Source: an uncultured Actinomycetes bacterium
Lineage (GTDB): Bacteria > Actinomycetota > Thermoleophilia > Gaiellales > Gaiellaceae
DNA: 64,000 nucleotides
Assembly: GCA_963702785.1 (NCBI GenBank)
Contig: CAVPDV010000002.1
Coordinates: 12,505-76,504, forward strand
Direction: 5' to 3'
The position numbers were made by a program, and so were the translations under genes. Below are positions 1 through 64,000 of this stretch, one piece after another. Positions within the stretch are counted from its first letter, which is position 1. The number at the start of each line of letters is the position of its first letter. The notes below the pieces were generated by a model that worked only from the letters and a program-made list of their open reading frames with translations, had not been told where the DNA came from and made no database searches.

Positions 1-332
1 CGTCGCGCGCGCCGCCGACCGGCTGCGGCCGGCGGTCGAGCGGATCGAGTTCCAGGAGCCGGTCGCGCCGTTCATGTCGACGGTGACCGCGCGGCTCGAG
101 GACGGCGCAGCGGATGGGCCCGCTGCTCGTCGACCAGCTGACGGCGCCGGTGCGGTTCACGCAGGCGGCGTCGCGAGCTCGTCGCGCGAGGGCGTGACGC
201 ACCTTCGTCGAGGTCGGGCCGGGCAACGTGCTCTCCGGGCTCGTGAAGCGGATCGACCGCAGCGTGAAGGCGATCTCGGTCAACGATCTCGCCGCGCTCG
301 ACAAGCTCGACGAAGCGCTCGCCGCCGAGCAC

Positions 333-335
<3 letters not shown>
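1..335 (+). pseudogene. fabD: malonyl CoA-ACP transacylase, C-terminal part (runs off window start; needs frame changes as sequenced)
   Basis: Pieces STVTARLEDG, LLVDQLTAPVRFTQAA and [32 protein letters not shown] resemble the FabD C-terminus but lie in different frames. The gene sits directly upstream of fabG-fabF. A possible GTGA stop/start overlap is at 333-336. Confidence 0.65.
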
Positions 336-1060
<725 letters not shown>

Positions 1061-1064
<4 letters not shown>

Positions 1065-2345
1065 GCGGCGAGAACGGAAGCACGCAACGGGAGGCGGCGG
1101 GTCGTGATCACCGGGCTCGGGGCGGTCACGCCGCTCGGCAACGACGTCGCGACGACGTGGGACGAGCCTGATCGCCGGGCGAGTCCGGCGCGGGCCCGAT
1201 CACGCAGTTCGACGCCGACCGACTACCCGGTCACGTTCGCGTGCGAGGTGAAGGACTTCGAGCCGACCGACTGGATCGACCGCAAGCAGGCGCGGCGGAT
1301 GGACCGCTTCGCGCAGATGGTCGTCGCCGCGGCGCGGCAGGCCGAGCAGGACTCCGGGCTCGACATCGGCGCCGAGGCCGACCGGGTCGGCGCCTCGATC
1401 GCGACCGGCATCGGCGGGCTCGACGTCGTTCCAGGACTGCTACGACACGCTGCGCGACCGCGGCCCCGACCGCGTCAGCCCGTTCTCGATCCCGGCGATC
1501 ATCCCGAACATGGGCGCCGGCTGGGTCTCGATCGAGCTCGGCACGAAGGGCCCGCTCGCGTCGCAGTGCACGGCCTGCGCGGCGTCGAACATGGCGATCG
1601 GCGACGGGCCTGGACGCGATCCGGCTCGGCCGCGCCGACGTGATGTTCTGCGGCGGCACCGAGGCGCGCGATCACCAAGGTCGGCGATCGCCGGCTTCGC
1701 CGCGATGCGCGCGCTCTCGCGGCGCAACGACGATCCCGACGCGCGCGACGCGGCCGTTCGACGCCGACCGCGACGGCTTCGTGATGGGCGAGGCCGGCGC
1801 GGTGCTCGTGCTCGAGGAGCTCGAGCACGCGAAGGCGCGCGGCGCGAAGATCTACGCCGAGCTGCCGGCTACGGCGTCTCGGCCGACGCGCGCGCACATC
1901 ACCGAGCCCGACCCGACCGGGCAGAGCCCGGCGCGCGCGATGAGGATGGCGCTCGCGGACGCCGGCGTCGACGCCGGACCGAGATCGACTACATCAACGC
2001 GCACGGGACCTCGACGCCGCTCGGCGACGCGAGCGAGACGCGCGTGATCAAGCTCGCGCTCGGCGAGGAGCACGCGCACAGGATCCCGGTCTCCGTCGAC
2101 GAAGGGCGCGACCGGGCACTGCCTCGGCGCCGCCGGCGCGGTCGAGGCGATCTTCTCGACGCTCGCGCATCCGCGAGGGCGTCGCTGCCGCCGACGATCA
2201 ACTTCGAGGTCGCCGACCCCGACTGCGACCTCGACTACATCCCGAACGAGGCGCGCGAGGCCGACGTGCGCGTCGCGGTGTCGAACTCGTTCGGCTTCGG
2301 CGGCCACAACGCGTACGATCGTGCTGCGCCGCTTCGAGCGGCTGA
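1061..2345 (+). pseudogene. fabF: 3-oxoacyl-ACP synthase II, multiple frame changes as sequenced
   Basis: Motifs VITGLGAVTPLGNDV, KDFEPTDWIDRKQARRMDRFAQMVVAAARQA, IPNMGAGWVSIELGTKGPLASQCTACAAS, FDADRDGFVMGEAGAVLVLEELEHAKARGAKIYAEL, IDYINAHGTSTPLGD and SNSFGFGGHNA are found in at least five separate ORF pieces. Start and stop are approximate. Confidence 0.8.
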
Positions 2346-2413
2346 GGTGTCGTTTTGCGAGCCGGCCGTGCAACTGTTGGCGGTGTCAGACGCCAGACTC
2401 CTAGGCTTGTCCT

Positions 2414-2977
2414 GTGGACGAACTGGTCGCGGGCGCCGTTCGCCGCGGGCTCGGCCGCTGGACCCTTTCCGTCCCCTGGGGCGCGCCCGCGCAGTTGACC
2501 GCTCCTACGTGGGATGCCGCTACGACGTTGGTGGAGCGCGTACTCGAGTCGCATCGCGAGTGGATTGCGGGCGGAGCTGGGGCGGTCAGTGTCCGCCGGG
2601 CTCTGCGCCTCGATCCGCACCGTGTCTCCGAGGTCGAGGCGCGGCTTCGCGGTGCGCGAGCTCGTGCGGATGCTCGCCGAGGAGGAGGCGCCGGAGCTCG
2701 GCGTCGAGTACGCGCGGATCGAAGATCCCCTACTAGCGCACGCGCTGGGCCTCCTGCTCGACCCGTGGCACGCTCTCGTTCAACTGGCGGCTCGTGCTCG
2801 CACCGTTCGAGGTGCTCGACTACGTCGTCGTGCACGAGCTCTGCCACCTGCGGCAGCCGAACCACTCGACGCCGCTTCTGGCGGCTCGTCGAGACGCGGC
2901 GCCCCGACTGGCGTGTGCAGCGCGACTGGCTGAACGAGCACGGGCCTGAGCTGCTTGCTTTCCGGCCCACCGCCTAA
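2414..2977 (+). pseudogene. YgjP/DUF45-type zinc metallohydrolase, frame-disrupted
   Basis: [15 protein letters not shown] (HExxH) is followed by [27 protein letters not shown] preceding [15 protein letters not shown] segment lies in another frame. Confidence 0.6.
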
Positions 2978-2986
2978 GAAGTCATT

Positions 2987-3174
2987 TCAGATTGAGCTCC
3001 TGAGTCGGCGGAAGCAGACGAGGCAGCAGCCGAGCGCGAGAAGCGACGGGTGGGGGGGGCGTGCGGCGGGTGTGCGCGGGAGGGGCGGCGGGGTTAGGCG
3101 TGTGCAGATCGAGCAGCCGGCGGCGAAGGCGCTTGCCTGCGAACCGCAGTTCCGGCAGATGTGGGATTCCTCAT
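2987..3174 (-). CDS. possible small zinc-ribbon protein (speculative)
   Basis: The minus-strand reading HICRNCGSQASAFAAGCSICTR (CxxC-N12-CxxC) is followed by a Pro-rich stretch and the hydrophobic tail SLLALGCCLVCF. The nearest ATG (3174) is one frame off. Confidence 0.25.
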
Positions 3175-3357
3175 GGCCCGAGTCAAACACGCCGGCGGTG
3201 AGCTCGGCTGTTCGGGGAGTACGCCTGAGTCCGCCTAGTACATTTGTCGGCCCGTCCTGGTAGACGGCTGGTAGACGGAGAAAGACTGTGGCGTTGCGGG
3301 GCGGCGGCTGTCGGCCGGGTAGCTCGTGGCGGTACAGCCCCTTACTGAACGGTTTGT

Positions 3358-3633
3358 CTAATAGGTGTGCTTGTCCGCGATTTCGGCTACGGTCGGCCCA
3401 CTCTTGATCCTCATTCCGCCGCGCTCGAGCGCGCCAGAGGCGAGCAGCTTCTCCCGAAACGCTTTCGCGTGTTCCACGGAGGGAAAGTCCACCCGGATGA
3501 ATGCTTCGTTTGGATTGTCTACGGCGCGAGAGACAATGTGGGAGGTCGCACCGCTCTCCGCTCGACCTGCGGGATCCTGGTCGAACATCGGCTTCCACGC
3601 GTCGTAGTCGTCCACCTCGAAGTGCATGAGCAT
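3358..3633 (-). CDS. small conserved protein, dimeric alpha/beta-barrel (ABM-like) appearance, function unknown
   Basis: ORF 3358-3672, with likely start at MLMHFEVDDYDAWKPMFDQD. Its composition and length are typical of small ABM/Dabb-like proteins. Local GC is lower than in the flanks. Confidence 0.45.
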   Translation of the reverse strand: MLMHFEVDDYDAWKPMFDQDPAGRAESGATSHIVSRAVDNPNEAFIRVDFPSVEHAKAFREKLLASGALERGGMRIKSGPTVAEIADKHTY

Positions 3634-3723
3634 GATCGCCACCGGAGACTCTCCTCTCCTCAGGCTGCACACGGCAGCTATTGATGAGCGCGATCATCGT
3701 GGATTCGGACGAGTGAATCAAGA

Positions 3724-4574
3724 TCAACCACCAGGGGCAGTTGCGCCCGGTTGGACGAGGCCGCTCTCGTAGGCGAGCACGACGGCTTGCGCGCGGTCGT
3801 GGAGGTCGAGCTTGGCGAAGATGCGGGCGACGTGTGTCTTGATCGCGGCGTCGCCGACGACGAGCTCGCGCGCGATCTCGCGGTTCGAGAGCCCGCGCGC
3901 GATCAAGCGGAGCACCTCGAGCTCGCGCGGAGTGAGCTCAACGAGCGCTGCGGGTTGCTTGCGGGCAGGCGGACGGCGCGCATAGTCCTCGATCAGCCGG
4001 CGCGTGATCGAAGGTGAGAGCAGCGCCTCACCGGCGGCGACGACCCGCACCGCGTGCAGGAGCTCGTCGGCGCCGGCCCGCTCGCGGAGAAGCTTCAGCT
4101 CGCGGCGGCGTCGGCGCAGATCTTGACCTACGAGCCAGGCGACAACGAAGGTCAGCCAGGCGCCGGGACGAACGCCGCTGGTCTGGAATGGGCTCCGGAC
4201 GAAGTCAATGCACACGATCGTGGCCAGGGCAGCAAGGCCCGCGAGCAGCGAAGTGCGGTCGCTGCAGTGTGCGCCGACCCAGTAGAAGGCGAGAAGGAGC
4301 GCGACGTAGGGCTCCAAGGGCCACGAGGCGGTCGGACTGATTAAGAACGAGCCGACAGCAAGAGCGCAGACGATCGTGAAGAGCACCGGCACCGGCGCCC
4401 GCCGTCGTTGGGCGAGCGGGATCGTCATGAGCAGGATCGGCAAGGCGACGAGGCTCGTCCACCCGTCACTCCACCGGGCGGAGGGTTCACCCAGAGCTCA
4501 CGCTCGAACGACGCCGCAACCGCGAGCGCGAGGCCCCAGTCCCCCAATCGATCCACCCGCGCGCGGATGCTCAT
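3724..4574 (-). pseudogene. chimeric gene joining a NarL-type sensor kinase membrane N-terminus to a LuxR-type response-regulator C-terminus (one extra frameshift near 4450)
   Basis: The N-terminal part (MSIRARVDRLGDWGLALAV.., LPILLMTIPLAQRRRAPVPV, LLLAFYWVGAHCSDRTS, WLVGQDLRRRRRELKLLRERA) looks like the transmembrane and pre-DHp region of HisKA_3 kinases. From about nt 4075 it continues as GADELLHAVRVVAAGEALLSPSITRRLIEDYA and ELTPRELEVLRLIARGLSNREIARELVVGDAAIKTHVARIFAKLDL, which is the end of a receiver domain plus a LuxR HTH. No H-box, ATPase domain or phospho-acceptor Asp region is present. Confidence 0.6.
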
Positions 4575-4750
4575 ACCGGGCATGCACTGGGCTTCAGCCG
4601 CTCAGGCATCATCCCGCGAGCTGGTCTCGTCGGCGAAGCCGTAACCCGCACGGGCTACGAGGCAGCCCCGGTGATTCACCCTCGAGCCCTACCGCGAATC
4701 GCAGCCGCGGCTGACGACAACGCCGCCGGGCTGCCCTAGCCTCCGCGGAG

Positions 4751-5379
4751 ATGTCAACCCAAGGAGGCACCGTGAACACACAACCATTCGCACGGGTCGG
4801 CGCAGCCTGCGGGATCGTCTGGCTCCCGGTCGGGCTTGCCCTGGGCGGCGGGAACAACCAGCTCAGGGGCCTCGCGCTGGCGGGGATTGTCCTCCTTCTC
4901 CCCTTCCTCGCCTACCTCTGCAGCCTGCTCCGGCGGGCAGAGGGGGGAGGCGGCTGGCTTGGCGGCGGCGCGTTCGCGGCGGACTCGCCGGGATCACGCT
5001 CAAGCTCGCGAGCATCACGCCGGAGATCGCGATCCACCACTACAACGTCGCCGACGGCACGACGCTCCACAACGGCCTGCAAGGCATCGCCGACGCCGCG
5101 ACCTACATCTGCCTCTTCCCGTTCGCAGTCATGCTCGCGGCGGTCGCGGTCGTCGCTGTCCGCACCCGCGTGCTTCCACGCTGGCTCGGGTACGGCGCCG
5201 GCCTGACCGCGATCGCACTCGCCGTCAACGGCTCCGACAACCTCTACCACTACTCCGGCAACGTCCCGGCGCTGCTGCTCTTCGTGCTCTGGACGTTCGT
5301 CGCAAGCGTGGTCACGCTCCGCAGAACGTGGCGCGAGCCGAAACACGTCGCGCGAGCAAATCCCGCTGCAGCCGCCTGA
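4751..5379 (+). pseudogene. integral membrane protein, unknown function (one frameshift near 4975)
   Basis: ORF 4751-5206 has a hydrophobic N-terminus. After about nt 4975 the plausible reading (LAGITLKLASITPEIAIHHYNVADG..) runs in the frame that continues into ORF 5131-5379 (MLAAVAVVAVRTRVLPRWLGYGAGLTAIALAV..). Confidence 0.45.
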
Positions 5380-5496
5380 CCGAAGACCTGAACCGAGACA
5401 TGGAAGGCCCGCAGTATGCGGGCCTTCTCCTATGGCCGGCTGAGGTCGATTCGGTGCGCCCGCGCGTTATCTGACCAGGCGCAGCTCTCCGGACGA

Positions 5497-5625
5497 GCCA
5501 TCGGCGTGCGCACGGCCAACACGCTTCGGCACGTTTTCGCCTCCGAGCTGCTCTGCGCGGGCGCGAACTTGCGTCAGATCGAGGAGCTCCTCGGCCACAA
5601 GCACCTCGATTCGACGCAGCGCTTA
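5497..5625 (+). mobile_element. tyrosine recombinase (phage-type integrase) C-terminal fragment
   Basis: [33 protein letters not shown] matches the conserved R-H-x-x-A..LLGH..TT box II region of tyrosine recombinases. No N-terminal or catalytic core lies upstream, and the frame decays downstream. Confidence 0.6.
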
Positions 5626-6485
5626 CGAGCTGCGCCGCGGCCAGCAGATGATCGCCACCGGTCACCTGACGCGCGAGGACGCACTCAACGTTGGAGATCG
5701 CCTCACGATCGGCGAAAACCTCGGGATTGTCCGATCAATCGAACCGATTCTTCGAGAGCCCGGGTCACGGCTTGTTGTCCAGCTTCTCCGAGAAAGCCGA
5801 AGCTGAAGTCAACGCAACGACTGCGTAGCGCTCCCTGAGCGTGCGCAATCAGAGGTGATGGCTCGTCACGACGATGAACTCCTGCTCCTTCGGCGGCGCG
5901 GTTCGGGCGGGGGCTTTTCGTGCTCGGGCAGCGTTGTCGGGGGCTCTAGTGTTGGGCGTAGTAGTCGGCGACTGCGTGGAAGGCCTGTTTGGGTTCCCAG
6001 GCCATGTCGGGGTAGGTGGTGCCATGTTGGCTGGCCGTGGGGGAGGGTGCGGACGAGGCTGAGTGAGGTGGCGTCGATGTCGTGGCGGGGGTCGGGGTCG
6101 TAGGGGGCGAGGGGGAAGGTGAAAGTCGACCACGTAGGCGCCGGCGACGCCGATCCGGTCGAGGAGGGCGAGCTGGTCGGCGAGGAGCCGCGCCTGGAGT
6201 GGTTCGTCGCGTTGGTGGATCCAGTGCACGCGGGGCGGAGGTGGCGGCCGATGCCGGGGAGCCGCTGAGCGACGACGCTGATCGTCGTGGCGTTGTGGGG
6301 CAGCTTGAAATCGCGCTGCGGTGGCTACTGGCGGCCCAGGCGGCGAGGTGCTCGCGCGACTGGCCCGAACGGGGTCGGCAAGACGACGATCGTGCGCGCG
6401 CTGGCGAGGCTGCTCGTGCAAGTCGGGACGCGCCATCGGTCCTCGGTGGGGGCAAGAGCCGGACACCTGACGGCGGTAGCTGGAC

Positions 6486-6522
6486 TTGCGCGGCCGCTAT
6501 TCAGTGCTACTATGTACTAGTA
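6486..6522 (+). promoter_or_regulatory. candidate padR promoter (TTGCGC-16 nt-TACTAT) with overlapping palindrome TACTAGTA
   Basis: An AT-rich island sits in GC-rich DNA 36-72 nt upstream of the padR ATG. The -35-like hexamer is at 6486-6491 and the -10-like hexamer at 6508-6513. The perfect 8-bp palindrome is at 6515-6522. Confidence 0.3.
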
Positions 6523-6557
6523 GTCAGTAACACTGGGTACCTAGGAGGAGGTGGTCC

Positions 6558-6887
6558 ATGGGCAAGCAGGTGACGGAGATGCTGAAGGGAACGCTGGAGG
6601 GCATCGTCCTCGCGATCCTGTCCGGCCGGCCCGCGTACGGCTACGAGATCACGGCGTGGCTGCGGGATCAGGGCTTCTCCGACATCGCCGAGGGAACTGT
6701 CTACGCGCTGCTCGTCAGGATCGAGCAGCGCGGCTTCGTCGACGTGGAGAAGGTCCCGTCCGAGAAGGGGCCGCCGCGCAAGGTGTATTCCCTGAACGCT
6801 CAGGGACGGGAGTATCTCGAAGAGTTCTGGAGGACGTGGAGCTTCCTCACGGAACGGCTCGAACAGCTCCACGAAGGAGGCAGATAG
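6558..6887 (+). CDS. PadR family transcriptional regulator
   Basis: LKGTLEGIVLAILSGRPAYGYEITAWLRDQGFSDIAEGTVYALLVRIEQRGFV..PPRKVYSLNAQG is a typical PadR winged helix. An AGGAGGAGG RBS precedes the intact frame. Confidence 0.9.
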   Translation: MGKQVTEMLKGTLEGIVLAILSGRPAYGYEITAWLRDQGFSDIAEGTVYALLVRIEQRGFVDVEKVPSEKGPPRKVYSLNAQGREYLEEFWRTWSFLTERLEQLHEGGR

Positions 6888-6889
6888 AC

Positions 6890-7270
6890 ATGTCCGACAC
6901 AGAAGAGGGCGGCTTCATCTCAAAGGTGATCGGCCCGAAGCGGCGGTGGCGAGCGTACAAGGCGCGCGTCAAGCAGCTTCCCGAGAACTACCGCACGGCG
7001 GTCGACGCGATCGAGCGGTACCTGATGCACTTCGTGCCGACCGACGGCGACAGCGTGGCGTCCGAGTTCGAGGATCTTGCGGATCTGTTCGAACGGGCCG
7101 CGGCGGATGGAACCCCGATCCGCGAGATCGTCGGCGACGACCCCGTGGAGTTCGTGGAGGCGTTTGCTCAGAACTACACGCAGGGCGGGTATGTCCCCGA
7201 TCGGGCGCGGGAACGGCTGATCAGCGCCATCGAGCGCGCCGAAGGGGAAGACGAGGGGACCCGCTCATGA
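6890..7270 (+). CDS. DUF1048 family protein (usual PadR partner)
   Basis: MSDTEEGGFISKVIGPKRRWRAYKARVKQLPENYRTAVDAIERYLMHF.. starts 3 nt after the padR stop. The frame is intact. Confidence 0.75.
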   Translation: MSDTEEGGFISKVIGPKRRWRAYKARVKQLPENYRTAVDAIERYLMHFVPTDGDSVASEFEDLADLFERAAADGTPIREIVGDDPVEFVEAFAQNYTQGGYVPDRARERLISAIERAEGEDEGTRS

Positions 7271-7300
7271 CGGCACAGCCGACCGCGGTCCGCGATCCAC

Positions 7301-8092
7301 GTGCAGGGCCTGGAGAAGTCGTACAAGAAGCTGGAGGTGCTGCGCGGCGTGGACTTCGACGTGGCGCGGGGCAGCATCTTCGCCCTGCTCGGCTCGAACG
7401 GGGCGGGCAAGACCACGGTCGTGAAAATCCTGTCCACGCTGCTCAAGGCCGACGCGGGGACTGCCAGCGTCAACGGCTTCGACGTCGCCACGCAGCCGGC
7501 GAACGTGCGGGAGTCCATCAGCCTCACCGGACAGTTCGCGGCCGTCGACGAGATCCTCAGCGGGCGGGAGAACCTCGTGCTGGTCGCCCGGTTGCGGCAC
7601 CTCAAGGATCCGGGCACGATCGCGGATGACCTGCTCGATCGTTTCTCGCTGACCGACGCGGCCGCGCGGAAGGTGTCGACGTATTCGGGTGGCATGCGCC
7701 GCCGCCTCGACATCGCGATGAGCCTGATCGGGAATCCGCCGGTCATCTTCCTCGACGAGCCGACGACCGGGCTCGACCCCCAGGGGCGCATCGAGGTGTG
7801 GCAGGCCGTCAAGGAACTCGCCGGGCACGGCACGACGGTGCTGCTCACGACGCAGTATCTGGACGAGGCCGAACAACTCGCCGACCGGATCGCGATCCTC
7901 CACGAGGGTCGGATCATCGTGAACGGCACCCTCGCCGAGCTCAAGCAGCTGCTCCCGCCCGCCAAGGTCGAATACATCGAAAAGCAGCCGACCCTCGAGG
8001 ACGTCTTCCTCGCCATCGTCGGTGACGACGGCAAGGACGGCGCGCTGGCAATGGCCGCAGCGTCGGCACGGACGAGTAAGGAACAACGATGA
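7301..8092 (+). CDS. ABC transporter ATP-binding protein (DrrA-like, ABC-2 type exporter)
   Basis: Walker A is GSNGAGKTT, the signature is YSGGMRRRLDIA and Walker B is VIFLDEPTTGLD. The true start may be the ATG at 7267 with a frameshift near 7290 (MTAQPTAV..IHVQGLEKSY). Confidence 0.9.
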   Translation: MQGLEKSYKKLEVLRGVDFDVARGSIFALLGSNGAGKTTVVKILSTLLKADAGTASVNGFDVATQPANVRESISLTGQFAAVDEILSGRENLVLVARLRHLKDPGTIADDLLDRFSLTDAAARKVSTYSGGMRRRLDIAMSLIGNPPVIFLDEPTTGLDPQGRIEVWQAVKELAGHGTTVLLTTQYLDEAEQLADRIAILHEGRIIVNGTLAELKQLLPPAKVEYIEKQPTLEDVFLAIVGDDGKDGALAMAAASARTSKEQR

Positions 8093-8850
8093 CCAAGCAT
8101 TTCTTCGGCGACACCGCCGTCCTGCTGGGACGATCCCTGCGCCACATCACGCGCAGCCCGGACACCATCATCACGACCACGATCATGCCGATCGCCATGC
8201 TGCTGCTGTTCGTCTACGTGTTCGGCGGCGCGATCAACACAGGGTCGGATTCGTATGTGAACTACCTGCTGCCCGGCATTCTGCTCATCACGATTGCCTC
8301 GGGCATCTCCTACACCGCATTCCGGCTCTTCCTGGACATGCAGAGCGGCATCTTCGAGCGATTCCAGTCCATGCCGATCGCACGCTCGTCCGTGCTGTGG
8401 GCGCACGTGCTGACCTCACTGGTCGCCAATCTGATCTCGCTCGTGGTCGTCGTGCTCGTCGCCCTCCTCATGGGCTTCCGCTCGGGGGCGGGAGTGCTGG
8501 CGTGGCTCGCGGTCGCCGGCATCCTGATCCTGTTCACCCTGATGTTGACGTGGATCGCCGTCATCCCCGGTCTCTCCGCGAAGTCCGCGGACGGCGTGAG
8601 CGCGTTCTCCTACCCGCTCATCTTCCTGCCGTTCATCAGCTCGGCATTCGTGCCCACCCACACCATGCCCGGCCCGGTGCGCGCCTTCGCCGAGCACCAG
8701 CCGGTGACGTCGATCGTCAACGCGATCCGCGACCTGTTCACACAGCAGCCGGTCGGCACCGACATCTGGATCGCCCTCGCCTGGTGTGTCGGCATCCTCA
8801 TCGTCGCGTACACCTTCGCCATGGTCACTTACCGCCGCAGGATCTCCTAG
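8089..8850 (+). CDS. ABC-2 type transporter permease (DrrB-like)
   Basis: The 253-aa product has six hydrophobic segments. There is a 4-nt overlap with the ATPase gene, and the frame is intact. Confidence 0.85.
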   Translation: MTKHFFGDTAVLLGRSLRHITRSPDTIITTTIMPIAMLLLFVYVFGGAINTGSDSYVNYLLPGILLITIASGISYTAFRLFLDMQSGIFERFQSMPIARSSVLWAHVLTSLVANLISLVVVVLVALLMGFRSGAGVLAWLAVAGILILFTLMLTWIAVIPGLSAKSADGVSAFSYPLIFLPFISSAFVPTHTMPGPVRAFAEHQPVTSIVNAIRDLFTQQPVGTDIWIALAWCVGILIVAYTFAMVTYRRRIS

Positions 8851-9143
8851 TGCCCACCATTGCCCCGGCGCGGGGCGCACCAACCCCGGCGCTCGAAGGG
8901 AGCGGCCGCATTCGATGAGTTGCTGCACGAAATCGAAGACCGCATCGGGCTTCTCCCGCCTCGTCTGAGGAGCGCCTCGAGCTGCGCGCGTTCGCGCTTT
9001 CGAGGGCGCGCTCGAGCTGACGTGGATGCGTGATTCCGGGTCTGCCTCGGCAGCGACCTCTAGCCGTAACCCGGGCTGCGCCTTCACGCGCCCGGTTCGC
9101 GCAGGAGCGATGGTGTCGCTGTGCGAAGCAGGTCGCTGTCTCC

Positions 9144-9692
9144 TTACAGATGTGCAGTCAGAATGCGGGCGCACTCCTCGGTGCTTGTGCGGGTCGTGTC
9201 CACCACGAGGTCATAGACAACGCCTTTGTGGACTTGCTCCGCTTGGAGCCGTGCCATGCCCACGATCCGGTCGGGACGCTCACCTTCTCGCGCTGCCGCG
9301 ACTTCTGGATCGCAACGCACGCCAACCCAGAGCACTGTGAGGTCGGACAACGCTTCGGCCAGGCGCTCCTGTGAGGCCCGGCCCGCGAGAAATACTTCGT
9401 CGATGATGATTCCGGTTCCGTAGCGCGCGATCGCAGCCAGTCCCTGATACCACGCAGCCTCGGCGCGGCGGAAGTCGGCTCCAACCGTGATCGAGCCATC
9501 AGCCTTGAGGTTGATGGACTGCTGATCCCGAGTGTTCTGGTCCCCGCCGGGAAGCGCCCTGACAAGATCGTCGACGCCGAGGGTCAACCAGTTCGTCCCG
9601 AGAAGGTCTTGAAGGCAACGCGCGAGCGAGGACTTGCCCGAACTGGAGCCGCCGTTGAGGACGATCGCCTCGACACCCACTCTCTCGACCAT
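9144..9692 (-). CDS. chloramphenicol 3-O-phosphotransferase family protein
   Basis: IVLNGGSSSGKSSLARCLQ (P-loop), IIIDEVFLAG, LTVLWVGVRCDPEVAAAREGERPDRIVGMARLQAEQVHKGVVYDLVVDTT are colinear with Streptomyces CPT as I recall it. Confidence 0.85.
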   Translation of the reverse strand: MVERVGVEAIVLNGGSSSGKSSLARCLQDLLGTNWLTLGVDDLVRALPGGDQNTRDQQSINLKADGSITVGADFRRAEAAWYQGLAAIARYGTGIIIDEVFLAGRASQERLAEALSDLTVLWVGVRCDPEVAAAREGERPDRIVGMARLQAEQVHKGVVYDLVVDTTRTSTEECARILTAHL

Positions 9693-10068
9693 ACTTGGGC
9701 CCCTGCCGTCGCTGTCTCATGTAGGCAGCACTCAGCGAAGCGGGAGCCTAGAGAGCGTCGCTGCCGCAGGCCTCGCCGTCTACGTCCTGAGCTCGAAGTA
9801 CGTCAAGGACAGCCGCACTTAAATCGAAGCCAGCAACCTCCGCCTCCATCGCCTCGACGACCCGGAGAATGGCTACCTCTATCTCCGCCGGCGACGTCTT
9901 CACTGGACCAGAGTCGTTTGGGCAGCAGGCGTGGTTCTGCTGCCCAAACTCCCCGTAACTCCCTGGAAACCGACCCGAATCGCGCGAACGTCGCGTCCGG
10001 TGCGCGAGCCCGTCTTTCGGCGCAACCGTGCGGGTTTGAGCGCCGTCGGAACTCGATCCACGGCACGT

Positions 10069-10110
10069 TTGCCATGCAGAAGGTCGTGGGTTCGAGTCCC
10101 ATCATCCGCT
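10069..10110 (+). repeat. tRNA-Gly(GCC) 3'-half-like stub, copy A
   Basis: TTGCCAT GCAGA AGGTC GTGGG TTCGAGT CCCAT CATCCGC T reads as anticodon loop with GCC, 3' anticodon stem, variable loop, T-arm, 3' acceptor strand and discriminator. The preceding 5 nt (CACGT) cannot pair with GCAGA, and no GCGGATG 5' acceptor strand is present. Confidence 0.6.
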
Positions 10111-10118
10111 CTCTAAGA

Positions 10119-10142
10119 GCCCCGCTAGACGGGGCTTTTGTT
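10119..10142 (+). terminator. intrinsic terminator after tRNA-like stub A
   Basis: GCCCCG-CTAGA-CGGGGC is followed by TTTTGTT. Confidence 0.7.
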
Positions 10143-10439
10143 GCCTCCATCTGCAACTCGGGCACCGCTAGACCGTCGTTGCTGCCCATTGCTGCCCATT
10201 CGATCGCCGCGTCGAACGCTTCCCGCTGCGGCTTTGCCATCCGGTCGCGGTCCAGCCTCGGAGTTTCCTTGCCGCCGGAGGCTGGAGTAGAGGGAGCCGT
10301 CACGCAGTCGCCTTAACCGACTCCTCGCGCGGAAAGGGGAGAACGCTTGCCAACCCGTGTCCCCGCCTTGTCTCGCCGGGACATACAAATGCTGGCATTC
10401 GGAGGCTCGCCGAGCCTCCCCCGCAAAAGGAGAACCGAG

Positions 10440-10703
10440 ATGTACCACTCCCGCCTCACCTTCAACTCGAACCGGGAATCTGCTCGCCGCGACGCAGCCT
10501 GCAGCCCGTCGCGCTTCGCCGGAGCTGCCCCAGATCCAAGGCAGCCGTGGTTGTCGGGGAGGGCGCTTCCGACGAGCTCGTCCAACTCCGCCGTCGCGAA
10601 CGAGAGGACCCCTTTCGAATTCGAACTCTACGAACACGCCTACGTCACGACTCGCGGACATTCACCCACGCCACCAGGCCCGCCGGGCCTGCGCGCCGCG
10701 TGA
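10440..10703 (+). CDS. hypothetical small protein (weak)
   Basis: The ATG is preceded by AAAGGAGAA at good spacing, and a hairpin lies 25 nt after the stop. The Ser/Arg/Pro-rich sequence has no motif I recognise. Confidence 0.25.
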   Translation: MYHSRLTFNSNRESARRDAACSPSRFAGAAPDPRQPWLSGRALPTSSSNSAVANERTPFEFELYEHAYVTTRGHSPTPPGPPGLRAA

Positions 10704-10728
10704 GCAGATCCCCGCCCGACACTGACGT

Positions 10729-10756
10729 GAAGGAGGCCCCGGTGGGGGCCTTCTTC
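10729..10756 (+). terminator. terminator-like hairpin
   Basis: GAAGGAGGCCCC-GGTG-GGGGCCTTCTTC is a 12-bp stem with one G-U pair. It has a pyrimidine-rich tail but no clean U-tract. Confidence 0.4.
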
Positions 10757-10782
10757 CCGGGAACCGGCGAAGGTTCGACGCA

Positions 10783-11539
10783 ATGCCTAGGGGTCTCTTC
10801 GGAACGCCGGCGCAGCGAATCGCGATGATGACTTCGGCTCATTCTTCCTTCACGCGTTCTGGGAAGAGTTGGGAGGTGAACAACGACCCGTATCGCTGGG
10901 ACGAGCGTGTCGAGGCGTGGGAGGAGGTCGCGACGAGTGAGGCGTTCCTCGCGATCCGCGACCGCATCGTCGAGCTTGCCGAGCCGCGGTCCGTCGATCA
11001 GGTGGTCGACCTCGGGGCCGGCACCGGGCTGCTGGCCCTCGCGTTGGCTCCCCGTGTCGATGAGTTGGTAGCCGTCGACAGCTCCGAGCGGATGCTCGAG
11101 CGGCTGGACGACGCGGCGGCGGCCGATGGCGCCCACAACATCGAGACTCTCGTGGCCGACCTCCGTTGGCTGCCTCTTGAGGACGAATCCGCGACGCTCG
11201 TCGTGTCGAATTACGCCTTCCACCATCTGGACGATGCTGGCAAGGAGCTGGCGCTCGCTGAGGCGCGGAGGATCCTGCGGCCGGGTGGACGGCTCGTGGT
11301 CTGCGACATGATGTTCTCGCTCTCGCTCAAGCCGCGAGACCGCCGGCTAGTCGGCGGCGAAGATCGTGGCTCTGCTGAAGCGCGGGCCGGCGGGCGTCAT
11401 TCGGATCCTTCGCAACGCCCTCCGTGTCGTCGCCGGACGCTGGGAGCAGCCCGCGACGCCCGAGACGTGGAAGCGAATGCTCGACGGCCGAGGGTTCGAA
11501 GACGTACGGATCAGCTTCTCAAGCACGAAGCCGCGATAG
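10783..11539 (+). pseudogene. class I SAM-dependent methyltransferase (at least one frameshift near 11350)
   Basis: VVDLGAGTGLLALALA (motif I), LVVSNYAFHHL and ARRILRPGGRLVVCDM are present. The C-terminus KIVALLKRGPAGVIRILRNALRVVAGRWEQPATPETWKRMLDGRGFEDV lies in another frame. Confidence 0.7.
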
Positions 11540-11645
11540 CTACTGCGCGCCGACCTGGTCTCAAACCCGGGCGAGCTCGGCGCGGCGCGCAGTCCGAGCT
11601 CGCTCGAAGCGTCGGAGGCGGCGTTTGACCCGGAGTCGGCCGAGG

Positions 11646-11813
11646 GTGTCCAGCCCGCTCAGAAGCGAATCGCGAATATCTCGTCTCGTCTTCGTCGTGG
11701 CGGCGGGAGTCGTTGCCACCACCATCGCCGATCTCTACGCCCCCACCGCAGTCCTCGTCGTCGTGTTTGCGTTAGCCATCGTCGGAGTTGCTGGCGCTTC
11801 ACTCGTCGGCTGA
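11646..11813 (+). CDS. possible small two-helix membrane protein (weak)
   Basis: The GTG-started reading is VSSPLRSESRISRLVFVVAAGVVATTIADLYAPTAVLVVVFALAIVGVAGASLVG. Confidence 0.3.
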   Translation: MSSPLRSESRISRLVFVVAAGVVATTIADLYAPTAVLVVVFALAIVGVAGASLVG

Positions 11814-11983
11814 TTCGCCGACCGAGGACACGGCGGGCAAGACGAAGAGCCTCGTGTCCGCTCCCTAGATTCGCGAAGGGTCGACACAAGTAGTGCCGCC
11901 CCCGGACAGGTTGCGGCTTTGCCGCGCGTGCGATCGGTCGCCGCGCCGATGCGGGCACCGGCGTGCATCGGCACCGTGCCCGC

Positions 11984-12759
11984 ATGGGCGAGATACGCGC
12001 CAGCAGGCTGCCGCCGGGCCGCGACGAGGCGACGCATCCGCGCGAGCAGGAGGCACTGCGCGAGCACATCCGCAGCGAGCGGCGGCGGCTCGCCCGCTTC
12101 ACACGGATCCGGAGCTCGTCCTCGGCTTTCAAGATGGGTTACTCGTCCCGCTCGCCGTCGTCACCGGACTCGCAGGAGCAGCCGTCGGCACGACCGCGGT
12201 GATCGTCGGTGGCGTCGCCGAGGCAGCCGCCGGCGCGCTCGCCATGGGCACCGGCGCCTATCTCGCCAGCCACGCCGAGAACCAGCTGATTGCGAGCGAG
12301 ATCGGAGACCAAGAAGCGGAAGCGGTCGACCACTCCGAGATCGAGCGCCTCGAGCTGCAGGTCCTCCTCCAGGAGGAAGGCCTGTCCGAAGCCGACGCCA
12401 AGACGGCCAGCGAAGCGATCGGGCATTCCATCCACGCACTCGTCAAGACGAAGATCGAGAAGGAGCTCGGGCTCCCCTTCAACGACACAGAGACAGCCCG
12501 CGGCGACGCCTACGTCGTCGGCGCCTCCTACGCCGTCGCCGCGGTCGTCCCGCTCTGGCCCTATTTTCTTTTCGGCCCGCACCTCGCCATGGCCCTCTCG
12601 ATCGTCGCGACCGGGGCTGCCCTCTTCGCACTCGGCATGCTCAAGGGCCACGTGGCCCGCCTCTCCCTCACCCGCAGCGGCCTGCAGGTGCTCACGGTCG
12701 GCGCGCTCTCGGCCGGCCTCGGCTACCTCATCGGCGGCCTCGGCCCCCACCTGTTCTGA
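11984..12759 (+). pseudogene. VIT1/CCC1 family iron/manganese transporter (frameshift near 12090)
   Basis: DPELVLGFQDGLLVPLAVVTGLAGA, a central acidic helix region and three C-terminal TM helices are present. The N-terminal REQEALREHIRSERRRLA lies in a different frame (ORF 11963-12202). Confidence 0.65.
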
Positions 12760-12794
12760 CCGAGCCGCGGTCGCCGGCGCGCCCCGTCCCGAGC

Positions 12795-13694
12795 TCAATA
12801 CCGCGGAAGCGCGAGACCGCGTCGTCCGAGCAGCTTCCATCGGACGCTGAAGAGCGTGTCGCTCCAGCGCTCCCGCTCACCGCTGAGCGGGTTGTTCACG
12901 AGTACGTAGCCCTTGCCGGCCCCGACGAGCACGACTGCATGCTCATTGAGGTTCACGGTGATCTTGCGGCCGGACGGCGTCAGCCAGCTCAGGTACGGGC
13001 CGGGCGCGAGCCCGACCCAGGCAAGCACCGGGTGGCCGGCAAGGACAACGGCGCGGACAGCCGCGACGCTGCGGCCGCGCAGGTCGACGAGTTGGACCCC
13101 GTACCGCGCCGCGAGGGCACGGATCGGGGGCTCATAGACGCCGAACCCTCCCTCGATGCCGCCACCCGCGGGCCGGCCGACGAAGCCGCGCTCCGGGTCG
13201 CCCCAGCGGAAGAGCGTGCTACCGGAGACGGGCTCCGGGTCGAGCGGCCCGCTGCGCGGCAGCCGTGCCTGCAGCTCGAGCTGTCCCGCCCGGACTCCTG
13301 CCCCGGCGAGAAGCATCGACAGCGCCGTCGCCTCGCAATCGTTGTGGAGTATCTGGCGGACGGGGCGTAGCGCGATCCTCGTCCAGAGCGGCACTACCGG
13401 CAAGTCGACACGGGTCTCGTGCGCCGCGAGTGCGCGCCTGACCAGAGGAAGCGCGCGGCGGACCGAAATCTCGACCTCGAGACGCGCCCGACCTCGCCGA
13501 AGCTCGACCTTGTCGGGGAGACGGATTCGGCGCCGGCCCGGTTGGAGAGACTTGATCCGCTGACCCGCCGCGTAAACGGCGAGCGGACGCGCTGCAGCAT
13601 GCGTCCCCGTGGTCGAGGCGCCGCTTCCGCAACCGGCGAGCAGAGCTCCGCCCGAGAGCACGGCGAAGATACGGCGGACGCGCATCGCGAGCAC
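12795..13694 (-). CDS. C39-like (papain-fold) peptidase domain lipoprotein
   Basis: The lipobox is LLAGCGSG. ILHNDCEATALSMLLAGAG is a catalytic-Cys-type motif, and NEHAVVLVGAGKGYVLVNNP is a His region. The frame is intact. Confidence 0.65.
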   Translation of the reverse strand: MLAMRVRRIFAVLSGGALLAGCGSGASTTGTHAAARPLAVYAAGQRIKSLQPGRRRIRLPDKVELRRGRARLEVEISVRRALPLVRRALAAHETRVDLPVVPLWTRIALRPVRQILHNDCEATALSMLLAGAGVRAGQLELQARLPRSGPLDPEPVSGSTLFRWGDPERGFVGRPAGGGIEGGFGVYEPPIRALAARYGVQLVDLRGRSVAAVRAVVLAGHPVLAWVGLAPGPYLSWLTPSGRKITVNLNEHAVVLVGAGKGYVLVNNPLSGERERWSDTLFSVRWKLLGRRGLALPRY

Positions 13695-13863
13695 GGTAGT
13701 CGCGGACGATGACAGGTCGACGAGCGCGTTCGGTTCGGGCTCTACGAAGCTGCGGCTAGCGGCACAGCGCGTTCCGGACGGCTCACAACCGGCGGAACGA
13801 GCAGTCTGCCAAAGGACGTTTCTCCGCCGATCGTCTCCGAACCTGGTCGGCGCTCTCAGAGGC

Positions 13864-14351
13864 TTAGGAGGAGGGGCACTTGCCCTGTTTGTAGGCGGCG
13901 TAATCGGCCGGCGACAGGATCCATCGCCACTTGCCGTTGAGGCTGACGGCGTGCATGGTCGCGGTGGTCACGCCATCGTCTGAGGTCACCCGGACGGAGA
14001 CGGCCGTGGAAGGCGTGGCCTTGCCAGCGATATCGACCGTGTCGGCGTAGGTCTGGAGGACTTTGAACTCTTTCAGGTCGAAACCCGGGCTGGTGTGGCA
14101 GGCCATGTAGCGGGCCCGGCTGACGATCGCCTGGTCGGCGGGGTGGAGCGTGTCCCAGAGCGGTCCGGTCTGGCCGAGGGAGAACTGTGTTGTGACCTGG
14201 CGAATGAAGGCGGCAGCCGATTGCTGTCCCTCCGGTGTACCGCTGCTCCGGCTTCCTCCGCAGCCGGTCAGAGCGACAGCGAGGAGCGCGGCGGTGGCGA
14301 GAACGGCGGCGCGTTTCGCCGCCAGTCGGTGGCGTGGGCGTTCAGTGCCAT
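13864..14351 (-). pseudogene. lipoprotein of unknown function (frameshift in the signal-peptide region)
   Basis: KRAAVLATAALLAVALTGCGGS is a lipobox, followed by ..RYMACHTSPGFDLKEFKVLQTY..NGKWRWILSPADYAAYKQGKCPSS. The only ATG (14351) is in a neighbouring frame. Confidence 0.5.
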
Positions 14352-15326
14352 GGGAACCGTCCTACCTGGGTGTTGACGACGACGGGGCGATCGCGAGCGA
14401 GGGGGAGCGGGCCGATCGCGATCTGGGTCGCCGAACTGCGGGATGAGCAGCGCCGCGATGTCGGGGCGAGAGGCGAGGAGGTCGCGCGCAACGTCGAGGG
14501 TCGCGATTCCAAGCGCGGTTGCGTATGCCTCCGCCTCGGTTGCGCTCGGCGGCCATGGACCGTGACCGAGAGCGGGCCGGCCGCGGCGGGCACGCCTGTG
14601 GCCGGGTCGATGAGGTGGTGGAGTCGCCTGCCGGCGCCGAACCGCCGCGTGTCGCGTCCTGACGTGGCGACGCCGCCGCTCGCGAGCTCGAGCGTGCCGA
14701 GCACGTGCTCGCGCCCTCGCGGGTCTCCGATGTCCACGCGCCACGCGCCGCCTTCGGGCGGGGTACCGCAGACGGCGATGTCGCCGCCGAGATCGACGAG
14801 TCCTCCGGGGAGCGCAGGCCAGGCGGCCTGCATCGCGGCGAGCGCGCGCGTCGCGGCGAAGCCCTTGCCGATCCCGCCGAGGTCGACGGCGGCGCCACGC
14901 TCGACGCGCGCCCGACCCGAGCGCGGGTCGACATCGATCGACGCGCCCGAATGCCAGCTCCTCGAGCACTACCGCGGCTCGATCGGTCAGCAGTTCGAAG
15001 GACCGGTCGTAGCCGGCGGCCACGAGTGCCGGAAGGATCGTCGGGTCGAACAGCCCGCCCGTGTCCGTGCGGCCGCGAAGCGCGGCTGCGAGCGCGTCGA
15101 GGAGCAGCGGATCGACGGCGACCCACTCGCCGGCGGCACTGTTGAGTCGCGACAGGTCGCTGCCCGCATCGAAGCGAGAAAGGGCACGCTCGCATGACGC
15201 CACCTCGGCCTGCGCTGCTGCGAGCGCGCGGCGCGCGAGGAGTACGTCCGGCGGACCCGCCGTCACGGCGACTTCGCAGACCGTGCCCATGGCACGGAAC
15301 GATCGGCGCTGCAGTTGGCTCGTCAT
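14342..15326 (-). pseudogene. apbE: FAD:protein FMN transferase, several frame changes
   Basis: RSFRAMGTVCEVAV, SRFDAGSDLSRLN, GGLFDPTILPAL, GLVDLGGDIAVCG and RLHHLIDPATGVPA are distributed over ORFs 14268-15473 and 14342-14833. Confidence 0.75.
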
Positions 15327-15962
15327 GCCGGTACCAGGGTCTCGGCGCTCTTCGTGCAACAGTCCGACGCTGGTCGAGGGCGCAGGAGGTGCGGTCCGGG
15401 CTGGCACCTTCCGGCCTGCTGGGCGCGGCAGCAGGATGCGCGCGTACGATGAGCCACACGACCGGAGCGGCAACGATTCCGCCGAAGATCAGGCCGCGTG
15501 TCCCGGTGAGATCGGTGCCGACGTTGAGGGCGTGGTAGAGGCCGATCGCGAAGGCCGCGAAGCTGGCGTAGTGCATCAGGCGCCAGCGGCGCTGGCCGAT
15601 GCGCCGGCGGACGTGGAAGGAGGTAGCGAGGGTCGAGCATGATCCACCCGGTGACGATTCCGGCGGCGACAGGCAGGGGACGCCACGGTGCCAGGCCGGG
15701 CACGAGCACTCCGGTGAATCCGAAGCGCATGACCGGGTCGAGGGCTAGCGCCGCCTCCGTGTAGGCCGACCATCCCGAGGCCGGTCCACATGATCGTCTG
15801 GTGCCAGCCGAGCAGCATCTTGCCGCGCGTGCCGCCGAGCAGCCTAGTACTGAGCGCAAGACCGAGCGTGACCGAGACCGCGAGAAGACCGAACGCCACG
15901 AGACCGGCGGCCCGCGCAACGAGCCACGCGACCGGCACTGACCCTGTGGCGGCGGCGATCAT
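15323..15962 (-). pseudogene. ferric reductase-like transmembrane (heme b) domain protein, frame-disrupted
   Basis: VAWLVARAAGLVAFGLLAVSVTLGLALSTRLLG, LLGWHQTIMWTGLGMVGLH and HYASFAAFAIGLYHALNVG lie in three ORF pieces. ATGA-type overlaps link it to both neighbours. Confidence 0.6.
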
Positions 15963-16177
15963 CCCGCCGGAACCGGCGAGGTTCGCGTCGTCGCGTGTGT
16001 CGGCGAGGCGCCGCCCTGCACGACGACGAGATGTGTCTGGCCGTTCTTGCCCGTCACAACCACAGCTCCCGGGATGTTCGCCGGCGCAGGCGCTGGCAGC
16101 GGCCGTGTCCAGGCCAGCACGGCGAGCACGGCGAATAGCGCCCACGTCGCAAAAACGGTTGCCCAGAGATTCCGCAT
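15959..16177 (-). CDS. small membrane-anchored protein, unknown function
   Basis: The 72-aa product has the N-terminal TM helix LWATVFATWALFAVLAVLAW. Its stop overlaps the downstream start. Confidence 0.45.
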   Translation of the reverse strand: MRNLWATVFATWALFAVLAVLAWTRPLPAPAPANIPGAVVVTGKNGQTHLVVVQGGASPTHATTRTSPVPAG

Positions 16178-16178
16178 C

Positions 16179-16397
16179 TCAGCCTCCCGGCTCGACGCGC
16201 TCCGGCTGCGTCGGCGCTTGCGGGGTGATGGTCTGGCCGATCTGCGGCGTCGACGGCGCCGCGGGGACGCTTCGCTTCAGGCCGGCGATGGCCGCGGCTC
16301 CGGTCAACGCGGTCGCCGCGAGCACGGCTGCGAGGATGAACACCTCGCGCCGAGTGACGGTCTTTGGGCCTGGCTGATCGCCTAGGGCAACAGCCAA
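16179..16397 (-). CDS. small membrane-anchored protein, unknown function
   Basis: The 72-aa product carries RREVFILAAVLAATALTGAAAIAG, a single TM helix or Tat-like signal, followed by a Pro/Thr-rich tail. It is the first gene of the minus-strand module. Confidence 0.4.
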   Translation of the reverse strand: MAVALGDQPGPKTVTRREVFILAAVLAATALTGAAAIAGLKRSVPAAPSTPQIGQTITPQAPTQPERVEPGG

Positions 16398-16630
16398 GGT
16401 GATCCTTTCGGGTCGGTTGAGTCGGGTGCCGGCCTCGCCGGCACCGTCTCACGGAGGGTCGCCGGAGAGCTGCACTGAGGCATCGGAACTACCGCACATC
16501 TCGTATACGGGTTATCCGCATCCCGCTGGCCCGGGGCTTGACCTGCCAGGCACGGCTGCGGGTTCTCCCGAGGCCGATCGGCGTAAGCCCCGACGCGCCT
16601 GGCCGCCCGACGCGCTGAAAATGGGATCAC

Positions 16631-17773
16631 ATGAGCGATTTGGTGGTCGTCGTCGGCAACGGCGTCTCCGGGTACGCCTGTGCGGCCCGGCTCGCAGATC
16701 GGGATGTGCCTGTCACGTTGATCGGTCCGGGCCTGCCGCACGATCGCCCACCCCTCTCCAAGCGAGCGCTCCTGACCGGGCACGTGCCGCTCCTTGCCGA
16801 CGCGGCGCAACTTGTGGAGCGAGGCATCGAGCACATCGACGGAGTTGTGACTGCGTGCGACCTCGACCGCCGCCGACTCGTCGTGCAACGCTCGGTCGAG
16901 CGTGGCCAGCTCGAGCTCGAAGCGCCGACAATCGTGTGGGCGACGGGCCTGCGCTACCCGAAGCCACCCGTGCCCGGAATCGAACAGGCTGAGGAGAACA
17001 CCACCGGCGCCGGCCTACTTTCGCTCGTCAGGCACTTTGCTTTGCCGCACAGGCGCGTGGTCGTGGTCGGTGCCGGCCTAATCGGCACAGAGACCGCTGC
17101 AACGCTCGCTGCCGCGCACGACGTGACGCTGGTCGACATGCTCGATCGTCCCCTTGCGCGATTCCTCCCGCGTGTCTCCGACGTCGCGCGCGCTGCGCTC
17201 GAAGAACTCGGGGTGCGCTTCCTGGGCTCGTGCAAGATCGACTCGGCGAGGATCGACGCCGACAGCGCCACTGTCCATACCTCCACGCATGGCGACCTGC
17301 ATTGCGACGTGGTCGTCTCGGCGGCCGGTTTCCGCTCCAGTCTGCCACCCGAGCTCGCCGGCCCTGATTCGAGGGCGCTCACCTTGCCCGCCGACGACCG
17401 CCTACGCGTGATCGGCCACGAGCGTCTCTGGGCGTGCGGCGACAGCGTCTCCTTCCCCCACCCGCGCTGGGGCCGCATCGGCATCCCACACTGGGAGCAC
17501 GCATTCTGGAGCGGCCGCCATGCGGCTGAATCGATCCTCGGCTCGACCGCGCCCTACATACGCGAGCCCTATTTCTTCAGCGACATCGGTCCTCTCCGCA
17601 TCCAGCAGATCGGCGTCGCCGACGCCGCCGTCGAGTGGCACGAGGAGGACGGACTCGTCGTCGGTCACGACTCCAGCGGCGCTCCTGCCTGCGTACTCCT
17701 CCTCAACGCACCGGCACGGCTGCGCGAAGCCCGAGAACTCATCGCCTCCGCCGAATACGTCGCCTCCGAATGA
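16631..17773 (+). CDS. NAD(P)/FAD-dependent ferredoxin reductase
   Basis: VVVVGNGVSGYACA and VVVVGAGLIGTETA are two dinucleotide-binding motifs, and LWACGDS is present. The 380-aa frame is intact. Confidence 0.8.
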   Translation: MSDLVVVVGNGVSGYACAARLADRDVPVTLIGPGLPHDRPPLSKRALLTGHVPLLADAAQLVERGIEHIDGVVTACDLDRRRLVVQRSVERGQLELEAPTIVWATGLRYPKPPVPGIEQAEENTTGAGLLSLVRHFALPHRRVVVVGAGLIGTETAATLAAAHDVTLVDMLDRPLARFLPRVSDVARAALEELGVRFLGSCKIDSARIDADSATVHTSTHGDLHCDVVVSAAGFRSSLPPELAGPDSRALTLPADDRLRVIGHERLWACGDSVSFPHPRWGRIGIPHWEHAFWSGRHAAESILGSTAPYIREPYFFSDIGPLRIQQIGVADAAVEWHEEDGLVVGHDSSGAPACVLLLNAPARLREARELIASAEYVASE

Positions 17774-17807
17774 CCCTCATCAGCCAATTCCCCAGGAGGA
17801 CACCGTC

Positions 17808-17996
17808 ATGCAAAGCGTGATTGTCGATTCCGACGCCTGCATCGGCTCCGCCGAATGCGTCGCGCTCGACCCAGACGCGGTGAAGCTCGACGAACACGGC
17901 ACCGCACAGATCCTTCTTCCCGAACTCGAAGAAGAACGCGCCAGAGAGCTCTGCGCCGCTTGCCCCACGGGTGCTCTTTCGCTCGCCGGTCCGTAG
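17808..17996 (+). CDS. small single-cluster ferredoxin
   Basis: VDSDACIGSAECVALDP...CAACP forms a CxxxxxC...CP pattern. The product is 62 aa, and an AGGAGGA RBS lies 7 nt upstream. Confidence 0.8.
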   Translation: MQSVIVDSDACIGSAECVALDPDAVKLDEHGTAQILLPELEEERARELCAACPTGALSLAGP

Positions 17997-18225
17997 CACG
18001 AATCAGTTTCCGACTGCCGACTACGTCTCGAAGACAATCGTCCTTGCGCCGAAGCATTGCTACGTCGGTGGCCCGTCGTCACGCCGCCCGAGGGTGCGTT
18101 GGTAGGTAGCGAGAGTTCGCGTAACGGTAGGGATGGGTGGAGACGCTGAACAGCTGCAACCCGGCGAGCGTGGTTCCGGCCCCACGCCTTGCATGAGGCG
18201 GCACCGGACCGCAGGCGTGGTCGCG

Positions 18226-18267
18226 TTGCCATGCAGAGGGTCGTGGGTTCGAGTCCCGTCATCCGCT
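18226..18267 (+). repeat. tRNA-Gly(GCC) 3'-half-like stub, copy B
   Basis: TTGCCATGCAGAGGGTCGTGGGTTCGAGTCCCGTCATCCGCT is present. No complementary 5' half lies upstream. Confidence 0.6.
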
Positions 18268-18326
18268 TCTAGAACCCGCTGACGGGCTGGACGTGGCTGC
18301 TCCGCCCTCGGCGGGAGAAGGAAGCG

Positions 18327-18356
18327 CTGGCATCTGTCCTCGTGGTGGTGTAGGTT
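18327..18356 (+). promoter_or_regulatory. candidate promoter of beta-helix paralog 1 (CTGGCA-18 nt-TAGGTT)
   Basis: The hexamers and the 18-nt spacing are conserved in the second unit (20232-20261), within an otherwise conserved ~150-nt leader. Confidence 0.3.
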
Positions 18357-18420
18357 CTTAGTTGGCTCTTAGGGGGCCGCTCGACCGGGTCCACCGGAGG
18401 AGATAGGAAGGGGAGGGAAC

Positions 18421-19901
18421 ATGCGGTTGAGAGGCGCTCTTCTGCTTGCGGCCACTGCGAGCGTGGGTGCGGTGTTGATGCTGGCTGGGCCGGCGTCGGC
18501 GGCGAACCTGCACTGCGGCCAGGATCTCAATTCGAGCGTGACGCTGATCGGCAACCTGGACTGTCACACGATTCCAGGGACGGCGCTGAAGATCGCGCAC
18601 GACGGCGTGACGCTGAATCTGAACGGGTTCACGGTCATCGGTTACGCCGGTGACGACGTGATCGGAACTTCACGTGCCCGGGCGGCGTCTGCACGTCGTT
18701 CAACGGGACGACGATCAAGGGCGGGTCGTTGGACGTCACCGGTGCCGGCACGGGGGTCGGCAACGAGAACACCAACGGTGGTGGTGGTAACACCCTCACC
18801 ATTGCGGGCGTGAAGATCGTCGGCGACGGCACTGTCGATTCCTACGGCGTGGACTCCCTGGACTCGACCGGGCTTTCGTTCACGGGTGGATCGATCAGCG
18901 GCGTCTACGCCGGCGTCTACGTGGACGGCGACACCGGCGACCTGATCAAGGGCAACACGATCACCCCCAACGATGGTGGCTTCGGCGTCGCGAGCGACGA
19001 CGACCAACACGGCGCTCTCGATCGTGAGCAACAAGTTCACGGACACCGACAGCGACCAGACGGGCCTTGCGCTGTACGACTTGTACGACGCCGGGACGCT
19101 GTTCAGCGGCAACACGGTGACCGGCATGGGCTACGGCGTGTTAGCGGACGCGTACGACGCGGGAATCACGATCACCGGCAACGTGATGGACGGCAACGAG
19201 GAAGGGATCGACCTCAACGAGCACGACTCGGGCGACATGATCGCCGGCAACTACATCAAGAACAGCGTCGACGAGGGGATCTCCGACACCGGGTCGTTCA
19301 ACAACACGTACACCGGGAACGTGCTGACGAGCAACGGCAACGTCTCGAACAGTGCGAGCTACTCATCGGCCCTGAGGGCTTCGGGCCGGTGACGATGGTC
19401 AACAACTACGCCCGCACGGGCAACGGCGTCGGCTTCGCCGTCCTCGGGGCGTACAGCGACAGCGTGCCGGGTGGGCCGTACAGCCTGTTCAGCGGCAACG
19501 TGGCGACGGCGAACGGCAGCTCGGACGCCCCGGGGTTCTTCGACGAGTACTCGGTCGGTGCGACCTGGTCGAAGAACGTCGCCAACTACAACGCCACGGA
19601 CGGGTTCGACTTCTGCGCCCCGTGGCGCGAGACGGTCACCGGTAACAGCGCGAACCTGAACGGTGGAAACGGCTACGTCTTCGCCTATGACTGCGACGAA
19701 GTGGTCGGACCGCCGCAGGTCACGCCGTTCCCGCTCATTGGTACGGCTGCAGACGAGCAGCCGCTTGCGGTCACGAACAACTCGGCGACCAACAACGGCG
19801 AGTACGGCTTCGCGGGCGAGTACCCGACTGCCGGCAGCGGCAACACGGGCAAGAACACGAACGCCTGCGGTGACTGCTACCTCGTGAGCGGCTGCAGCTA
19901 G
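18421..19901 (+). pseudogene. secreted right-handed parallel beta-helix repeat protein, paralog 1 (at least 3 frameshifts)
   Basis: The signal peptide is MRLRGALLLAATASVGAVLMLAGPASA. PbH1-like repeats include GNTITPNDGGFGV, FSGNTVTGMGYGV, ITITGNVMDGNEEGI and YTGNVLTSNGN. The C-terminus is GSGNTGKNTNACGDCYLVSGCS-stop. The gene is read across ORFs 18421-18813, 18729-19901 and 18973-19392. Confidence 0.75.
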
Positions 19902-19929
19902 ACGGACAGCCACTCTAGACCGGATCCCA

Positions 19930-19957
19930 GAGCGGGCCACGGCAACGTGGCCCGCTC
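19930..19957 (+). terminator. 12-bp-stem hairpin after paralog 1 (no U-tract)
   Basis: The hairpin is GAGCGGGCCACG-GCAA-CGTGGCCCGCTC. An identical copy lies at 21804-21831. Confidence 0.45.
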
Positions 19958-20133
19958 CGTCTCCCGCCGGAACAGGAGCCTCGTCTCCCTCCGTCGCGTG
20001 CGATACGGCCGGTGGAAGAAGCGCCACACGCCCGCTGCTGCCTGCCGCCTCCTGCAACCCGGTCAGCGGTGAATCCGCCTCCACGCCTGCATGAGGCAGA
20101 ACGAGCCGGAACCCGTTGACAGGTTGGGTCGTG

Positions 20134-20175
20134 TTGCCATGCAGAAGGTCGTGGGTTCGAGTCCGATCATCCGCT
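20134..20175 (+). repeat. tRNA-Gly(GCC) 3'-half-like stub, copy C (degenerate T-stem)
   Basis: TTGCCATGCAGAAGGTCGTGGGTTCGAGTCCGATCATCCGCT has one T-stem mismatch relative to copy A. Confidence 0.55.
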
Positions 20176-20231
20176 CTCAACCGCCGACGCGCTGGACGTG
20201 GCTGCTCCGCCCTCGGCGGGAGAAGTAGGCG

Positions 20232-20261
20232 CTGGCATCTGTCCTCGGAGTCGTGTAGCTT
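20232..20261 (+). promoter_or_regulatory. candidate promoter of beta-helix paralog 2 (CTGGCA-18 nt-TAGCTT)
   Basis: This is the positional equivalent of 18327-18356. Confidence 0.3.
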
Positions 20262-20318
20262 CTTAGTCGGCTCTTAGGGCTGTTCGACCGGGTCCACCGG
20301 AGGACAAAGGGAGGGAAC

Positions 20319-21774
20319 ATGCGGTTGAGAGGCGCTCTTCTGCTTGCGGCTACTGCGAGCGTGGGTGCGGTGCTGATGCTGGCTGGGCCGGCGTCGGCGG
20401 CGAACCTGCATTGTGGTCAGGATTTGACGGGCAGCGTGACGCTGATCGGCAATCTGGACTGCTCGGCCTACGGCGACTGGGCGCTCAGGTTCGATTCGCT
20501 GCATCCCGGCGTGACGCTGAACCTGAACGGGTTCAAGGTGATCGGCGCGGCCGGTCATCACGTGATCAACACGGACGGCGCCAGCAACATCACGATCAAG
20601 GGCGGCGAGCTCGACGTCAAGGGTGACGGGATCGGGATCGCGAACTTCTTCGGGAGCAGCAACCTCGTGGTCGCGGGTGTGACGATCAAGGGTGACGGCA
20701 CCCCCGATTCCGAGGGTATTTACTCCAACGGTGGCCTGAACATGAGCGTCACCGGCGGTTCGATCAGCGGCGTCGACGGCGGCGTCGTCCTCGACGGTGA
20801 CACCGGTGACCTGATCAAGGGCAACACGATCACACCGAACGACGGTGGTTACGGCGTCTTCAGCGACGAGGACCTGACCGGCACGATGATCGTGAGCAAC
20901 ACGTTCACAAACACCGACGCTGACCAGACCGGCGTCGCCTACTTCGCCGAGTACGACGCCGGCACGCTGTTCAGCGGCAACACGGTGACCAAGATGGAGT
21001 ACGGCGTCTACGACGAGTACTACAGCGCGGGGCTGACGATCACCGGCAACGTGATGGACGGCAACGTCGACGGGATCTACTTCCGCGGGTACGGCGCGGG
21101 CGACGTGATCTCGAACAACTACATCAAGAACAGCGTCGACGAGGGGATCTATGACGCCCGCTCGTTCAACAACACGTACACGGGCAACGTGCTGACGAGC
21201 AACGGCAATGTCTCGAACAGCGCGAGCTACCTGATCGGCCCTGAGGGCTACGGGCCGGTGACGATGGTCAACAACTACGCCCGGACGGGCGACGGTGTCG
21301 GCTTTGCCGTCCTCGGGGCGTACAGCGACAGTGTCCCGGGTGGGCCGTACAGCCTGTTCAGCGGCAACGTGGCGACGGCGAACGGCAGCTCGGACGCTCC
21401 TGGGTTCTTCGACGAGTACTCGGTTGGTGCGACCTGGTCGAAGAACGTCGCCAACTACAACAATGCGGACGGGTTCGACTTCTGCGCTCCGTGGCGGGAG
21501 ACGGTCACGGGCAACAGCGCGAACCTGAACGGCGGAGATGGCTACTACTTCGTCTACGCGTGCGACGATCTGGTCGGACCGCCGCAGGTCACACCGTTCC
21601 CGCTCGTTGCAACCGCTGCAGACGAGCAGCCGCTCGCGGTCACGAACAACTCGGCGACCAACAACGGCGGGTACGGTTTCGAGGGCTTCGACTATCCCGA
21701 CCGCCGGCAGCGGCAACACGGGCGGCAAGACGAACGGCTACGGAGACTGCTACCTGATCAGCGGCTGCAGCTAG
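20319..21774 (+). pseudogene. secreted right-handed parallel beta-helix repeat protein, paralog 2 (single frameshift about 60 nt before the stop)
   Basis: The signal peptide is identical to paralog 1, with PbH1-like repeats throughout. Frame 1 runs through GGYGFEGFDY, after which the conserved C-terminus PTAGSGNTGGKTNGYGDCYLISGCS-stop lies in the frame of ORF 21538-21774. The 527-aa track ORF reads through to 21902 only because of this shift. Confidence 0.75.
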
Positions 21775-21803
21775 GTCGACAGCACACTCTCAACCGATCC
21801 CTG

Positions 21804-21831
21804 GAGCGGGCCACGGCAACGTGGCCCGCTC
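21804..21831 (+). terminator. 12-bp-stem hairpin after paralog 2
   Basis: Its sequence is identical to 19930-19957. Confidence 0.45.
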
Positions 21832-21836
21832 TGTCT

Positions 21837-21902
21837 AACGGCAACACGGGCGGCGGCACGAACGCAGAGGGCGACTGCTATCTCGTCGCCGGCTGCAGCT
21901 AG
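21837..21902 (+). pseudogene. orphan 3' end of a third beta-helix paralog
   Basis: It encodes NGNTGGGTNAEGDCYLVAGCS-stop directly behind the hairpin, with no upstream gene body. Confidence 0.6.
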
Positions 21903-21917
21903 ACAGCGGCGGCCGAT

Positions 21918-23879
21918 CTAGCCGGACGTTCCCGGCTTCAGGTGGAAGTAGGCCTGGTAGATCTCCTTCGCCGCCGGCGCCGCGGCCTCGGCGCCGTAGC
22001 CGCCGTGCTCGATCATCACGACGACGACGAGCTTCGGATGGTCGTACGGAGCCCACGACGCGTACCAGGAATGGACTCCGAGCGGCGGCGCCTCGGCGGT
22101 GCCCGTCTTGCCGGCGACCGTGGGCTTGAAGCCCGAGAAGACGCCGGCCGACGTTCCGGCAGGATCGTTCGCCGCCTCGTAGAGCCCCTGCGTGATCGCC
22201 GAGGTGTAGGGCGAGAGCTTCAGCTTGCGCACCGGCTTGATGGGGAGCACGTGGCGAACGCCGTTCCGGATCACGGCCTCTCCGACGTGCGGACGGACGA
22301 CCGTGCCGCCGTTGACCAGCGCGGAGTAGGCGACCGCGAGCTGGAGCGGGCTGACCTGGAGCGCGCCCTGCCCGATCGCGAGGTTGATCGTCTGGCCCTC
22401 CGTCCAGCCGACGCAGGCGCAGAGCTTCTTGAAGTACGAGCCCGGGCCGGGCACGTAGCCCGCGGACGCCCCGGTCAGGTCTACCGGGGGCGTCGTTCCG
22501 AGCCCGAGCTTGCGCGCCCAGTTCTGGATCAGCGTCCCTTGCGCCGACGGGTCGGCTGCCCAGATCCGGTCGCCGAGCCGGTAGAACCACGTGTCGCACG
22601 ACTGCTCGAGCGCGGTGGGCAGGGTCATGTCCTCGTAGATTCCCGCCTCGACGTTGTGGAAGATCGTGCCGCCGAGGTCGAACGAGCCGGAGCAGAGCTG
22701 CGGCGTGCTCGGCGTGATGATCCCCGCGCTGAGCGCGGCCTCGGCGATGATCGGCTTGAACGTCGAGCCGGTCGGATAGACGCCCGAGATCGCGCGGTTC
22801 AGCGTCGGGGTGGTCGACTTGTCGTTGTAGAGCTGCGTGAGGTAGTGCGGGTTCTCGGCCGCTTTCTTCTCGTCGAAGGTCGGGTAGCTGGCGATCGCCT
22901 TGATCGCGCCCGTCCAGGGGTCGATGGCGACCGCGGAGGCGCCGGTCGGGCTGTAGCCGTAGGAGCGAGAGTCGGCCATGCCGTCGAGCAGCGCCTTCTC
23001 GGTCGCCCTCTGCAGCCGTGCGTCGATCGAGAGCTGGAGCGTCGGCGGCTGCTTCTGGGGCGGGACGACGAGCGGGCCGGCGATGCGGCCGAGCGAGTCG
23101 ACCGGGATCTTCGCCTTGAGGAAGCCGGGGTCGAGGATCGAGTCGTAGGCAGCCTCGACGCCGCTCTGGCCCACGACCTCGCCGGCCTGCGCGTGCTTGT
23201 ACGCACCGGACTCGAGCTCCGGCTTGCTCACCTGCCCGAGCAGGCCGAGGAACTCGCTGCCGAAGGCGCCCTGCGGGTAGCTGCGCGACGCCTCCCCCTC
23301 GACCTTGAAGCCGGGGAACTTGTCGCTTCGCTCCTGCAGGTAGTCCGCGAGCGCGGCCCTCGGGTGCGGGATGACCACCGCCGGGGCGAACGGCGACTGG
23401 AGGACGGCCGACTTGACCCGCGCGACGAGAGTGCTCCGCTTCGTGCCCGACAGCCGCCCGAGGCGCCCGAGCGCGCGCAGCCCCACGGCGTTGGGATGCC
23501 AGATGCCGTGCGCGCCGATCGTGCCGAGCGAGGCCGCGTCGGCATCGACGAAGACGTGACCGCTCGTGCCTGCGAGCAGGCGCCCGCGGTCGTCGACGAT
23601 CGCTCCGCGCGGGCCGGGCAGGTTGACCGTCCGGTAGGCCTGCCGGTGTGTGCTGGCCGAGTACTGCCGCCCGTGCAGCACCTGGATCGACCATGCGCGC
23701 AGGAACAGGAGCGTGAGGAGCGCGGCGACGACGGCGGCGAGCCCGCCGACGCGGACATAGAAGCCGGGGCTGCGGAAATACGGCGCGTCGGCGCGCGAGT
23801 ACGGCTGCGGGCGGCGTCCCCGCGGAAGGTTCCGGGGGAGCTTCACCCGGCGGCGCGGATCCGGTCTCGAGATCGCCAC
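21918..23879 (-). CDS. mrdA: class B penicillin-binding protein 2 (peptidoglycan D,D-transpeptidase)
   Basis: An N-terminal TM anchor is present, with STFKP (SxxK), SCDTWFY and KTGTAE (KTG). The 653-aa frame is intact. Confidence 0.85.
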   Translation of the reverse strand: MAISRPDPRRRVKLPRNLPRGRRPQPYSRADAPYFRSPGFYVRVGGLAAVVAALLTLLFLRAWSIQVLHGRQYSASTHRQAYRTVNLPGPRGAIVDDRGRLLAGTSGHVFVDADAASLGTIGAHGIWHPNAVGLRALGRLGRLSGTKRSTLVARVKSAVLQSPFAPAVVIPHPRAALADYLQERSDKFPGFKVEGEASRSYPQGAFGSEFLGLLGQVSKPELESGAYKHAQAGEVVGQSGVEAAYDSILDPGFLKAKIPVDSLGRIAGPLVVPPQKQPPTLQLSIDARLQRATEKALLDGMADSRSYGYSPTGASAVAIDPWTGAIKAIASYPTFDEKKAAENPHYLTQLYNDKSTTPTLNRAISGVYPTGSTFKPIIAEAALSAGIITPSTPQLCSGSFDLGGTIFHNVEAGIYEDMTLPTALEQSCDTWFYRLGDRIWAADPSAQGTLIQNWARKLGLGTTPPVDLTGASAGYVPGPGSYFKKLCACVGWTEGQTINLAIGQGALQVSPLQLAVAYSALVNGGTVVRPHVGEAVIRNGVRHVLPIKPVRKLKLSPYTSAITQGLYEAANDPAGTSAGVFSGFKPTVAGKTGTAEAPPLGVHSWYASWAPYDHPKLVVVVMIEHGGYGAEAAAPAAKEIYQAYFHLKPGTSG

Positions 23880-23913
23880 GGAGTGGCCCAGACTAGTCGC
23901 TAATCTGCCGCCG

Positions 23914-24327
23914 TCACTGCTCCGCGATCTCGTCTGCCAGAAGCGAGAGGGCGAAGCAACGCCAGGCGAGATCCGGCTCGGCCCGCAGCGACTCGAGTGC
24001 CGCCGCGACGGCCGGCAGCTCCTCCGCCGGCAACTCGTCGAGCGCCTCCGCGAGCTGCCGGCGACGCTCCGGCGTGTCGAGCTCCGCCGCGAGACGCTCC
24101 GCCGCGATGGACTCGGGGCCGAGGTCGCGGTGCGGGTCGCCGCCGGCGGCGAGGACGAACATCGCGCGCCGGCGGGCGGCCTTCAGCTCGGCCTCCGCGA
24201 TGGCCACGTCCTCCCGGACGAGCCAGCAGAGCACGACGAGCAGCTCGCTCGACCGTGGGTCGAGCCCGGAACGCTCCAGGTCCTCGAGCCTAGCCCGGAT
24301 CCCGGCAGTCACCCGTCTCGCCTTCAC
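23914..24327 (-). CDS. hypothetical protein (helical, Ala/Glu/Leu-rich)
   Basis: This intact 137-aa ORF sits in the same transcriptional direction between the zinc-ribbon ORF and mrdA. I recognise no motif. Confidence 0.45.
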   Translation of the reverse strand: MKARRVTAGIRARLEDLERSGLDPRSSELLVVLCWLVREDVAIAEAELKAARRRAMFVLAAGGDPHRDLGPESIAAERLAAELDTPERRRQLAEALDELPAEELPAVAAALESLRAEPDLAWRCFALSLLADEIAEQ

Positions 24328-24418
24328 AGCAGCCGATCTTCAGGCGGCACTTGGGGCACTGAAAAGTGCCGTGCCGCCACTCCATCTCGGCGCTGCAGCG
24401 CGGGCAGATCTCCTTCAT
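24290..24418 (-). CDS. 42-aa zinc-ribbon protein
   Basis: The sequence is MKEICPRCSAEMEWRHGTFQCPKCRLKIGCCEGETGDCRDPG, with CxxC-N13-CxxC. There is a 4-nt overlap with the GNAT stop and a 38-nt overlap with the next ORF. Confidence 0.5.
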   Translation of the reverse strand: MKEICPRCSAEMEWRHGTFQCPKCRLKIGCCEGETGDCRDPG

Positions 24419-25140
24419 CCCCACGAGAGTACGTCCTCGAGCCGACGGAACGCGACCACCTGCTCGAAGCCGAGCCGGCGCAGGACCGGACCGGATTGCT
24501 CGTTCGCGCTGACCGTGAGCGCGGGCGTGCCGCGGCGGACGGCCTCGTCCCAGCGTGCCCGGACCAGGGCGCGGTAGCAGCCGCGGCCGCGGGCCTTCGG
24601 CCGCGTCGCGCCGCCCCACAGCAGCATCCCGCGGCTCGTGGGCATCGCTGCCCCCGCGGCGGCTAGCTCGCCGTCGAGCCAGGCGCCGAACAGGACGGCG
24701 CTCGTGCGCTCGAACTCCGCCGCGAGAAGCTCGGGTGTCGCCCGCCGTTCGGGCGGGTTGTCGAACGTCTCCTCCTGCAAGCCGCGCACCTCGACCCAGT
24801 CGGCCACGTTGTCGATCCGCCGCACCTCCACCTCGGGCGGGCCCGGCGGAGGCGGCGACGTGGCCAGGAGGCCGTCGAGCCGGTAATCCGTAGGGATGAC
24901 CTGCAAGCCTGCGCCGACCAGCTGAGCCTCGACGTCCGCCGGTGTCGACCGGTCGCTGACCCACCAGCTCGCCACGCGCGTCCGGGTTCGCTCGAGGATC
25001 CCTCGGACCTCCGTGACCGCTTCCGCCGCTTCGCCGTCCCGCAGCCGGATGCTCTCGACGGCGGCCCACACTCCGTCGAGATCGGCGACGACGACGAAGC
25101 GGGGAGTGGACACGACGGCTGCCCCGGCCGTCGACTCCAT
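24415..25140 (-). CDS. GNAT family N-acetyltransferase
   Basis: The C-terminal half carries LWGGATRPKARGRGCYRALVRARWDEAVRRGTPALTVSANEQSGPVLRRLGFE, which matches the acetyl-CoA-binding motif A region. Confidence 0.7.
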   Translation of the reverse strand: MESTAGAAVVSTPRFVVVADLDGVWAAVESIRLRDGEAAEAVTEVRGILERTRTRVASWWVSDRSTPADVEAQLVGAGLQVIPTDYRLDGLLATSPPPPGPPEVEVRRIDNVADWVEVRGLQEETFDNPPERRATPELLAAEFERTSAVLFGAWLDGELAAAGAAMPTSRGMLLWGGATRPKARGRGCYRALVRARWDEAVRRGTPALTVSANEQSGPVLRRLGFEQVVAFRRLEDVLSWG

Positions 25141-25174
25141 GAACCGGCCCGGCGCCTCGACGAAGTCGATCAGG

Positions 25175-26530
25175 TCAGGCGACGTGGTACTCGTCCGCGA
25201 TCGACAGGACGTCGTCGAGGATCGCCACGCCCTCCGCGAGCTCCTCGGGCGTGATCGTGAGCGGCGGGCAGACCATGACGACGTTGAAGTGCGTCATCAG
25301 GTAGAGGCCGCGCTCGAGCGCCGCCTTCGCGAGCCGGGCGACAGGTGCGGCAGCCTCGCCGGTCGCGTTGAACGGGACGAGCGGCTCGCGGGTCTCGCGG
25401 CTCCGGACGAGCTCCAGCGCCCAGAAGCAGCCGAGCCCCCGCACGTCGCCGACCGAGGGGTGGCGATCGGCGAGCCCGTGCAGCGCGTCGTCGAACGCCT
25501 CGCCCATCGCGGCCGCGTGCTCGACGATCCCCTCCTCCCGGAACGCCTCGATCGAGGCGACGCCCACGGCGCAGGCGAGCGGATGCCCGCTGTACGTGAG
25601 CCCGCCGGCGAAGTACCTGCCTCGCACCCAGTCTGCGATCGGCTCGCGGATCGTCATCGCGCCGAGCGGGACGTAGCCCGAGTTGATGCCCTTCGCCATG
25701 GTCAGGATGTCGGGGACGACGTCCCAGTGGTCGACGGCGAACCACTTGCCGGTGCGGCCGAAGCCCACCATCACCTCGTCGGCGATGAGCAGGATCCCGT
25801 GGCGGTCGCAGACCTCGCGGATCGACTGCAGATAGCCGTCGGGCGGGACGATGACGCCGTTCGTCCCGGTCACCGTCTCGAGGATCACGGCGGCGACGGT
25901 GTGCGGTCCCTCGTAGGAGAGGATCTCCTCGAGGTGCGGCCCGCCCGTGCAGACGGGGCACGGCTCGGGATGGCCCGCCGGGCAGCGGTACGTGTACGGG
26001 TCGAGCATCCGTACGACGCCGGGGATGCCGGGCTCGGCAGGCCAGCGGCGTGGCTCGCCCGTGAGGGTGATCGAGCCCGCGGTCGCCCCGTGGTAGCTGC
26101 GGTAGCGGGCGATGACCTTCTGCCGGCCGGTGTACCAGCGGGCGAGCTTGATCGCGTTCTCGTTCGCCTCGGCGCCGCCGTTCGTGAAGAAGGACATCGA
26201 CAGGTCGCCCGGCGTCACCTCGGCGAGCAGTCGCGCGAGCGTCGAGCGCGGCTCCGTCGCCATCGGCGGGCCGATCGTGCAGAGCTGGTCAGCCTGCTCC
26301 TTGATCGCGGCGACGAGCTTCGGGTGCTGGTGCCCGATCGAGACGTTGACGAGCTGCGAGGCGAAGTCGAGGTAGCGCTTCCCGTCGTAGTCCCAGAAGT
26401 AGCGTCCCTCGGCGCCGGCCACCGGGATCGGGTCGATCGCGTCCTGCACCGACCACGAGTGGAGGACGTACCGCTTGGCGTCGTCCTTGACCCGCTCGCC
26501 GATCTCCGTGTTCCGCTCGATCGCCGCCAC
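25175..26530 (-). CDS. class III (omega-amino acid:pyruvate type) PLP aminotransferase
   Basis: FFTNGGAEANENAIKLAR, ADEVMVGFGRTGKWFA and ILTMAKGINSGY (PLP lysine) are present. The 451-aa frame is intact. Confidence 0.85.
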   Translation of the reverse strand: MAAIERNTEIGERVKDDAKRYVLHSWSVQDAIDPIPVAGAEGRYFWDYDGKRYLDFASQLVNVSIGHQHPKLVAAIKEQADQLCTIGPPMATEPRSTLARLLAEVTPGDLSMSFFTNGGAEANENAIKLARWYTGRQKVIARYRSYHGATAGSITLTGEPRRWPAEPGIPGVVRMLDPYTYRCPAGHPEPCPVCTGGPHLEEILSYEGPHTVAAVILETVTGTNGVIVPPDGYLQSIREVCDRHGILLIADEVMVGFGRTGKWFAVDHWDVVPDILTMAKGINSGYVPLGAMTIREPIADWVRGRYFAGGLTYSGHPLACAVGVASIEAFREEGIVEHAAAMGEAFDDALHGLADRHPSVGDVRGLGCFWALELVRSRETREPLVPFNATGEAAAPVARLAKAALERGLYLMTHFNVVMVCPPLTITPEELAEGVAILDDVLSIADEYHVA

Positions 26531-26548
26531 GCGGCTAGGCTAGCCGAC

Positions 26549-28060
26549 ATGACGGAGACGGTCCAGGCTCCCGCCGTCACGCGGATCCCGCACTGGATCG
26601 GCGGCAGCCGCGTCGACGGCGAGTCGGGTCGCAGCGGCCCTGTCTACAACCCGGCCACCGGCCGCCAGACGGGCGCCGTCGACTTCGCGACGATCGAGGA
26701 GGTGGACGCCGCCGTCCAGGCCGCGAAGGCGGCTCTCCCGGGCTGGCGCGAAACCTCCCTCGCCAAGCGGGCCGAGCTCTTCTTCCGCATCCGCGAGCTC
26801 GTGCACGAGCGCCGCGAGGAGGTGGCGGCGATCCTCGTCCGCGAGCACGGCAAGGTCTTCTCCGACGCGCTCGGCGAGGTCACGCGCGGGCTCGAGGTGA
26901 TCGAGCACTGCTGCGGTCTCCCGACGCTGCTCAAGGGGGAGCACTCGGAGCAGGTCTCGACGGGCATCGACGTGCACTCCGTCCGGCAGCCCCTCGGCGT
27001 CGTCGCCGGGATCACGCCGTTCAACTTCCCGGTCATGGTGCCCATGTGGATGTGGGCGCCGGCCATCGCCTGCGGCAACACCTTCGTGCTCAAGCCTTCG
27101 GAGAAGGACCCGTCGGCGTCCCTCTGGACGGCGGAGCTGCTCAAGGAGGCAGGGCTGCCGGACGGCGTGTTCAACGTCGTCATGGGCGACAAGGTCGCCG
27201 TCGACGCCGTGCTCGAGCACCCCGACGTCGCCGCGGTCTCCTTCGTCGGCTCGACGCCGATCGCGCGCTACGTCTACGAGCAGGCAACCTCGAGGGGCAA
27301 GCGTTGCCAGGCCCTCGGCGGCGCGAAGAACCACATGATCGTCCTGCCGGACGCCGACATCGACATGGCCGCCGACGCCGCGGTCTCCGCCGGCTACGGC
27401 TCTGCGGGCGAGCGCTGCATGGCCGTCTCGGTGCTCGTCGCGGTGGGGGACGCCGGCGACCGGCTCGTCGAGGCGATCCGCGACCGGATCCCGAAGCTCG
27501 TCGTCGGAGACGGCATGGACCCCGCCTCCGAGATGGGCCCGCTCGTCACGCAGGAGCACCGCGACCGGGTCGCGTCCTATGTCGAGAACGCCCCCGCCGA
27601 AGGCGCGACCGTCGTCGTCGACGGGCGCGAGGGAGTGCCGGCAGAGGGCTTCTTCCTCAATCCGACGCTGCTCGACGGCGTCACGCCGGCGATGCAGGCC
27701 TACGCGGACGAGATCTTCGGGCCGGTGCTCGGAGTGACGCGCGTCGCGTCGTACGACGAGGCGGTGCGGCTGGTGAACGAGAACCCGTACGGGAACGGCG
27801 TCGCGCTCTTCACCCGCGACGGCGGCGTCGCCCGGCGCTTCCAGTTCGAGGTGCAGGCGGGGATGGTCGGGATCAACGTCCCGATCCCCGTGCCGGTTGC
27901 GTACTACTCGTTCGGCGGCTGGAAGGCGTCGCTGTTCGGCGACCGCCATGTGTACGGCCCCGAAGGCATCGACTTCTACACGCGTGGCAAGGTCGTCACG
28001 ACCCGCTGGCCCGACCCCGCCACGTCGCAGATCGATCTCGGTTTCCCGCAGACGCGCTGA
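26549..28060 (+). CDS. mmsA: CoA-acylating methylmalonate/malonate-semialdehyde dehydrogenase
   Basis: FNFPVMVPMWMWAPAIACGNTFVLKPSEKDP, GSAGERCMAVS (catalytic Cys) and MVGINVPIPVPVAYYSFGGWKASLFGD are present. Only the C-terminal 503 codons of the 1015-aa track ORF are genuine. Confidence 0.85.
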   Translation: MTETVQAPAVTRIPHWIGGSRVDGESGRSGPVYNPATGRQTGAVDFATIEEVDAAVQAAKAALPGWRETSLAKRAELFFRIRELVHERREEVAAILVREHGKVFSDALGEVTRGLEVIEHCCGLPTLLKGEHSEQVSTGIDVHSVRQPLGVVAGITPFNFPVMVPMWMWAPAIACGNTFVLKPSEKDPSASLWTAELLKEAGLPDGVFNVVMGDKVAVDAVLEHPDVAAVSFVGSTPIARYVYEQATSRGKRCQALGGAKNHMIVLPDADIDMAADAAVSAGYGSAGERCMAVSVLVAVGDAGDRLVEAIRDRIPKLVVGDGMDPASEMGPLVTQEHRDRVASYVENAPAEGATVVVDGREGVPAEGFFLNPTLLDGVTPAMQAYADEIFGPVLGVTRVASYDEAVRLVNENPYGNGVALFTRDGGVARRFQFEVQAGMVGINVPIPVPVAYYSFGGWKASLFGDRHVYGPEGIDFYTRGKVVTTRWPDPATSQIDLGFPQTR

Positions 28061-28080
28061 GGCTGTGCGAGGCTAGGGCC

Positions 28081-29040
28081 GTGGCCGGGCCTCGCTACAG
28101 GCCGCTCGACGCGCGGGTGATCCCCCGCTTCGCAGGCGTGCGGACCTTCATGCGCGCGCCGCACACGACGGATCCCGCCGGAGTCGACGCGGCCGTCTAC
28201 GGCATCCCGTTCGACACCGCGACCAGCTACCGCAGCGGAGCCCGCTTCGGCCCGGAGGCGATCCGCTCGGCGTCTGCGCTCCTGCGGCCGTACAACCCGG
28301 CTCTCGGCGTCGATGTCGTCGAGGCTCTCTCGATCGTCGACTGGGGCGACGTGCCGGTCTCGCCGGGCGACACGGAGCGGACGTACGGCCAGGTGGAGGA
28401 GGCGCTCTCACCGCTCGTCGAGGCGGGGGTCTTCCCGCTCGCGCTCGGCGGCGATCATTCCGTCACGCTCGCCGAGCTGCGCGTGCTGGCCCGCCGGCAC
28501 GGGCCGCTCGCCCTCGTCCAGCTCGACGCGCACGGCGACACCTGGGACGAGTACTTCGGCCAGCGCTTCTTCCACGGCACGACGTTCAGGCGGGCGTTCG
28601 AGGAAGGGCTGATCGAGGCAGCGGCGTCCGTTCAGGCGGGCTTGCGCGGCTCGCTCTACGGTGCGGAGGACATCGAGTCTGCGCGCGAGCTCGGCTTCAC
28701 GGTCCTGTCGTGCGACGCGCTGCGCGCGCTCGGGCCGGAGCGCTACGGCGAGCTCGTGCGCGACCGTGCCGGCGAACGGCCGATCTTCCTCTCGTTCGAT
28801 GTCGACGTCCTCGATCCAGCCTTCGCGCCCGGCACGGGGACGCCGGAGGTCGGCGGGCTCTCGACCGCCGAGGCGCTCGCCTTTCTGCGTGCGCTGCGCG
28901 GCGTCGCCCTCGCCGGCGCAGACGTCGTCGAGGTGTCTCCGCCGTACGACGGGCCGGGGCAGCCGACGGCGCTCGCCGCCGCGAACGTCGCCTACGAGCT
29001 CCTCAGCCTGCGCGCGCTGGGCCCGAGCTCTCAGGGGTAG
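28081..29040 (+). CDS. ureohydrolase family protein (agmatinase / guanidino-acid hydrolase)
   Basis: The Mn-ligand motifs LALGGDHSVT, VQLDAHGDTWD and LSFDVDVLDPAFAPGTGTPEVGG are present. The start is a GTG at 28081. Confidence 0.85.
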   Translation: MAGPRYRPLDARVIPRFAGVRTFMRAPHTTDPAGVDAAVYGIPFDTATSYRSGARFGPEAIRSASALLRPYNPALGVDVVEALSIVDWGDVPVSPGDTERTYGQVEEALSPLVEAGVFPLALGGDHSVTLAELRVLARRHGPLALVQLDAHGDTWDEYFGQRFFHGTTFRRAFEEGLIEAAASVQAGLRGSLYGAEDIESARELGFTVLSCDALRALGPERYGELVRDRAGERPIFLSFDVDVLDPAFAPGTGTPEVGGLSTAEALAFLRALRGVALAGADVVEVSPPYDGPGQPTALAAANVAYELLSLRALGPSSQG

Positions 29041-31205
29041 CGGAAGCGCAGCACGAGCTGCTTCCGGCGGCCCCACGGGTCGACGGCCGTGATCTGCACC
29101 CGGTACCGGCCGGGCAGGAGGACCCGCTCGTTGAGCCGGAGGCGGACGCGAATCGTGCCGGGCCGGTCGAGCTCGGTCCGCACGACGTGGAAGACCTTCC
29201 CGGCAGCGAGCGGCGGGCCGAACCGGCTGCCCGACCCGAGCACGGCGAGGCGGCCTCCTCCGGAGCGGAGCACCGCCGCGGCTAGACGCGCCTGCCCCTG
29301 CGCCGAGATGCGCGCGAGGACGAGGACGCTGTGCGAGGCCCGCCGTTCGAGGATCCGAACCGGTCCGATCTGCGCGAGCGTCGGCCCCTTCGGCGAGGTG
29401 AAGCTCGGATCGCCCCAGGCGCCCTGCTGGAAGAGCGCCACGTCGAGCGGCGTCCGCGTGAGGACGTGTGTCAGACCGTCCGAGTCGACGTACGCGCCGA
29501 CGGTGTCGTCCTTGGGGAGGTCGGCCGTCTTCAACAGCGGAACCGCGTCGTAGACCTTGCCGTCGGTCGAGTAGCCGAGCACCGTGCCCTGCGGCTGCGG
29601 CTGCGCGTAGGCGAGGTCGAGTGGCCAGGCGAAGCCGCTCGCGGGCAGGTTGGGGACGGTCAGCGCGACCCCGGTGCTGGCCAGGGCGGGCTGGCGGTCG
29701 ATCGCCGTCAGCGAGACCGTGAGGCCGACCGGAACGGCACCGGGCTGCCAGGTGACGAGTGCCCGGGCGTCATCGGTCTGCACGTTGCCGGCTATCCCCT
29801 GCTCCACCGTCTGACTCCCGGTCGCGACCGGTGGCAGCGGTGCCGGGGCGACGGGACCGATCTCCGCCGCGCTCGCCGACGCGGCGCCGCCGGCGCCGGT
29901 CGCCGTCACGAGCAGGCTGATGGTCGAGCCGATGTCGTCGGGGGTCAGCGTGTAGCTCGCCTGCGTGGCGTTCGCGATCGCGACGCAGGAGCCGCCGGCC
30001 GCGTTACACCGCCGCCAGCGGTAGGCGAACTTCGTGGGGGCGCCCGTCCACGTCCCGACCGAGCTGCCGAGCACCTGTCCCACCTGCGCGGTGCCGAGGA
30101 TCTCGGGGGCGGAGATGTCCTTCGGCCGTGCCGTCGGCGGCGTTCCGGCCGGCGAGACTGCAGAGGTCGGCGCGGCGGACGCCGTCGCACTGCCGCCTGG
30201 CGCGGTCGCGGTCGTCTCGAGCCGCAGGGAGTGGCCGACGTCGGCGCTCGCGGGCACGTACCACTCGTGGGTCGCTCCGTCGATGTCGAGGCAGTTCGCT
30301 CCGGCGGCGTCGCAGCGCAGCCACTGGTACGAGAACTGCAGCGGCTTGCCGCCCGCCCACGTGCCGGGGACGCCCGCGAGGAACTTGCCGGCCTCGGGCG
30401 GGCCGAGGACGCTCGGCGGCGTCGAGACGACGGGCGCGCCGGTCGCGTAGGGCTGGATCGCGGCGGAGCCCGGCTTCGTCCCGTTCATCCGGTCGCCGTC
30501 GGTGCAGTGGTTGATACCCGGAACCGAGAGGCAGTCCGTCCACTGCCAGAACGTCCAGCCTTGCCCGTTCCAGTTCTGGGCGGGAACCGACGGCTGGCTC
30601 GCGCGCGTCCAGTGCGCGATCCAGAGGTGCGCGGTCGCCGCCACGCCGGTCGAGTCGCCGAGGCGCTTCTGCCAGAAGTCCGGGGAGCTGTAGACGAACG
30701 GCTCGACGCCGAGGCGAGCCGAGATCTCGCGCGCCCACGCCTCCGTCCAGAGCACCAGCCGCTTCGGCCCGAGCCCGCCCGTGACCTCGAGGTCGAGCAC
30801 GGGGGGAAGCTCGCCGGGCTGCGGATCTGCCGTGCCGAGCAGGTAGTCGGCCTGCGCGATCGCGCTCGCGGTGGCCCGGGTGTCGCTCGAGCCCGACGGT
30901 CGCGCGAAGTGGTAGGCGCCGAAGACGAGCCCCGCATCCTCGCTGCCGCCGCGGTTCTCCGCATACGTCTTGTCGACGAACGACGTCCCTTCGGTCGCCT
31001 TGCCGAAGACGAAGCGGTAGCCCGCCGCGGCGACCTTTCCCCACTTGATCGTTCCCTGCCAGTTGGAGACGTCGATGCCCTTCGCCCCGGCCGCGGCAGC
31101 GCTCGACGCGCCCGGCAGGACGAGGGCGGAAAGCGCGAAGGCGACGACGGCGAGCGCCCTGAGGCGCCCGCGGCACGTTGCTCTGGGTGACCCCACGACG
31201 TTCAC
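29031..31205 (-). CDS. secreted GH25 muramidase with two Cys-pair repeat domains and a C-terminal domain of unknown function
   Basis: A signal peptide is followed by GIDVSNWQGTIKWGKVAAAGYRFVFGKATEG and FGAYHFARP (GH25). Two repeats of about 88 aa contain G.W.G.P..F.Y.W.RC...G..C. The 724-aa frame is intact. Confidence 0.8.
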   Translation of the reverse strand: MNVVGSPRATCRGRLRALAVVAFALSALVLPGASSAAAAGAKGIDVSNWQGTIKWGKVAAAGYRFVFGKATEGTSFVDKTYAENRGGSEDAGLVFGAYHFARPSGSSDTRATASAIAQADYLLGTADPQPGELPPVLDLEVTGGLGPKRLVLWTEAWAREISARLGVEPFVYSSPDFWQKRLGDSTGVAATAHLWIAHWTRASQPSVPAQNWNGQGWTFWQWTDCLSVPGINHCTDGDRMNGTKPGSAAIQPYATGAPVVSTPPSVLGPPEAGKFLAGVPGTWAGGKPLQFSYQWLRCDAAGANCLDIDGATHEWYVPASADVGHSLRLETTATAPGGSATASAAPTSAVSPAGTPPTARPKDISAPEILGTAQVGQVLGSSVGTWTGAPTKFAYRWRRCNAAGGSCVAIANATQASYTLTPDDIGSTISLLVTATGAGGAASASAAEIGPVAPAPLPPVATGSQTVEQGIAGNVQTDDARALVTWQPGAVPVGLTVSLTAIDRQPALASTGVALTVPNLPASGFAWPLDLAYAQPQPQGTVLGYSTDGKVYDAVPLLKTADLPKDDTVGAYVDSDGLTHVLTRTPLDVALFQQGAWGDPSFTSPKGPTLAQIGPVRILERRASHSVLVLARISAQGQARLAAAVLRSGGGRLAVLGSGSRFGPPLAAGKVFHVVRTELDRPGTIRVRLRLNERVLLPGRYRVQITAVDPWGRRKQLVLRFRYP

Positions 31206-31256
31206 GAGGCTAGCTCAGCCTTTGTTCGCCCGAGGTAAAAGTCCTGCTAGAGGCCC

Positions 31257-31312
31257 GATGTGAAATCGGAGCGGCGGCCTGGAGCGGCCCCGAGCGGGCT
31301 CGATTTCACATC
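31257..31312. repeat. long inverted repeat / hairpin in the SRPBCC-GH25 intergenic region
   Basis: GATGTGAAATCG(G)AGC pairs with GCTCGATTTCACATC, giving 12 perfect bp plus 3 bp after a bulged G, around a GC-rich spacer of about 25 nt. Confidence 0.6.
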
Positions 31313-31318
31313 AACCCT

Positions 31319-31747
31319 CTAGCGCTGCAACGCGCGGCCGAGCGAGGCCGGCCGGTCGCGCTCGACCTGCTTGCGGATCATCGGTCCGAGCAGCGGCTCC
31401 ATGAACCGCATCGCGCCCTTCATCGTCAGCTCGAGGGCGCACGTGACCTGCGTCGCGTCCTCGCCGTCCGGCGCGAACTCGAAGCGGACGTGCGCGTCGG
31501 TCCGGGGGTTGCGCGCGTCGAACGAGACGAGGGACGGGCGGTCGTAGGCGTCGATCGTCGTCACGTAGTGGCCGACGCGGCGGAAGTCCTCCTCCCAGGA
31601 CGTCCCGAGCCCGACCGGGCCGGTCGAGACCCGCACGACGTTCGACGCGTCGGGGTTCCACTCGGGCTCGTGGTCGAGATCGGCCACGTAGTCGAAGACC
31701 TCCTCGACGGGACGCTCGATGCGCGTCTGCCAGCTCGCGCGGATCAC
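31319..31747 (-). CDS. SRPBCC (START/polyketide-cyclase-like) family protein
   Basis: The 142-aa product begins IERPVEEVFDYVADLDHEPEWNP, which is typical of the family. The frame is intact. Confidence 0.7.
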   Translation of the reverse strand: MIRASWQTRIERPVEEVFDYVADLDHEPEWNPDASNVVRVSTGPVGLGTSWEEDFRRVGHYVTTIDAYDRPSLVSFDARNPRTDAHVRFEFAPDGEDATQVTCALELTMKGAMRFMEPLLGPMIRKQVERDRPASLGRALQR

Positions 31748-31784
31748 GGGCGGACTCTACGCGGAAGCTTTGTAGAGTCGCAAC

Positions 31785-33021
31785 GTGGGGCTCGATCCTT
31801 CCCGCACCGTGGCCGAGCTGAAGGAGTTGCGCGAGCTGACGGGCGACGAGAACGGCGCGCAGCGGGTCGCGTGGACGGAGACCTGGGAGCGGGCGCGCGG
31901 CTGGCTGCGCGAGCAGGTCGCGCCGACCGGGGCCGAGGAGGAGATCGACGAGGCGGGCAACCAGTGGTTCACGCTGCCGGGTGCCTCCGAGCGCGCGCTC
32001 CTGCTCGGCGGCCACCTCGACTCCGTCCCGAACGGCGGCTGGCTCGACGGCTGCCTCAACGTCCTCGCCGGAGCCGAGGTGCTCCGCCGGGTCGCCGCGG
32101 AGGGCACGCCGCCGCTGACCGTCCGGCTCGTCAACTGGGCGGACGAGGAGGGCGCGCGCTTCGGCCGCTCGCTCTTCGGCTCCTCCGCCGCCGCCGGCTC
32201 GATGGCCGACCAGGACGAGCTCCGGCAACGCCGGGACGCGGACGGCATCGCGCTGCCCGACGCGCTCGCCGAGCACGGCGTCGATCTCGACCGGGCGATC
32301 GAGGCGCGCGCGGCAGCTCGAGGGAGCGGCCGCGTATCTCGAGCTCCACATCGAGCAGGGGCCGGTGCTCGAGTCCCTCGACCTGCCGCTCGGCGTCGTC
32401 CTCGGCACGTTCGGCGTCGAGCGTCATCTCGTCACCTGGCGCGGCCAGGCGGCGCACGCCGGCTCGACCCCGATGGACCGGCGCCGGGACGCGCTCGCCG
32501 GAGCCGCGAAGCTCGCGCTCGAGCTGCGGCCGATCGCGGCGGAGGTGGGGGACGGGGCGGTCTGCACCTCCGGCGGCGTCGTCTGCAAGCCGGGCATCGT
32601 CACCTCCGTCGTCGAGACGGCGGAGCAGCTCCTCGACCAGCGCCACCTCGACCCCGCGAAGCTCGCGCGCCTGCTCGAGCTGGCGCGCGCGGCGAGCGAA
32701 CGCTTCGCTCGCGAGGAGGATCTCGAGCTCGAGTGGGAGCGGATCTGGCGGATCGAGCCGATCCCGTTCGACGAGCGGCTGATCGAGCTCGCCGACGAGT
32801 CGATCCGCGAGGTCACGGGCGCCTCCCACCGCCTTCCGTCCGGGCCGCTCCACGACGCCGCCGAGGTTGCGCGAGCGGGAATCCCGACGGTGATGCTCTT
32901 CGTTCAGTCCCTGCGAGGGCTTTCGCACACGAAGCTCGAGGACACGAAGGAGGAGCATCTCGAGCTCTCCGTGCAGGCGCTCGACCGGCTGACGTCCAAG
33001 ACGCTGGAGGCATTCGCATGA
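31785..33021 (+). pseudogene. M20 Zn-dependent amidohydrolase (allantoate amidohydrolase / N-carbamoyl-amino-acid hydrolase family), one frameshift near 32320
   Basis: LLLGGHLDSVPNGGWLDG and VNWADEEGARFG are followed, in the second frame, by YLELHIEQGPVLE and WRGQAAHAGSTPM. Confidence 0.75.
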
Positions 33022-33427
33022 GCTTTCCGTTCGGAGACGAGCACGTCCGCTGCTACCGGGAGACGAACGGCGAGGAGGGCCATGTCTGGCGCGAAGGCTC
33101 GACGATCCTGCTCCTGACCACGAAGGGCCGGAAGACCGGACTCGACCGGACCGTGCCTCTGATCTACGACCGGGACGGCGGCAACCCGGTGATCGTCGCC
33201 TCGAAGGGCGGCGCCCCGGACATCCCGGCTGGTTCGAGAACCTCGTGCAGACGCCGGAGGCGGAGGTGCAGATCCTCGGCGACCACTTCCCGGTGCGCGC
33301 CCGCGAGGCGGACGGCGACGAGCGCGGGCGGCTCTGGGCGCAGATGAATCGCATGTGGCCGCACTACGAGGAGTACCAGGCGAAGACCGATCGGCGCATC
33401 CCCGTCGTGGTCCTAGAACCACGTTGA
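33018..33427 (+). pseudogene. deazaflavin (F420)-dependent nitroreductase family (DDN-like) protein, one frameshift near 33225
   Basis: TILLLTTKGRKTGLDRTVPLIYDRDGGNPVIVASKGGAP is followed in another frame by WFENLVQTPEAEVQILGDHFPVRAREADGDERGRLWAQM. Confidence 0.75.
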
Positions 33428-33753
33428 CCGCCGGGGAGCTGCGCCACTGCTGCCTCGCGTTGGGAGACACGCGGGAGGAGTTCCCATTCGGTCCCGAGAC
33501 ATCTGTCTTCAAGGTGGGCGGCAAGATGTTCGCGCTCAGCGCGCTGGCGGCGGATCCCCTCCGCGTCAGCGTGAAGTGCGAGCCGGAGCTCGGCGAGGAG
33601 CTCCGCGGGACGTACCCGGAGATCCAGCCCGGCTACCACCTGAACAAGCGCCACTGGCTGACGGTGACCTGCGGCGGCAGTGCGCCCGACGAGCTCGTGC
33701 GCGAGCTCGTCGCCGGCAGCTACGACCTCGTCGCGCCTCGCCCGCCGCGATAG
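33424..33753 (+). CDS. MmcQ/YjbR family DNA-binding protein
   Basis: GDTREEFPFGPETSVFKVGGKMFAL...YHLNKRHWLTV is present. A TTG start overlaps the previous stop. Confidence 0.7.
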   Translation: MTAGELRHCCLALGDTREEFPFGPETSVFKVGGKMFALSALAADPLRVSVKCEPELGEELRGTYPEIQPGYHLNKRHWLTVTCGGSAPDELVRELVAGSYDLVAPRPPR

Positions 33754-33766
33754 GCTCGCGCCCGTA

Positions 33767-34783
33767 ATGGACTTCGGCGTCACCGTCATGCCCGACCCGC
33801 CGTTCTCGCGCTGGCTCGAGCTGATCCAGCTCGCCGAGCGGCACGGCTTCGGCTACGCGTGGACGTACGACTCGCACGTCCTCTGGCAGGAGTCCGTGCC
33901 GCTGTTCGCGGTCGCCGCGCGCGAGACGTCGACGATCCGGCTCGGCCATTTCGTCACGAACCCGGCGACGCGCGATCCGACCGTCCTCGCGAGCGCGTAC
34001 GCGACGCTGCACGACCTCTCCGACGGGCGCATGGCGATGGGCATCGGCCGCGGCGACTCCGCCGTCCGCTACATCGGCCGAGAGCCCATGAAGGTGGCGG
34101 AGTTCGAGCGCTCCTGCGCGATGGTGCGCGAGCTGATGAACGGCGGCGAGGTCGACTGGAACGGGAAGCAGCTCGAGCTCAAGTGGGTGCGGCCGGAGCT
34201 GCCGCCGATCCCGATGTGGATCGCCGGCTACGGGCCGCGGGCGCTCGGCGTCGCGGGTCGGGTCGGCGACGGCGTGATCATCCAGCTCGCCGACCCGGAG
34301 ATCATCCAGTGGATCATGGACACCGCGCGACAGGCGGCCGCGGCCGCCGGGCGCGACCCGTCGCAGTTGAAGTGCATCGTCGGCGCGCCCGCGCACATCT
34401 CCGACGACCTCGCGGAGGCGCGCGAGCAGGTGCGCTGGTTCCCGGCCATGGTCTCGAACCACGTCATGGACCTGATCGACCGCTACGGCGCCGACGGCAG
34501 CGCCGTGCCGAGAGCGCTCACCGACTACGTCCAGGCGCGGAAGTTCTACGACTACGACGAGCACTCCCGCGTCGGCGCGAAGCACGGCGAGTTCGTCACG
34601 GACGAGATCTGCGACCGCTTCTGCGTCCTCGGGTCGGCGGAGCAGGCGACGGCGAAGCTGCGGGAGCTCGCGTCGGTCGGCGTCGACCAGTTCAACATCT
34701 ACCTCATGACCCACGGGCAGGAGGAGACGTTGCAGGCGTTCGGCGACGAGATCATCCCCGCGTTCGCCGGCGCCGCCGCGTAG
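33767..34783 (+). CDS. LLM-class (luciferase-like) F420-dependent oxidoreductase
   Basis: The 338-aa product carries LGHFVTNPATRDPTVLA, MGIGRGDSAVRYIG and IAGYGPRALGVAGRVGDGVIIQL. The frame is intact. Confidence 0.75.
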   Translation: MDFGVTVMPDPPFSRWLELIQLAERHGFGYAWTYDSHVLWQESVPLFAVAARETSTIRLGHFVTNPATRDPTVLASAYATLHDLSDGRMAMGIGRGDSAVRYIGREPMKVAEFERSCAMVRELMNGGEVDWNGKQLELKWVRPELPPIPMWIAGYGPRALGVAGRVGDGVIIQLADPEIIQWIMDTARQAAAAAGRDPSQLKCIVGAPAHISDDLAEAREQVRWFPAMVSNHVMDLIDRYGADGSAVPRALTDYVQARKFYDYDEHSRVGAKHGEFVTDEICDRFCVLGSAEQATAKLRELASVGVDQFNIYLMTHGQEETLQAFGDEIIPAFAGAAA

Positions 34784-34818
34784 CGCTCGCCACGCGCCCG
34801 GATACGATGGCGCCGCGC

Positions 34819-34889
34819 GGCGCCTTGGCCGAGTGGTTAGGCACGGGTCTGCAAAACCCGGTACACCGGTTCGACTCCGGTAGGCGCCT
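34819..34889 (+). tRNA. tRNA-Cys (GCA)
   Basis: A manual cloverleaf fits: GGCGCCT / TG / GCC-GAGTGGTTA-GGC / A / CGGGT-CTGCAAA-ACCCG / GTAC / ACCGG-TTCGACT-CCGGT / AGGCGCC / T. CCA is not encoded. Confidence 0.9.
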
Positions 34890-35004
34890 CTTCAGCCGCA
34901 GGGGCCCCCGAAGGAAGCGTCGCGCGGACCGGCCCACCGATGTTGCTTCTCGTCTCCCGCCCTGTTACCTTCGCGCGAATCGCTCCTCGCACAGGAGGTA
35001 TCGG

Positions 35005-35373
35005 ATGACGACACGAGGCCGCCTCCTGGCGGTTGCCGCAGTTGTGGCTGGCGCACTGGTGATCGCCGGCGCCGCTCTGGCCGCGAAAGCGGCTACGACG
35101 GTCACGATCAAGGGGCCGGACAGCGTCTATGGCTACATCCACAGCGCCAAGGCCAAGTGCCTGGGCGGCAGGACGGTGAAGGTGTTCAAGCAGAAGGGAT
35201 CGACCCAGAATCCGTCGGTCGATCAGAAGATGAACTCGACCACGTCCGAGCGGCAGGGCAGCCAGGGCTACTGGGACATGGGCAACCCCGGCTTCCCCCA
35301 CGGCAAGTACTACGCGGAGGTCACGGGCACGGCGAGCTGCCTGCGCGGCTTCAGCAAGACCGTCAAGTTCTGA
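35005..35373 (+). CDS. small secreted protein, unknown function
   Basis: An AGGAGG RBS precedes the signal peptide MTTRGRLLAVAAVVAGALVIAGAALAAKA. Two Cys are present and the product is 122 aa. Confidence 0.6.
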   Translation: MTTRGRLLAVAAVVAGALVIAGAALAAKAATTVTIKGPDSVYGYIHSAKAKCLGGRTVKVFKQKGSTQNPSVDQKMNSTTSERQGSQGYWDMGNPGFPHGKYYAEVTGTASCLRGFSKTVKF

Positions 35374-35432
35374 TCGACAACCGCCAAGGGAGGCGAGAGG
35401 CCGAGGCGATCACGCGAGCCCGGGCGGCTAGC

Positions 35433-38189
35433 TCAGGACGCTACGGCGAGGGCCGCGGTCGCCCGGAGCACGGCAGGCTCCGGCCGGCCGTAGTGCCAGC
35501 CCTGCCCGTACTCGATTCCGAGGCGGCGGGCGCGCTCGTGGGCCTCGGCCGTCTCGATCCCCTCGATCACGACTTCCTTCCCGTACGCGTGCGCGAGATT
35601 CGTCACGGCTCTCGTGATCGCGTCGGCGACGGTCGGATCGTCGGAGTGGCGCGTGAGGTCGACCGGGATCTTCACGAGGTGGCAGGGCAGCGTTGCGAGC
35701 TCCGCGAACGAGGTGAAGCCGAGCCCGAAGTCGTCGATCGCGACGAGCGCGCCCGCGTCGATCAGCCGGGCGAGGACGTCGGCGGCGCGGTGGGGCTGCA
35801 GGAGTGCCGTGCGCTCGGTGATCTCGATCCCGAGACACTGGGCCGGTACGCGCGACAGAGCGCGCTCGAGCCGCTTGAGGAACCGGGAGCTGTGAAAGCT
35901 GCTCGGGCTGACGTTGACGAAGATGCACCGCTCGTCCTCGGCGAACGTGATGGCCCGCTCCGCCTGCTCGAGCATCCGTTGGTCGATCGTGCTCATCAGC
36001 CCGAGCTCCTCGGCCGCGTCGATGAAGCTCTGCGCCTCGACGATCTTTCCCGTCGGTAGGCGGAGTCGGGCCAGGGCCTCGAACGTCGGTCTGCCGCCGC
36101 GGCGGAGCGAGACGATCGGCTGCAGGAAGAGCTCCAGGCGATCGTCGAGCAGGGCGTCCTTGATGACCGGCGACCACCTGCGCGAGCTTCGATTGCGGCG
36201 CTCGAGCGCTTCAGTCCAGTGCTCGAGCCGGTTCTTGCCGAGCTTCTTCGCCTCGAGGAGCGCCGCGTCGCTGCGCTTGAGGGCGATCTTGCCGCCGAGC
36301 GTGGGCTCGACCGGAGCGAGCCCGGCGCTCACCGTCAGGTCGATCGTTCTCCTGCCGGTGCGCAGCCGGTAGTCACGCGCGCACTCGAGGAGGCGCTCGA
36401 CGGCTGCACCCGCGACCCGCTCGGAGCTGTCCGAGAGGAGCAGCGCGAACTCGTCGCCCGACAGCCGCGCGAGGAAGTCGTCGTGGTGCAGCTCCTGGCG
36501 AAGAACGGCGGCGAGCTCCCGTAGGACGTCGTCACCGGCTCCGTGGCCGAAAGAGTCGTTGACGGACTTGAAGTTGTCCACGTCGATGAGCCCGACCCAG
36601 ACGGAGCCGGGCTCGCGCGTCTCCAGATCCACGAGCCGCTCCTCGAAGCTGCGCCGGTTGGGCAGACCCGTCAGGGAGTCGTGGTGGGCGATGTGGTCGA
36701 GCTCGGCCCGCTGACGCCGCTCGAGGCTCACGTCCTCGAACAGCGCGATGATCTCGTCTCCGTTGGCGTCGATCGCGGCGGTCGAGACGCGGACGTCCAC
36801 GGGCGTTCCGTCCGGCTTGCGGAGCGTGACCTCGACGGCAGCGAGGCGTTCGCCGGACAGGGCTCTTTCGACGAGGTCGGCGACGCGCTCCGGATCGCCG
36901 TCCGGGTCGATCGGGGGCGGACCGCCGACGACGTCGACCGAGCGGTAGCCCGAGGACTGCTCGGCGGCCGGATTCCAGGTGCGCACCGTTCCGAAGCGGT
37001 CTACGACGCAGATCGGAAGCGGGCTCGCCGCGATGATGCTGTCCGCCTGTCTCCGCGCGGCGTCCGCCTCGGCCGCGGCGCGGCGCAGCATGCGCACGAG
37101 ATCTGCGCCCCTGGCGAGGATCAGGAGTGGAATGACGATTACGGCGGCAGCGAGGATCGTCAGGCCGGCGCCGCTGTGGATCCGGCCGCTCCCGAAGTAG
37201 AGCGCGACTCCTGGGGTCATGACTGCGGCTGCGAGGATCGCCAGCCGGCGAAAGATCTCGCTCCCGCGCTCGGACCAGGAGCGACTCGCGAACTCCCCGA
37301 TTCGGGCGGCCGTCGGATGGAGGGCTGCCGCCGCCGCGAACGCGTACCCCGCCATGAAGAGCGGGTTGACCCAGGAGCCGAGGCTGTATGTCCCAGCGGC
37401 AAGCATCAGCCGCCAGACGAGGTCGCCGCCGAACAGCAGGGCCACCGCGCACGCGAGCAGGCGGTAGCTCGACGGCCAACGGCCGGCTCCGAACACGAAG
37501 CGCACGACGAGCGCGAGCAGGAGCAGGTCGAGCGTCGGGAACGCGACGGAGAGGAAAACACTGCCGTCTCCTCTCCCGGTGAGGAGGTCGGCGCCGAAAT
37601 AGAGCCAGAGCGCACAGAACGCCGCGACGAACAGCACCGCGGCGTCGAGCAGTTGCCGCACCGCGGTCTCTATCAGCTCGCGGCGTGCGAGCGGGAGCGA
37701 GAACATCGCCGCCGCGAGCAGTGGGTAGCTCGCCAGATAGAACGCGTCTGCCAGGGAGCCGGGGACGGCCTTGACGCCGAGCAGTGAATGCAGGGCGTAC
37801 ACGAGGTCGCCGCCGGCGAAGGCGCCGAAGCCGAGCGCGAGTAGTCGCCAGCCCGGTCCTCGCGACTGCCGGTGCCGGAATGTCGTGACGGCGATCGTGC
37901 CGGCGGCGCCCAGTCCGGCCGTCAGGTAGATGGCGACCGCTGCGTCCGGGTGCCCGGTGTAGCGGGCGTACGCGGCGACCAGGCTGCCTCCGACCACGAG
38001 GGCGACGTAACCAGGCTGGGATCCTGCGGATGGCCATCCGCGAACGTTGATCAGCGGGGGCAGACGTTGCTTCAGTAGGAAACCGTCTCCTGGGTTGTGG
38101 AAAATCGCCGCATGCGCGTATTTCTCACCGGCGGGGCAAGGGGGTTCATCGGCGGTCACGTCGTCCGCGCGCTCGAGGAGGCCGGGCAC
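35433..38189 (-). CDS. membrane sensor PAS-GGDEF-EAL protein (c-di-GMP turnover)
   Basis: An N-terminal domain of about 8 TM helices is followed by a PAS region, RLSGDEFALLL (GGDEF-type), QPIVSLRRGGRPTFEALARL (EAL) and DDFGLGFTSF. The start is uncertain. An alternative GTG near 38045 would remove the overlap with the divergent gene. Confidence 0.85.
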   Translation of the reverse strand: MPGLLERADDVTADEPPCPAGEKYAHAAIFHNPGDGFLLKQRLPPLINVRGWPSAGSQPGYVALVVGGSLVAAYARYTGHPDAAVAIYLTAGLGAAGTIAVTTFRHRQSRGPGWRLLALGFGAFAGGDLVYALHSLLGVKAVPGSLADAFYLASYPLLAAAMFSLPLARRELIETAVRQLLDAAVLFVAAFCALWLYFGADLLTGRGDGSVFLSVAFPTLDLLLLALVVRFVFGAGRWPSSYRLLACAVALLFGGDLVWRLMLAAGTYSLGSWVNPLFMAGYAFAAAAALHPTAARIGEFASRSWSERGSEIFRRLAILAAAVMTPGVALYFGSGRIHSGAGLTILAAAVIVIPLLILARGADLVRMLRRAAAEADAARRQADSIIAASPLPICVVDRFGTVRTWNPAAEQSSGYRSVDVVGGPPPIDPDGDPERVADLVERALSGERLAAVEVTLRKPDGTPVDVRVSTAAIDANGDEIIALFEDVSLERRQRAELDHIAHHDSLTGLPNRRSFEERLVDLETREPGSVWVGLIDVDNFKSVNDSFGHGAGDDVLRELAAVLRQELHHDDFLARLSGDEFALLLSDSSERVAGAAVERLLECARDYRLRTGRRTIDLTVSAGLAPVEPTLGGKIALKRSDAALLEAKKLGKNRLEHWTEALERRNRSSRRWSPVIKDALLDDRLELFLQPIVSLRRGGRPTFEALARLRLPTGKIVEAQSFIDAAEELGLMSTIDQRMLEQAERAITFAEDERCIFVNVSPSSFHSSRFLKRLERALSRVPAQCLGIEITERTALLQPHRAADVLARLIDAGALVAIDDFGLGFTSFAELATLPCHLVKIPVDLTRHSDDPTVADAITRAVTNLAHAYGKEVVIEGIETAEAHERARRLGIEYGQGWHYGRPEPAVLRATAALAVAS

Positions 38190-39000
38190 GAGGTGGCCTG
38201 CGAGTTCGTGGACGTCCGCGACCGCGAGGGGCTGACGCGGCGCCTTCCGCGGGGCGGACGCCGTCTGCCACGTCGCCGCCCTCTACTCGTTCTCGGCGCC
38301 TGCGGCGGAGATCGAGGCGATCAACGTCGCCGGAACGGCGAACGTGATCGCGGCCTGCCGTGCGGCCGGCGTCCGGCGACTTGTCCACACGAGCTCGTGC
38401 GCGACGTGCGGGCCGGTGGAGGGGCGGCAGGCGACGGAGGAGGACGGGCCGCCCGAATGGGAGCTCGTCGTCCCGTACAAGTGGACGAAGCTCGAGGCGG
38501 AGCGCCTCGTGCTCGCAGCCGCGGCCGAGGGGCTCGATGCGCTCTGCGTCAACCCGACGACGCCGGTGGGCAGCGGCGACACGGCGCCGACGCCGACGGG
38601 CGCGATGGTGCGCGGCGTGGCCTCCGGCCGCTTCCGCGCCTCGCTCCGCGGCACCGGACTCAACCTCGTCGACGTGCGGGACGTGGCCCGAGGTCACGTG
38701 CTCGCGCTCGAGCGCGGCCGCTCGGGGGAGCGCTACCTCCTCGGCGGCGTCGACGTGACGCTGACGGAAGCGTTCGCGCTCATCTCGCGCGCGGCCGGCC
38801 GGCGGCCGCCGCGTCTGGAGCTGCCGTACGGCGCGGCCGTCCTGCTCGCGCGGCTCGGCATCGCGAACCGCGACGAGGTGCGGCTCGCCCGCCTCCCCGC
38901 CTGGTTCACGTCCGCGAAGGCGGAGCGGGAGCTCGGCTACAGCGCCGCGCCGGTCGAGCCGGCGCTCGAGCTCGCCGTCGCCGGGCTCTCCCACGACTAG
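38112..39000 (+). pseudogene. NAD-dependent epimerase/dehydratase (HpnA / dihydroflavonol-reductase-like), one frameshift near 38250
   Basis: MRVFLTGGARGFIGGHVV (GxxGxxG) is followed in the second frame by VHTSSCATCG, PYKWTKLEAE (YxxxK), PTPTGAMV and GERYLLGG. Confidence 0.75.
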
Positions 39001-39015
39001 TCCCAGGGGCGGCCG

Positions 39016-40453
39016 TCAGTCGATCTTGATCGCGACGTGCTTGATCTGCGTGTAGTCCTCGAGCGAGTACATCGACAGGTCCTTGCCGTAGCCCGACTGC
39101 TTGTAGCCGCCGTGCGGCATCTCGGAGACGAGCGGGATGTGGTCGTTGATCCAGACCGTCCCGAACTGGAGCGCCCGCGCCGCCGACAGCGCCCGGCCGA
39201 CGTCGCGCGTCCACACCGAGGCGGCGAGCCCGTAGCGGACGTCGTTCGCCCAGGCGATCGCCTCGGCGTCGTCGGCGAAGCGCTGCACCGTCACGACCGG
39301 CCCGAACACCTCGCGCTGGACGATCTCGTCGGTCGCTGGCCGACGTCCGTGACGACCGTCGGCGCGACGAAGAAGCCGCGGTCGCCGGCGTCCCGCCGCC
39401 GGTCAGCACCGTCGCGCCCTCGGCGCGCTCGAGGAAGCCGAGCACGCGCTCCTGCTGGGCCTGCGAGATCACCGGGCCCATGTCGATCTCGCCCCGTCGG
39501 CCGGATCGCCGACCTGGAGCGACTCGACCGCCGGCACGAGCTCCTCGAGCAGCGCGTCGTAGATCTTCGGCCCGGCGACCACGCGCGAGGCGGCCGTGCA
39601 GTCCTGGCCCGAGTTCCAGTAGCCGGCGATCTTGATCCCCTCGGCGACGGCGGCCGGGTCGGCGTCGTCGAAGACGACCACCGGCGCCTTGCCGCCGAGC
39701 TCGAGATGGACGCGCTTGAGCGTGTCGGCGGCCGTGCGGGCGATCGATCTTCCCCGTCTCGACGTCGCCGGTCAGCGAGACGAGCCGGACGTCCGGGTGC
39801 GCGACGATGCCGCTCGCCGACCGGGACGCCGTCGCCCGTGACGACGTTCAGCACGCCGGCGGCAGCACGTCCTGCGCGAGCTCGGCGAAGCGAAGCAGCG
39901 AGAGCGGCGTCTGCTCGGACGGCTTCAGCACCTGGCGTGTTCCCGGCCGCGAGCGCCGGCGCGAGCTTCCACACCGCCATCATCAGCGGGTAGTTCCAGG
40001 GCGCGATCCCGGCGACGACGCCGAGCGGCTCGCGGCGGATCATCGACGTGTAGCCGCGCATGTACTCGCCGGCGCTCTTGCCCTCGAGCAGGCGCGCCGC
40101 GCCCGCGAAGAAGCGCAGGTGGTCGACCATGATCGGCAGCTCGTCGCGCGCGTAGGCAGAGCGGCTTGCCGACGTTCGCCGACTCGATCGGCGCGAGCTC
40201 CTCGGCGTTGTCCTCGAGCACGCCGGCGAGCGCGAGCAGCAGCTCGGAGCGCTCGCCCGGCGTCGTGTCGAGCCACTCGGGCAGCGCCGCCTTCGGGCCG
40301 CCTCGACCGCCGCGTCGACGTCCTCGGCGCCGCAGCGCGGGACGTCGGCGATCGTCTCCTCGGTCGCCGGGTTGATCACCTCCATCGTCTCGCCGGAGGC
40401 CGCCTCGACGAGTCCCGCCGATCAAGATCCGGTAGCCGTGGTCGTGCGCTCAT
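39016..40453 (-). pseudogene. NAD-dependent aldehyde dehydrogenase (aminobutyraldehyde/betaine-aldehyde type), many frame changes
   Basis: VINPATEETIADVP, KAALPEWLDTTPGERSELL, YWNSGQDCTAASRV (catalytic Cys) and [46 protein letters not shown] are found in at least five ORF pieces. Confidence 0.75.
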
Positions 40454-41314
40454 GGTTCCTCCTGGTTCTCGTAGGCGGTGGCCTGCGCGGTCTCGACGGC
40501 TTCGGTCACATTCGCGCTCTCGGCGCAGGATCCCGCTCTCGCGCGTCAGCCGCTGGGCGAGCACGACCGGGATCGACGTCACCGCGAGCACGGCGAACGC
40601 GACGACGTTGACCTCGGGGAGCTTCTGGCCGAGCCGGATGTTCCCGAAGATCCAGAGCGGCAGCGTGTTCTGGGCGCCCGCGGTGAACGTCGTCACGATC
40701 ACCTCGTCGAACGAGAGCGCGAACGCGAGCAGCCCGCCGGAGATGAGCGCCGTCGAGATCGTCGGGCAGGTGACGAAGCGGAACGTCTGCCAGCCGTCGG
40801 CGCCGAGGTCCATCGAGGCCTCGATCGAGCGAGCGCGGGGACGCGCCGCAGCCGCGCGAGCACGTTGTTGTAGACGACGACGACGCAGAAGGTCGCGTGC
40901 CCGATCACGATCGTCCAGAGCCCGAAGTTCACCTTCCAGAAGACGAAGAACGAGTTCAGCGCCATGCCGGTGATGATCCCCGGCAGCGCGATCGGGAGCA
41001 CGAAGAGGAACGAGACCGCCTCGCGCCCGAAGAAGCGGAAGCGGTGCGACGCCGAACGCCGCCGTCGAGCCGAGCAGGAGCGCGATCGCCGTCGCGAGCG
41101 CCCGGCCTTCAGCGACAGCCAGAGCGCCGTCTGCATGTCGGGGTCGTGGATCGCGGCACCGAACCACTTCGTCGTGAAGCCCGGGATCGGCCAGCTCTGC
41201 ACGTTCGAGCTGTTGAACGCGTAGAGGCAGATGATCACGATCGGGATCCAGAGGAACGCGAGCACGAGCGCCGTGAAGACGCGCGAGCGCGATCCGGGTC
41301 GTGCGCGTCTCCAT
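40450..41314 (-). pseudogene. ABC transporter permease (PotC/PotI-like), frame-disrupted
   Basis: LAFLWIPIVIICLYAFNSSN and IEASMDLGADGWQTFRFVTCPTISTALISGGLLAFALSFDEVIVTTF (EAA loop region) are present. There are stop/start overlaps with both neighbours. Confidence 0.7.
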
Positions 41315-42229
41315 CAGAGCGCCTCGAAGGCGCCGAGGCGGTGCGCGATCACGAGGTAGACGCCCATCACGGCGAGCGGCACGGTCGCGTAGGCGGCGGC
41401 GAACGGGACGTTGTTCGAGACGCCGACGCTGTCGTAGACGACGTTGCCGATGAACTCCGAGGACGTGCCGCCGACGAGCGTCGGGGTGATGTAGTCGCCG
41501 AGCGTCAGCGCGAAGGTGAAGATCGAGCCGGCGACGACGCCGGGCAGCGCGAGCGGCAGGATCACCGACCGGAAGCGTCCGCGGCCCTTCGCGCCGAGGT
41601 CGCGCGAGGCCTCGATGTCGAGTGCGGGATCCGCTCGAGCGCCGCGTAGACCGGGACGATCATGAACGGCAGCCAGATGTAGGAGAAGACGATCCAGACG
41701 GCGACGTTCGTGTAGGCGATGTTCGCCGCCGGCAGCCCGAGCTTCTGCAGCGACCAGTTGAGGAGCCCGTCGTGGTCGAGGATCAGCCGCCAGGCGTAGA
41801 CGCGCAGCAGGTAGCTCGACCAGAGCGGCAGCAGCACCAGCACGAAGAGCGCGCGCGCGCAGCCGCGCCGCTGGCGATCCGCGCCATGAAGTAGGCGAAC
41901 GGGAACGCGAGCAGCGCGTCGGTGACCGTCACCGCGGCCGCGATCCCGATCGTCCGCAGCGCGATCGTGCGGTAGGCGCTCGAGTCGCCAGAGCGTCTGG
42001 AAGTTGTCGAGCGTCCAGAGTGCTGGATCGAGCTCGCCGGTGAACTCGTTGACCGTCCAGAACGCCGAGATGAAGAGGACGACGAGCGCGCGATGTAGAC
42101 GAACAGGAAGCGAGCGAGCGCCGGGGAGAGCTGGCCGAGCGCCTCGCCAGCGGACGGCGCCGGAAGCGACCGGCCGAACCGCAGGCGGGCCCGCCGTGCG
42201 GCGGGCCCGCGCTCGGTGAGCTGCCGCAC
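41314..42229 (-). pseudogene. ABC transporter permease (PotB/PotH-like), frame-disrupted
   Basis: LLPLWSSYLLRVYAWRLILDHDGLLNW, IWLPFMIVPVYAALERIP and LPLALPGVVAGSIFTFALTLGDYITPTLVGG lie in three ORF pieces. Confidence 0.7.
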
Positions 42230-42245
42230 GTCGACCGGTCAGCGG

Positions 42246-43396
42246 CTATCCCTTGAGCTGCGTCCAGGCCTGCTGCCAGGGCGTGTAGGGCATGCAGTCG
42301 TTCTGGCCGTTGCCGCAGTCGGAGATCGGCGTCTTCCAGAAGTAGATCTGCTTGAAGTACGCGAGCGGCGCGTTCGCGTGGTACTGCGCGCACGAGCCCT
42401 TCGAGAGCTTGTCCATCCACGCGCACGCGATCGTGTTCACGGGCGTCTCGCCGAAGTAGATCGCCTGCTCGGCCTGCACCTTCGGGGTCGAGATGTAGGC
42501 GAGCCACTTGTAGGCGCAGTCGAGGTTCTTCGTGTGCGACGAGACCATCCAGGTGTCGAGCCAGCCGGTCGCGCCCTCCTTCGGGACGAGGTCCTTCACC
42601 GGCGCCCGGCGGCCTGGAGCGTGTTCGTCTGGTACGGCCACGAGGCGCCGATCACGGCGTCGCCGTTCTTGAACAGGTCGATCTCGTCCGAGGCGAGCGC
42701 CCAGTACTTCTTGATCAGCGGCTTCTGCTGCTTCAGCAGGTTGATCGCCGCGTTGAACTGGGTCTGGTTGAGCTCGTACGGATCCTTGATCCCGAGGCAC
42801 GGCTGCGTCTTCATCAGGTAGAGCGCCGCGTCGGCGATCTGGATCGGGTTGTCCGGGACGGTGATCAGGCCCTTGTACTTCGGGCTGTAGATCGAGGCCC
42901 ACGAGGTCGGCGCCGGCATCACCTTCTTCGTGTTGTAGAGCAGCGTGTTCGGGCCCCACTGGAGCGAGATCCCGTAGTGCTTGCCCTTCGACCGTGTTGT
43001 TCGGCGGCGACTGGAACGCCTTGCCGAAGTTCTTGAAGTCCGGGATCTTGCTCGGGTCGACCGGCTGGACGTCGCCGCCGTAGATCAGGCGCAGGCTCGC
43101 GTCGCCGGAGGCCGAGACCATGTCGTACTGGCTGCCGCCGCCCGGAGCGCATCAGCGCGACCATCTCGTCCGAGGAGCCGGCGTACTTCGCGTTGATCTG
43201 TGCAGCCCGACTGCTTCTCGAACGGCTTCACCCACTGCGGCTGGGTGTAGCCCTCCCAGGCGATCATGTTCAGCGTGGCCCGCCCTTGCCGATCTTCGTG
43301 GGCAGCCCGTGCCGCTCGCCCGGACGACGCGGCCGGGACCGCGAGCGCCGCCACGACCGCCGACCAGCACGCGACGTGCGACTTGCTCCTCTGCAT
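42246..43396 (-). pseudogene. polyamine-type ABC substrate-binding protein (PotD/PotF-like), frame-disrupted
   Basis: The signal peptide MQRSKSHVACWSAVVAALAVPAASS is followed by LNMIAWEGYTQPQWVKPFEKQSGC, SIYSPKYKGLITVPDNPIQIADAALY and WLDTWMVSSHTKNLDCAYKWLAYISTP. Confidence 0.65.
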
Positions 43397-43404
43397 TCCT
43401 CCTG

Positions 43405-44409
<1,005 letters not shown>

Positions 44410-44411
44410 GG

Positions 44412-45695
44412 TCAGACGCGCTCGGCGCCAGCGTCGCCAAGCGCCCGCTCCAGGATCGTCGAGGCCGCGCTCGAGCTCGTCGTCGGAGACGATGAACGGC
44501 ACGTGCAGCCGGATGACGTTCCCGTAGAGGCCGCAGGTGAGGAGGACAGGCCCTCTCGCGCGCGGCCGCGGCGACCGCGCCGGCGCCGCGTCCGGGGTCT
44601 GCTCGGGGAGCTCGAGCGCGAGCATCGGGCCGAGGCCGCGCACGTCGCGACGCGGCTGCGGGCGCGATCCGCTCGAGCCGCGCGCGCACGAGCGCGCCGA
44701 CGTCTCGCCCGCGCGCGGCAGCAGGCCGGGCAGCAGCGTCGAGCGTGGCGTTCGCGGCCGCGCAGGCGGCCGGGTTGCCGCCGAAGGTGCCGCCGAGGCC
44801 GCCGGGCGTGGGCGGCGTCCATCAGCTCGGCGCGGCCGGTGACCGAGGCGAGCGGCAGGCCGCCGCCGAGCGACTTGCCCGCGACGAGCAGGTCGGGCTC
44901 GACGTCGTAGTGCTCGATCGCCCAGATCTCCCGGTGCGGCCGACGCCCGACTGCACCTCGTCGTCGACGTAGAGGATCCCGTGCCCGTCGAGCAGCTCCG
45001 CGAAGCCGCCTGCAGGAAGTCGGGCGGCATCGGGATGAACCCGCCTTCGCCCTGCACCGGCTCGAGCACGGCGCAGGCGACCGAGGCCGGGTCGACCTCC
45101 GCCTTGAGCAGCCGCTCGAGCGCCGCGATCGCGTCGTCGGTCGTGATGCCGCGGTAGGGGTAGGGCGCCGGCGCGCGGTAGACCTCGGGCGCGAACGGGC
45201 CGAAGCCGGCCTTGTAGACGACCTTCTCGGTCATCGTCAGCGTCAGCAGCGTCCGGCCGTGGAAGCCGCGCTCGAAGACGATCACGGCCGGCCGGCCGGT
45301 CGCGGCGCGCGCGATCTTGACGGCGTTCTCGACCGCCTCCGCGCCCGAGTTCAGGAGGATCGACTTCTGGTCTCGCCGCGGCAGGGCGAGAGCTCGGCGA
45401 GCCGCCGGCAGACCTCCACGTAGGGCTCGTACGTCCCGACCATGAAGCACTGGTGGAGGTAGCGGTCGACCTGCTCGTGGACGGCGGCTCGAGGACGCAG
45501 CGTGGCCGTGGCCGAGGTTCTGCGCAGCCGATCCCGCCGGCGAAGTCGAGGAACTCGCGCCCGTCGGCGTCCCAGACGCGCGCGCCCTCGGCGCGCGAGA
45601 CGACGAGCGACGGGCGTGGAGACGCCCCGCGCGACGTAGCGTTCGCGCGCCGCGAGCACCCGCTCCGCAGCGCCTGCACGTTCATCCACCGACAT
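44412..45695 (-). pseudogene. gabT: 4-aminobutyrate aminotransferase-like class III aminotransferase, many frame changes
   Basis: [81 protein letters not shown] and the C-terminal [18 protein letters not shown] are present. Confidence 0.7.
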
Positions 45696-45790
45696 GGGCG
45701 CCGCGATTATCCCTGCGCGATGCGGCCCGTTCAAGCCGAACTGCCTCGCAATGCGAGACGATCGCGCGACGCCGCTGCGAAATGCGCGTG

Positions 45791-46091
45791 CTACGACCAG
45801 ATCGTCTCGAACGTTCCGAAGCGGAGCTCGCTCTCGTAGTGGAAGCGCGTGTCGTCGACCCGGCGCATGTACTCCTCCCGGTGCTCGGCGGCGAAAGCGT
45901 TGTACGCCTCGACCGACTCCCAGCGGTCGATCACGAGGTAGCGCGCCGGGCGCCTCTAGATCGCGCAGGAGCTCCGTGCCCACGTAGCCGCGCCCCGGCC
46001 GGAAGAACGCCGCCCACTCGCCGTCCGGGCCGAACACACGCTCGAACTCGGCCGCCTCGCGGACCTCGTAGCTGAAGACAAGCGCGATCAC
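45791..46091 (-). pseudogene. antibiotic-biosynthesis-monooxygenase (ABM) domain protein, one frameshift near 45955
   Basis: VIALVFSYEVREAAEFERVFGPDGEWAAFFRPGRGYVGTELLRDL is followed in another frame by RYLVIDRWESVEAYNAFAAEHREEYMRRVDDTRFHYESELRFGTFETIWS-stop. Confidence 0.6.
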
Positions 46092-46115
46092 TTGCTGAGG
46101 ATAAGGTCCCGCGCG

Positions 46116-46928
46116 ATGAGCGCCGAGGCCGTCCCCGCCGAGACCGAGGCCCGCGCCGAGTACGCCGGAGTCCTCCGCTTCTACCACCTTGCGAAGCACC
46201 AGGAGTGGCACGTGGACGACGTGCCGTGGGGTGAGATCCCGTTCGTGCCGGAGGGCAAGGGGGCGCCGGAGCGGCAGGCGCGCCGGCGCGACATCTGGCG
46301 CTCGGTGATCATGCAGCAGCTCCAGGCCGACGTCTTCGCGTGCGAGATGGCGTCGCAGCTGCTGGCGGCGGCGCCCGATCCGGAGGCGCGCCTCTACTAC
46401 TCCACGATGGTGCAGGACGAGTCCCGTCACACGGAGGCCTGGCTCCGGCTGATCGCGCAGGTGGGCGGGGAGGGGGAGCGCGACCCGTACCTCGACCAGC
46501 TGGCGCACATGTTTCTCGAGGCAGACCTGCTCGAGGAGAAGGTCTTCCTCATGCAGGTCTTCTTCGAGCGGCTGATCATCCCGCGCTTCCGGCTGATCGC
46601 CCGCTCGTCGCGCGGCACCGTCCTCGAGGATCTCTGCAACCGGCTCGCCGTCGACGACGGGATCCATCACGGCGCCGGGATGGCGTACGAGCGGGTTCTG
46701 CTCCGCTCGGCCGGGAAGAAGGTGCGCGCGCGGCTCGTCGGCGCCGCGAACACGATGTTGCCGATCTTCGCGAATCACGTCCTCTGGCGGCCGAAGGCGC
46801 GCGCGATGCTGGGGACGCTGATGGAGGCGCGCGACCGCGAGCGGCTGCGCGAGGAGCTCAACCACGGCGTGCGGCTCGCGAACTCGCTCGGCCTCGACGT
46901 CAGCGACGTCCGCCTGCCCGCCGGCTGA
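46116..46928 (+). CDS. ferritin-like diiron protein (AurF-like oxygenase/oxidase superfamily), function unknown
   Basis: Carboxylate/His motifs include FACEMASQ, MVQDESRHTEAW, LMQVFFERLI and VDDGIHHGAG. The frame is intact. Confidence 0.55.
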   Translation: MSAEAVPAETEARAEYAGVLRFYHLAKHQEWHVDDVPWGEIPFVPEGKGAPERQARRRDIWRSVIMQQLQADVFACEMASQLLAAAPDPEARLYYSTMVQDESRHTEAWLRLIAQVGGEGERDPYLDQLAHMFLEADLLEEKVFLMQVFFERLIIPRFRLIARSSRGTVLEDLCNRLAVDDGIHHGAGMAYERVLLRSAGKKVRARLVGAANTMLPIFANHVLWRPKARAMLGTLMEARDRERLREELNHGVRLANSLGLDVSDVRLPAG

Positions 46929-46991
46929 GTGGGAGCCGCGGTGTGACTTCGTGCGATAGGGTCGCTCAGTCCATCTCAGAGGAGGTGCGGG

Positions 46992-47295
46992 ATGCTGTTC
47001 CACACGATGTGGGAGTTCCATCCCAGCAATAGCGAGGAGGCGATTCAGCGGAATCTCGCCTTCTTCTCGGACTGGAAGCCGCCGGACGGCTTCGAGTTCA
47101 AGGGTTTCTGGGGATTCGCAGACGGTTCGGGAGGCGTTGCGATCGTCGAGACGGACAGTGCCGCGACGCTCGCCAGGGCGACTGCCCCGTTCACGCCGTG
47201 GCTGCGCTTCAGCGACCAGCCCGATCCTTCCGATCGAAGAGTCGTCGGCAATCGCCGGCGAAGCCGTGGCGGCGCGCGCTTCGTTCGCCGGCTAG
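46992..47295 (+). pseudogene. DUF3303-like small protein, one frameshift near 47220
   Basis: MLFHTMWEFHPSNSEEAIQRNLAFFSDWKPPDGFEFKGFWGFADGSGGVAIVETDSAATL.. is present. The C-terminus ILPIEESSAIAGEAVAARASFAG-stop lies in a second frame. Confidence 0.5.
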
Positions 47296-47373
47296 CAGCC
47301 GCTCCGTGTGTCGGCGCGCGGACCAGTGGTGCAACCGGCAACGTTCGCCGGGTCAGCGTCCCCGGTCACACCA

Positions 47374-47628
47374 CTAGACGCCGGTTGCGTCTCCGACGTG
47401 CAGCGCCGCCGGCCGGCGGCGCGGCTTCGCGGCGTCGCGGGCCTCGCGCGCGAGCGGCGAGTCCTCGACGTCGAACAGCTCGTCGAAGAGGTCGTCCGAG
47501 CCGGGCTCAGGTGCCGGCGTCAGGAGCTCGTGCTCGTCGAGCAGCCGGTACAGCTCGTCGATCCGCATGGCCTGATGGTCGAGCCGAGCCTCGAGCCGGT
47601 CGTATGTCGAATGCGTGGTCACTCCCAC
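47374..47628 (-). CDS. hypothetical small acidic protein
   Basis: This intact 84-aa ORF has a helical N-terminus (RLEARLDHQAMRIDELYRLLDEHE). It lies downstream of, and co-directional with, the HMGR homolog. Confidence 0.35.
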   Translation of the reverse strand: MGVTTHSTYDRLEARLDHQAMRIDELYRLLDEHELLTPAPEPGSDDLFDELFDVEDSPLAREARDAAKPRRRPAALHVGDATGV

Positions 47629-47716
47629 CAGGCTGGCCGGACCGCGTGGCGGCGGCGTCCGGGGATGCCACGAATGGAGTCGCGGGCCTGCCGCAGCGCC
47701 GTTGCCGCTCAGCCGC

Positions 47717-48949
47717 TCAGCGCATCCCGCCGCGCTCGAAGTGGGCGCGGAAGAAGTTTTCGCTGCCGGCGGTGGCCATCGCCGCGGAGGCGCTGATCTC
47801 GAGCGCGAGCGCCGTCGCCGCCACGAGCTGCGCGAGCCGGTAGACCTTGCCGGGGCCTGCGCAGCCCATCAACTCGAGCCAGCGCTTCGGGTCCGGGAGC
47901 GTTGTCCCGCCGCCGACCGTCCCGACCTCGATCCCGGGGAAGCGGATCGACACGTGGAGTCCGCCGTCGGCGAGCCGCTGCTCGACGCCGTGCGCCATCG
48001 AGCTCGTCCCGACCATCCCGAGGTCCTGGCCCGTCGCGGCGAACACGGCCGCGATTGCCGAGGCCGGCGTGAACGCGACCGACTGCATGCCCGACGCGAT
48101 TGCCCCCTGGGTACCCGCCCAGGCGAGCTCCTCGAGGTCGTGGAGCGTCGTCCGGAGGACTCGCTCGATCGCCTCCTCGCTCAGCGTCGTCTCGGCGATC
48201 ACCGTCTTTCCGTGGCCCTGCTGGAAGTACTCGAAGGACGGCTTCTTGTCGCCGCCCATGTTCGCCTCGAGGATGACCCGGGCGATCGGCACCGGCGCCT
48301 GCGGCCGCACGAAGCCCATGTTCAGGACGTATGCGTTGCGGGTCATCATGTTCGCGCCGACGGCGTCTCCGGTCGTGAACCGCCAGAGGACGTGGCACAT
48401 GGGGCCGACGACATGCGTCTTCGCCTCGCGGAGCACGGCGTGGCGCGAGAGCTCCGGGCGGTCGGCCTCGCGGAGGAAGTCGCGCATCGCCGGCACCTCC
48501 GACTCGACCCAGCGGGCCAGCTCGAGCGCCTCGCCCGCGCTGTTGCAGACAAAGCAGGATGCTCTGGTAATCCTGTCAGCGATCACGTACGTTCTACAGC
48601 CGCCGGAGAGCTGGATCGCCTTCGCGCCGCGCTGTACCGAGGCGGTCAAGCCGCCTTCGGTATGGGCGAGCGGGACGAGCACTTCGTCTTCGGCCCGACC
48701 GGCCTCGATCACCTCACCGTCCTCCGAGAGCTCGTACTCGCCGAGCGAGACCGAGAGCCGGGCGACGGAGACCGGAATCGAGACGAGCCCGGTGACGGAC
48801 TCCGCGGCGTGGGCGTACTCCGCGAGGTCCAGCTCGGGCAGCCCGAGCGCCTGCTGGCGCGCCTGCACCGACGCCGCATCGTTTTTACGGGGAAGCCGCA
48901 CCACCCGTGCATTCTGGCCGACTACGCTGAAGATCGTGGCGGCGACCAT
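47717..48949 (-). CDS. hydroxymethylglutaryl-CoA reductase homolog (class I-like catalytic domain)
   Basis: LVPLAHTEGGLTASVQRGAKAI (catalytic Glu region), RFTTGDAVGANMMTRN (Asp region), GGDKKPS (Lys) and EVGTVGGGT are present. The frame is intact. The start was chosen at MVAATIF; the track ORF extends to 49066. Confidence 0.8.
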   Translation of the reverse strand: MVAATIFSVVGQNARVVRLPRKNDAASVQARQQALGLPELDLAEYAHAAESVTGLVSIPVSVARLSVSLGEYELSEDGEVIEAGRAEDEVLVPLAHTEGGLTASVQRGAKAIQLSGGCRTYVIADRITRASCFVCNSAGEALELARWVESEVPAMRDFLREADRPELSRHAVLREAKTHVVGPMCHVLWRFTTGDAVGANMMTRNAYVLNMGFVRPQAPVPIARVILEANMGGDKKPSFEYFQQGHGKTVIAETTLSEEAIERVLRTTLHDLEELAWAGTQGAIASGMQSVAFTPASAIAAVFAATGQDLGMVGTSSMAHGVEQRLADGGLHVSIRFPGIEVGTVGGGTTLPDPKRWLELMGCAGPGKVYRLAQLVAATALALEISASAAMATAGSENFFRAHFERGGMR

Positions 48950-49805
48950 CCTCGACGGCAAGACGCTCGGCGCGAAGGTGCGCGAGGAGGTGGCTGCCGC
49001 GGTCACCGACCTCGGCCACGTGGGTCTCGCCACCGTCCTCGTCGGGGACGACCCCGCCTCGCACATCTACATCGGCCTCAAGCAGAAGGCTGCGCAGGCA
49101 GCCGGCATGGAAGCCCGCGACATCGAGCTGCCCACCGAGACCTCGGAGGAGGAGCTGCTCGCGACGATCGCCGAGATCAACGCCGACGAGGCGATCGACG
49201 GCATCCTCGTCCAGCTCCCGCTGCCGGAGCATCTCGACGAGAACCGGATCATCGAGGCCATCGCGCCCGAGAAGGACGTCGACGGCATCCATCCCTTCAA
49301 CGCGGGGTGTCTCTACCTCGGTCGCCCGTGGCTCGTCCCGGGCACGCCGCTCGGGATCATGCGGATGCTCGACGAGTACGAGATTCCGCTCCAAGGCGTC
49401 AACGCCGTCGTCGTCGGCCGCTCCGCGATCGTCGGCAAGCCGATGGCGCATCTTCTCCTCCAGCGCCACGCGACGGTGACGATCTGCCACTCGCGCACAC
49501 GGGATCTCGCGCGCCACACGCTCGACGCGGACGTCCTCGTGGCCGCGGTCGGGCGCACGCACCTCATCTCGGCGGACATGGTCAAGGCCGGCGCGACGGT
49601 GGTCGACGTCGGTATGAACCGCGAGGAGGGGAGCCGCAAGGTGCTCGGCGACGTCGATCCGGGCGCGATGGAACGCGCCGCCTACATGACGCCGGTGCCG
49701 GGCGGCGTCGGGCCGATGACGATCGCGATGGTGCTGCAGAACACCGTCACGGCGGCACGTCTCGCGCCGCTCGCGGGCTGTTGCACCCGCTGGAAACTGA
49801 GCTAG
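48936..49805 (+). CDS. folD: bifunctional methylenetetrahydrofolate dehydrogenase / methenyl-THF cyclohydrolase
   Basis: [68 protein letters not shown] and [15 protein letters not shown] are present. The start is a GTG at 48936. Confidence 0.9.
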
Positions 49806-49829
49806 ACTCCGGCCTGTTTCATCAACGGT

Positions 49830-49859
49830 CGGCGGCTCGGTGCCCGGGCCGTCGTTTTT
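49830..49859 (+). terminator. intrinsic terminator after folD
   Basis: CGGCGGCTCGG-TGC-CCGGGCCGTCG forms an 11-bp stem with two G-U pairs, followed by TTTTT. Confidence 0.65.
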
Positions 49860-49875
49860 CTGCAAGGAGGAAGGG

Positions 49876-50076
49876 TTGGCTGAGGGCACCGTCAAGTGGT
49901 TCTCGAACGAGAAGGGCTACGGCTTCATCGAGCGCGAAGGCGGCGACGACGTCTTCGTCCACTTCTCGGCGATCACGATGGACGGCTACAAGTCGTTGAC
50001 CGAAGGTCAGCGCGTGTCGTTCGAGGTCGTGCAGGGCGACAAGGGCGCACAGGCCGCGAACGTCCAGGCGATCTAG
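49876..50076 (+). CDS. cspA: cold-shock protein (CspA family)
   Basis: [15 protein letters not shown] (RNP1) and DVFVHFSAI (RNP2) are present. A TTG start is preceded by AAGGAGGAAGG. The track ORF start at 49840 is probably too early. Confidence 0.9.
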
Positions 50077-50098
50077 AGAACCTGTCGGACCAAAGTTG

Positions 50099-50129
50099 AG
50101 AGGGCCCCGGCAGGGGCCCTCTTCTTTTT
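50099..50129 (+). terminator. intrinsic terminator after csp
   Basis: AGAGGGCCCC-GGCA-GGGGCCCTCT is followed by TCTTTTT. Confidence 0.8.
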
Positions 50130-50145
50130 GGGAGGATCGAGCAAG

Positions 50146-50436
50146 ATGGCAATCGATCGGAAACAGCTCCTGCACGTCGCGCACCTGGCGCGCCTCGAGC
50201 TCCGCGAGGAGGAGGTCGAGCGGCTCGGGGCCGAGCTGAACGAGATCCTCGCCGCCGTCTCCAAGGTCTCGGAGCTCGACCTGTCCGACGTGCCTCCGAC
50301 CTCGCATCCGCTCGACGTCGTCAACGTCTGGGAGGCGGACGAGCCGCGTCCGTGCCTGCCGGTCGAAGACGCGCTCGCCAACGCTCCCGAGCGCGAGGGC
50401 GACTTCTTCAAGGTCCCGCCCGGGGGCTCGGCTTGA
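50146..50436 (+). CDS. gatC: Asp/Glu-tRNA amidotransferase subunit C
   Basis: [31 protein letters not shown]...DEPRP is present. The gene is followed by gatA with a 4-nt overlap. Confidence 0.9.
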
Positions 50437-51839
50437 TCGACACGCTGCGGCTGACCGCGGAGGAGGCGAAGCGGCTCCTCGACACGGGCGAGATCTCCGG
50501 CGCCGAGCTCTTCTCGGCCTACCTCGCCGCGATCGGCGAGCGCGACCCCGAGCTCCACTGCTACCTCCACGTCTGCCCGGATCCGGGCGGCGACGGGCTC
50601 CCGATCGCGCTCAAGGACGTGATCGGGACGAAGGGGATCCCGACGACGGCCGGCTCGCGGATCCTCGAGGGCTATGTGCCCGTGTACGACGCGACGGTCG
50701 TCGCGCGGCTCAAGGAGCACGGCCTGCGCATCCTCGGGAAGACGAACACGGACGAGTTCGCGATGGGCTCGTCGACCGAGAACTCCGCCTTCGGTCCGAC
50801 GCGGAACCCGTGGGATCCGTCGCGCGTGCCCGGCGGCTCGGGCGGCGGCTCGGCGGCGGCGGTAACCGCCGGGCTCGCGCCGTGGGCGCTCGGCTCCGAC
50901 ACCGGCGGCTCGATCAAGCAGCCTGCCGCGCTCTGCGGCAACGTCGGGCTGCGGCCGACCTACGGCACGGTCTCGCGCTACGGGATCGTCGCCTTCGCCT
51001 CGAGCCTCGACCAGGTCGGGCCGGTCGCGCGCACGGTGCGCGACTGCGCCTACCTCTACTCCGTCATCGCCGGACGCGACCCGTGCGACTCGACCACCGT
51101 CGAGCTGCCGCAGTCCGTGGCGCTGCCGGAGGGCGAGAGCCTGAAGGGGATCCGGATCGGCGTGCCGCGCGAGCTGAACGAGGCGGACGGGATCGAGCCC
51201 GGCGTCGCCGCCGCCGTGCGCGCGGCGATCTCCAGGCTCGAGGAGCTCGGCGCCTCGGTGGCGGAATGCTCCCTGCCGCTCTCGGTCGAGTACGGCATGG
51301 CCTGCTACTACCTCATCGCGCCGGCCGAGGCGTCCTCGAACCTCGCGCGCTACGACGGCGTGCGCTACGGCTACCGCTCCGCAGCGCCCGAGCGTCTCGA
51401 GATGTACGAGCGAACGCGCGACGAGGGGTTCGGCGACGAGCCGAAGCGCCGGATCATGGTCGGGACGTACGCGCTCTCGGCCGGCTACTACGACGCGTAC
51501 TACGGCCAGGCGCAGAAGGTGCGGACCGTGATCAAGCGCGAGCACGACGCGCTGCTGGAGCAGTTCGACGCGCTCGTCTCTCCGACCTCGCCGACCGTGG
51601 CCTTCCCGCTCGGGGCGCGCACCGCCGACCCGCTCGCGATGTACGTCAGCGACCTGCTCACGATCCCGTCCTGCCTGGCGGGGCTGCCGGGGCTCAACGT
51701 CCCGTGCGGCCTCTCCGAGGGGCTGCCCGTCGGCCTCCAGCTCGTCGGGCCGCAGTTCGGCGAGAACACGCTCTTCCGCATCGGCCACGCGCTCGAGCAG
51801 GCGCTCGGTCTCGACCTGGTCCCGGAGCGCCTCCGGTGA
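50433..51839 (+). CDS. gatA: Asp/Glu-tRNA amidotransferase subunit A
   Basis: The amidase signature [14 protein letters not shown] and [16 protein letters not shown], plus [15 protein letters not shown], are present. The start is a TTG at 50433. Confidence 0.9.
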
Positions 51840-52082
51840 CCTTCCGCTTCGAGGATCCGGCGGCGGAGTTCGTACTCGCGGTCGAGCGCGTCTTCGGCCG
51901 GGCGCCACGCGTGCTCGACGGCTCCCGCGCCGTCCTGCTCGGCGACGTGAAGCTGCAGCTCGAAGCGGGCGAGCGGGAGCTGTGGCTGATCGAGAGGCTC
52001 GGTGCGCTCGAGCGCCGGCTCGCGATGGTCGAGGTGCGCGAGGACATCGACGCCGCGCTCCATGCGGCGAAGGAGCAGCTGA

Positions 52083-52096
<14 letters not shown>
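51836..52096 (+). CDS. 86-aa hypothetical protein inserted between gatA and gatB
   Basis: The GTG start overlaps the gatA stop (GTGA). The 3' end overlaps the gatB start by 14 nt. The sequence is protein-like ([43 protein letters not shown]). Confidence 0.5.
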
Positions 52097-53496
<1,400 letters not shown>

Positions 53497-54678
53497 GCAG
53501 GTCGCGAATCGAGGCGCTCAGCGTCCCCACGACGGCGGCGGCGACCACCGGCGCGGCGAGCACCAGCACGCACGTCCTGGGCGTGGTCTGGGCGAGCAGG
53601 AGGCCCGCGGCGAGCGGTCCGACCGGCGCGGTCAGCGCGCGCAGCGTGTTCGAGGCCGCCATGGCCCGGCCGAGCAGCCGGTCGGGGATGAGGGCGTAGG
53701 AGTAGGCGGTCAGCGCCGAGTCGGTGTTCGGGAACCAGAACGCGTGCAGGGCGGCAGCGGCGGCGAGCACGTAGACGCTCGGGAACGCGAGAAACGCGAC
53801 GTAGACGAGCGCCATCCAGAACTCCGAGAGCAGGATCGCGCGCATGGGGAAGAGGCGGCGCAGGAGCCGAGAGACGGCCGACCCTGCAAGCAGGGCGACG
53901 CCCTGCAGCGCGATGAGCCCGCCGATCGCCGCGCTCGACAAGCCCTGCCGGTGCGCGAGGATGATCACCGCGATCGGCGCGCCGGAGGCGGCGAGGTTGC
54001 TGACGGCGATCATCCCGACGGTCGTCCGAAGGAACGGGATCCGCCAGAAGTAGGCGAGCCCTTCGCGGAAGTGCGTCCGTGCGTCCGGCTCCCGCTCCTC
54101 CTGGAAGCGCGTGCGCATCAGCAGGAGCGAGACCGTCGAGAAGGCGTACGAGATCGCGTCGGCGAGGAAGGGCAGCCCGCGCGAGAGGCCGAAGAGCGCG
54201 CCCCCGGCAGGAGGCGCCGCCAGCCGTACGGTCGACATCCGGCCCATCGAGATGCTCGCCGCGTCGGCGAGCTGCGAGCGCGGCACGACGGCCCTGAAGG
54301 CGCCGCTCGAGCCCGCGCGGAAGACGACGGCGGCCGTCGAGTCGGCGAACGCGACGACGAGGATCAGCCAGAAGGTCGCATGGCCGGTGAGCGCGGTCGC
54401 GGCCAGCGTCCCGACCGCGGCCGCCCCGACAGCGTCGGCTGCGATCATCAGCCGGCGCCGGTCGAAGCGGTCGGCGGCGACGCCCGCCGGCGCGGCGAGC
54501 AGCACGAGCGGCACGAACTCGAGCGCGCCGACGTAGCCGGTCTTCGCCGCTGAGCCCGTGAGCGCCAGCGCGAGCAGCGGATACGCGATCGTGGACATGC
54601 TCGACCCGAAGGTCGACAGCAGCTGCCCCGTTTGCAGCAGCAGGAAGTCCCGGTTCCGCCGCAGCGGCAGGAGCTCGG

Positions 54679-55887
54679 TCACGCCTCCATCGTCGCAGGC
54701 AGGTCCGTCAGCGGCAGCGCCGTCTCCCGCCGCGTCGCAAGATAGAGCGCGCTGCCGCCGAGCACCGCCGCCATGACCACGAACAGGATCCGGTAGTCCA
54801 CGAGGATCGAGAGGGCCGCCCCGGCTGCGATCGACGTCGTCTGGGCGAGCGTCGCGACGAGGTCGGCCGCCGCGGACACCCGCCCCTGGATGAGGAGGGG
54901 CGTGCGGGTCTGCAGCGCCGTGCCGTAGCCGACGAGCACCCAGGCGATGCCGACCCCGGCCACCGGGAACGCGACGAGCACCACCGGGAGCCAGGGCAGC
55001 GTGAGCAGAAGCGCGCAGACGCCGAAGAGACCGAGCCCGACCCCGGCTGCCGTCAGCTCGCCCACGCGGCGGACGACCGTGCCTGCCGTGATCCCGCCCG
55101 CGATCGCGCCGACCCCCTGCAGCGTCGCCATCACGCCGAAGAACGAGGGATGCTGGCCGACTCGCGCGATCACGAAGAAGATGAGAGTCTCGCTGAAGCC
55201 GACGACGAGGAGCGCGACGGAGACGCCGGCGACGAGCTGGCGCAGGGGCAGCGTCTGCCAGACGTGCCGGAAGCCCGCGGTCACCTCGGCCATGAACCGC
55301 TGCTCCTCCGGCTGCGGCTTCTCCTCGTCGACGCGCATCAGCGAGAGGAAGACGGCCGAGCCGGCGAAGGTCGCCGCGTCGAGGATCGCGACGACGCCGC
55401 CGCCGAGGACCGCGTAGAGCCCCGCGCCCGCGAGCGGCGCGACGATGCGGATCCCCTGCTGCGTCGACGAGAGGATCCCGTTCGCGTCGGCAAGCAGCTC
55501 CTCCGGCACCATCAGCCGCAGCAGCGCCGAGCGGGCGGGGTAGAAGACCGACCCGGCGACGCCGTAGAAGAGCGCCACGAGGTAGATCAGCCAGGCGTCG
55601 GAGCGCGAGTGGACGGCGAGCAGGACGAGCACCGCGGCGCCGAGGAGGAGATCGGTCGCAATCATGAGCGGCCGTCGCCGCAGGCGGTCGGCGAGGAGCC
55701 CGCCGAGCGGCCCAGCGAGGTTGCCGACCGCGAGCACGAAGAAGACGAGACCGGCTCGCCAGCTCGAGCCGGTCAGCGTCTTCATCCAGACCGCCATCAC
55801 GATCCACAGGGCGAAGTCGCCGAAGGCGGAGAGCGTCTGCCCGACGACGAGGAGGCGGGCGTCGCGGTACGAGAAGAGCCGGCGCAC
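54679..55887 (-). CDS. MFS transporter (EntS/MFS_3-like), paralog of the downstream gene
   Basis: FSYRDARLLVVGQTLSAFGDFALWIV, ADRLRRRPLM and 12 hydrophobic segments are present. The 402-aa frame is intact. Confidence 0.8.
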   Translation of the reverse strand: MRRLFSYRDARLLVVGQTLSAFGDFALWIVMAVWMKTLTGSSWRAGLVFFVLAVGNLAGPLGGLLADRLRRRPLMIATDLLLGAAVLVLLAVHSRSDAWLIYLVALFYGVAGSVFYPARSALLRLMVPEELLADANGILSSTQQGIRIVAPLAGAGLYAVLGGGVVAILDAATFAGSAVFLSLMRVDEEKPQPEEQRFMAEVTAGFRHVWQTLPLRQLVAGVSVALLVVGFSETLIFFVIARVGQHPSFFGVMATLQGVGAIAGGITAGTVVRRVGELTAAGVGLGLFGVCALLLTLPWLPVVLVAFPVAGVGIAWVLVGYGTALQTRTPLLIQGRVSAAADLVATLAQTTSIAAGAALSILVDYRILFVVMAAVLGGSALYLATRRETALPLTDLPATMEA

Positions 55888-55892
55888 GGGCC

Positions 55893-56657
55893 CTAGTGCG
55901 CCCGGAAGACGCGGAGGTCGCCGCTCACCGTCCTCCCGCGCACCACGACGGTGGTCGCGGTGCCGTTCTCGGCCTCGGGCCGCTCGCTCGCGAGCGCCAC
56001 CTCCGACGAGAGGTCGCCGGACGTCGAGCCGGCGTCGACGTCGAGGAGCGAGCCCTGCGCGATGCCGATCTCTACGTCGCCCGAGACGCTCGTGAAGTGA
56101 GTCTGGCCGGCGCTGACGGCCGCGACGTGGACGTCGCCGGACACGGTCTTCGTGTCCACGGAGCCTCCGACCGGACCGCTACGGGCGTCGCCGGAGACGC
56201 TCTGGAGCGAGAGGTCGCGCCCGACGCGCTCGAGCTCGGTATCCCCGCTCACGGTCTTGACCTTCGCGTCTCCCGCAATCTCGCCGCGCACGCGCAGGTC
56301 ACCGGAGACGGAGTTGACATCGAGCTCTGCGAGCCGGCCGTCGATCTCCATGTCCGCGGACGCCGTCTTGATCTTGACGCCGGAGCCGTGCGGGACACGT
56401 GCCTGCACGCGAAGTCCGGCGTTCCCGAATACCTGCGAGCCGAACGTGACGACGAAGCCGAACTTCGACTTTCCGCGCAGCTCGACGACGAGACGGCTGC
56501 CGTCGTGGCGGACCTCGAGGTTCTCGAGCAGGCGCTCGTCGCCGCTGACGACGACCGTGGACTGCTCGCCGTCCACCGTGTCGACGTCGATGTCGCCGGC
56601 CGGGATCGAGACCTCGAGCGTGAGGGGAAGCGGAGTATGGAAGCTGTGCTCGGGCAT
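55893..56657 (-). CDS. DUF4097 family beta-strand repeat protein
   Basis: VSGD-type repeats recur: NSVSGDLRV, KTVSGDTEL, QSVSGDARS, KTVSGDVHV, TSVSGDVEI, RTVSGDLRV. The frame is intact. Confidence 0.75.
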   Translation of the reverse strand: MPEHSFHTPLPLTLEVSIPAGDIDVDTVDGEQSTVVVSGDERLLENLEVRHDGSRLVVELRGKSKFGFVVTFGSQVFGNAGLRVQARVPHGSGVKIKTASADMEIDGRLAELDVNSVSGDLRVRGEIAGDAKVKTVSGDTELERVGRDLSLQSVSGDARSGPVGGSVDTKTVSGDVHVAAVSAGQTHFTSVSGDVEIGIAQGSLLDVDAGSTSGDLSSEVALASERPEAENGTATTVVVRGRTVSGDLRVFRAH

Positions 56658-56658
56658 C

Positions 56659-56787
56659 TCAGGCCTCCTGGCGGTTCGCGGCGCGCTTGACGCGGAGCCG
56701 GATCTCGTTGGCGGTGGGAAGCGGGCGCGGGTCCGGGCGGAGGGGCCGGTCGGGCTCGTTGGGGAAGTGGTGGTGGTCGGCGAACAT
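56659..56787 (-). CDS. 42-aa His/Pro-rich micro-protein (below the ORF-track length cut-off)
   Basis: The sequence is MFADHHHFPNEPDRPLRPDPRPLPTANEIRLRVKRAANRQEA. An AAGGAG RBS lies 5 nt upstream and overlaps the RHH gene stop. Its last codons (CAGGAGGCC) form the RBS of the DUF4097 gene. Confidence 0.5.
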   Translation of the reverse strand: MFADHHHFPNEPDRPLRPDPRPLPTANEIRLRVKRAANRQEA

Positions 56788-56798
56788 TGCGACTCCTT

Positions 56799-57251
56799 TC
56801 AGCTGCGGCCGTAGCCGGTGAGGCGGTTCCGGCCGCTCGAGGTGGAACGCGGCGACTCGACCGAGCGCTGAAGCGCCTGGACGAGCCAGGTGTTGACAGA
56901 GGCGCCCTCACGGGAGGCGACGGACTCGATCCGCTGCTTGAGGCTCTCCGGCAGGCGAAGCGTGATCCTGGCGGCGTAGGCCTCGTCGATCGGCTCGGGG
57001 GCGCTGCCGTCCTCGCGGACGAGGACGAGCTCCGGGTCGCGGCCGGCGATGCGGATCTCGACGTGGCCGGAGTCGAGCTGGGCGTTGAGCTCGAGGGCAG
57101 CCTCGGCGAGGACGTCCTGGAGCTGCCGCGAGAACGATGACTCGAGCGCAACGGACAGGAGCCCTGCGGCGCGTGCCGTCGCGTCGTCTCCGATCGCGGC
57201 GACCCGCCCCAGCTCCTCCCGGAGCGCGTGGATGTGACCTTCGATCTGCAT
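56799..57251 (-). CDS. ribbon-helix-helix (CopG/HicB-antitoxin-like) DNA-binding protein with a helical N-terminal domain
   Basis: The C-terminus ARITLRLPESLKQRIESVASREGASVNTWLVQALQRS is a canonical RHH. The 150-aa frame is intact. Confidence 0.7.
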   Translation of the reverse strand: MQIEGHIHALREELGRVAAIGDDATARAAGLLSVALESSFSRQLQDVLAEAALELNAQLDSGHVEIRIAGRDPELVLVREDGSAPEPIDEAYAARITLRLPESLKQRIESVASREGASVNTWLVQALQRSVESPRSTSSGRNRLTGYGRS

Positions 57252-57257
57252 GGCGGC

Positions 57258-57287
57258 AGTATGACATCAAGTTGATGTCATTGTCAA
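57258..57287 (-). promoter_or_regulatory. sigma70-type promoter (TTGACA-18 nt-CATACT) with a 21-bp palindromic operator, probably driving a leaderless mRNA
   Basis: On the minus strand the sequence reads GACTTGACA-ATGACATCAACTTGATGT-CATACT-GCCGCC-ATG. ATGACATCAA-N-TTGATGTCAT (57261-57281) is a perfect 10+10 inverted repeat that fills the spacer and overlaps the -10 by 3 nt. There is no Shine-Dalgarno, and only 6 nt separate the -10 from the ATG. Confidence 0.6.
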
Positions 57288-57360
57288 GTCATCATGGCAG
57301 CAAGACGACAGCGGCCCATTGCCCGGGGCCGACTAGACACATGGGGAGGCGGGTGTCGGG

Positions 57361-57996
57361 CTAGAGGACGCCGCAGTAGCGGGCCGTCGCCGGCCACGGC
57401 GTGAAGCCGCGCACCCGCCACGCGCGCACCGCTGCCCAGATCTGCTCGAGCGGGCTCCAGTGATCCGCCGTGCCCCGGTGGCGGAGGAGCCAGCCGCCGT
57501 ACGTCTCCTGGAAGGAGAGATCCATCTGGAGGCCGCCCCAGTAGGGGCCGCTGGCATCGAGCCAGCTCCCCTCGTAGCGGTGGATGCAGAGCCAGGCGGC
57601 CAGGTCCGGAGGATGGCTGGCCCGCCGCCAGGCCAGGTGCTCGCGCCGGTGCCAGCTCCGCGCGAGCTGCCGGAGGCGGGGCAGGGAGTGGGCCTCGAGC
57701 GAGCGGGTCGGCGCGGTCGCGCGTGGCGGCCGGCCGCGGATCACGGTCAACCAGCGGCGCGTCCCCGCCCGGGAGCTCCGCACGTGCCGTGCCCAGTACA
57801 CCATCGTCTGGGTCCGAGCGTGGGCTGCGGTGGACGTGGTGCCGGAGCCGGCCGCAAAGGCCATCGTCGTCGTAGCACCTGCACATGCGAGCAGCAGCCC
57901 GCAGGCCAAGAGAGAACGCCGCAATTCGCTAACACCCCCGTGTCGCTTGCAGGTCGGAGGCCGAGCGGGCGGGAGTCGCCCCTGGGTAGGCAGCAC
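57361..57996 (-). CDS. secreted Rpf-like (transglycosylase-like domain) protein
   Basis: WLCIHRYEGSWLDASGPYWGGLQMDLSFQETYGG...EQIWAAVRAWRVRGFTPWPATARYCGVL parallels the Rpf pattern W..CES.GNW..G.YGGLQF...W..YGG...EQI.VA..V....G...WP.C. A hydrophobic signal LLACGLLLACAGA is present. The start is uncertain. Confidence 0.65.
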   Translation of the reverse strand: MLPTQGRLPPARPPTCKRHGGVSELRRSLLACGLLLACAGATTTMAFAAGSGTTSTAAHARTQTMVYWARHVRSSRAGTRRWLTVIRGRPPRATAPTRSLEAHSLPRLRQLARSWHRREHLAWRRASHPPDLAAWLCIHRYEGSWLDASGPYWGGLQMDLSFQETYGGWLLRHRGTADHWSPLEQIWAAVRAWRVRGFTPWPATARYCGVL

Positions 57997-58072
57997 CGCT
58001 CGGCGCGGCTCTATGCGATCGTGCCCGAGGATAGAGACTCAGCGCCTGCGATCGGCGTTCAGTGCGAAATCT

Positions 58073-58732
58073 TCACGCTTTCGTAACAGTGGCCGTCGCT
58101 GGCCCGCGGCGTGGGAGACGGATGGGTGCGACGAATCCGGCGTAGAGGAGGGCGGCGCCGATCGCGATTCCGATCGCGCTTCCCGCCGCACCGAGACCTG
58201 CGAGACCGCTACCGGTCGCCGCGGCCGCGATGCCCGCGACGATGAGCGCGTTGCCGAGCGGGCGGCTTCGGATCGAGCGCAGTGCGACCCCGACCACGGC
58301 GAGGGTCCCGACGGCGTTCGCTGCGATCGCGAGCAGCCGGGCCGGCAGGAAGGCGAGGTGGTCCTGCGCCGCGGGGATCCCGTGCGGCGCGAAGGCGCCG
58401 TGCATCGGCACCGCGAGGGCGATTCCGGCGGCGAGGCCCGCGTACACGAGCGCGACCGGCCCGGCGCGGCGGCGGCCCAGGAGGAGGAGGGAGCCGGCGC
58501 CGAGCAGCGGCGCGGTGAGCAGACCCCCTGCTGCGTAGTAGACGCGGAAGGCACGCCCGTCCCACCCGGCGGCCTCTCCCCAGGCGATCGCGGCGGCGGC
58601 GACGGCGTAGGCCGCGAGCCCCGCCGCCCACGCGAGCAGCTCCGGGCGCCCGCTCGCGCGGTATCTCGCCGCGAGCAGCCCTGCGAGCCGGAGAGCCAGG
58701 AGGGCAGCGGCGAAGGCGACGAGCGCGTCCAC
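58073..58732 (-). CDS. integral membrane protein, unknown function
   Basis: The GTG-started product is 219 aa with about six Ala/Gly/Leu-rich hydrophobic segments. The remainder of the 563-aa track ORF is antisense to the aminotransferase gene. Confidence 0.5.
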   Translation of the reverse strand: MDALVAFAAALLALRLAGLLAARYRASGRPELLAWAAGLAAYAVAAAAIAWGEAAGWDGRAFRVYYAAGGLLTAPLLGAGSLLLLGRRRAGPVALVYAGLAAGIALAVPMHGAFAPHGIPAAQDHLAFLPARLLAIAANAVGTLAVVGVALRSIRSRPLGNALIVAGIAAAATGSGLAGLGAAGSAIGIAIGAALLYAGFVAPIRLPRRGPATATVTKA

Positions 58733-58762
58733 GCCGGCAGGGTAGACGGCTACCCTCCGGCC

Positions 58763-59908
58763 GTGGGAAAGCGGTACCTGTTCACGCCGGGGCCGACGCC
58801 CGTGCCGCCGGAGGTTCTCGCCGCCGTCGGCGCCCCCGTCGTACACCACAGGAGCCCCGACTTCCTGCCGGTCTACGAGCGCGTGCTCGCCCGCCTGCGG
58901 GAGGTCTGCCGCACGGAGAGCGACGTCCTGCTGTTCGGCTCCTCGGGCACCGGCGCCTTCGAGTCCGCCGTCGCGAACCTCGTCTCGCCGGGCGAGCCAC
59001 ACCTCGTCGTCTCGGCCGGGAACTTCGGCGAGCGCTGGGTCGCGATGCTCTCCGCCTACCGGGCGGACCTCGACGTCCTCCGCTACGCCTGGGGGGAGAC
59101 GCCGGACGCCGGCGACCTGCGGGCGCGCCTGCGGCAGGGCGACGTGAAGGCGGTCTGGCTCGTCCAGTCCGAGACGTCCACCGGCGTCGTCGCCGACGTG
59201 CAGGCGCTCGCGGCGGCGGCACGGGAGGCCGGCGCGCTCGTCGTCGTGGACGCCGTCTCGAGCCTCGGCGCCGTGCCCTGCGAGACCGACGCGTGGGGCC
59301 TGGACGTCGTCGTCGCCGGCTCGCAGAAGGCGCTCATGTGCCCGCCCGGGCTTTCGCTCACGGCCGTCTCCGAGGCCGCGCTCGCCGCGCCCGGCTCGGC
59401 ACCGCGGTTCTACTTCGACTGGGAGCGGACGCGGAAGGCCCAGCGGAAGCTCGACGCGCCGTTCACGCTGCCCGTCTCGCTCGTGGCGGGCCTCGACGTC
59501 GCGCTCGGGCTCCTGCTCGAGGAGGGCCTCGAGGGCGCGTTCGAGCGGCATGTCCGTCTCGGCCGAGCCGCGCGGGCGGGAATGAAGGCGCTCGGGCTGG
59601 AGCTGTTCTCGCCCGACGAGGATCGCAGCGCGGTGGTGACCGCCGTCCGCGCCCCCGCGGGGGTGGACGCCGGCGACGTCGTCAAGGGCGTGCGCGACCG
59701 CTTCGGGATCACGATCGCGAACGGGCAGGGCGAGCTGAAGGGCAAGATCTTCCGGCTCGGCCACATCGGCTGGTTCGACGTCTTCGACATCACGACGCAG
59801 GTCGCGGCCGTCGAGCTCTTGCTCGCCGAGCTTGGGGCCGACGTCGAGCGTGGTGTCGCCGTGACCTCGGCTCTCGAGGCATTCACCTCAGAGCCTTCCC
59901 GGACGTGA
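58763..59908 (+). CDS. class V PLP aminotransferase (serine-glyoxylate / phosphoserine aminotransferase-like)
   Basis: YLFTPGPTPVPPEV and GSQKALMCPPGLS (PLP lysine) are present. A GTGA overlap with serA suggests a role in the serine pathway. Confidence 0.8.
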   Translation: MGKRYLFTPGPTPVPPEVLAAVGAPVVHHRSPDFLPVYERVLARLREVCRTESDVLLFGSSGTGAFESAVANLVSPGEPHLVVSAGNFGERWVAMLSAYRADLDVLRYAWGETPDAGDLRARLRQGDVKAVWLVQSETSTGVVADVQALAAAAREAGALVVVDAVSSLGAVPCETDAWGLDVVVAGSQKALMCPPGLSLTAVSEAALAAPGSAPRFYFDWERTRKAQRKLDAPFTLPVSLVAGLDVALGLLLEEGLEGAFERHVRLGRAARAGMKALGLELFSPDEDRSAVVTAVRAPAGVDAGDVVKGVRDRFGITIANGQGELKGKIFRLGHIGWFDVFDITTQVAAVELLLAELGADVERGVAVTSALEAFTSEPSRT

Positions 59909-61491
59909 CCGCCCGCGTCCTCGTGCGCGAGGCGATCGCGGACGCCGGCGTCGACCTCCTCCGCTCGCGCTTCGACGTCGACGTCGATCCGCAGAGCCCG
60001 CTCGAGGAGATCATCCCCCGCTACGACGCGATCGTCGTCCGCTCGGCGACCAAGCTGACGGCCGACCTGATCGAGCGCGCCACGCGGCTCCGCGTGATCG
60101 GCCGCGCGGGCGTGGGGGTCGACAACGTCGACGTCGAGGCGGCGACGCGACGCGGGATCATCGTGGCGAACGCGCCGGAGTCGACGGTCGTCTCGGCTGC
60201 CGAGCACACCATCGGCCTCCTCGTCGCCCTCGCTCGCAACATTCCGCAGGCCCACGCGGAGCTCAAGCAGGGGCGCTGGGAGCGCGGGGCGTACGGCGGG
60301 GTCGAGCTCGCGGGGAAGACGCTCGGCGTGCTCGGCTTCGGCCGCATCGGCCAGCAGGTCGCCCGCCGCGCGCTGGGGCTCGGCATGCGCGTCGTGGCCC
60401 ACGACCCCTACGTCGCGGCGGAGCGGTTCCGGGAGCTCGGCGCCGAGCGCGTCGAGGCGCCGGAGGAGGTCTACGCCGTCGCGGACTTCCTCACGCTCCA
60501 CCTGCCGCTGACCGCCGAGACCCGCTCGTCGCTCGACGACGCGGCCTTCGCGGCGATGCGCGACGGGGTGCGGATCGTCAACGCCGCGCGAGGGCAGCTC
60601 GTGGACGAGGCGGCGCTGCTCGAGGCGCTGCGGTCGGGCAAGGTCGCCGGCGCGGCTCTCGACGTCTTCTCGACGGAGCCGTACGCGGGGCCGTTGCTGG
60701 AGCTCGACAACGTCGTCGTCACGCCGCACCTCGCGGCGTCGACCGGCGAGGCGCAGGATCGCGCGGGCATCATCGTCGCGGAGCAGGTGGCGGCGGCTCT
60801 CGAGGGCGGGCTCGTCACGAACGCCGTCAACTTCCCCGCCCTGAGCGCCGAGGTGCTCGAGGCGCTCGGACCCTACGTCCCACTCGCCTCCCGGCTCGGG
60901 CGGATCGCGATGGAGCTCGCCGACGGCCCCGTCGAGGAGATCGTGATCACCGCGTACGGCGCTCTGGCCGAGCACGACACGCGTCTGCTCACGGTCGCCG
61001 CCCTCGACGGCGCCTTCCAGGGCCGGGCCGACCGCCCGGTCAATTACGTCAACGCGCCGCTGATCGCCGCGGAGCGCGGGATCGAGGTGCGCGAGGAGCG
61101 GTCGCGCTCGGCCCGCGACTACACGAATCTCCTGCGGGTGGAGTTGCGTGGCGGCGGCAAGCGGATCCACGTCGCCGGCACGACGATCGGGAGCGACTAC
61201 CGGCCGTGGCTCGTCAACGTCCTCGACTTCGACGTCGACCTCGAGCTCGCGCCGCTCTTCGTCCTCTGCCGCTACGACGACGTGCCCGGCGTGATCGGCC
61301 GCGTCGGCACGCTCTTCGGCGGCGCGGGCGTCAACATCGCCGGCATGACCGTGTCGCGCAGCCGCCGCGGCGGCAAGGCGCTGATGGTGCTCACCGTGGA
61401 CACGCCGCCGCCGCCCGAGCTCGTCGAAAGGCTCCGCGGCGAGGGCTTCGACGACGTCCGCGTGCTCGAGCTCGGGCCGGTCGGGGAGTAG
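59905..61491 (+). CDS. serA: D-3-phosphoglycerate dehydrogenase (long form with ASB and ACT domains)
   Basis: GRAGVGVDNVDV, GVLGFGRIGQQVARRA, NAARGQLVDEAAL, VTPHLAAST and the C-terminal ACT segment VPGVIGRVGTLFGGAGVNIAGMTV are present. Confidence 0.9.
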   Translation: MTARVLVREAIADAGVDLLRSRFDVDVDPQSPLEEIIPRYDAIVVRSATKLTADLIERATRLRVIGRAGVGVDNVDVEAATRRGIIVANAPESTVVSAAEHTIGLLVALARNIPQAHAELKQGRWERGAYGGVELAGKTLGVLGFGRIGQQVARRALGLGMRVVAHDPYVAAERFRELGAERVEAPEEVYAVADFLTLHLPLTAETRSSLDDAAFAAMRDGVRIVNAARGQLVDEAALLEALRSGKVAGAALDVFSTEPYAGPLLELDNVVVTPHLAASTGEAQDRAGIIVAEQVAAALEGGLVTNAVNFPALSAEVLEALGPYVPLASRLGRIAMELADGPVEEIVITAYGALAEHDTRLLTVAALDGAFQGRADRPVNYVNAPLIAAERGIEVREERSRSARDYTNLLRVELRGGGKRIHVAGTTIGSDYRPWLVNVLDFDVDLELAPLFVLCRYDDVPGVIGRVGTLFGGAGVNIAGMTVSRSRRGGKALMVLTVDTPPPPELVERLRGEGFDDVRVLELGPVGE

Positions 61492-61495
61492 GGAG

Positions 61496-61972
61496 GTGGA
61501 GCGCTGGCCGGAGCCGGTGGACCGGGTGGCCGATGTGCTCCGGCGTTCCGGTGTCGACGCGCGGCTCGAGGAGTTCCCGCAGGGGACGCCGACGGCGGGC
61601 GCAGCGGCGGAGGCCGCCGGCTGCTCGCGCGGCGAGATCGTCAAGTCCCTCCTGTTCGTCTGCGACGGGCGGCCGACCCTCGTGCTCGTGCCGGGCGACC
61701 GCCGCGCCGACGAGACGAAGATCGCGACGGCCGCGGGAGCGAAGGGGGTGCGAGTCGCGCAGCGTGACGAGGTGGTCGCCGCGACCGGCTTCGACCCCGG
61801 CGGGGTCGCGCCGTTTCCGGCGCCGGGCGTGGCACAGGTGCTGATCGCGCAGGAGCTGCTCGCACACGAGCGCATCTGGGTCGGAGCCGGCTCGGAGCGG
61901 CACATGGCGGGGCTCGCGCCGTCCGACCTCGTGCGGCTCACGCAGGCCCGAATTGTGGACTTGTCCGGATAG
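61496..61972 (+). CDS. YbaK/EbsC-type aminoacyl-tRNA deacylase
   Basis: IVKSLLFVCDGRPTLVLVPGDRRAD...GFDPGGVAPF is present. The 158-aa frame is intact. Confidence 0.75.
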   Translation: MERWPEPVDRVADVLRRSGVDARLEEFPQGTPTAGAAAEAAGCSRGEIVKSLLFVCDGRPTLVLVPGDRRADETKIATAAGAKGVRVAQRDEVVAATGFDPGGVAPFPAPGVAQVLIAQELLAHERIWVGAGSERHMAGLAPSDLVRLTQARIVDLSG

Positions 61973-62020
61973 GCGCACGGGTACGATCTTGGGTGCCCCC
62001 GAGCCGAAGGGATCCATCTC

Positions 62021-62953
62021 ATGCGCGCGACGAAGAAGATCTGGATGAACGGTGAGCTGGTCGACTGGGAGGACGCGACGATCCACGTCGGCACTCACGG
62101 CCTCCACTACGGCACCGGCGTCTTCGAGGGGATCCGGGCGTACGACACGGAGCGCGGGGCGGCGATCTTCCGGCTGCAGGAGCATCTCGAGCGCCTCGCC
62201 AACTCGGCCGAGCTCCTGTCGATGGAGCTCCCCTACTCGAGCGACGAGCTCCGCTCGGCCTGCTGGGACCTGGTCGCCGCGAACGAGCTGCCTTCCTGCT
62301 ACCTGCGGCCGATCGTCTTCTACGGCTACGGCGAGCTCGGGGTGTCGGCAGCGGGGAACCCGCTGGAGGTCGTCGTGATGGCCTGGCCGTGGGGCTCGTA
62401 TCTCGGCGAGGATGCGCTGCACCACGGCATCCGCGCGAAGATCTCGAGCTGGCAGCGGATCGGCGCGAACGTGATCCCGCACACGGCGAAGGCGACCGGC
62501 GTCTACCTGAACTCGATGCTCGCCACGATGGAGGTCCGGCGCGGCGGCTACGAAGAGGCGATCCTGCTCACCCCGGACGGGTTCGTCGCAGACGGGCCGG
62601 GAGAGAACATCTTCTGCGTCCGCGACGGCGTGCTCGCGACGCCCGACCTCTCCGCCTCGATCCTGCCCGGGATCACGCGCGACACGATCATCCAGATCGC
62701 GCAGGACCTCGGGCATCCCGTGGCCGAGAAGCAGCTGCTCCGCTCCGATCTCTATCTCGCCGACGAGGTGTTCATGTGCGGCACCGCCGCCGAGGTCACC
62801 CCGGTGCGTGAGATCGACGACCACACGATCGGCGAGGGCGAGCCCGGGCCGGTCACGCTGGAGATCCAGAAGGCGTACCTCGACACGGCGCACGGCCGGA
62901 GCGACCGCTGGTCGCACTGGCTCGAGTACGCGCCCGCCTCGAAACCGGCGTGA
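62021..62953 (+). CDS. ilvE: branched-chain amino acid aminotransferase
   Basis: IWMNGELVDWEDATIHVGTHGLHYGTGVFEGIRAY, KATGVYLNSMLA and LPGITRDTIIQIA are present. Confidence 0.9.
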   Translation: MRATKKIWMNGELVDWEDATIHVGTHGLHYGTGVFEGIRAYDTERGAAIFRLQEHLERLANSAELLSMELPYSSDELRSACWDLVAANELPSCYLRPIVFYGYGELGVSAAGNPLEVVVMAWPWGSYLGEDALHHGIRAKISSWQRIGANVIPHTAKATGVYLNSMLATMEVRRGGYEEAILLTPDGFVADGPGENIFCVRDGVLATPDLSASILPGITRDTIIQIAQDLGHPVAEKQLLRSDLYLADEVFMCGTAAEVTPVREIDDHTIGEGEPGPVTLEIQKAYLDTAHGRSDRWSHWLEYAPASKPA

Positions 62954-62963
62954 GGCGGAGGAG

Positions 62964-64000
62964 GTGCGGCAGGTCCCGCTGTCGGGGCCGTATCTCGGCG
63001 AGCGGGAGGAGGAGCTCGTGCTCGAGGTGCTCCGCTCGGGGCGGCTCTCGCTCGGGCCGACGATCGACCGCTTCGAGGAGCTGCTCGCGGAGCAGGTGGG
63101 CGCGCCATATGCGGCGGCGGTCTCGTCCGGCACCGCCGGCCTCCACCTGCTCGCGATCGCGGCGGGGATCGGGCCTGGCGACGAGGTGATCACGTCGCCG
63201 TACTCGTTCGCCGCGAGCGCCAACTGCTTCCTCTACGAGGGCGGCGTGCCCGTCTTCGCCGACATCGACCCGCGCACGCTCAACCTCGACCCGGCCGCGG
63301 TCGAGGCCGCCGTGAGCGAGCGGACGAAGGCGATCGTCGCCGTCGACATCTATGGCTATCCGTGCGAGCTCGACGAGCTCCGCGCGACCGCCGACCGCCA
63401 CGGGCTCGCCCTGATCGGCGACTCGTGCGAAGCCCTCGGCGCGGAGTACAAAGGAGCAACGCTCGGTTCGCACGGCGTCCCCTGCGTCTTCGCCTTCTAC
63501 CCGAACAAGCAGATCACGACCGGCGAGGGCGGGATGATCACTACGCACTCGGAGGAGGAATGGCGGCGCCTCCGTTCGCTGCGCAACCAGGGCCGCGGCG
63601 ACGACGGCGGCTGGCTCGAGCACGTCCGGCTCGGCTTCAACTACCGGCTGAGCGACATCGCCGCCGCGCTCGGTATCGGCCAGCTCGAACGGCTCGGCGA
63701 GATTCTCTCCCTCCGCCGCGAGGCGGCTGCTCGCTACGGCGAGCTCCTCTCCGGGATCGACGGCGTCGAGCTGCCGTGCGCCGACGACGCCGACCATCGC
63801 CGCTCGTGGTTCGTCTACGTCGTCCTTCTGCCCGACAACGAGATGCGCGAACGCGTGATCGCGACCTTCGAACGGGAGGGGATCGGCTTCAACCGCTACC
63901 TCCCGTCGATCCATCTGCAGCCGTACATGCGCGAGCGGTTCGGTTTCGAAGAGGGGCTGTGCCCGGTCTCGGAGGACGTCAGCTCGCGCTCGCTCGCGCT
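62964..64000 (+). CDS. DegT/DnrJ/EryC1/StrS family sugar aminotransferase (3' end beyond window)
   Basis: A GGAGGAGG RBS and GTG start precede SSGTAGLHLLAIAAGIGPGDEVITSPYSFAASAN and FAFYPNKQITTGEGGMI (PLP lysine). The frame is open to the window end and is not listed in the ORF track. Confidence 0.8.
   Translation, partial: MRQVPLSGPYLGEREEELVLEVLRSGRLSLGPTIDRFEELLAEQVGAPYAAAVSSGTAGLHLLAIAAGIGPGDEVITSPYSFAASANCFLYEGGVPVFADIDPRTLNLDPAAVEAAVSERTKAIVAVDIYGYPCELDELRATADRHGLALIGDSCEALGAEYKGATLGSHGVPCVFAFYPNKQITTGEGGMITTHSEEEWRRLRSLRNQGRGDDGGWLEHVRLGFNYRLSDIAAALGIGQLERLGEILSLRREAAARYGELLSGIDGVELPCADDADHRRSWFVYVVLLPDNEMRERVIATFEREGIGFNRYLPSIHLQPYMRERFGFEEGLCPVSEDVSSRSLA

Follow-up and report, generated by a model that had tools for sequence, protein, structure and literature searches.

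Tandem beta-helix genes carrying putative copies of a tRNA-Gly(GCC) integration scar in a Thermoleophilia genome

In the 64-kb window (the whole stretch of DNA that was analysed, from an uncultured, Gaiellaceae-like soil bacterium of the Thermoleophilia), we found two tandem units of ~1.9 kb, at 18154-19957 and 20052-21831, that have their parts in common and that join the 3' part of a tRNA-Gly(GCC) gene to a gene for a secreted beta-helix protein. We read this arrangement, with a probability of roughly 0.7, as an att scar that tandem duplication copied along with one gene, the copies then having undergone partial gene conversion. The odd-looking cassette would then consist of two textbook processes, i.e., a tRNA-gene integration scar on the one hand and tandem duplication with gene conversion on the other, and therefore it should not be treated as a new system.

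The sequence-only reading had correctly located the shared parts of the two units, namely a block, a 42-nt stub, a leader, a signal peptide, and a 28-nt hairpin. Unless noted otherwise, all features are on the forward strand. Unit 1 opens with block 1 (18154..18225) and unit 2 with block 2 (20052..20133), both starting with CTGCAACCCGG; the two are ~58-62% identical, with indels, and block 1 may be read as a decayed copy of the stub-adjoining sequence, that is, of the end of an integrated element. Each block abuts its stub, c1 (18226..18267) or c2 (20134..20175), which are identical at 40 of 42 positions. The post-stub segment and leader follow, at 18268..18420 in unit 1, with a GGGAGG ribosome-binding site, and at 20176..20318 in unit 2, and they include the leader motif TTCTTAG-N4-CTCTTAGG at 18355-18373 and 20260-20278, respectively. 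Beta-helix gene 1 (18421..19901), encoding a signal peptide and a right-handed parallel beta-helix, is interrupted as assembled by three frameshifts of 1 nt each (after 18665, at ~19008, and after 19362). In beta-helix gene 2 (20319..21774), an extra nucleotide in the CCC run (21696-21698) extends the assembled ORF to 21902. The genes are followed by two identical copies of the 28-nt hairpin, a terminator-type stem-loop without a U tract (19930..19957 and 21804..21831). Between the units lies a unique spacer (19958..20051) starting with CAGGAGCC, which, compared by eye with the post-hairpin sequence of loci L005 and L001, looks like a truncated start of a family-type leader. On the 3' side of hairpin 2, a remnant of a third beta-helix gene (21837..21902) retains the last 21 codons, NGNTGGGTNAEGDCYLVAGCS, and the stop; it belongs to repeat family D4, as the third member, and fits the C-terminal consensus of the beta-helix family. 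The gene of penicillin-binding protein 2 (PBP2; 21918..23879, reverse strand; Pfam Transpeptidase and PBP_dimer) comes next, and stub c2 is the tRNA-Gly(GCC) 3' part closest to it. A third copy of the 3' part, stub c3 (10069..10110), is adjoined by no beta-helix gene and is immediately followed by an intrinsic terminator (10119..10142), as judged by sequence and fold. Frameshifts are also seen elsewhere in the window, in a ketosynthase gene (1104-2736) and in ApbE (14268-15473). Dinucleotide shuffles of the window gave chance expectations of 0.00 for stub matches (3 observed), 0.00 for hairpin matches (2 observed), and 0.01 for leader-motif matches (2 observed).

The stubs correspond to positions 32-73 of genuine Thermoleophilia tRNA-Gly(GCC), from the anticodon loop to the discriminator, and lack the 5' half. 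A search with the 42-nt stub pattern matched at least 119 genome loci, all of them in Thermoleophilia MAGs, among which 101 matches lie inside intact tRNA-Gly(GCC) genes and ~18 are 5'-less stubs. The window stubs are 0-2 bases away from the commonest form of this tRNA. Homology stops at the start of the anticodon loop (position 32), which is a canonical crossover sublocation; the partner strand of the stem, TCTGC, is present in genuine genes and missing at c1, c2, and c3, and the T-arm and the 3' strand of the acceptor are almost intact in all three. ARAGORN called no tRNA at c1 or c2, its sole call in the window being a tRNA-Cys at 34819. Similarly, Rfam reported no tRNA family at the stubs (17900-22000) even at E values up to 10, and only chance-level matches at the gathering threshold over the whole window, and neither an intact tRNA-Gly nor a tRNA-Gly 5' half is present within the 64 kb. 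In other genomes, identical stubs adjoin unrelated genes, and terminators resembling the one at 10119..10142 follow tRNA-Gly stubs in L010, L035, and L042. The stub pattern had no match in viral collections. Overall, the stub is best read as an ordinary att scar left by mobile DNA integrating at tRNA genes, and no new element type; of the two options given in the sequence-only reading, the att remnant carried along was the correct one. The stub matches a genuine tRNA 3' part, and such scars recur in relatives. Comparison among genomes suggests that the stub and the beta-helix family are independent of each other: a beta-helix homologue lies near 0 of the 119 tRNA-Gly loci listed, and the stub occurs in 0 of 19 other family leaders, though most of these have the leader motif and the hairpin. 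Homologues elsewhere that always lack stub and leader had been named as grounds for refuting the sequence-only reading; this applies to the stub but not to the leader, whose motif is family-wide.

The surroundings of the units point to the site from which the stubs came. In five relatives, PBP2 is adjoined by a tRNA-Gly, which is intact in L020, L033, L053, and L069 and a stub in L124, and which is separated by 0.5-2.4 kb from where the PBP2 homologue has its 3' end. The window PBP2 is 71-74% identical to the tRNA-Gly-adjoining homologues in four of these genomes, with a partial match at the fifth locus, and the PBP2 neighbors across the five loci include homologues of the window's 23914-24327 protein, an aminotransferase, and an aldehyde dehydrogenase. 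Because tRNA-Gly adjoins PBP2 in these relatives, we consider the window to hold the native tRNA-Gly locus, split by low-GC inserted DNA; the GC content is 0.63-0.70 from ~2.5 to 21.9 kb vs. 0.72-0.74 outside. Most probably, the native tRNA-Gly gene originally ended in what is now stub c2, which was later displaced. Since the window shows no intact tRNA-Gly or 5' half, and its scanned ORFs no integrase, the left end of the island lies outside our view. The post-stub segments have no significant similarity to the sequences downstream of the native tRNA-Gly in relatives, and neither they nor the spacer nor the 157 nt before block 1 gave significant matches against all fetched loci. The source and the related loci are MAG assemblies throughout.

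The ~80-90 nt that precede the stub most probably derive from one end of an element of the integrating kind. On the block 2 side, a 139-nt alignment (~93 nt upstream plus the stub) shows 82% identity to the flank of a stub in another Gaiellaceae MAG (L025), and block 2 is nearer to the L025 block (70%) than to block 1 (58-62%). Integrases (Pfam Phage_integrase) are found near intact tRNA-Gly genes in L103 (48 nt) and in L060 and L076 (~2 kb); none was detected among the 35 window ORFs scanned with Pfam. In addition, one 525-aa gene of L028 is flanked by an intact tRNA-Gly on one side and by a further copy of the tRNA-Gly 3' part on the other, 1.8 kb apart. In Thermoleophilia, a poorly studied soil class, the tRNA-Gly(GCC) by PBP2 would be a hot spot at which integration recurs, and the element ends there fall into several families.

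The beta-helix genes appear to have regulatory ends of their own. The motif TTCTTAG-N4-CTCTTAGG is kept in most family leaders from other genomes, and family genes elsewhere mostly have the same hairpin on their 3' side. The leader motif is predicted to be promoter/operator-like; promoter-like hexamers had been described in the leader, but a consensus scan detected no sigma-70-type hexamer pair. An RNAalifold consensus of the leader from 17 family members contained no pairs, although the variable middle aligns poorly and a length-variable hairpin there could escape such an analysis. The hairpin, a plain 12-bp stem, folds at -32.8 kcal/mol (z -4.4 vs. shuffles), and in Rfam it matched, at chance level, part of the Transposase-2 RNA model (E 2.2; cut-off 42.7 bits). 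We also considered an integron gene cassette and rejected it, as the shared hairpin is a plain terminator stem rather than an attC site and the scanned window ORFs include no integrase.

Both proteins score above the curated Pfam cut-offs for NosD (PF05048; 25.9 bits) and Beta_helix (PF13229; 23.6 bits), which bears out the proposed family membership: the gene 2 protein reaches 63.8 bits (E 1.5e-16) and 61.0 bits (E 1.8e-17), respectively, and the repaired gene 1 protein 43.8 and 51.1 bits. An AlphaFold2 model of the gene 2 protein (pLDDT 86, pTM 0.86) is a parallel beta-helix with regular three-strand turns, for which Foldseek returned tailspikes, NosD, and AlgG. The family is rare, with only 24 homologues among 5.8 billion proteins and no match in viral collections, and is marked by the motifs LHCG...LIGNLDC at the N-terminus and GDCYLVAGCS at the C-terminus. 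Tandem arrays are usual for it, with 5 copies in L001, 2 in L002, and 3 in L003, which are independent assemblies. These secreted proteins probably bind or cut a polysaccharide, and the variable N-terminal turns together with the tandem arrays may have been shaped by selection acting on contacts with a surface or a glycan. The frameshifts in the beta-helix genes are probably long-read homopolymer errors, which in long-read MAG contigs can give intact genes the appearance of pseudogenes.

Identity between the units is non-uniform, as the sequence-only reading had noticed. Pairwise alignment gave 79% identity overall. Across 18564-18917, which encodes the N-terminal helix turns, the value is 48-66%; it rises to 71-85% in the middle part and reaches 88-96% across 19278-19636. 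The signal peptides are indeed near-identical (96% over the first 47 residues), and the leaders, with the post-stub segments, share 81-88% identity. Synonymous divergence (dS) changes about three-fold along the gene, from 0.17-0.37 in the conserved ends to 0.5-0.94 in the variable part. Over the C-terminal 184 residues, genes 1 and 2 are mutually closest (89%, vs. at most 80% for other family members), whereas for each N-terminal variable region the paralogues of other genomes are closer (61% and 66%) than the neighboring copy (53%). This contrast is compatible with the recombination or gene conversion at the gene ends that had been suggested, and from it we infer conversion between the units. 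The N-terminal regions predate any recent duplication, and consequently a simple one-step duplication is insufficient. The variable region does not resemble the target of a diversity-generating retroelement, since there is no adenine bias (A accounts for 36 and 41 of 196 mismatches, and all four bases are hit), and no additional copy of it that could serve as template repeat exists within the 64-kb window.

These observations can be arranged into the following history, in which the order of events, and duplication rather than accretion, are our interpretation. Elements with tyrosine-type integrases would have entered the native tRNA-Gly(GCC) at the anticodon loop, and with each insertion the former 3' part (positions 32-73) would have been moved downstream and left there as a direct-repeat scar, so that three scars (c3, c1, and c2) remained within a low-GC mosaic of accessory genes. 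The ~80-nt block before c1 and c2 would represent the end of one integrating-element family. Genes for secreted parallel beta-helix (NosD/CASH-type) proteins, a small tandem family, would have come to lie 3' of a scar, each gene presumably being transcribed separately, with a promoter/operator-like leader specific to the family and a terminator hairpin of its own. One unit, comprising block, scar, leader, gene, and hairpin, may then have been copied via unequal or illegitimate recombination. Subsequent gene conversion would have limited divergence in leader, signal peptide, and the final ~190 codons, the N-terminal helix turns remaining distinct or being swapped with other paralogues, and later deletion would have removed most of the third copy. 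It had been argued that a stub repeated before each gene is not explained by simple duplication of a coding region; this difficulty disappears if the duplicated unit included the upstream intergenic scar.

An unlikely, though not negligible, alternative is that the array grew by recombination at the stub instead of homologous or illegitimate duplication, the 1.9-kb unit from c1 to c2 being an integrase-less, att-flanked single-gene cassette (a cis-mobilizable element) inserted at the tRNA-Gly site by an integrase acting in trans. Two stubs in the same orientation bound unit 1, and identity between the units steps from ~62% to ~85-90% precisely at the stub, a sharp change that would also be expected from independent site-specific insertions. 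The closeness of block 2 to the element end of another genome rather than to block 1 is in line with such accretion, and there are precedents in the single 525-aa gene of L028 and in Dehalococcoides islands that lie between 3'-end repeats without integration modules (PMC3146451). However, c1 and c2 are homologous on both flanks (the left one formed by the block, the right one by post-stub segment, leader, and gene), which argues against this reading because independent insertions should share one side only. Moreover, the gene 2 unit has no block or stub on its right-hand side, the sequence 3' of c3 is unrelated to that 3' of c1 despite the relatedness of blocks 1 and 2, and neither the other 119 tRNA-Gly loci listed nor the window ORFs scanned supplied a neighboring beta-helix gene or an integrase, respectively. 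It is distinctly doubtful that the displaced tRNA-Gly(GCC) 3' part is still an attachment site to which integrase-less single-gene units (1.9 kb here, 1.8 kb in L028) are added serially in trans. If it were, site-specific accretion would account for how such secreted-protein gene arrays are assembled, in a cassette system with a tRNA fragment as recombination site.

Two further explanations seem very improbable. Block and stub could be transcribed with each gene and act as a tRNA-like processing, stability, or regulatory signal, given their same position and orientation before both genes and the near-intact T-arm and acceptor 3' strand in three copies. Yet no cloverleaf is possible because the stub lacks the 5' half, ARAGORN and Rfam are silent at the stubs, and the folding energy of block and stub together does not exceed that of shuffled sequence (z -0.8 and -1.4), with predicted folds that differ between the units. 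The stub is also missing from the 19 other family leaders, and unrelated genes are its neighbors both at 10069 and in other genomes; the second option of the sequence-only reading, an RNA processing or stability element, is thus not borne out. Equally hard to credit is a single gene duplicated or rendered chimeric by repeat misassembly in the metagenome. The contig is part of a MAG, with frameshifts in both copies and in other window genes, but 21% of the aligned columns hold a difference or a gap between the copies, which represent distinct N-terminal types, each with closer relatives in other genomes, and tandem arrays of the family recur in independent assemblies. Duplication of a scar-bearing unit with later conversion thus remains our preferred reading, and beyond the scar, the locus draws attention to a rare, uncharacterized family of secreted beta-helix proteins that is arranged in tandem, varies in its N-terminal turns, and has a conserved leader and a terminator of its own.

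Genomic islands and prophages in tRNA or tmRNA genes are bounded by a direct repeat of the 3' part of the gene. A survey by Williams in 2002 is said to include an anticodon-loop sublocation class of tyrosine integrases. In Dehalococcoides, tandem islands are bounded by repeats of the ssrA 3' end, and some lack integration genes (PMC3146451). Direct repeats of tRNA or tmRNA 3' ends bordering tandem genomic islands are well described (e.g., PMC3146451), contrary to the view that no described system has this arrangement. As in those islands, the repeat in the window is a genuine tRNA 3' part from the anticodon loop onward, several repeats in the same orientation lie downstream of the native site with a conserved element end directly upstream, synteny is interrupted at lower GC, and integrases occur by the intact gene in related genomes. 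Unlike in those islands, the window includes neither the intact tRNA-Gly nor an integrase, and one inter-repeat interval is just 1.9 kb long, with a single gene and a paralogue after the next repeat too. Cis-mobilizable elements and accretion at att sites are known from ICESt1/ICESt3 of Streptococcus thermophilus. The concept is cited in PMC3146451 and PMC5704250. The short integrase-less segment between two att-type repeats, with other island remnants adjoining, is reminiscent of it; by contrast, the homology on both sides of c1 and c2, whose att sites are putative, points to duplication. The array also resembles tandem paralogue arrays under concerted evolution, in which unequal crossing-over and gene conversion act and an exposed domain varies, in that its 5' and 3' ends are homogenized within the genome and the variable region clusters across genomes, with a ~three-fold change in dS, variable array size, and truncated copies, although conversion is deduced here from sequence comparison rather than seen directly. 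Finally, the proteins resemble NosD/CASH proteins in their PF05048 and PF13229 matches above cut-off, their confident beta-helix model, and their signal peptide, with the phage HK620 tailspike, NosD, AlgG and AlgE epimerases, and inulin lyases as structural neighbors; they differ in that this fold similarity is generic (TM-score at most 0.5, ~12% identity) and in having N- and C-terminal motifs of their own.

Two consecutive units with the same ordered parts, as the sequence-only reading had described them, were confirmed at 18154-19957 and 20052-21831. Each unit opens with a block of about 70-80 nt beginning CTGCAACCCGG, followed by a 42-nt stretch resembling the 3′ part of tRNA-Gly(GCC) (stub c1, 18226-18267; stub c2, 20134-20175), a leader of about 150 nt, a beta-helix gene, and a hairpin. 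The signal peptides of the two genes are near-identical and the 28-nt hairpin is identical in both units; according to shuffled controls, none of the stub, hairpin, and leader-motif repeats is expected by chance. In the alignment, the units share 79% identity overall, and the mosaic pattern proposed earlier was borne out, with 48-66% identity over 18564-18917, 71-85% in mid-gene, 88-96% over 19278-19636, and 100% in the hairpin. Between the genes, the conserved ends have dS values of 0.17-0.37 and the variable part has values of 0.5-0.94; dN/dS is near or above 1 in two 40-codon patches, where counts are small. The mismatch spectrum between the units is even, which excluded a DGR.

The 42-nt stub pattern, scanned over one genome per species, was found at 119 or more loci, and all those listed belong to Thermoleophilia MAGs (Gaiellaceae, Gaiellales, Solirubrobacterales, Thermoleophilaceae, and Miltoncostaeaceae). 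Among the 121 listed matches, 101 lie inside intact tRNA-Gly(GCC) genes with the 5′ half GCGGATGTAGCTCAGTTGGCTAGAGCGTCTGC, and about 18 are 5′-less stubs resembling the window copies; this call was made by a simple 5′-half test, with which ARAGORN, run on 40 loci, agreed. The occurrence of the pattern within intact genes identifies the window stubs, as judged from sequence, as positions 32-73 of the genuine tRNA-Gly in this lineage. Homology stops where the anticodon loop begins, the TCTGC stem strand of genuine tRNA-Gly genes is missing from the window stubs, and no tRNA-Gly 5′ half was found anywhere in the 64-kb window. A third copy, stub c3 (10069-10110), is found 8 kb upstream of the two units without an adjoining beta-helix gene and is followed by a clean, strong intrinsic terminator, the whole feature spanning 10069-10142. 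The tRNA element before each gene copy, which had made the arrangement look new, is best read as an attachment-site scar at a disrupted tRNA-Gly gene, carried along with the beta-helix gene.

In five relatives (L020, L033, L053, L069, and L124), tRNA-Gly is located 0.5-2.4 kb off the 3′ end of the penicillin-binding protein 2 (PBP2) gene, intact in four and as a stub in the fifth (L124). The PBP2 proteins of the four full-length matches are 71-74% identical to that of the window (21918-23879, minus strand), and across the five loci homologs of the next window genes also adjoin PBP2. Because this neighborhood is common to the five relatives, the native tRNA-Gly locus lies in the window. A small gene on the PBP2 strand, conserved between PBP2 and tRNA-Gly in all five, is absent from the window, where 16 nt separate the remnant of a third beta-helix copy (21837-21902; NGNTGGGTNAEGDCYLVAGCS and a stop codon) from the PBP2 stop, the two genes being convergent. 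The missing gene and the position of the remnant point to a deletion at this junction, a later event that would have reduced the third copy to its last 21 codons and stop. Stub c2 is followed, 14.6 kb farther downstream, by a tRNA-Cys(GCA) gene at 34819-34890; in other relatives (L015, L043, and L046) the tRNA-Gly to tRNA-Cys distance ranges from 70 nt to 4.4 kb, and the tRNA neighborhood is therefore variable across the class.

The GC content is 0.63-0.70 over about 2.5-21.9 kb, compared with 0.72-0.74 elsewhere in the window. This stretch carries accessory genes encoding a LuxR-type regulator, an ABC-2 transporter, a chloramphenicol-phosphotransferase-like protein, a methyltransferase, VIT1, a C39-like peptidase, ApbE, and a ferredoxin reductase with its ferredoxin. 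It probably represents several decayed islands inserted at tRNA-Gly. No integrase was found among the ORFs scanned at about 2500-21900, and neither the left boundary of the stretch nor an intact tRNA-Gly was found within the window.

The window leaders (18341-18420 and 20246-20318) were compared with those of family genes at five loci from other genomes (L001, L002, L003, L004, and L007). The majority leader of the family reads GTCCGTCCTCGT-ATTCGTGTACGT-TCTTAG-N5-CTCTTAGG (its middle part also written TTCTTAG-N5-CTCTTAGG), then GACCGG, GGGAGG, and ATGCGGTTGAGAGG; a minority second type has GGATAGCGTT instead. In many leaders, GACCGG and the ribosome-binding site are preceded by a GTGGCC...GGCCAC hairpin of variable length, and the same type of terminal hairpin (GGAGCGGGCCGCGGAGACGCGGCCCGCTCC) follows each family gene across the family loci. 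Upstream of homologs elsewhere, the leader is present in most cases, and neither stub nor block occurs in any of the 19 leaders from other genomes. Likewise, no member of the beta-helix family occurs at the listed tRNA-Gly loci (at least 119). Given these stub-free leaders and family-free tRNA-Gly loci, leader and hairpin belong to the gene family and stub and block to the integration site, and their joining is local. No sigma-70 consensus promoter was found in the leader, and RNAalifold gave no consensus RNA structure, the alignment being poor at the variable hairpin; we read the leader as a putative family-specific promoter or operator with a short 5′ UTR.

Our favored account of the tandem units is duplication of one segment, in which block, scar, leader, gene, and hairpin would have been copied together by unequal or illegitimate recombination. 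It is preferred because c1 and c2 have homologous flanks on both sides, the block preceding each stub and the post-stub segment, leader, and gene following it, which fits the copying of one segment and not two independent insertions. The same observation argues against the main rival, site-specific accretion of an att-flanked unit lacking its own integrase, which we consider rather improbable even though identity rises abruptly at the stub, block 2 is nearer to the block of a stub locus in another genome (L025, 70%) than to block 1 (58-62%), and a comparable single-gene interval exists at L028. Duplication alone would not be a complete history. In the N-terminal variable region, gene 1 is 61% identical to P0003 and gene 2 is 66% identical to P0001, both family proteins of other genomes, and the two are 53% identical to each other, whereas their C-terminal 184 residues are mutually nearest (89%, and at most 80% to any other member). 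These conflicting affinities indicate that the history was not simple and that gene conversion or exchange among paralogs would be required, in support of the earlier proposal.

Two further explanations are unlikely. Against a functional tRNA-like RNA, as in the idea of an RNA processing or stability element, neither ARAGORN nor Rfam recognized a tRNA at the stubs, the folding of block plus stub did not surpass that of shuffled sequences, and the two units are predicted to fold differently. An assembly artefact is opposed by the 21% of alignment columns that differ or are gapped, by the distinct N-terminal types, and by other, independent assemblies in which arrays recur.

As assembled, gene 1 (18421-19901) contains three single-base frameshifts (after 18665, at about 19008, and after 19362), and an extra C in 21696-21698 lets the ORF of gene 2 read through the hairpin to 21902. 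All four can be read as homopolymer-length changes and are therefore probable consensus errors. The frameshifted gene 2 ORF ends in frame in GDCYLVAGCS, the conserved C-terminal motif, supplied by the third-copy remnant; this is probably a coincidence plus a sequencing error. Each of two other genes, for a ketosynthase (1104-2736) and ApbE (14268-15473), is broken across two reading frames, with N- and C-terminal Pfam parts on different ORFs, suggesting contig-wide assembly indel errors and not cassette-specific pseudogenes. Frameshifts also split several genes of the L001 array (8373-9808, 11634-13153, and the C-terminus of P0015). The window derives from an 82,968-bp MAG contig, related contigs bear Flye-style names, and many related MAGs originate in the Nanopore-based Microflora Danica project (PMC12313526).

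The parallel beta-helix assignment was upheld, as both genes exceed the Pfam Beta_helix and NosD cut-offs. An AlphaFold2 model from a 20-sequence alignment shows a right-handed parallel beta-helix after the signal peptide (pLDDT 86, pTM 0.86), with a low-confidence loop at residues 417-432 of gene 2 that is present in only some family members. Structure and profile matches are generic (HK620 tailspike, NosD, the AlgG and AlgE epimerases, and inulin lyases; TM-score at most 0.5), and the protein is predicted to be secreted and glycan-binding or glycan-cleaving. The family is small, with only 24 homologs among 5.8 billion proteins and 16 metagenome loci, and no member was found in viral contigs. 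Near-invariant motifs containing cysteine mark both ends of its proteins: the signal peptide is followed by LHCGQ...LIGNLDC, and the C-terminus carries GSGNTG..TN..GDCYLVAGCS. In other uncultured genomes the genes typically stand in tandem, with two to five copies per array, as in L001 (five copies, 8373-16807), L002 (two), L003 (three), and L132.

In relatives, Pfam Phage_integrase proteins are encoded near intact tRNA-Gly, at 48 nt (L103) or about 2 kb (L060 and L076), and a single Gaiellaceae contig (L123 and L126) has two pattern matches about 16 kb apart. On another Gaiellaceae contig, at L028 (418-2298), an intact tRNA-Gly(GCC) is followed 1.8 kb downstream by a second copy, whose 3′ 42 nt are identical and whose 5′ half is only ~60% similar, with one 525-aa gene on the opposite strand between them. 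Grouped by eye, the flanks upstream of stubs appear to form a few recurring types: stub c2 and the ~93 nt that precede it are jointly 82% identical to the L025 stub flank, the c3 flank resembles by eye that of L059, and a third type is common to L011, L107, and L124. This is the pattern expected of integrating-element ends lying against a displaced tRNA 3′ part. The beta-helix units add an example of known processes, from a lineage that has been little studied. In the tandem ssrA islands of Dehalococcoides, a conserved motif lies upstream of each 3′-end repeat, and some islands are without integration genes (PMC3146451); the window resembles them in having a recurring sequence directly upstream of the displaced 3′-part repeat (PMC3146451).
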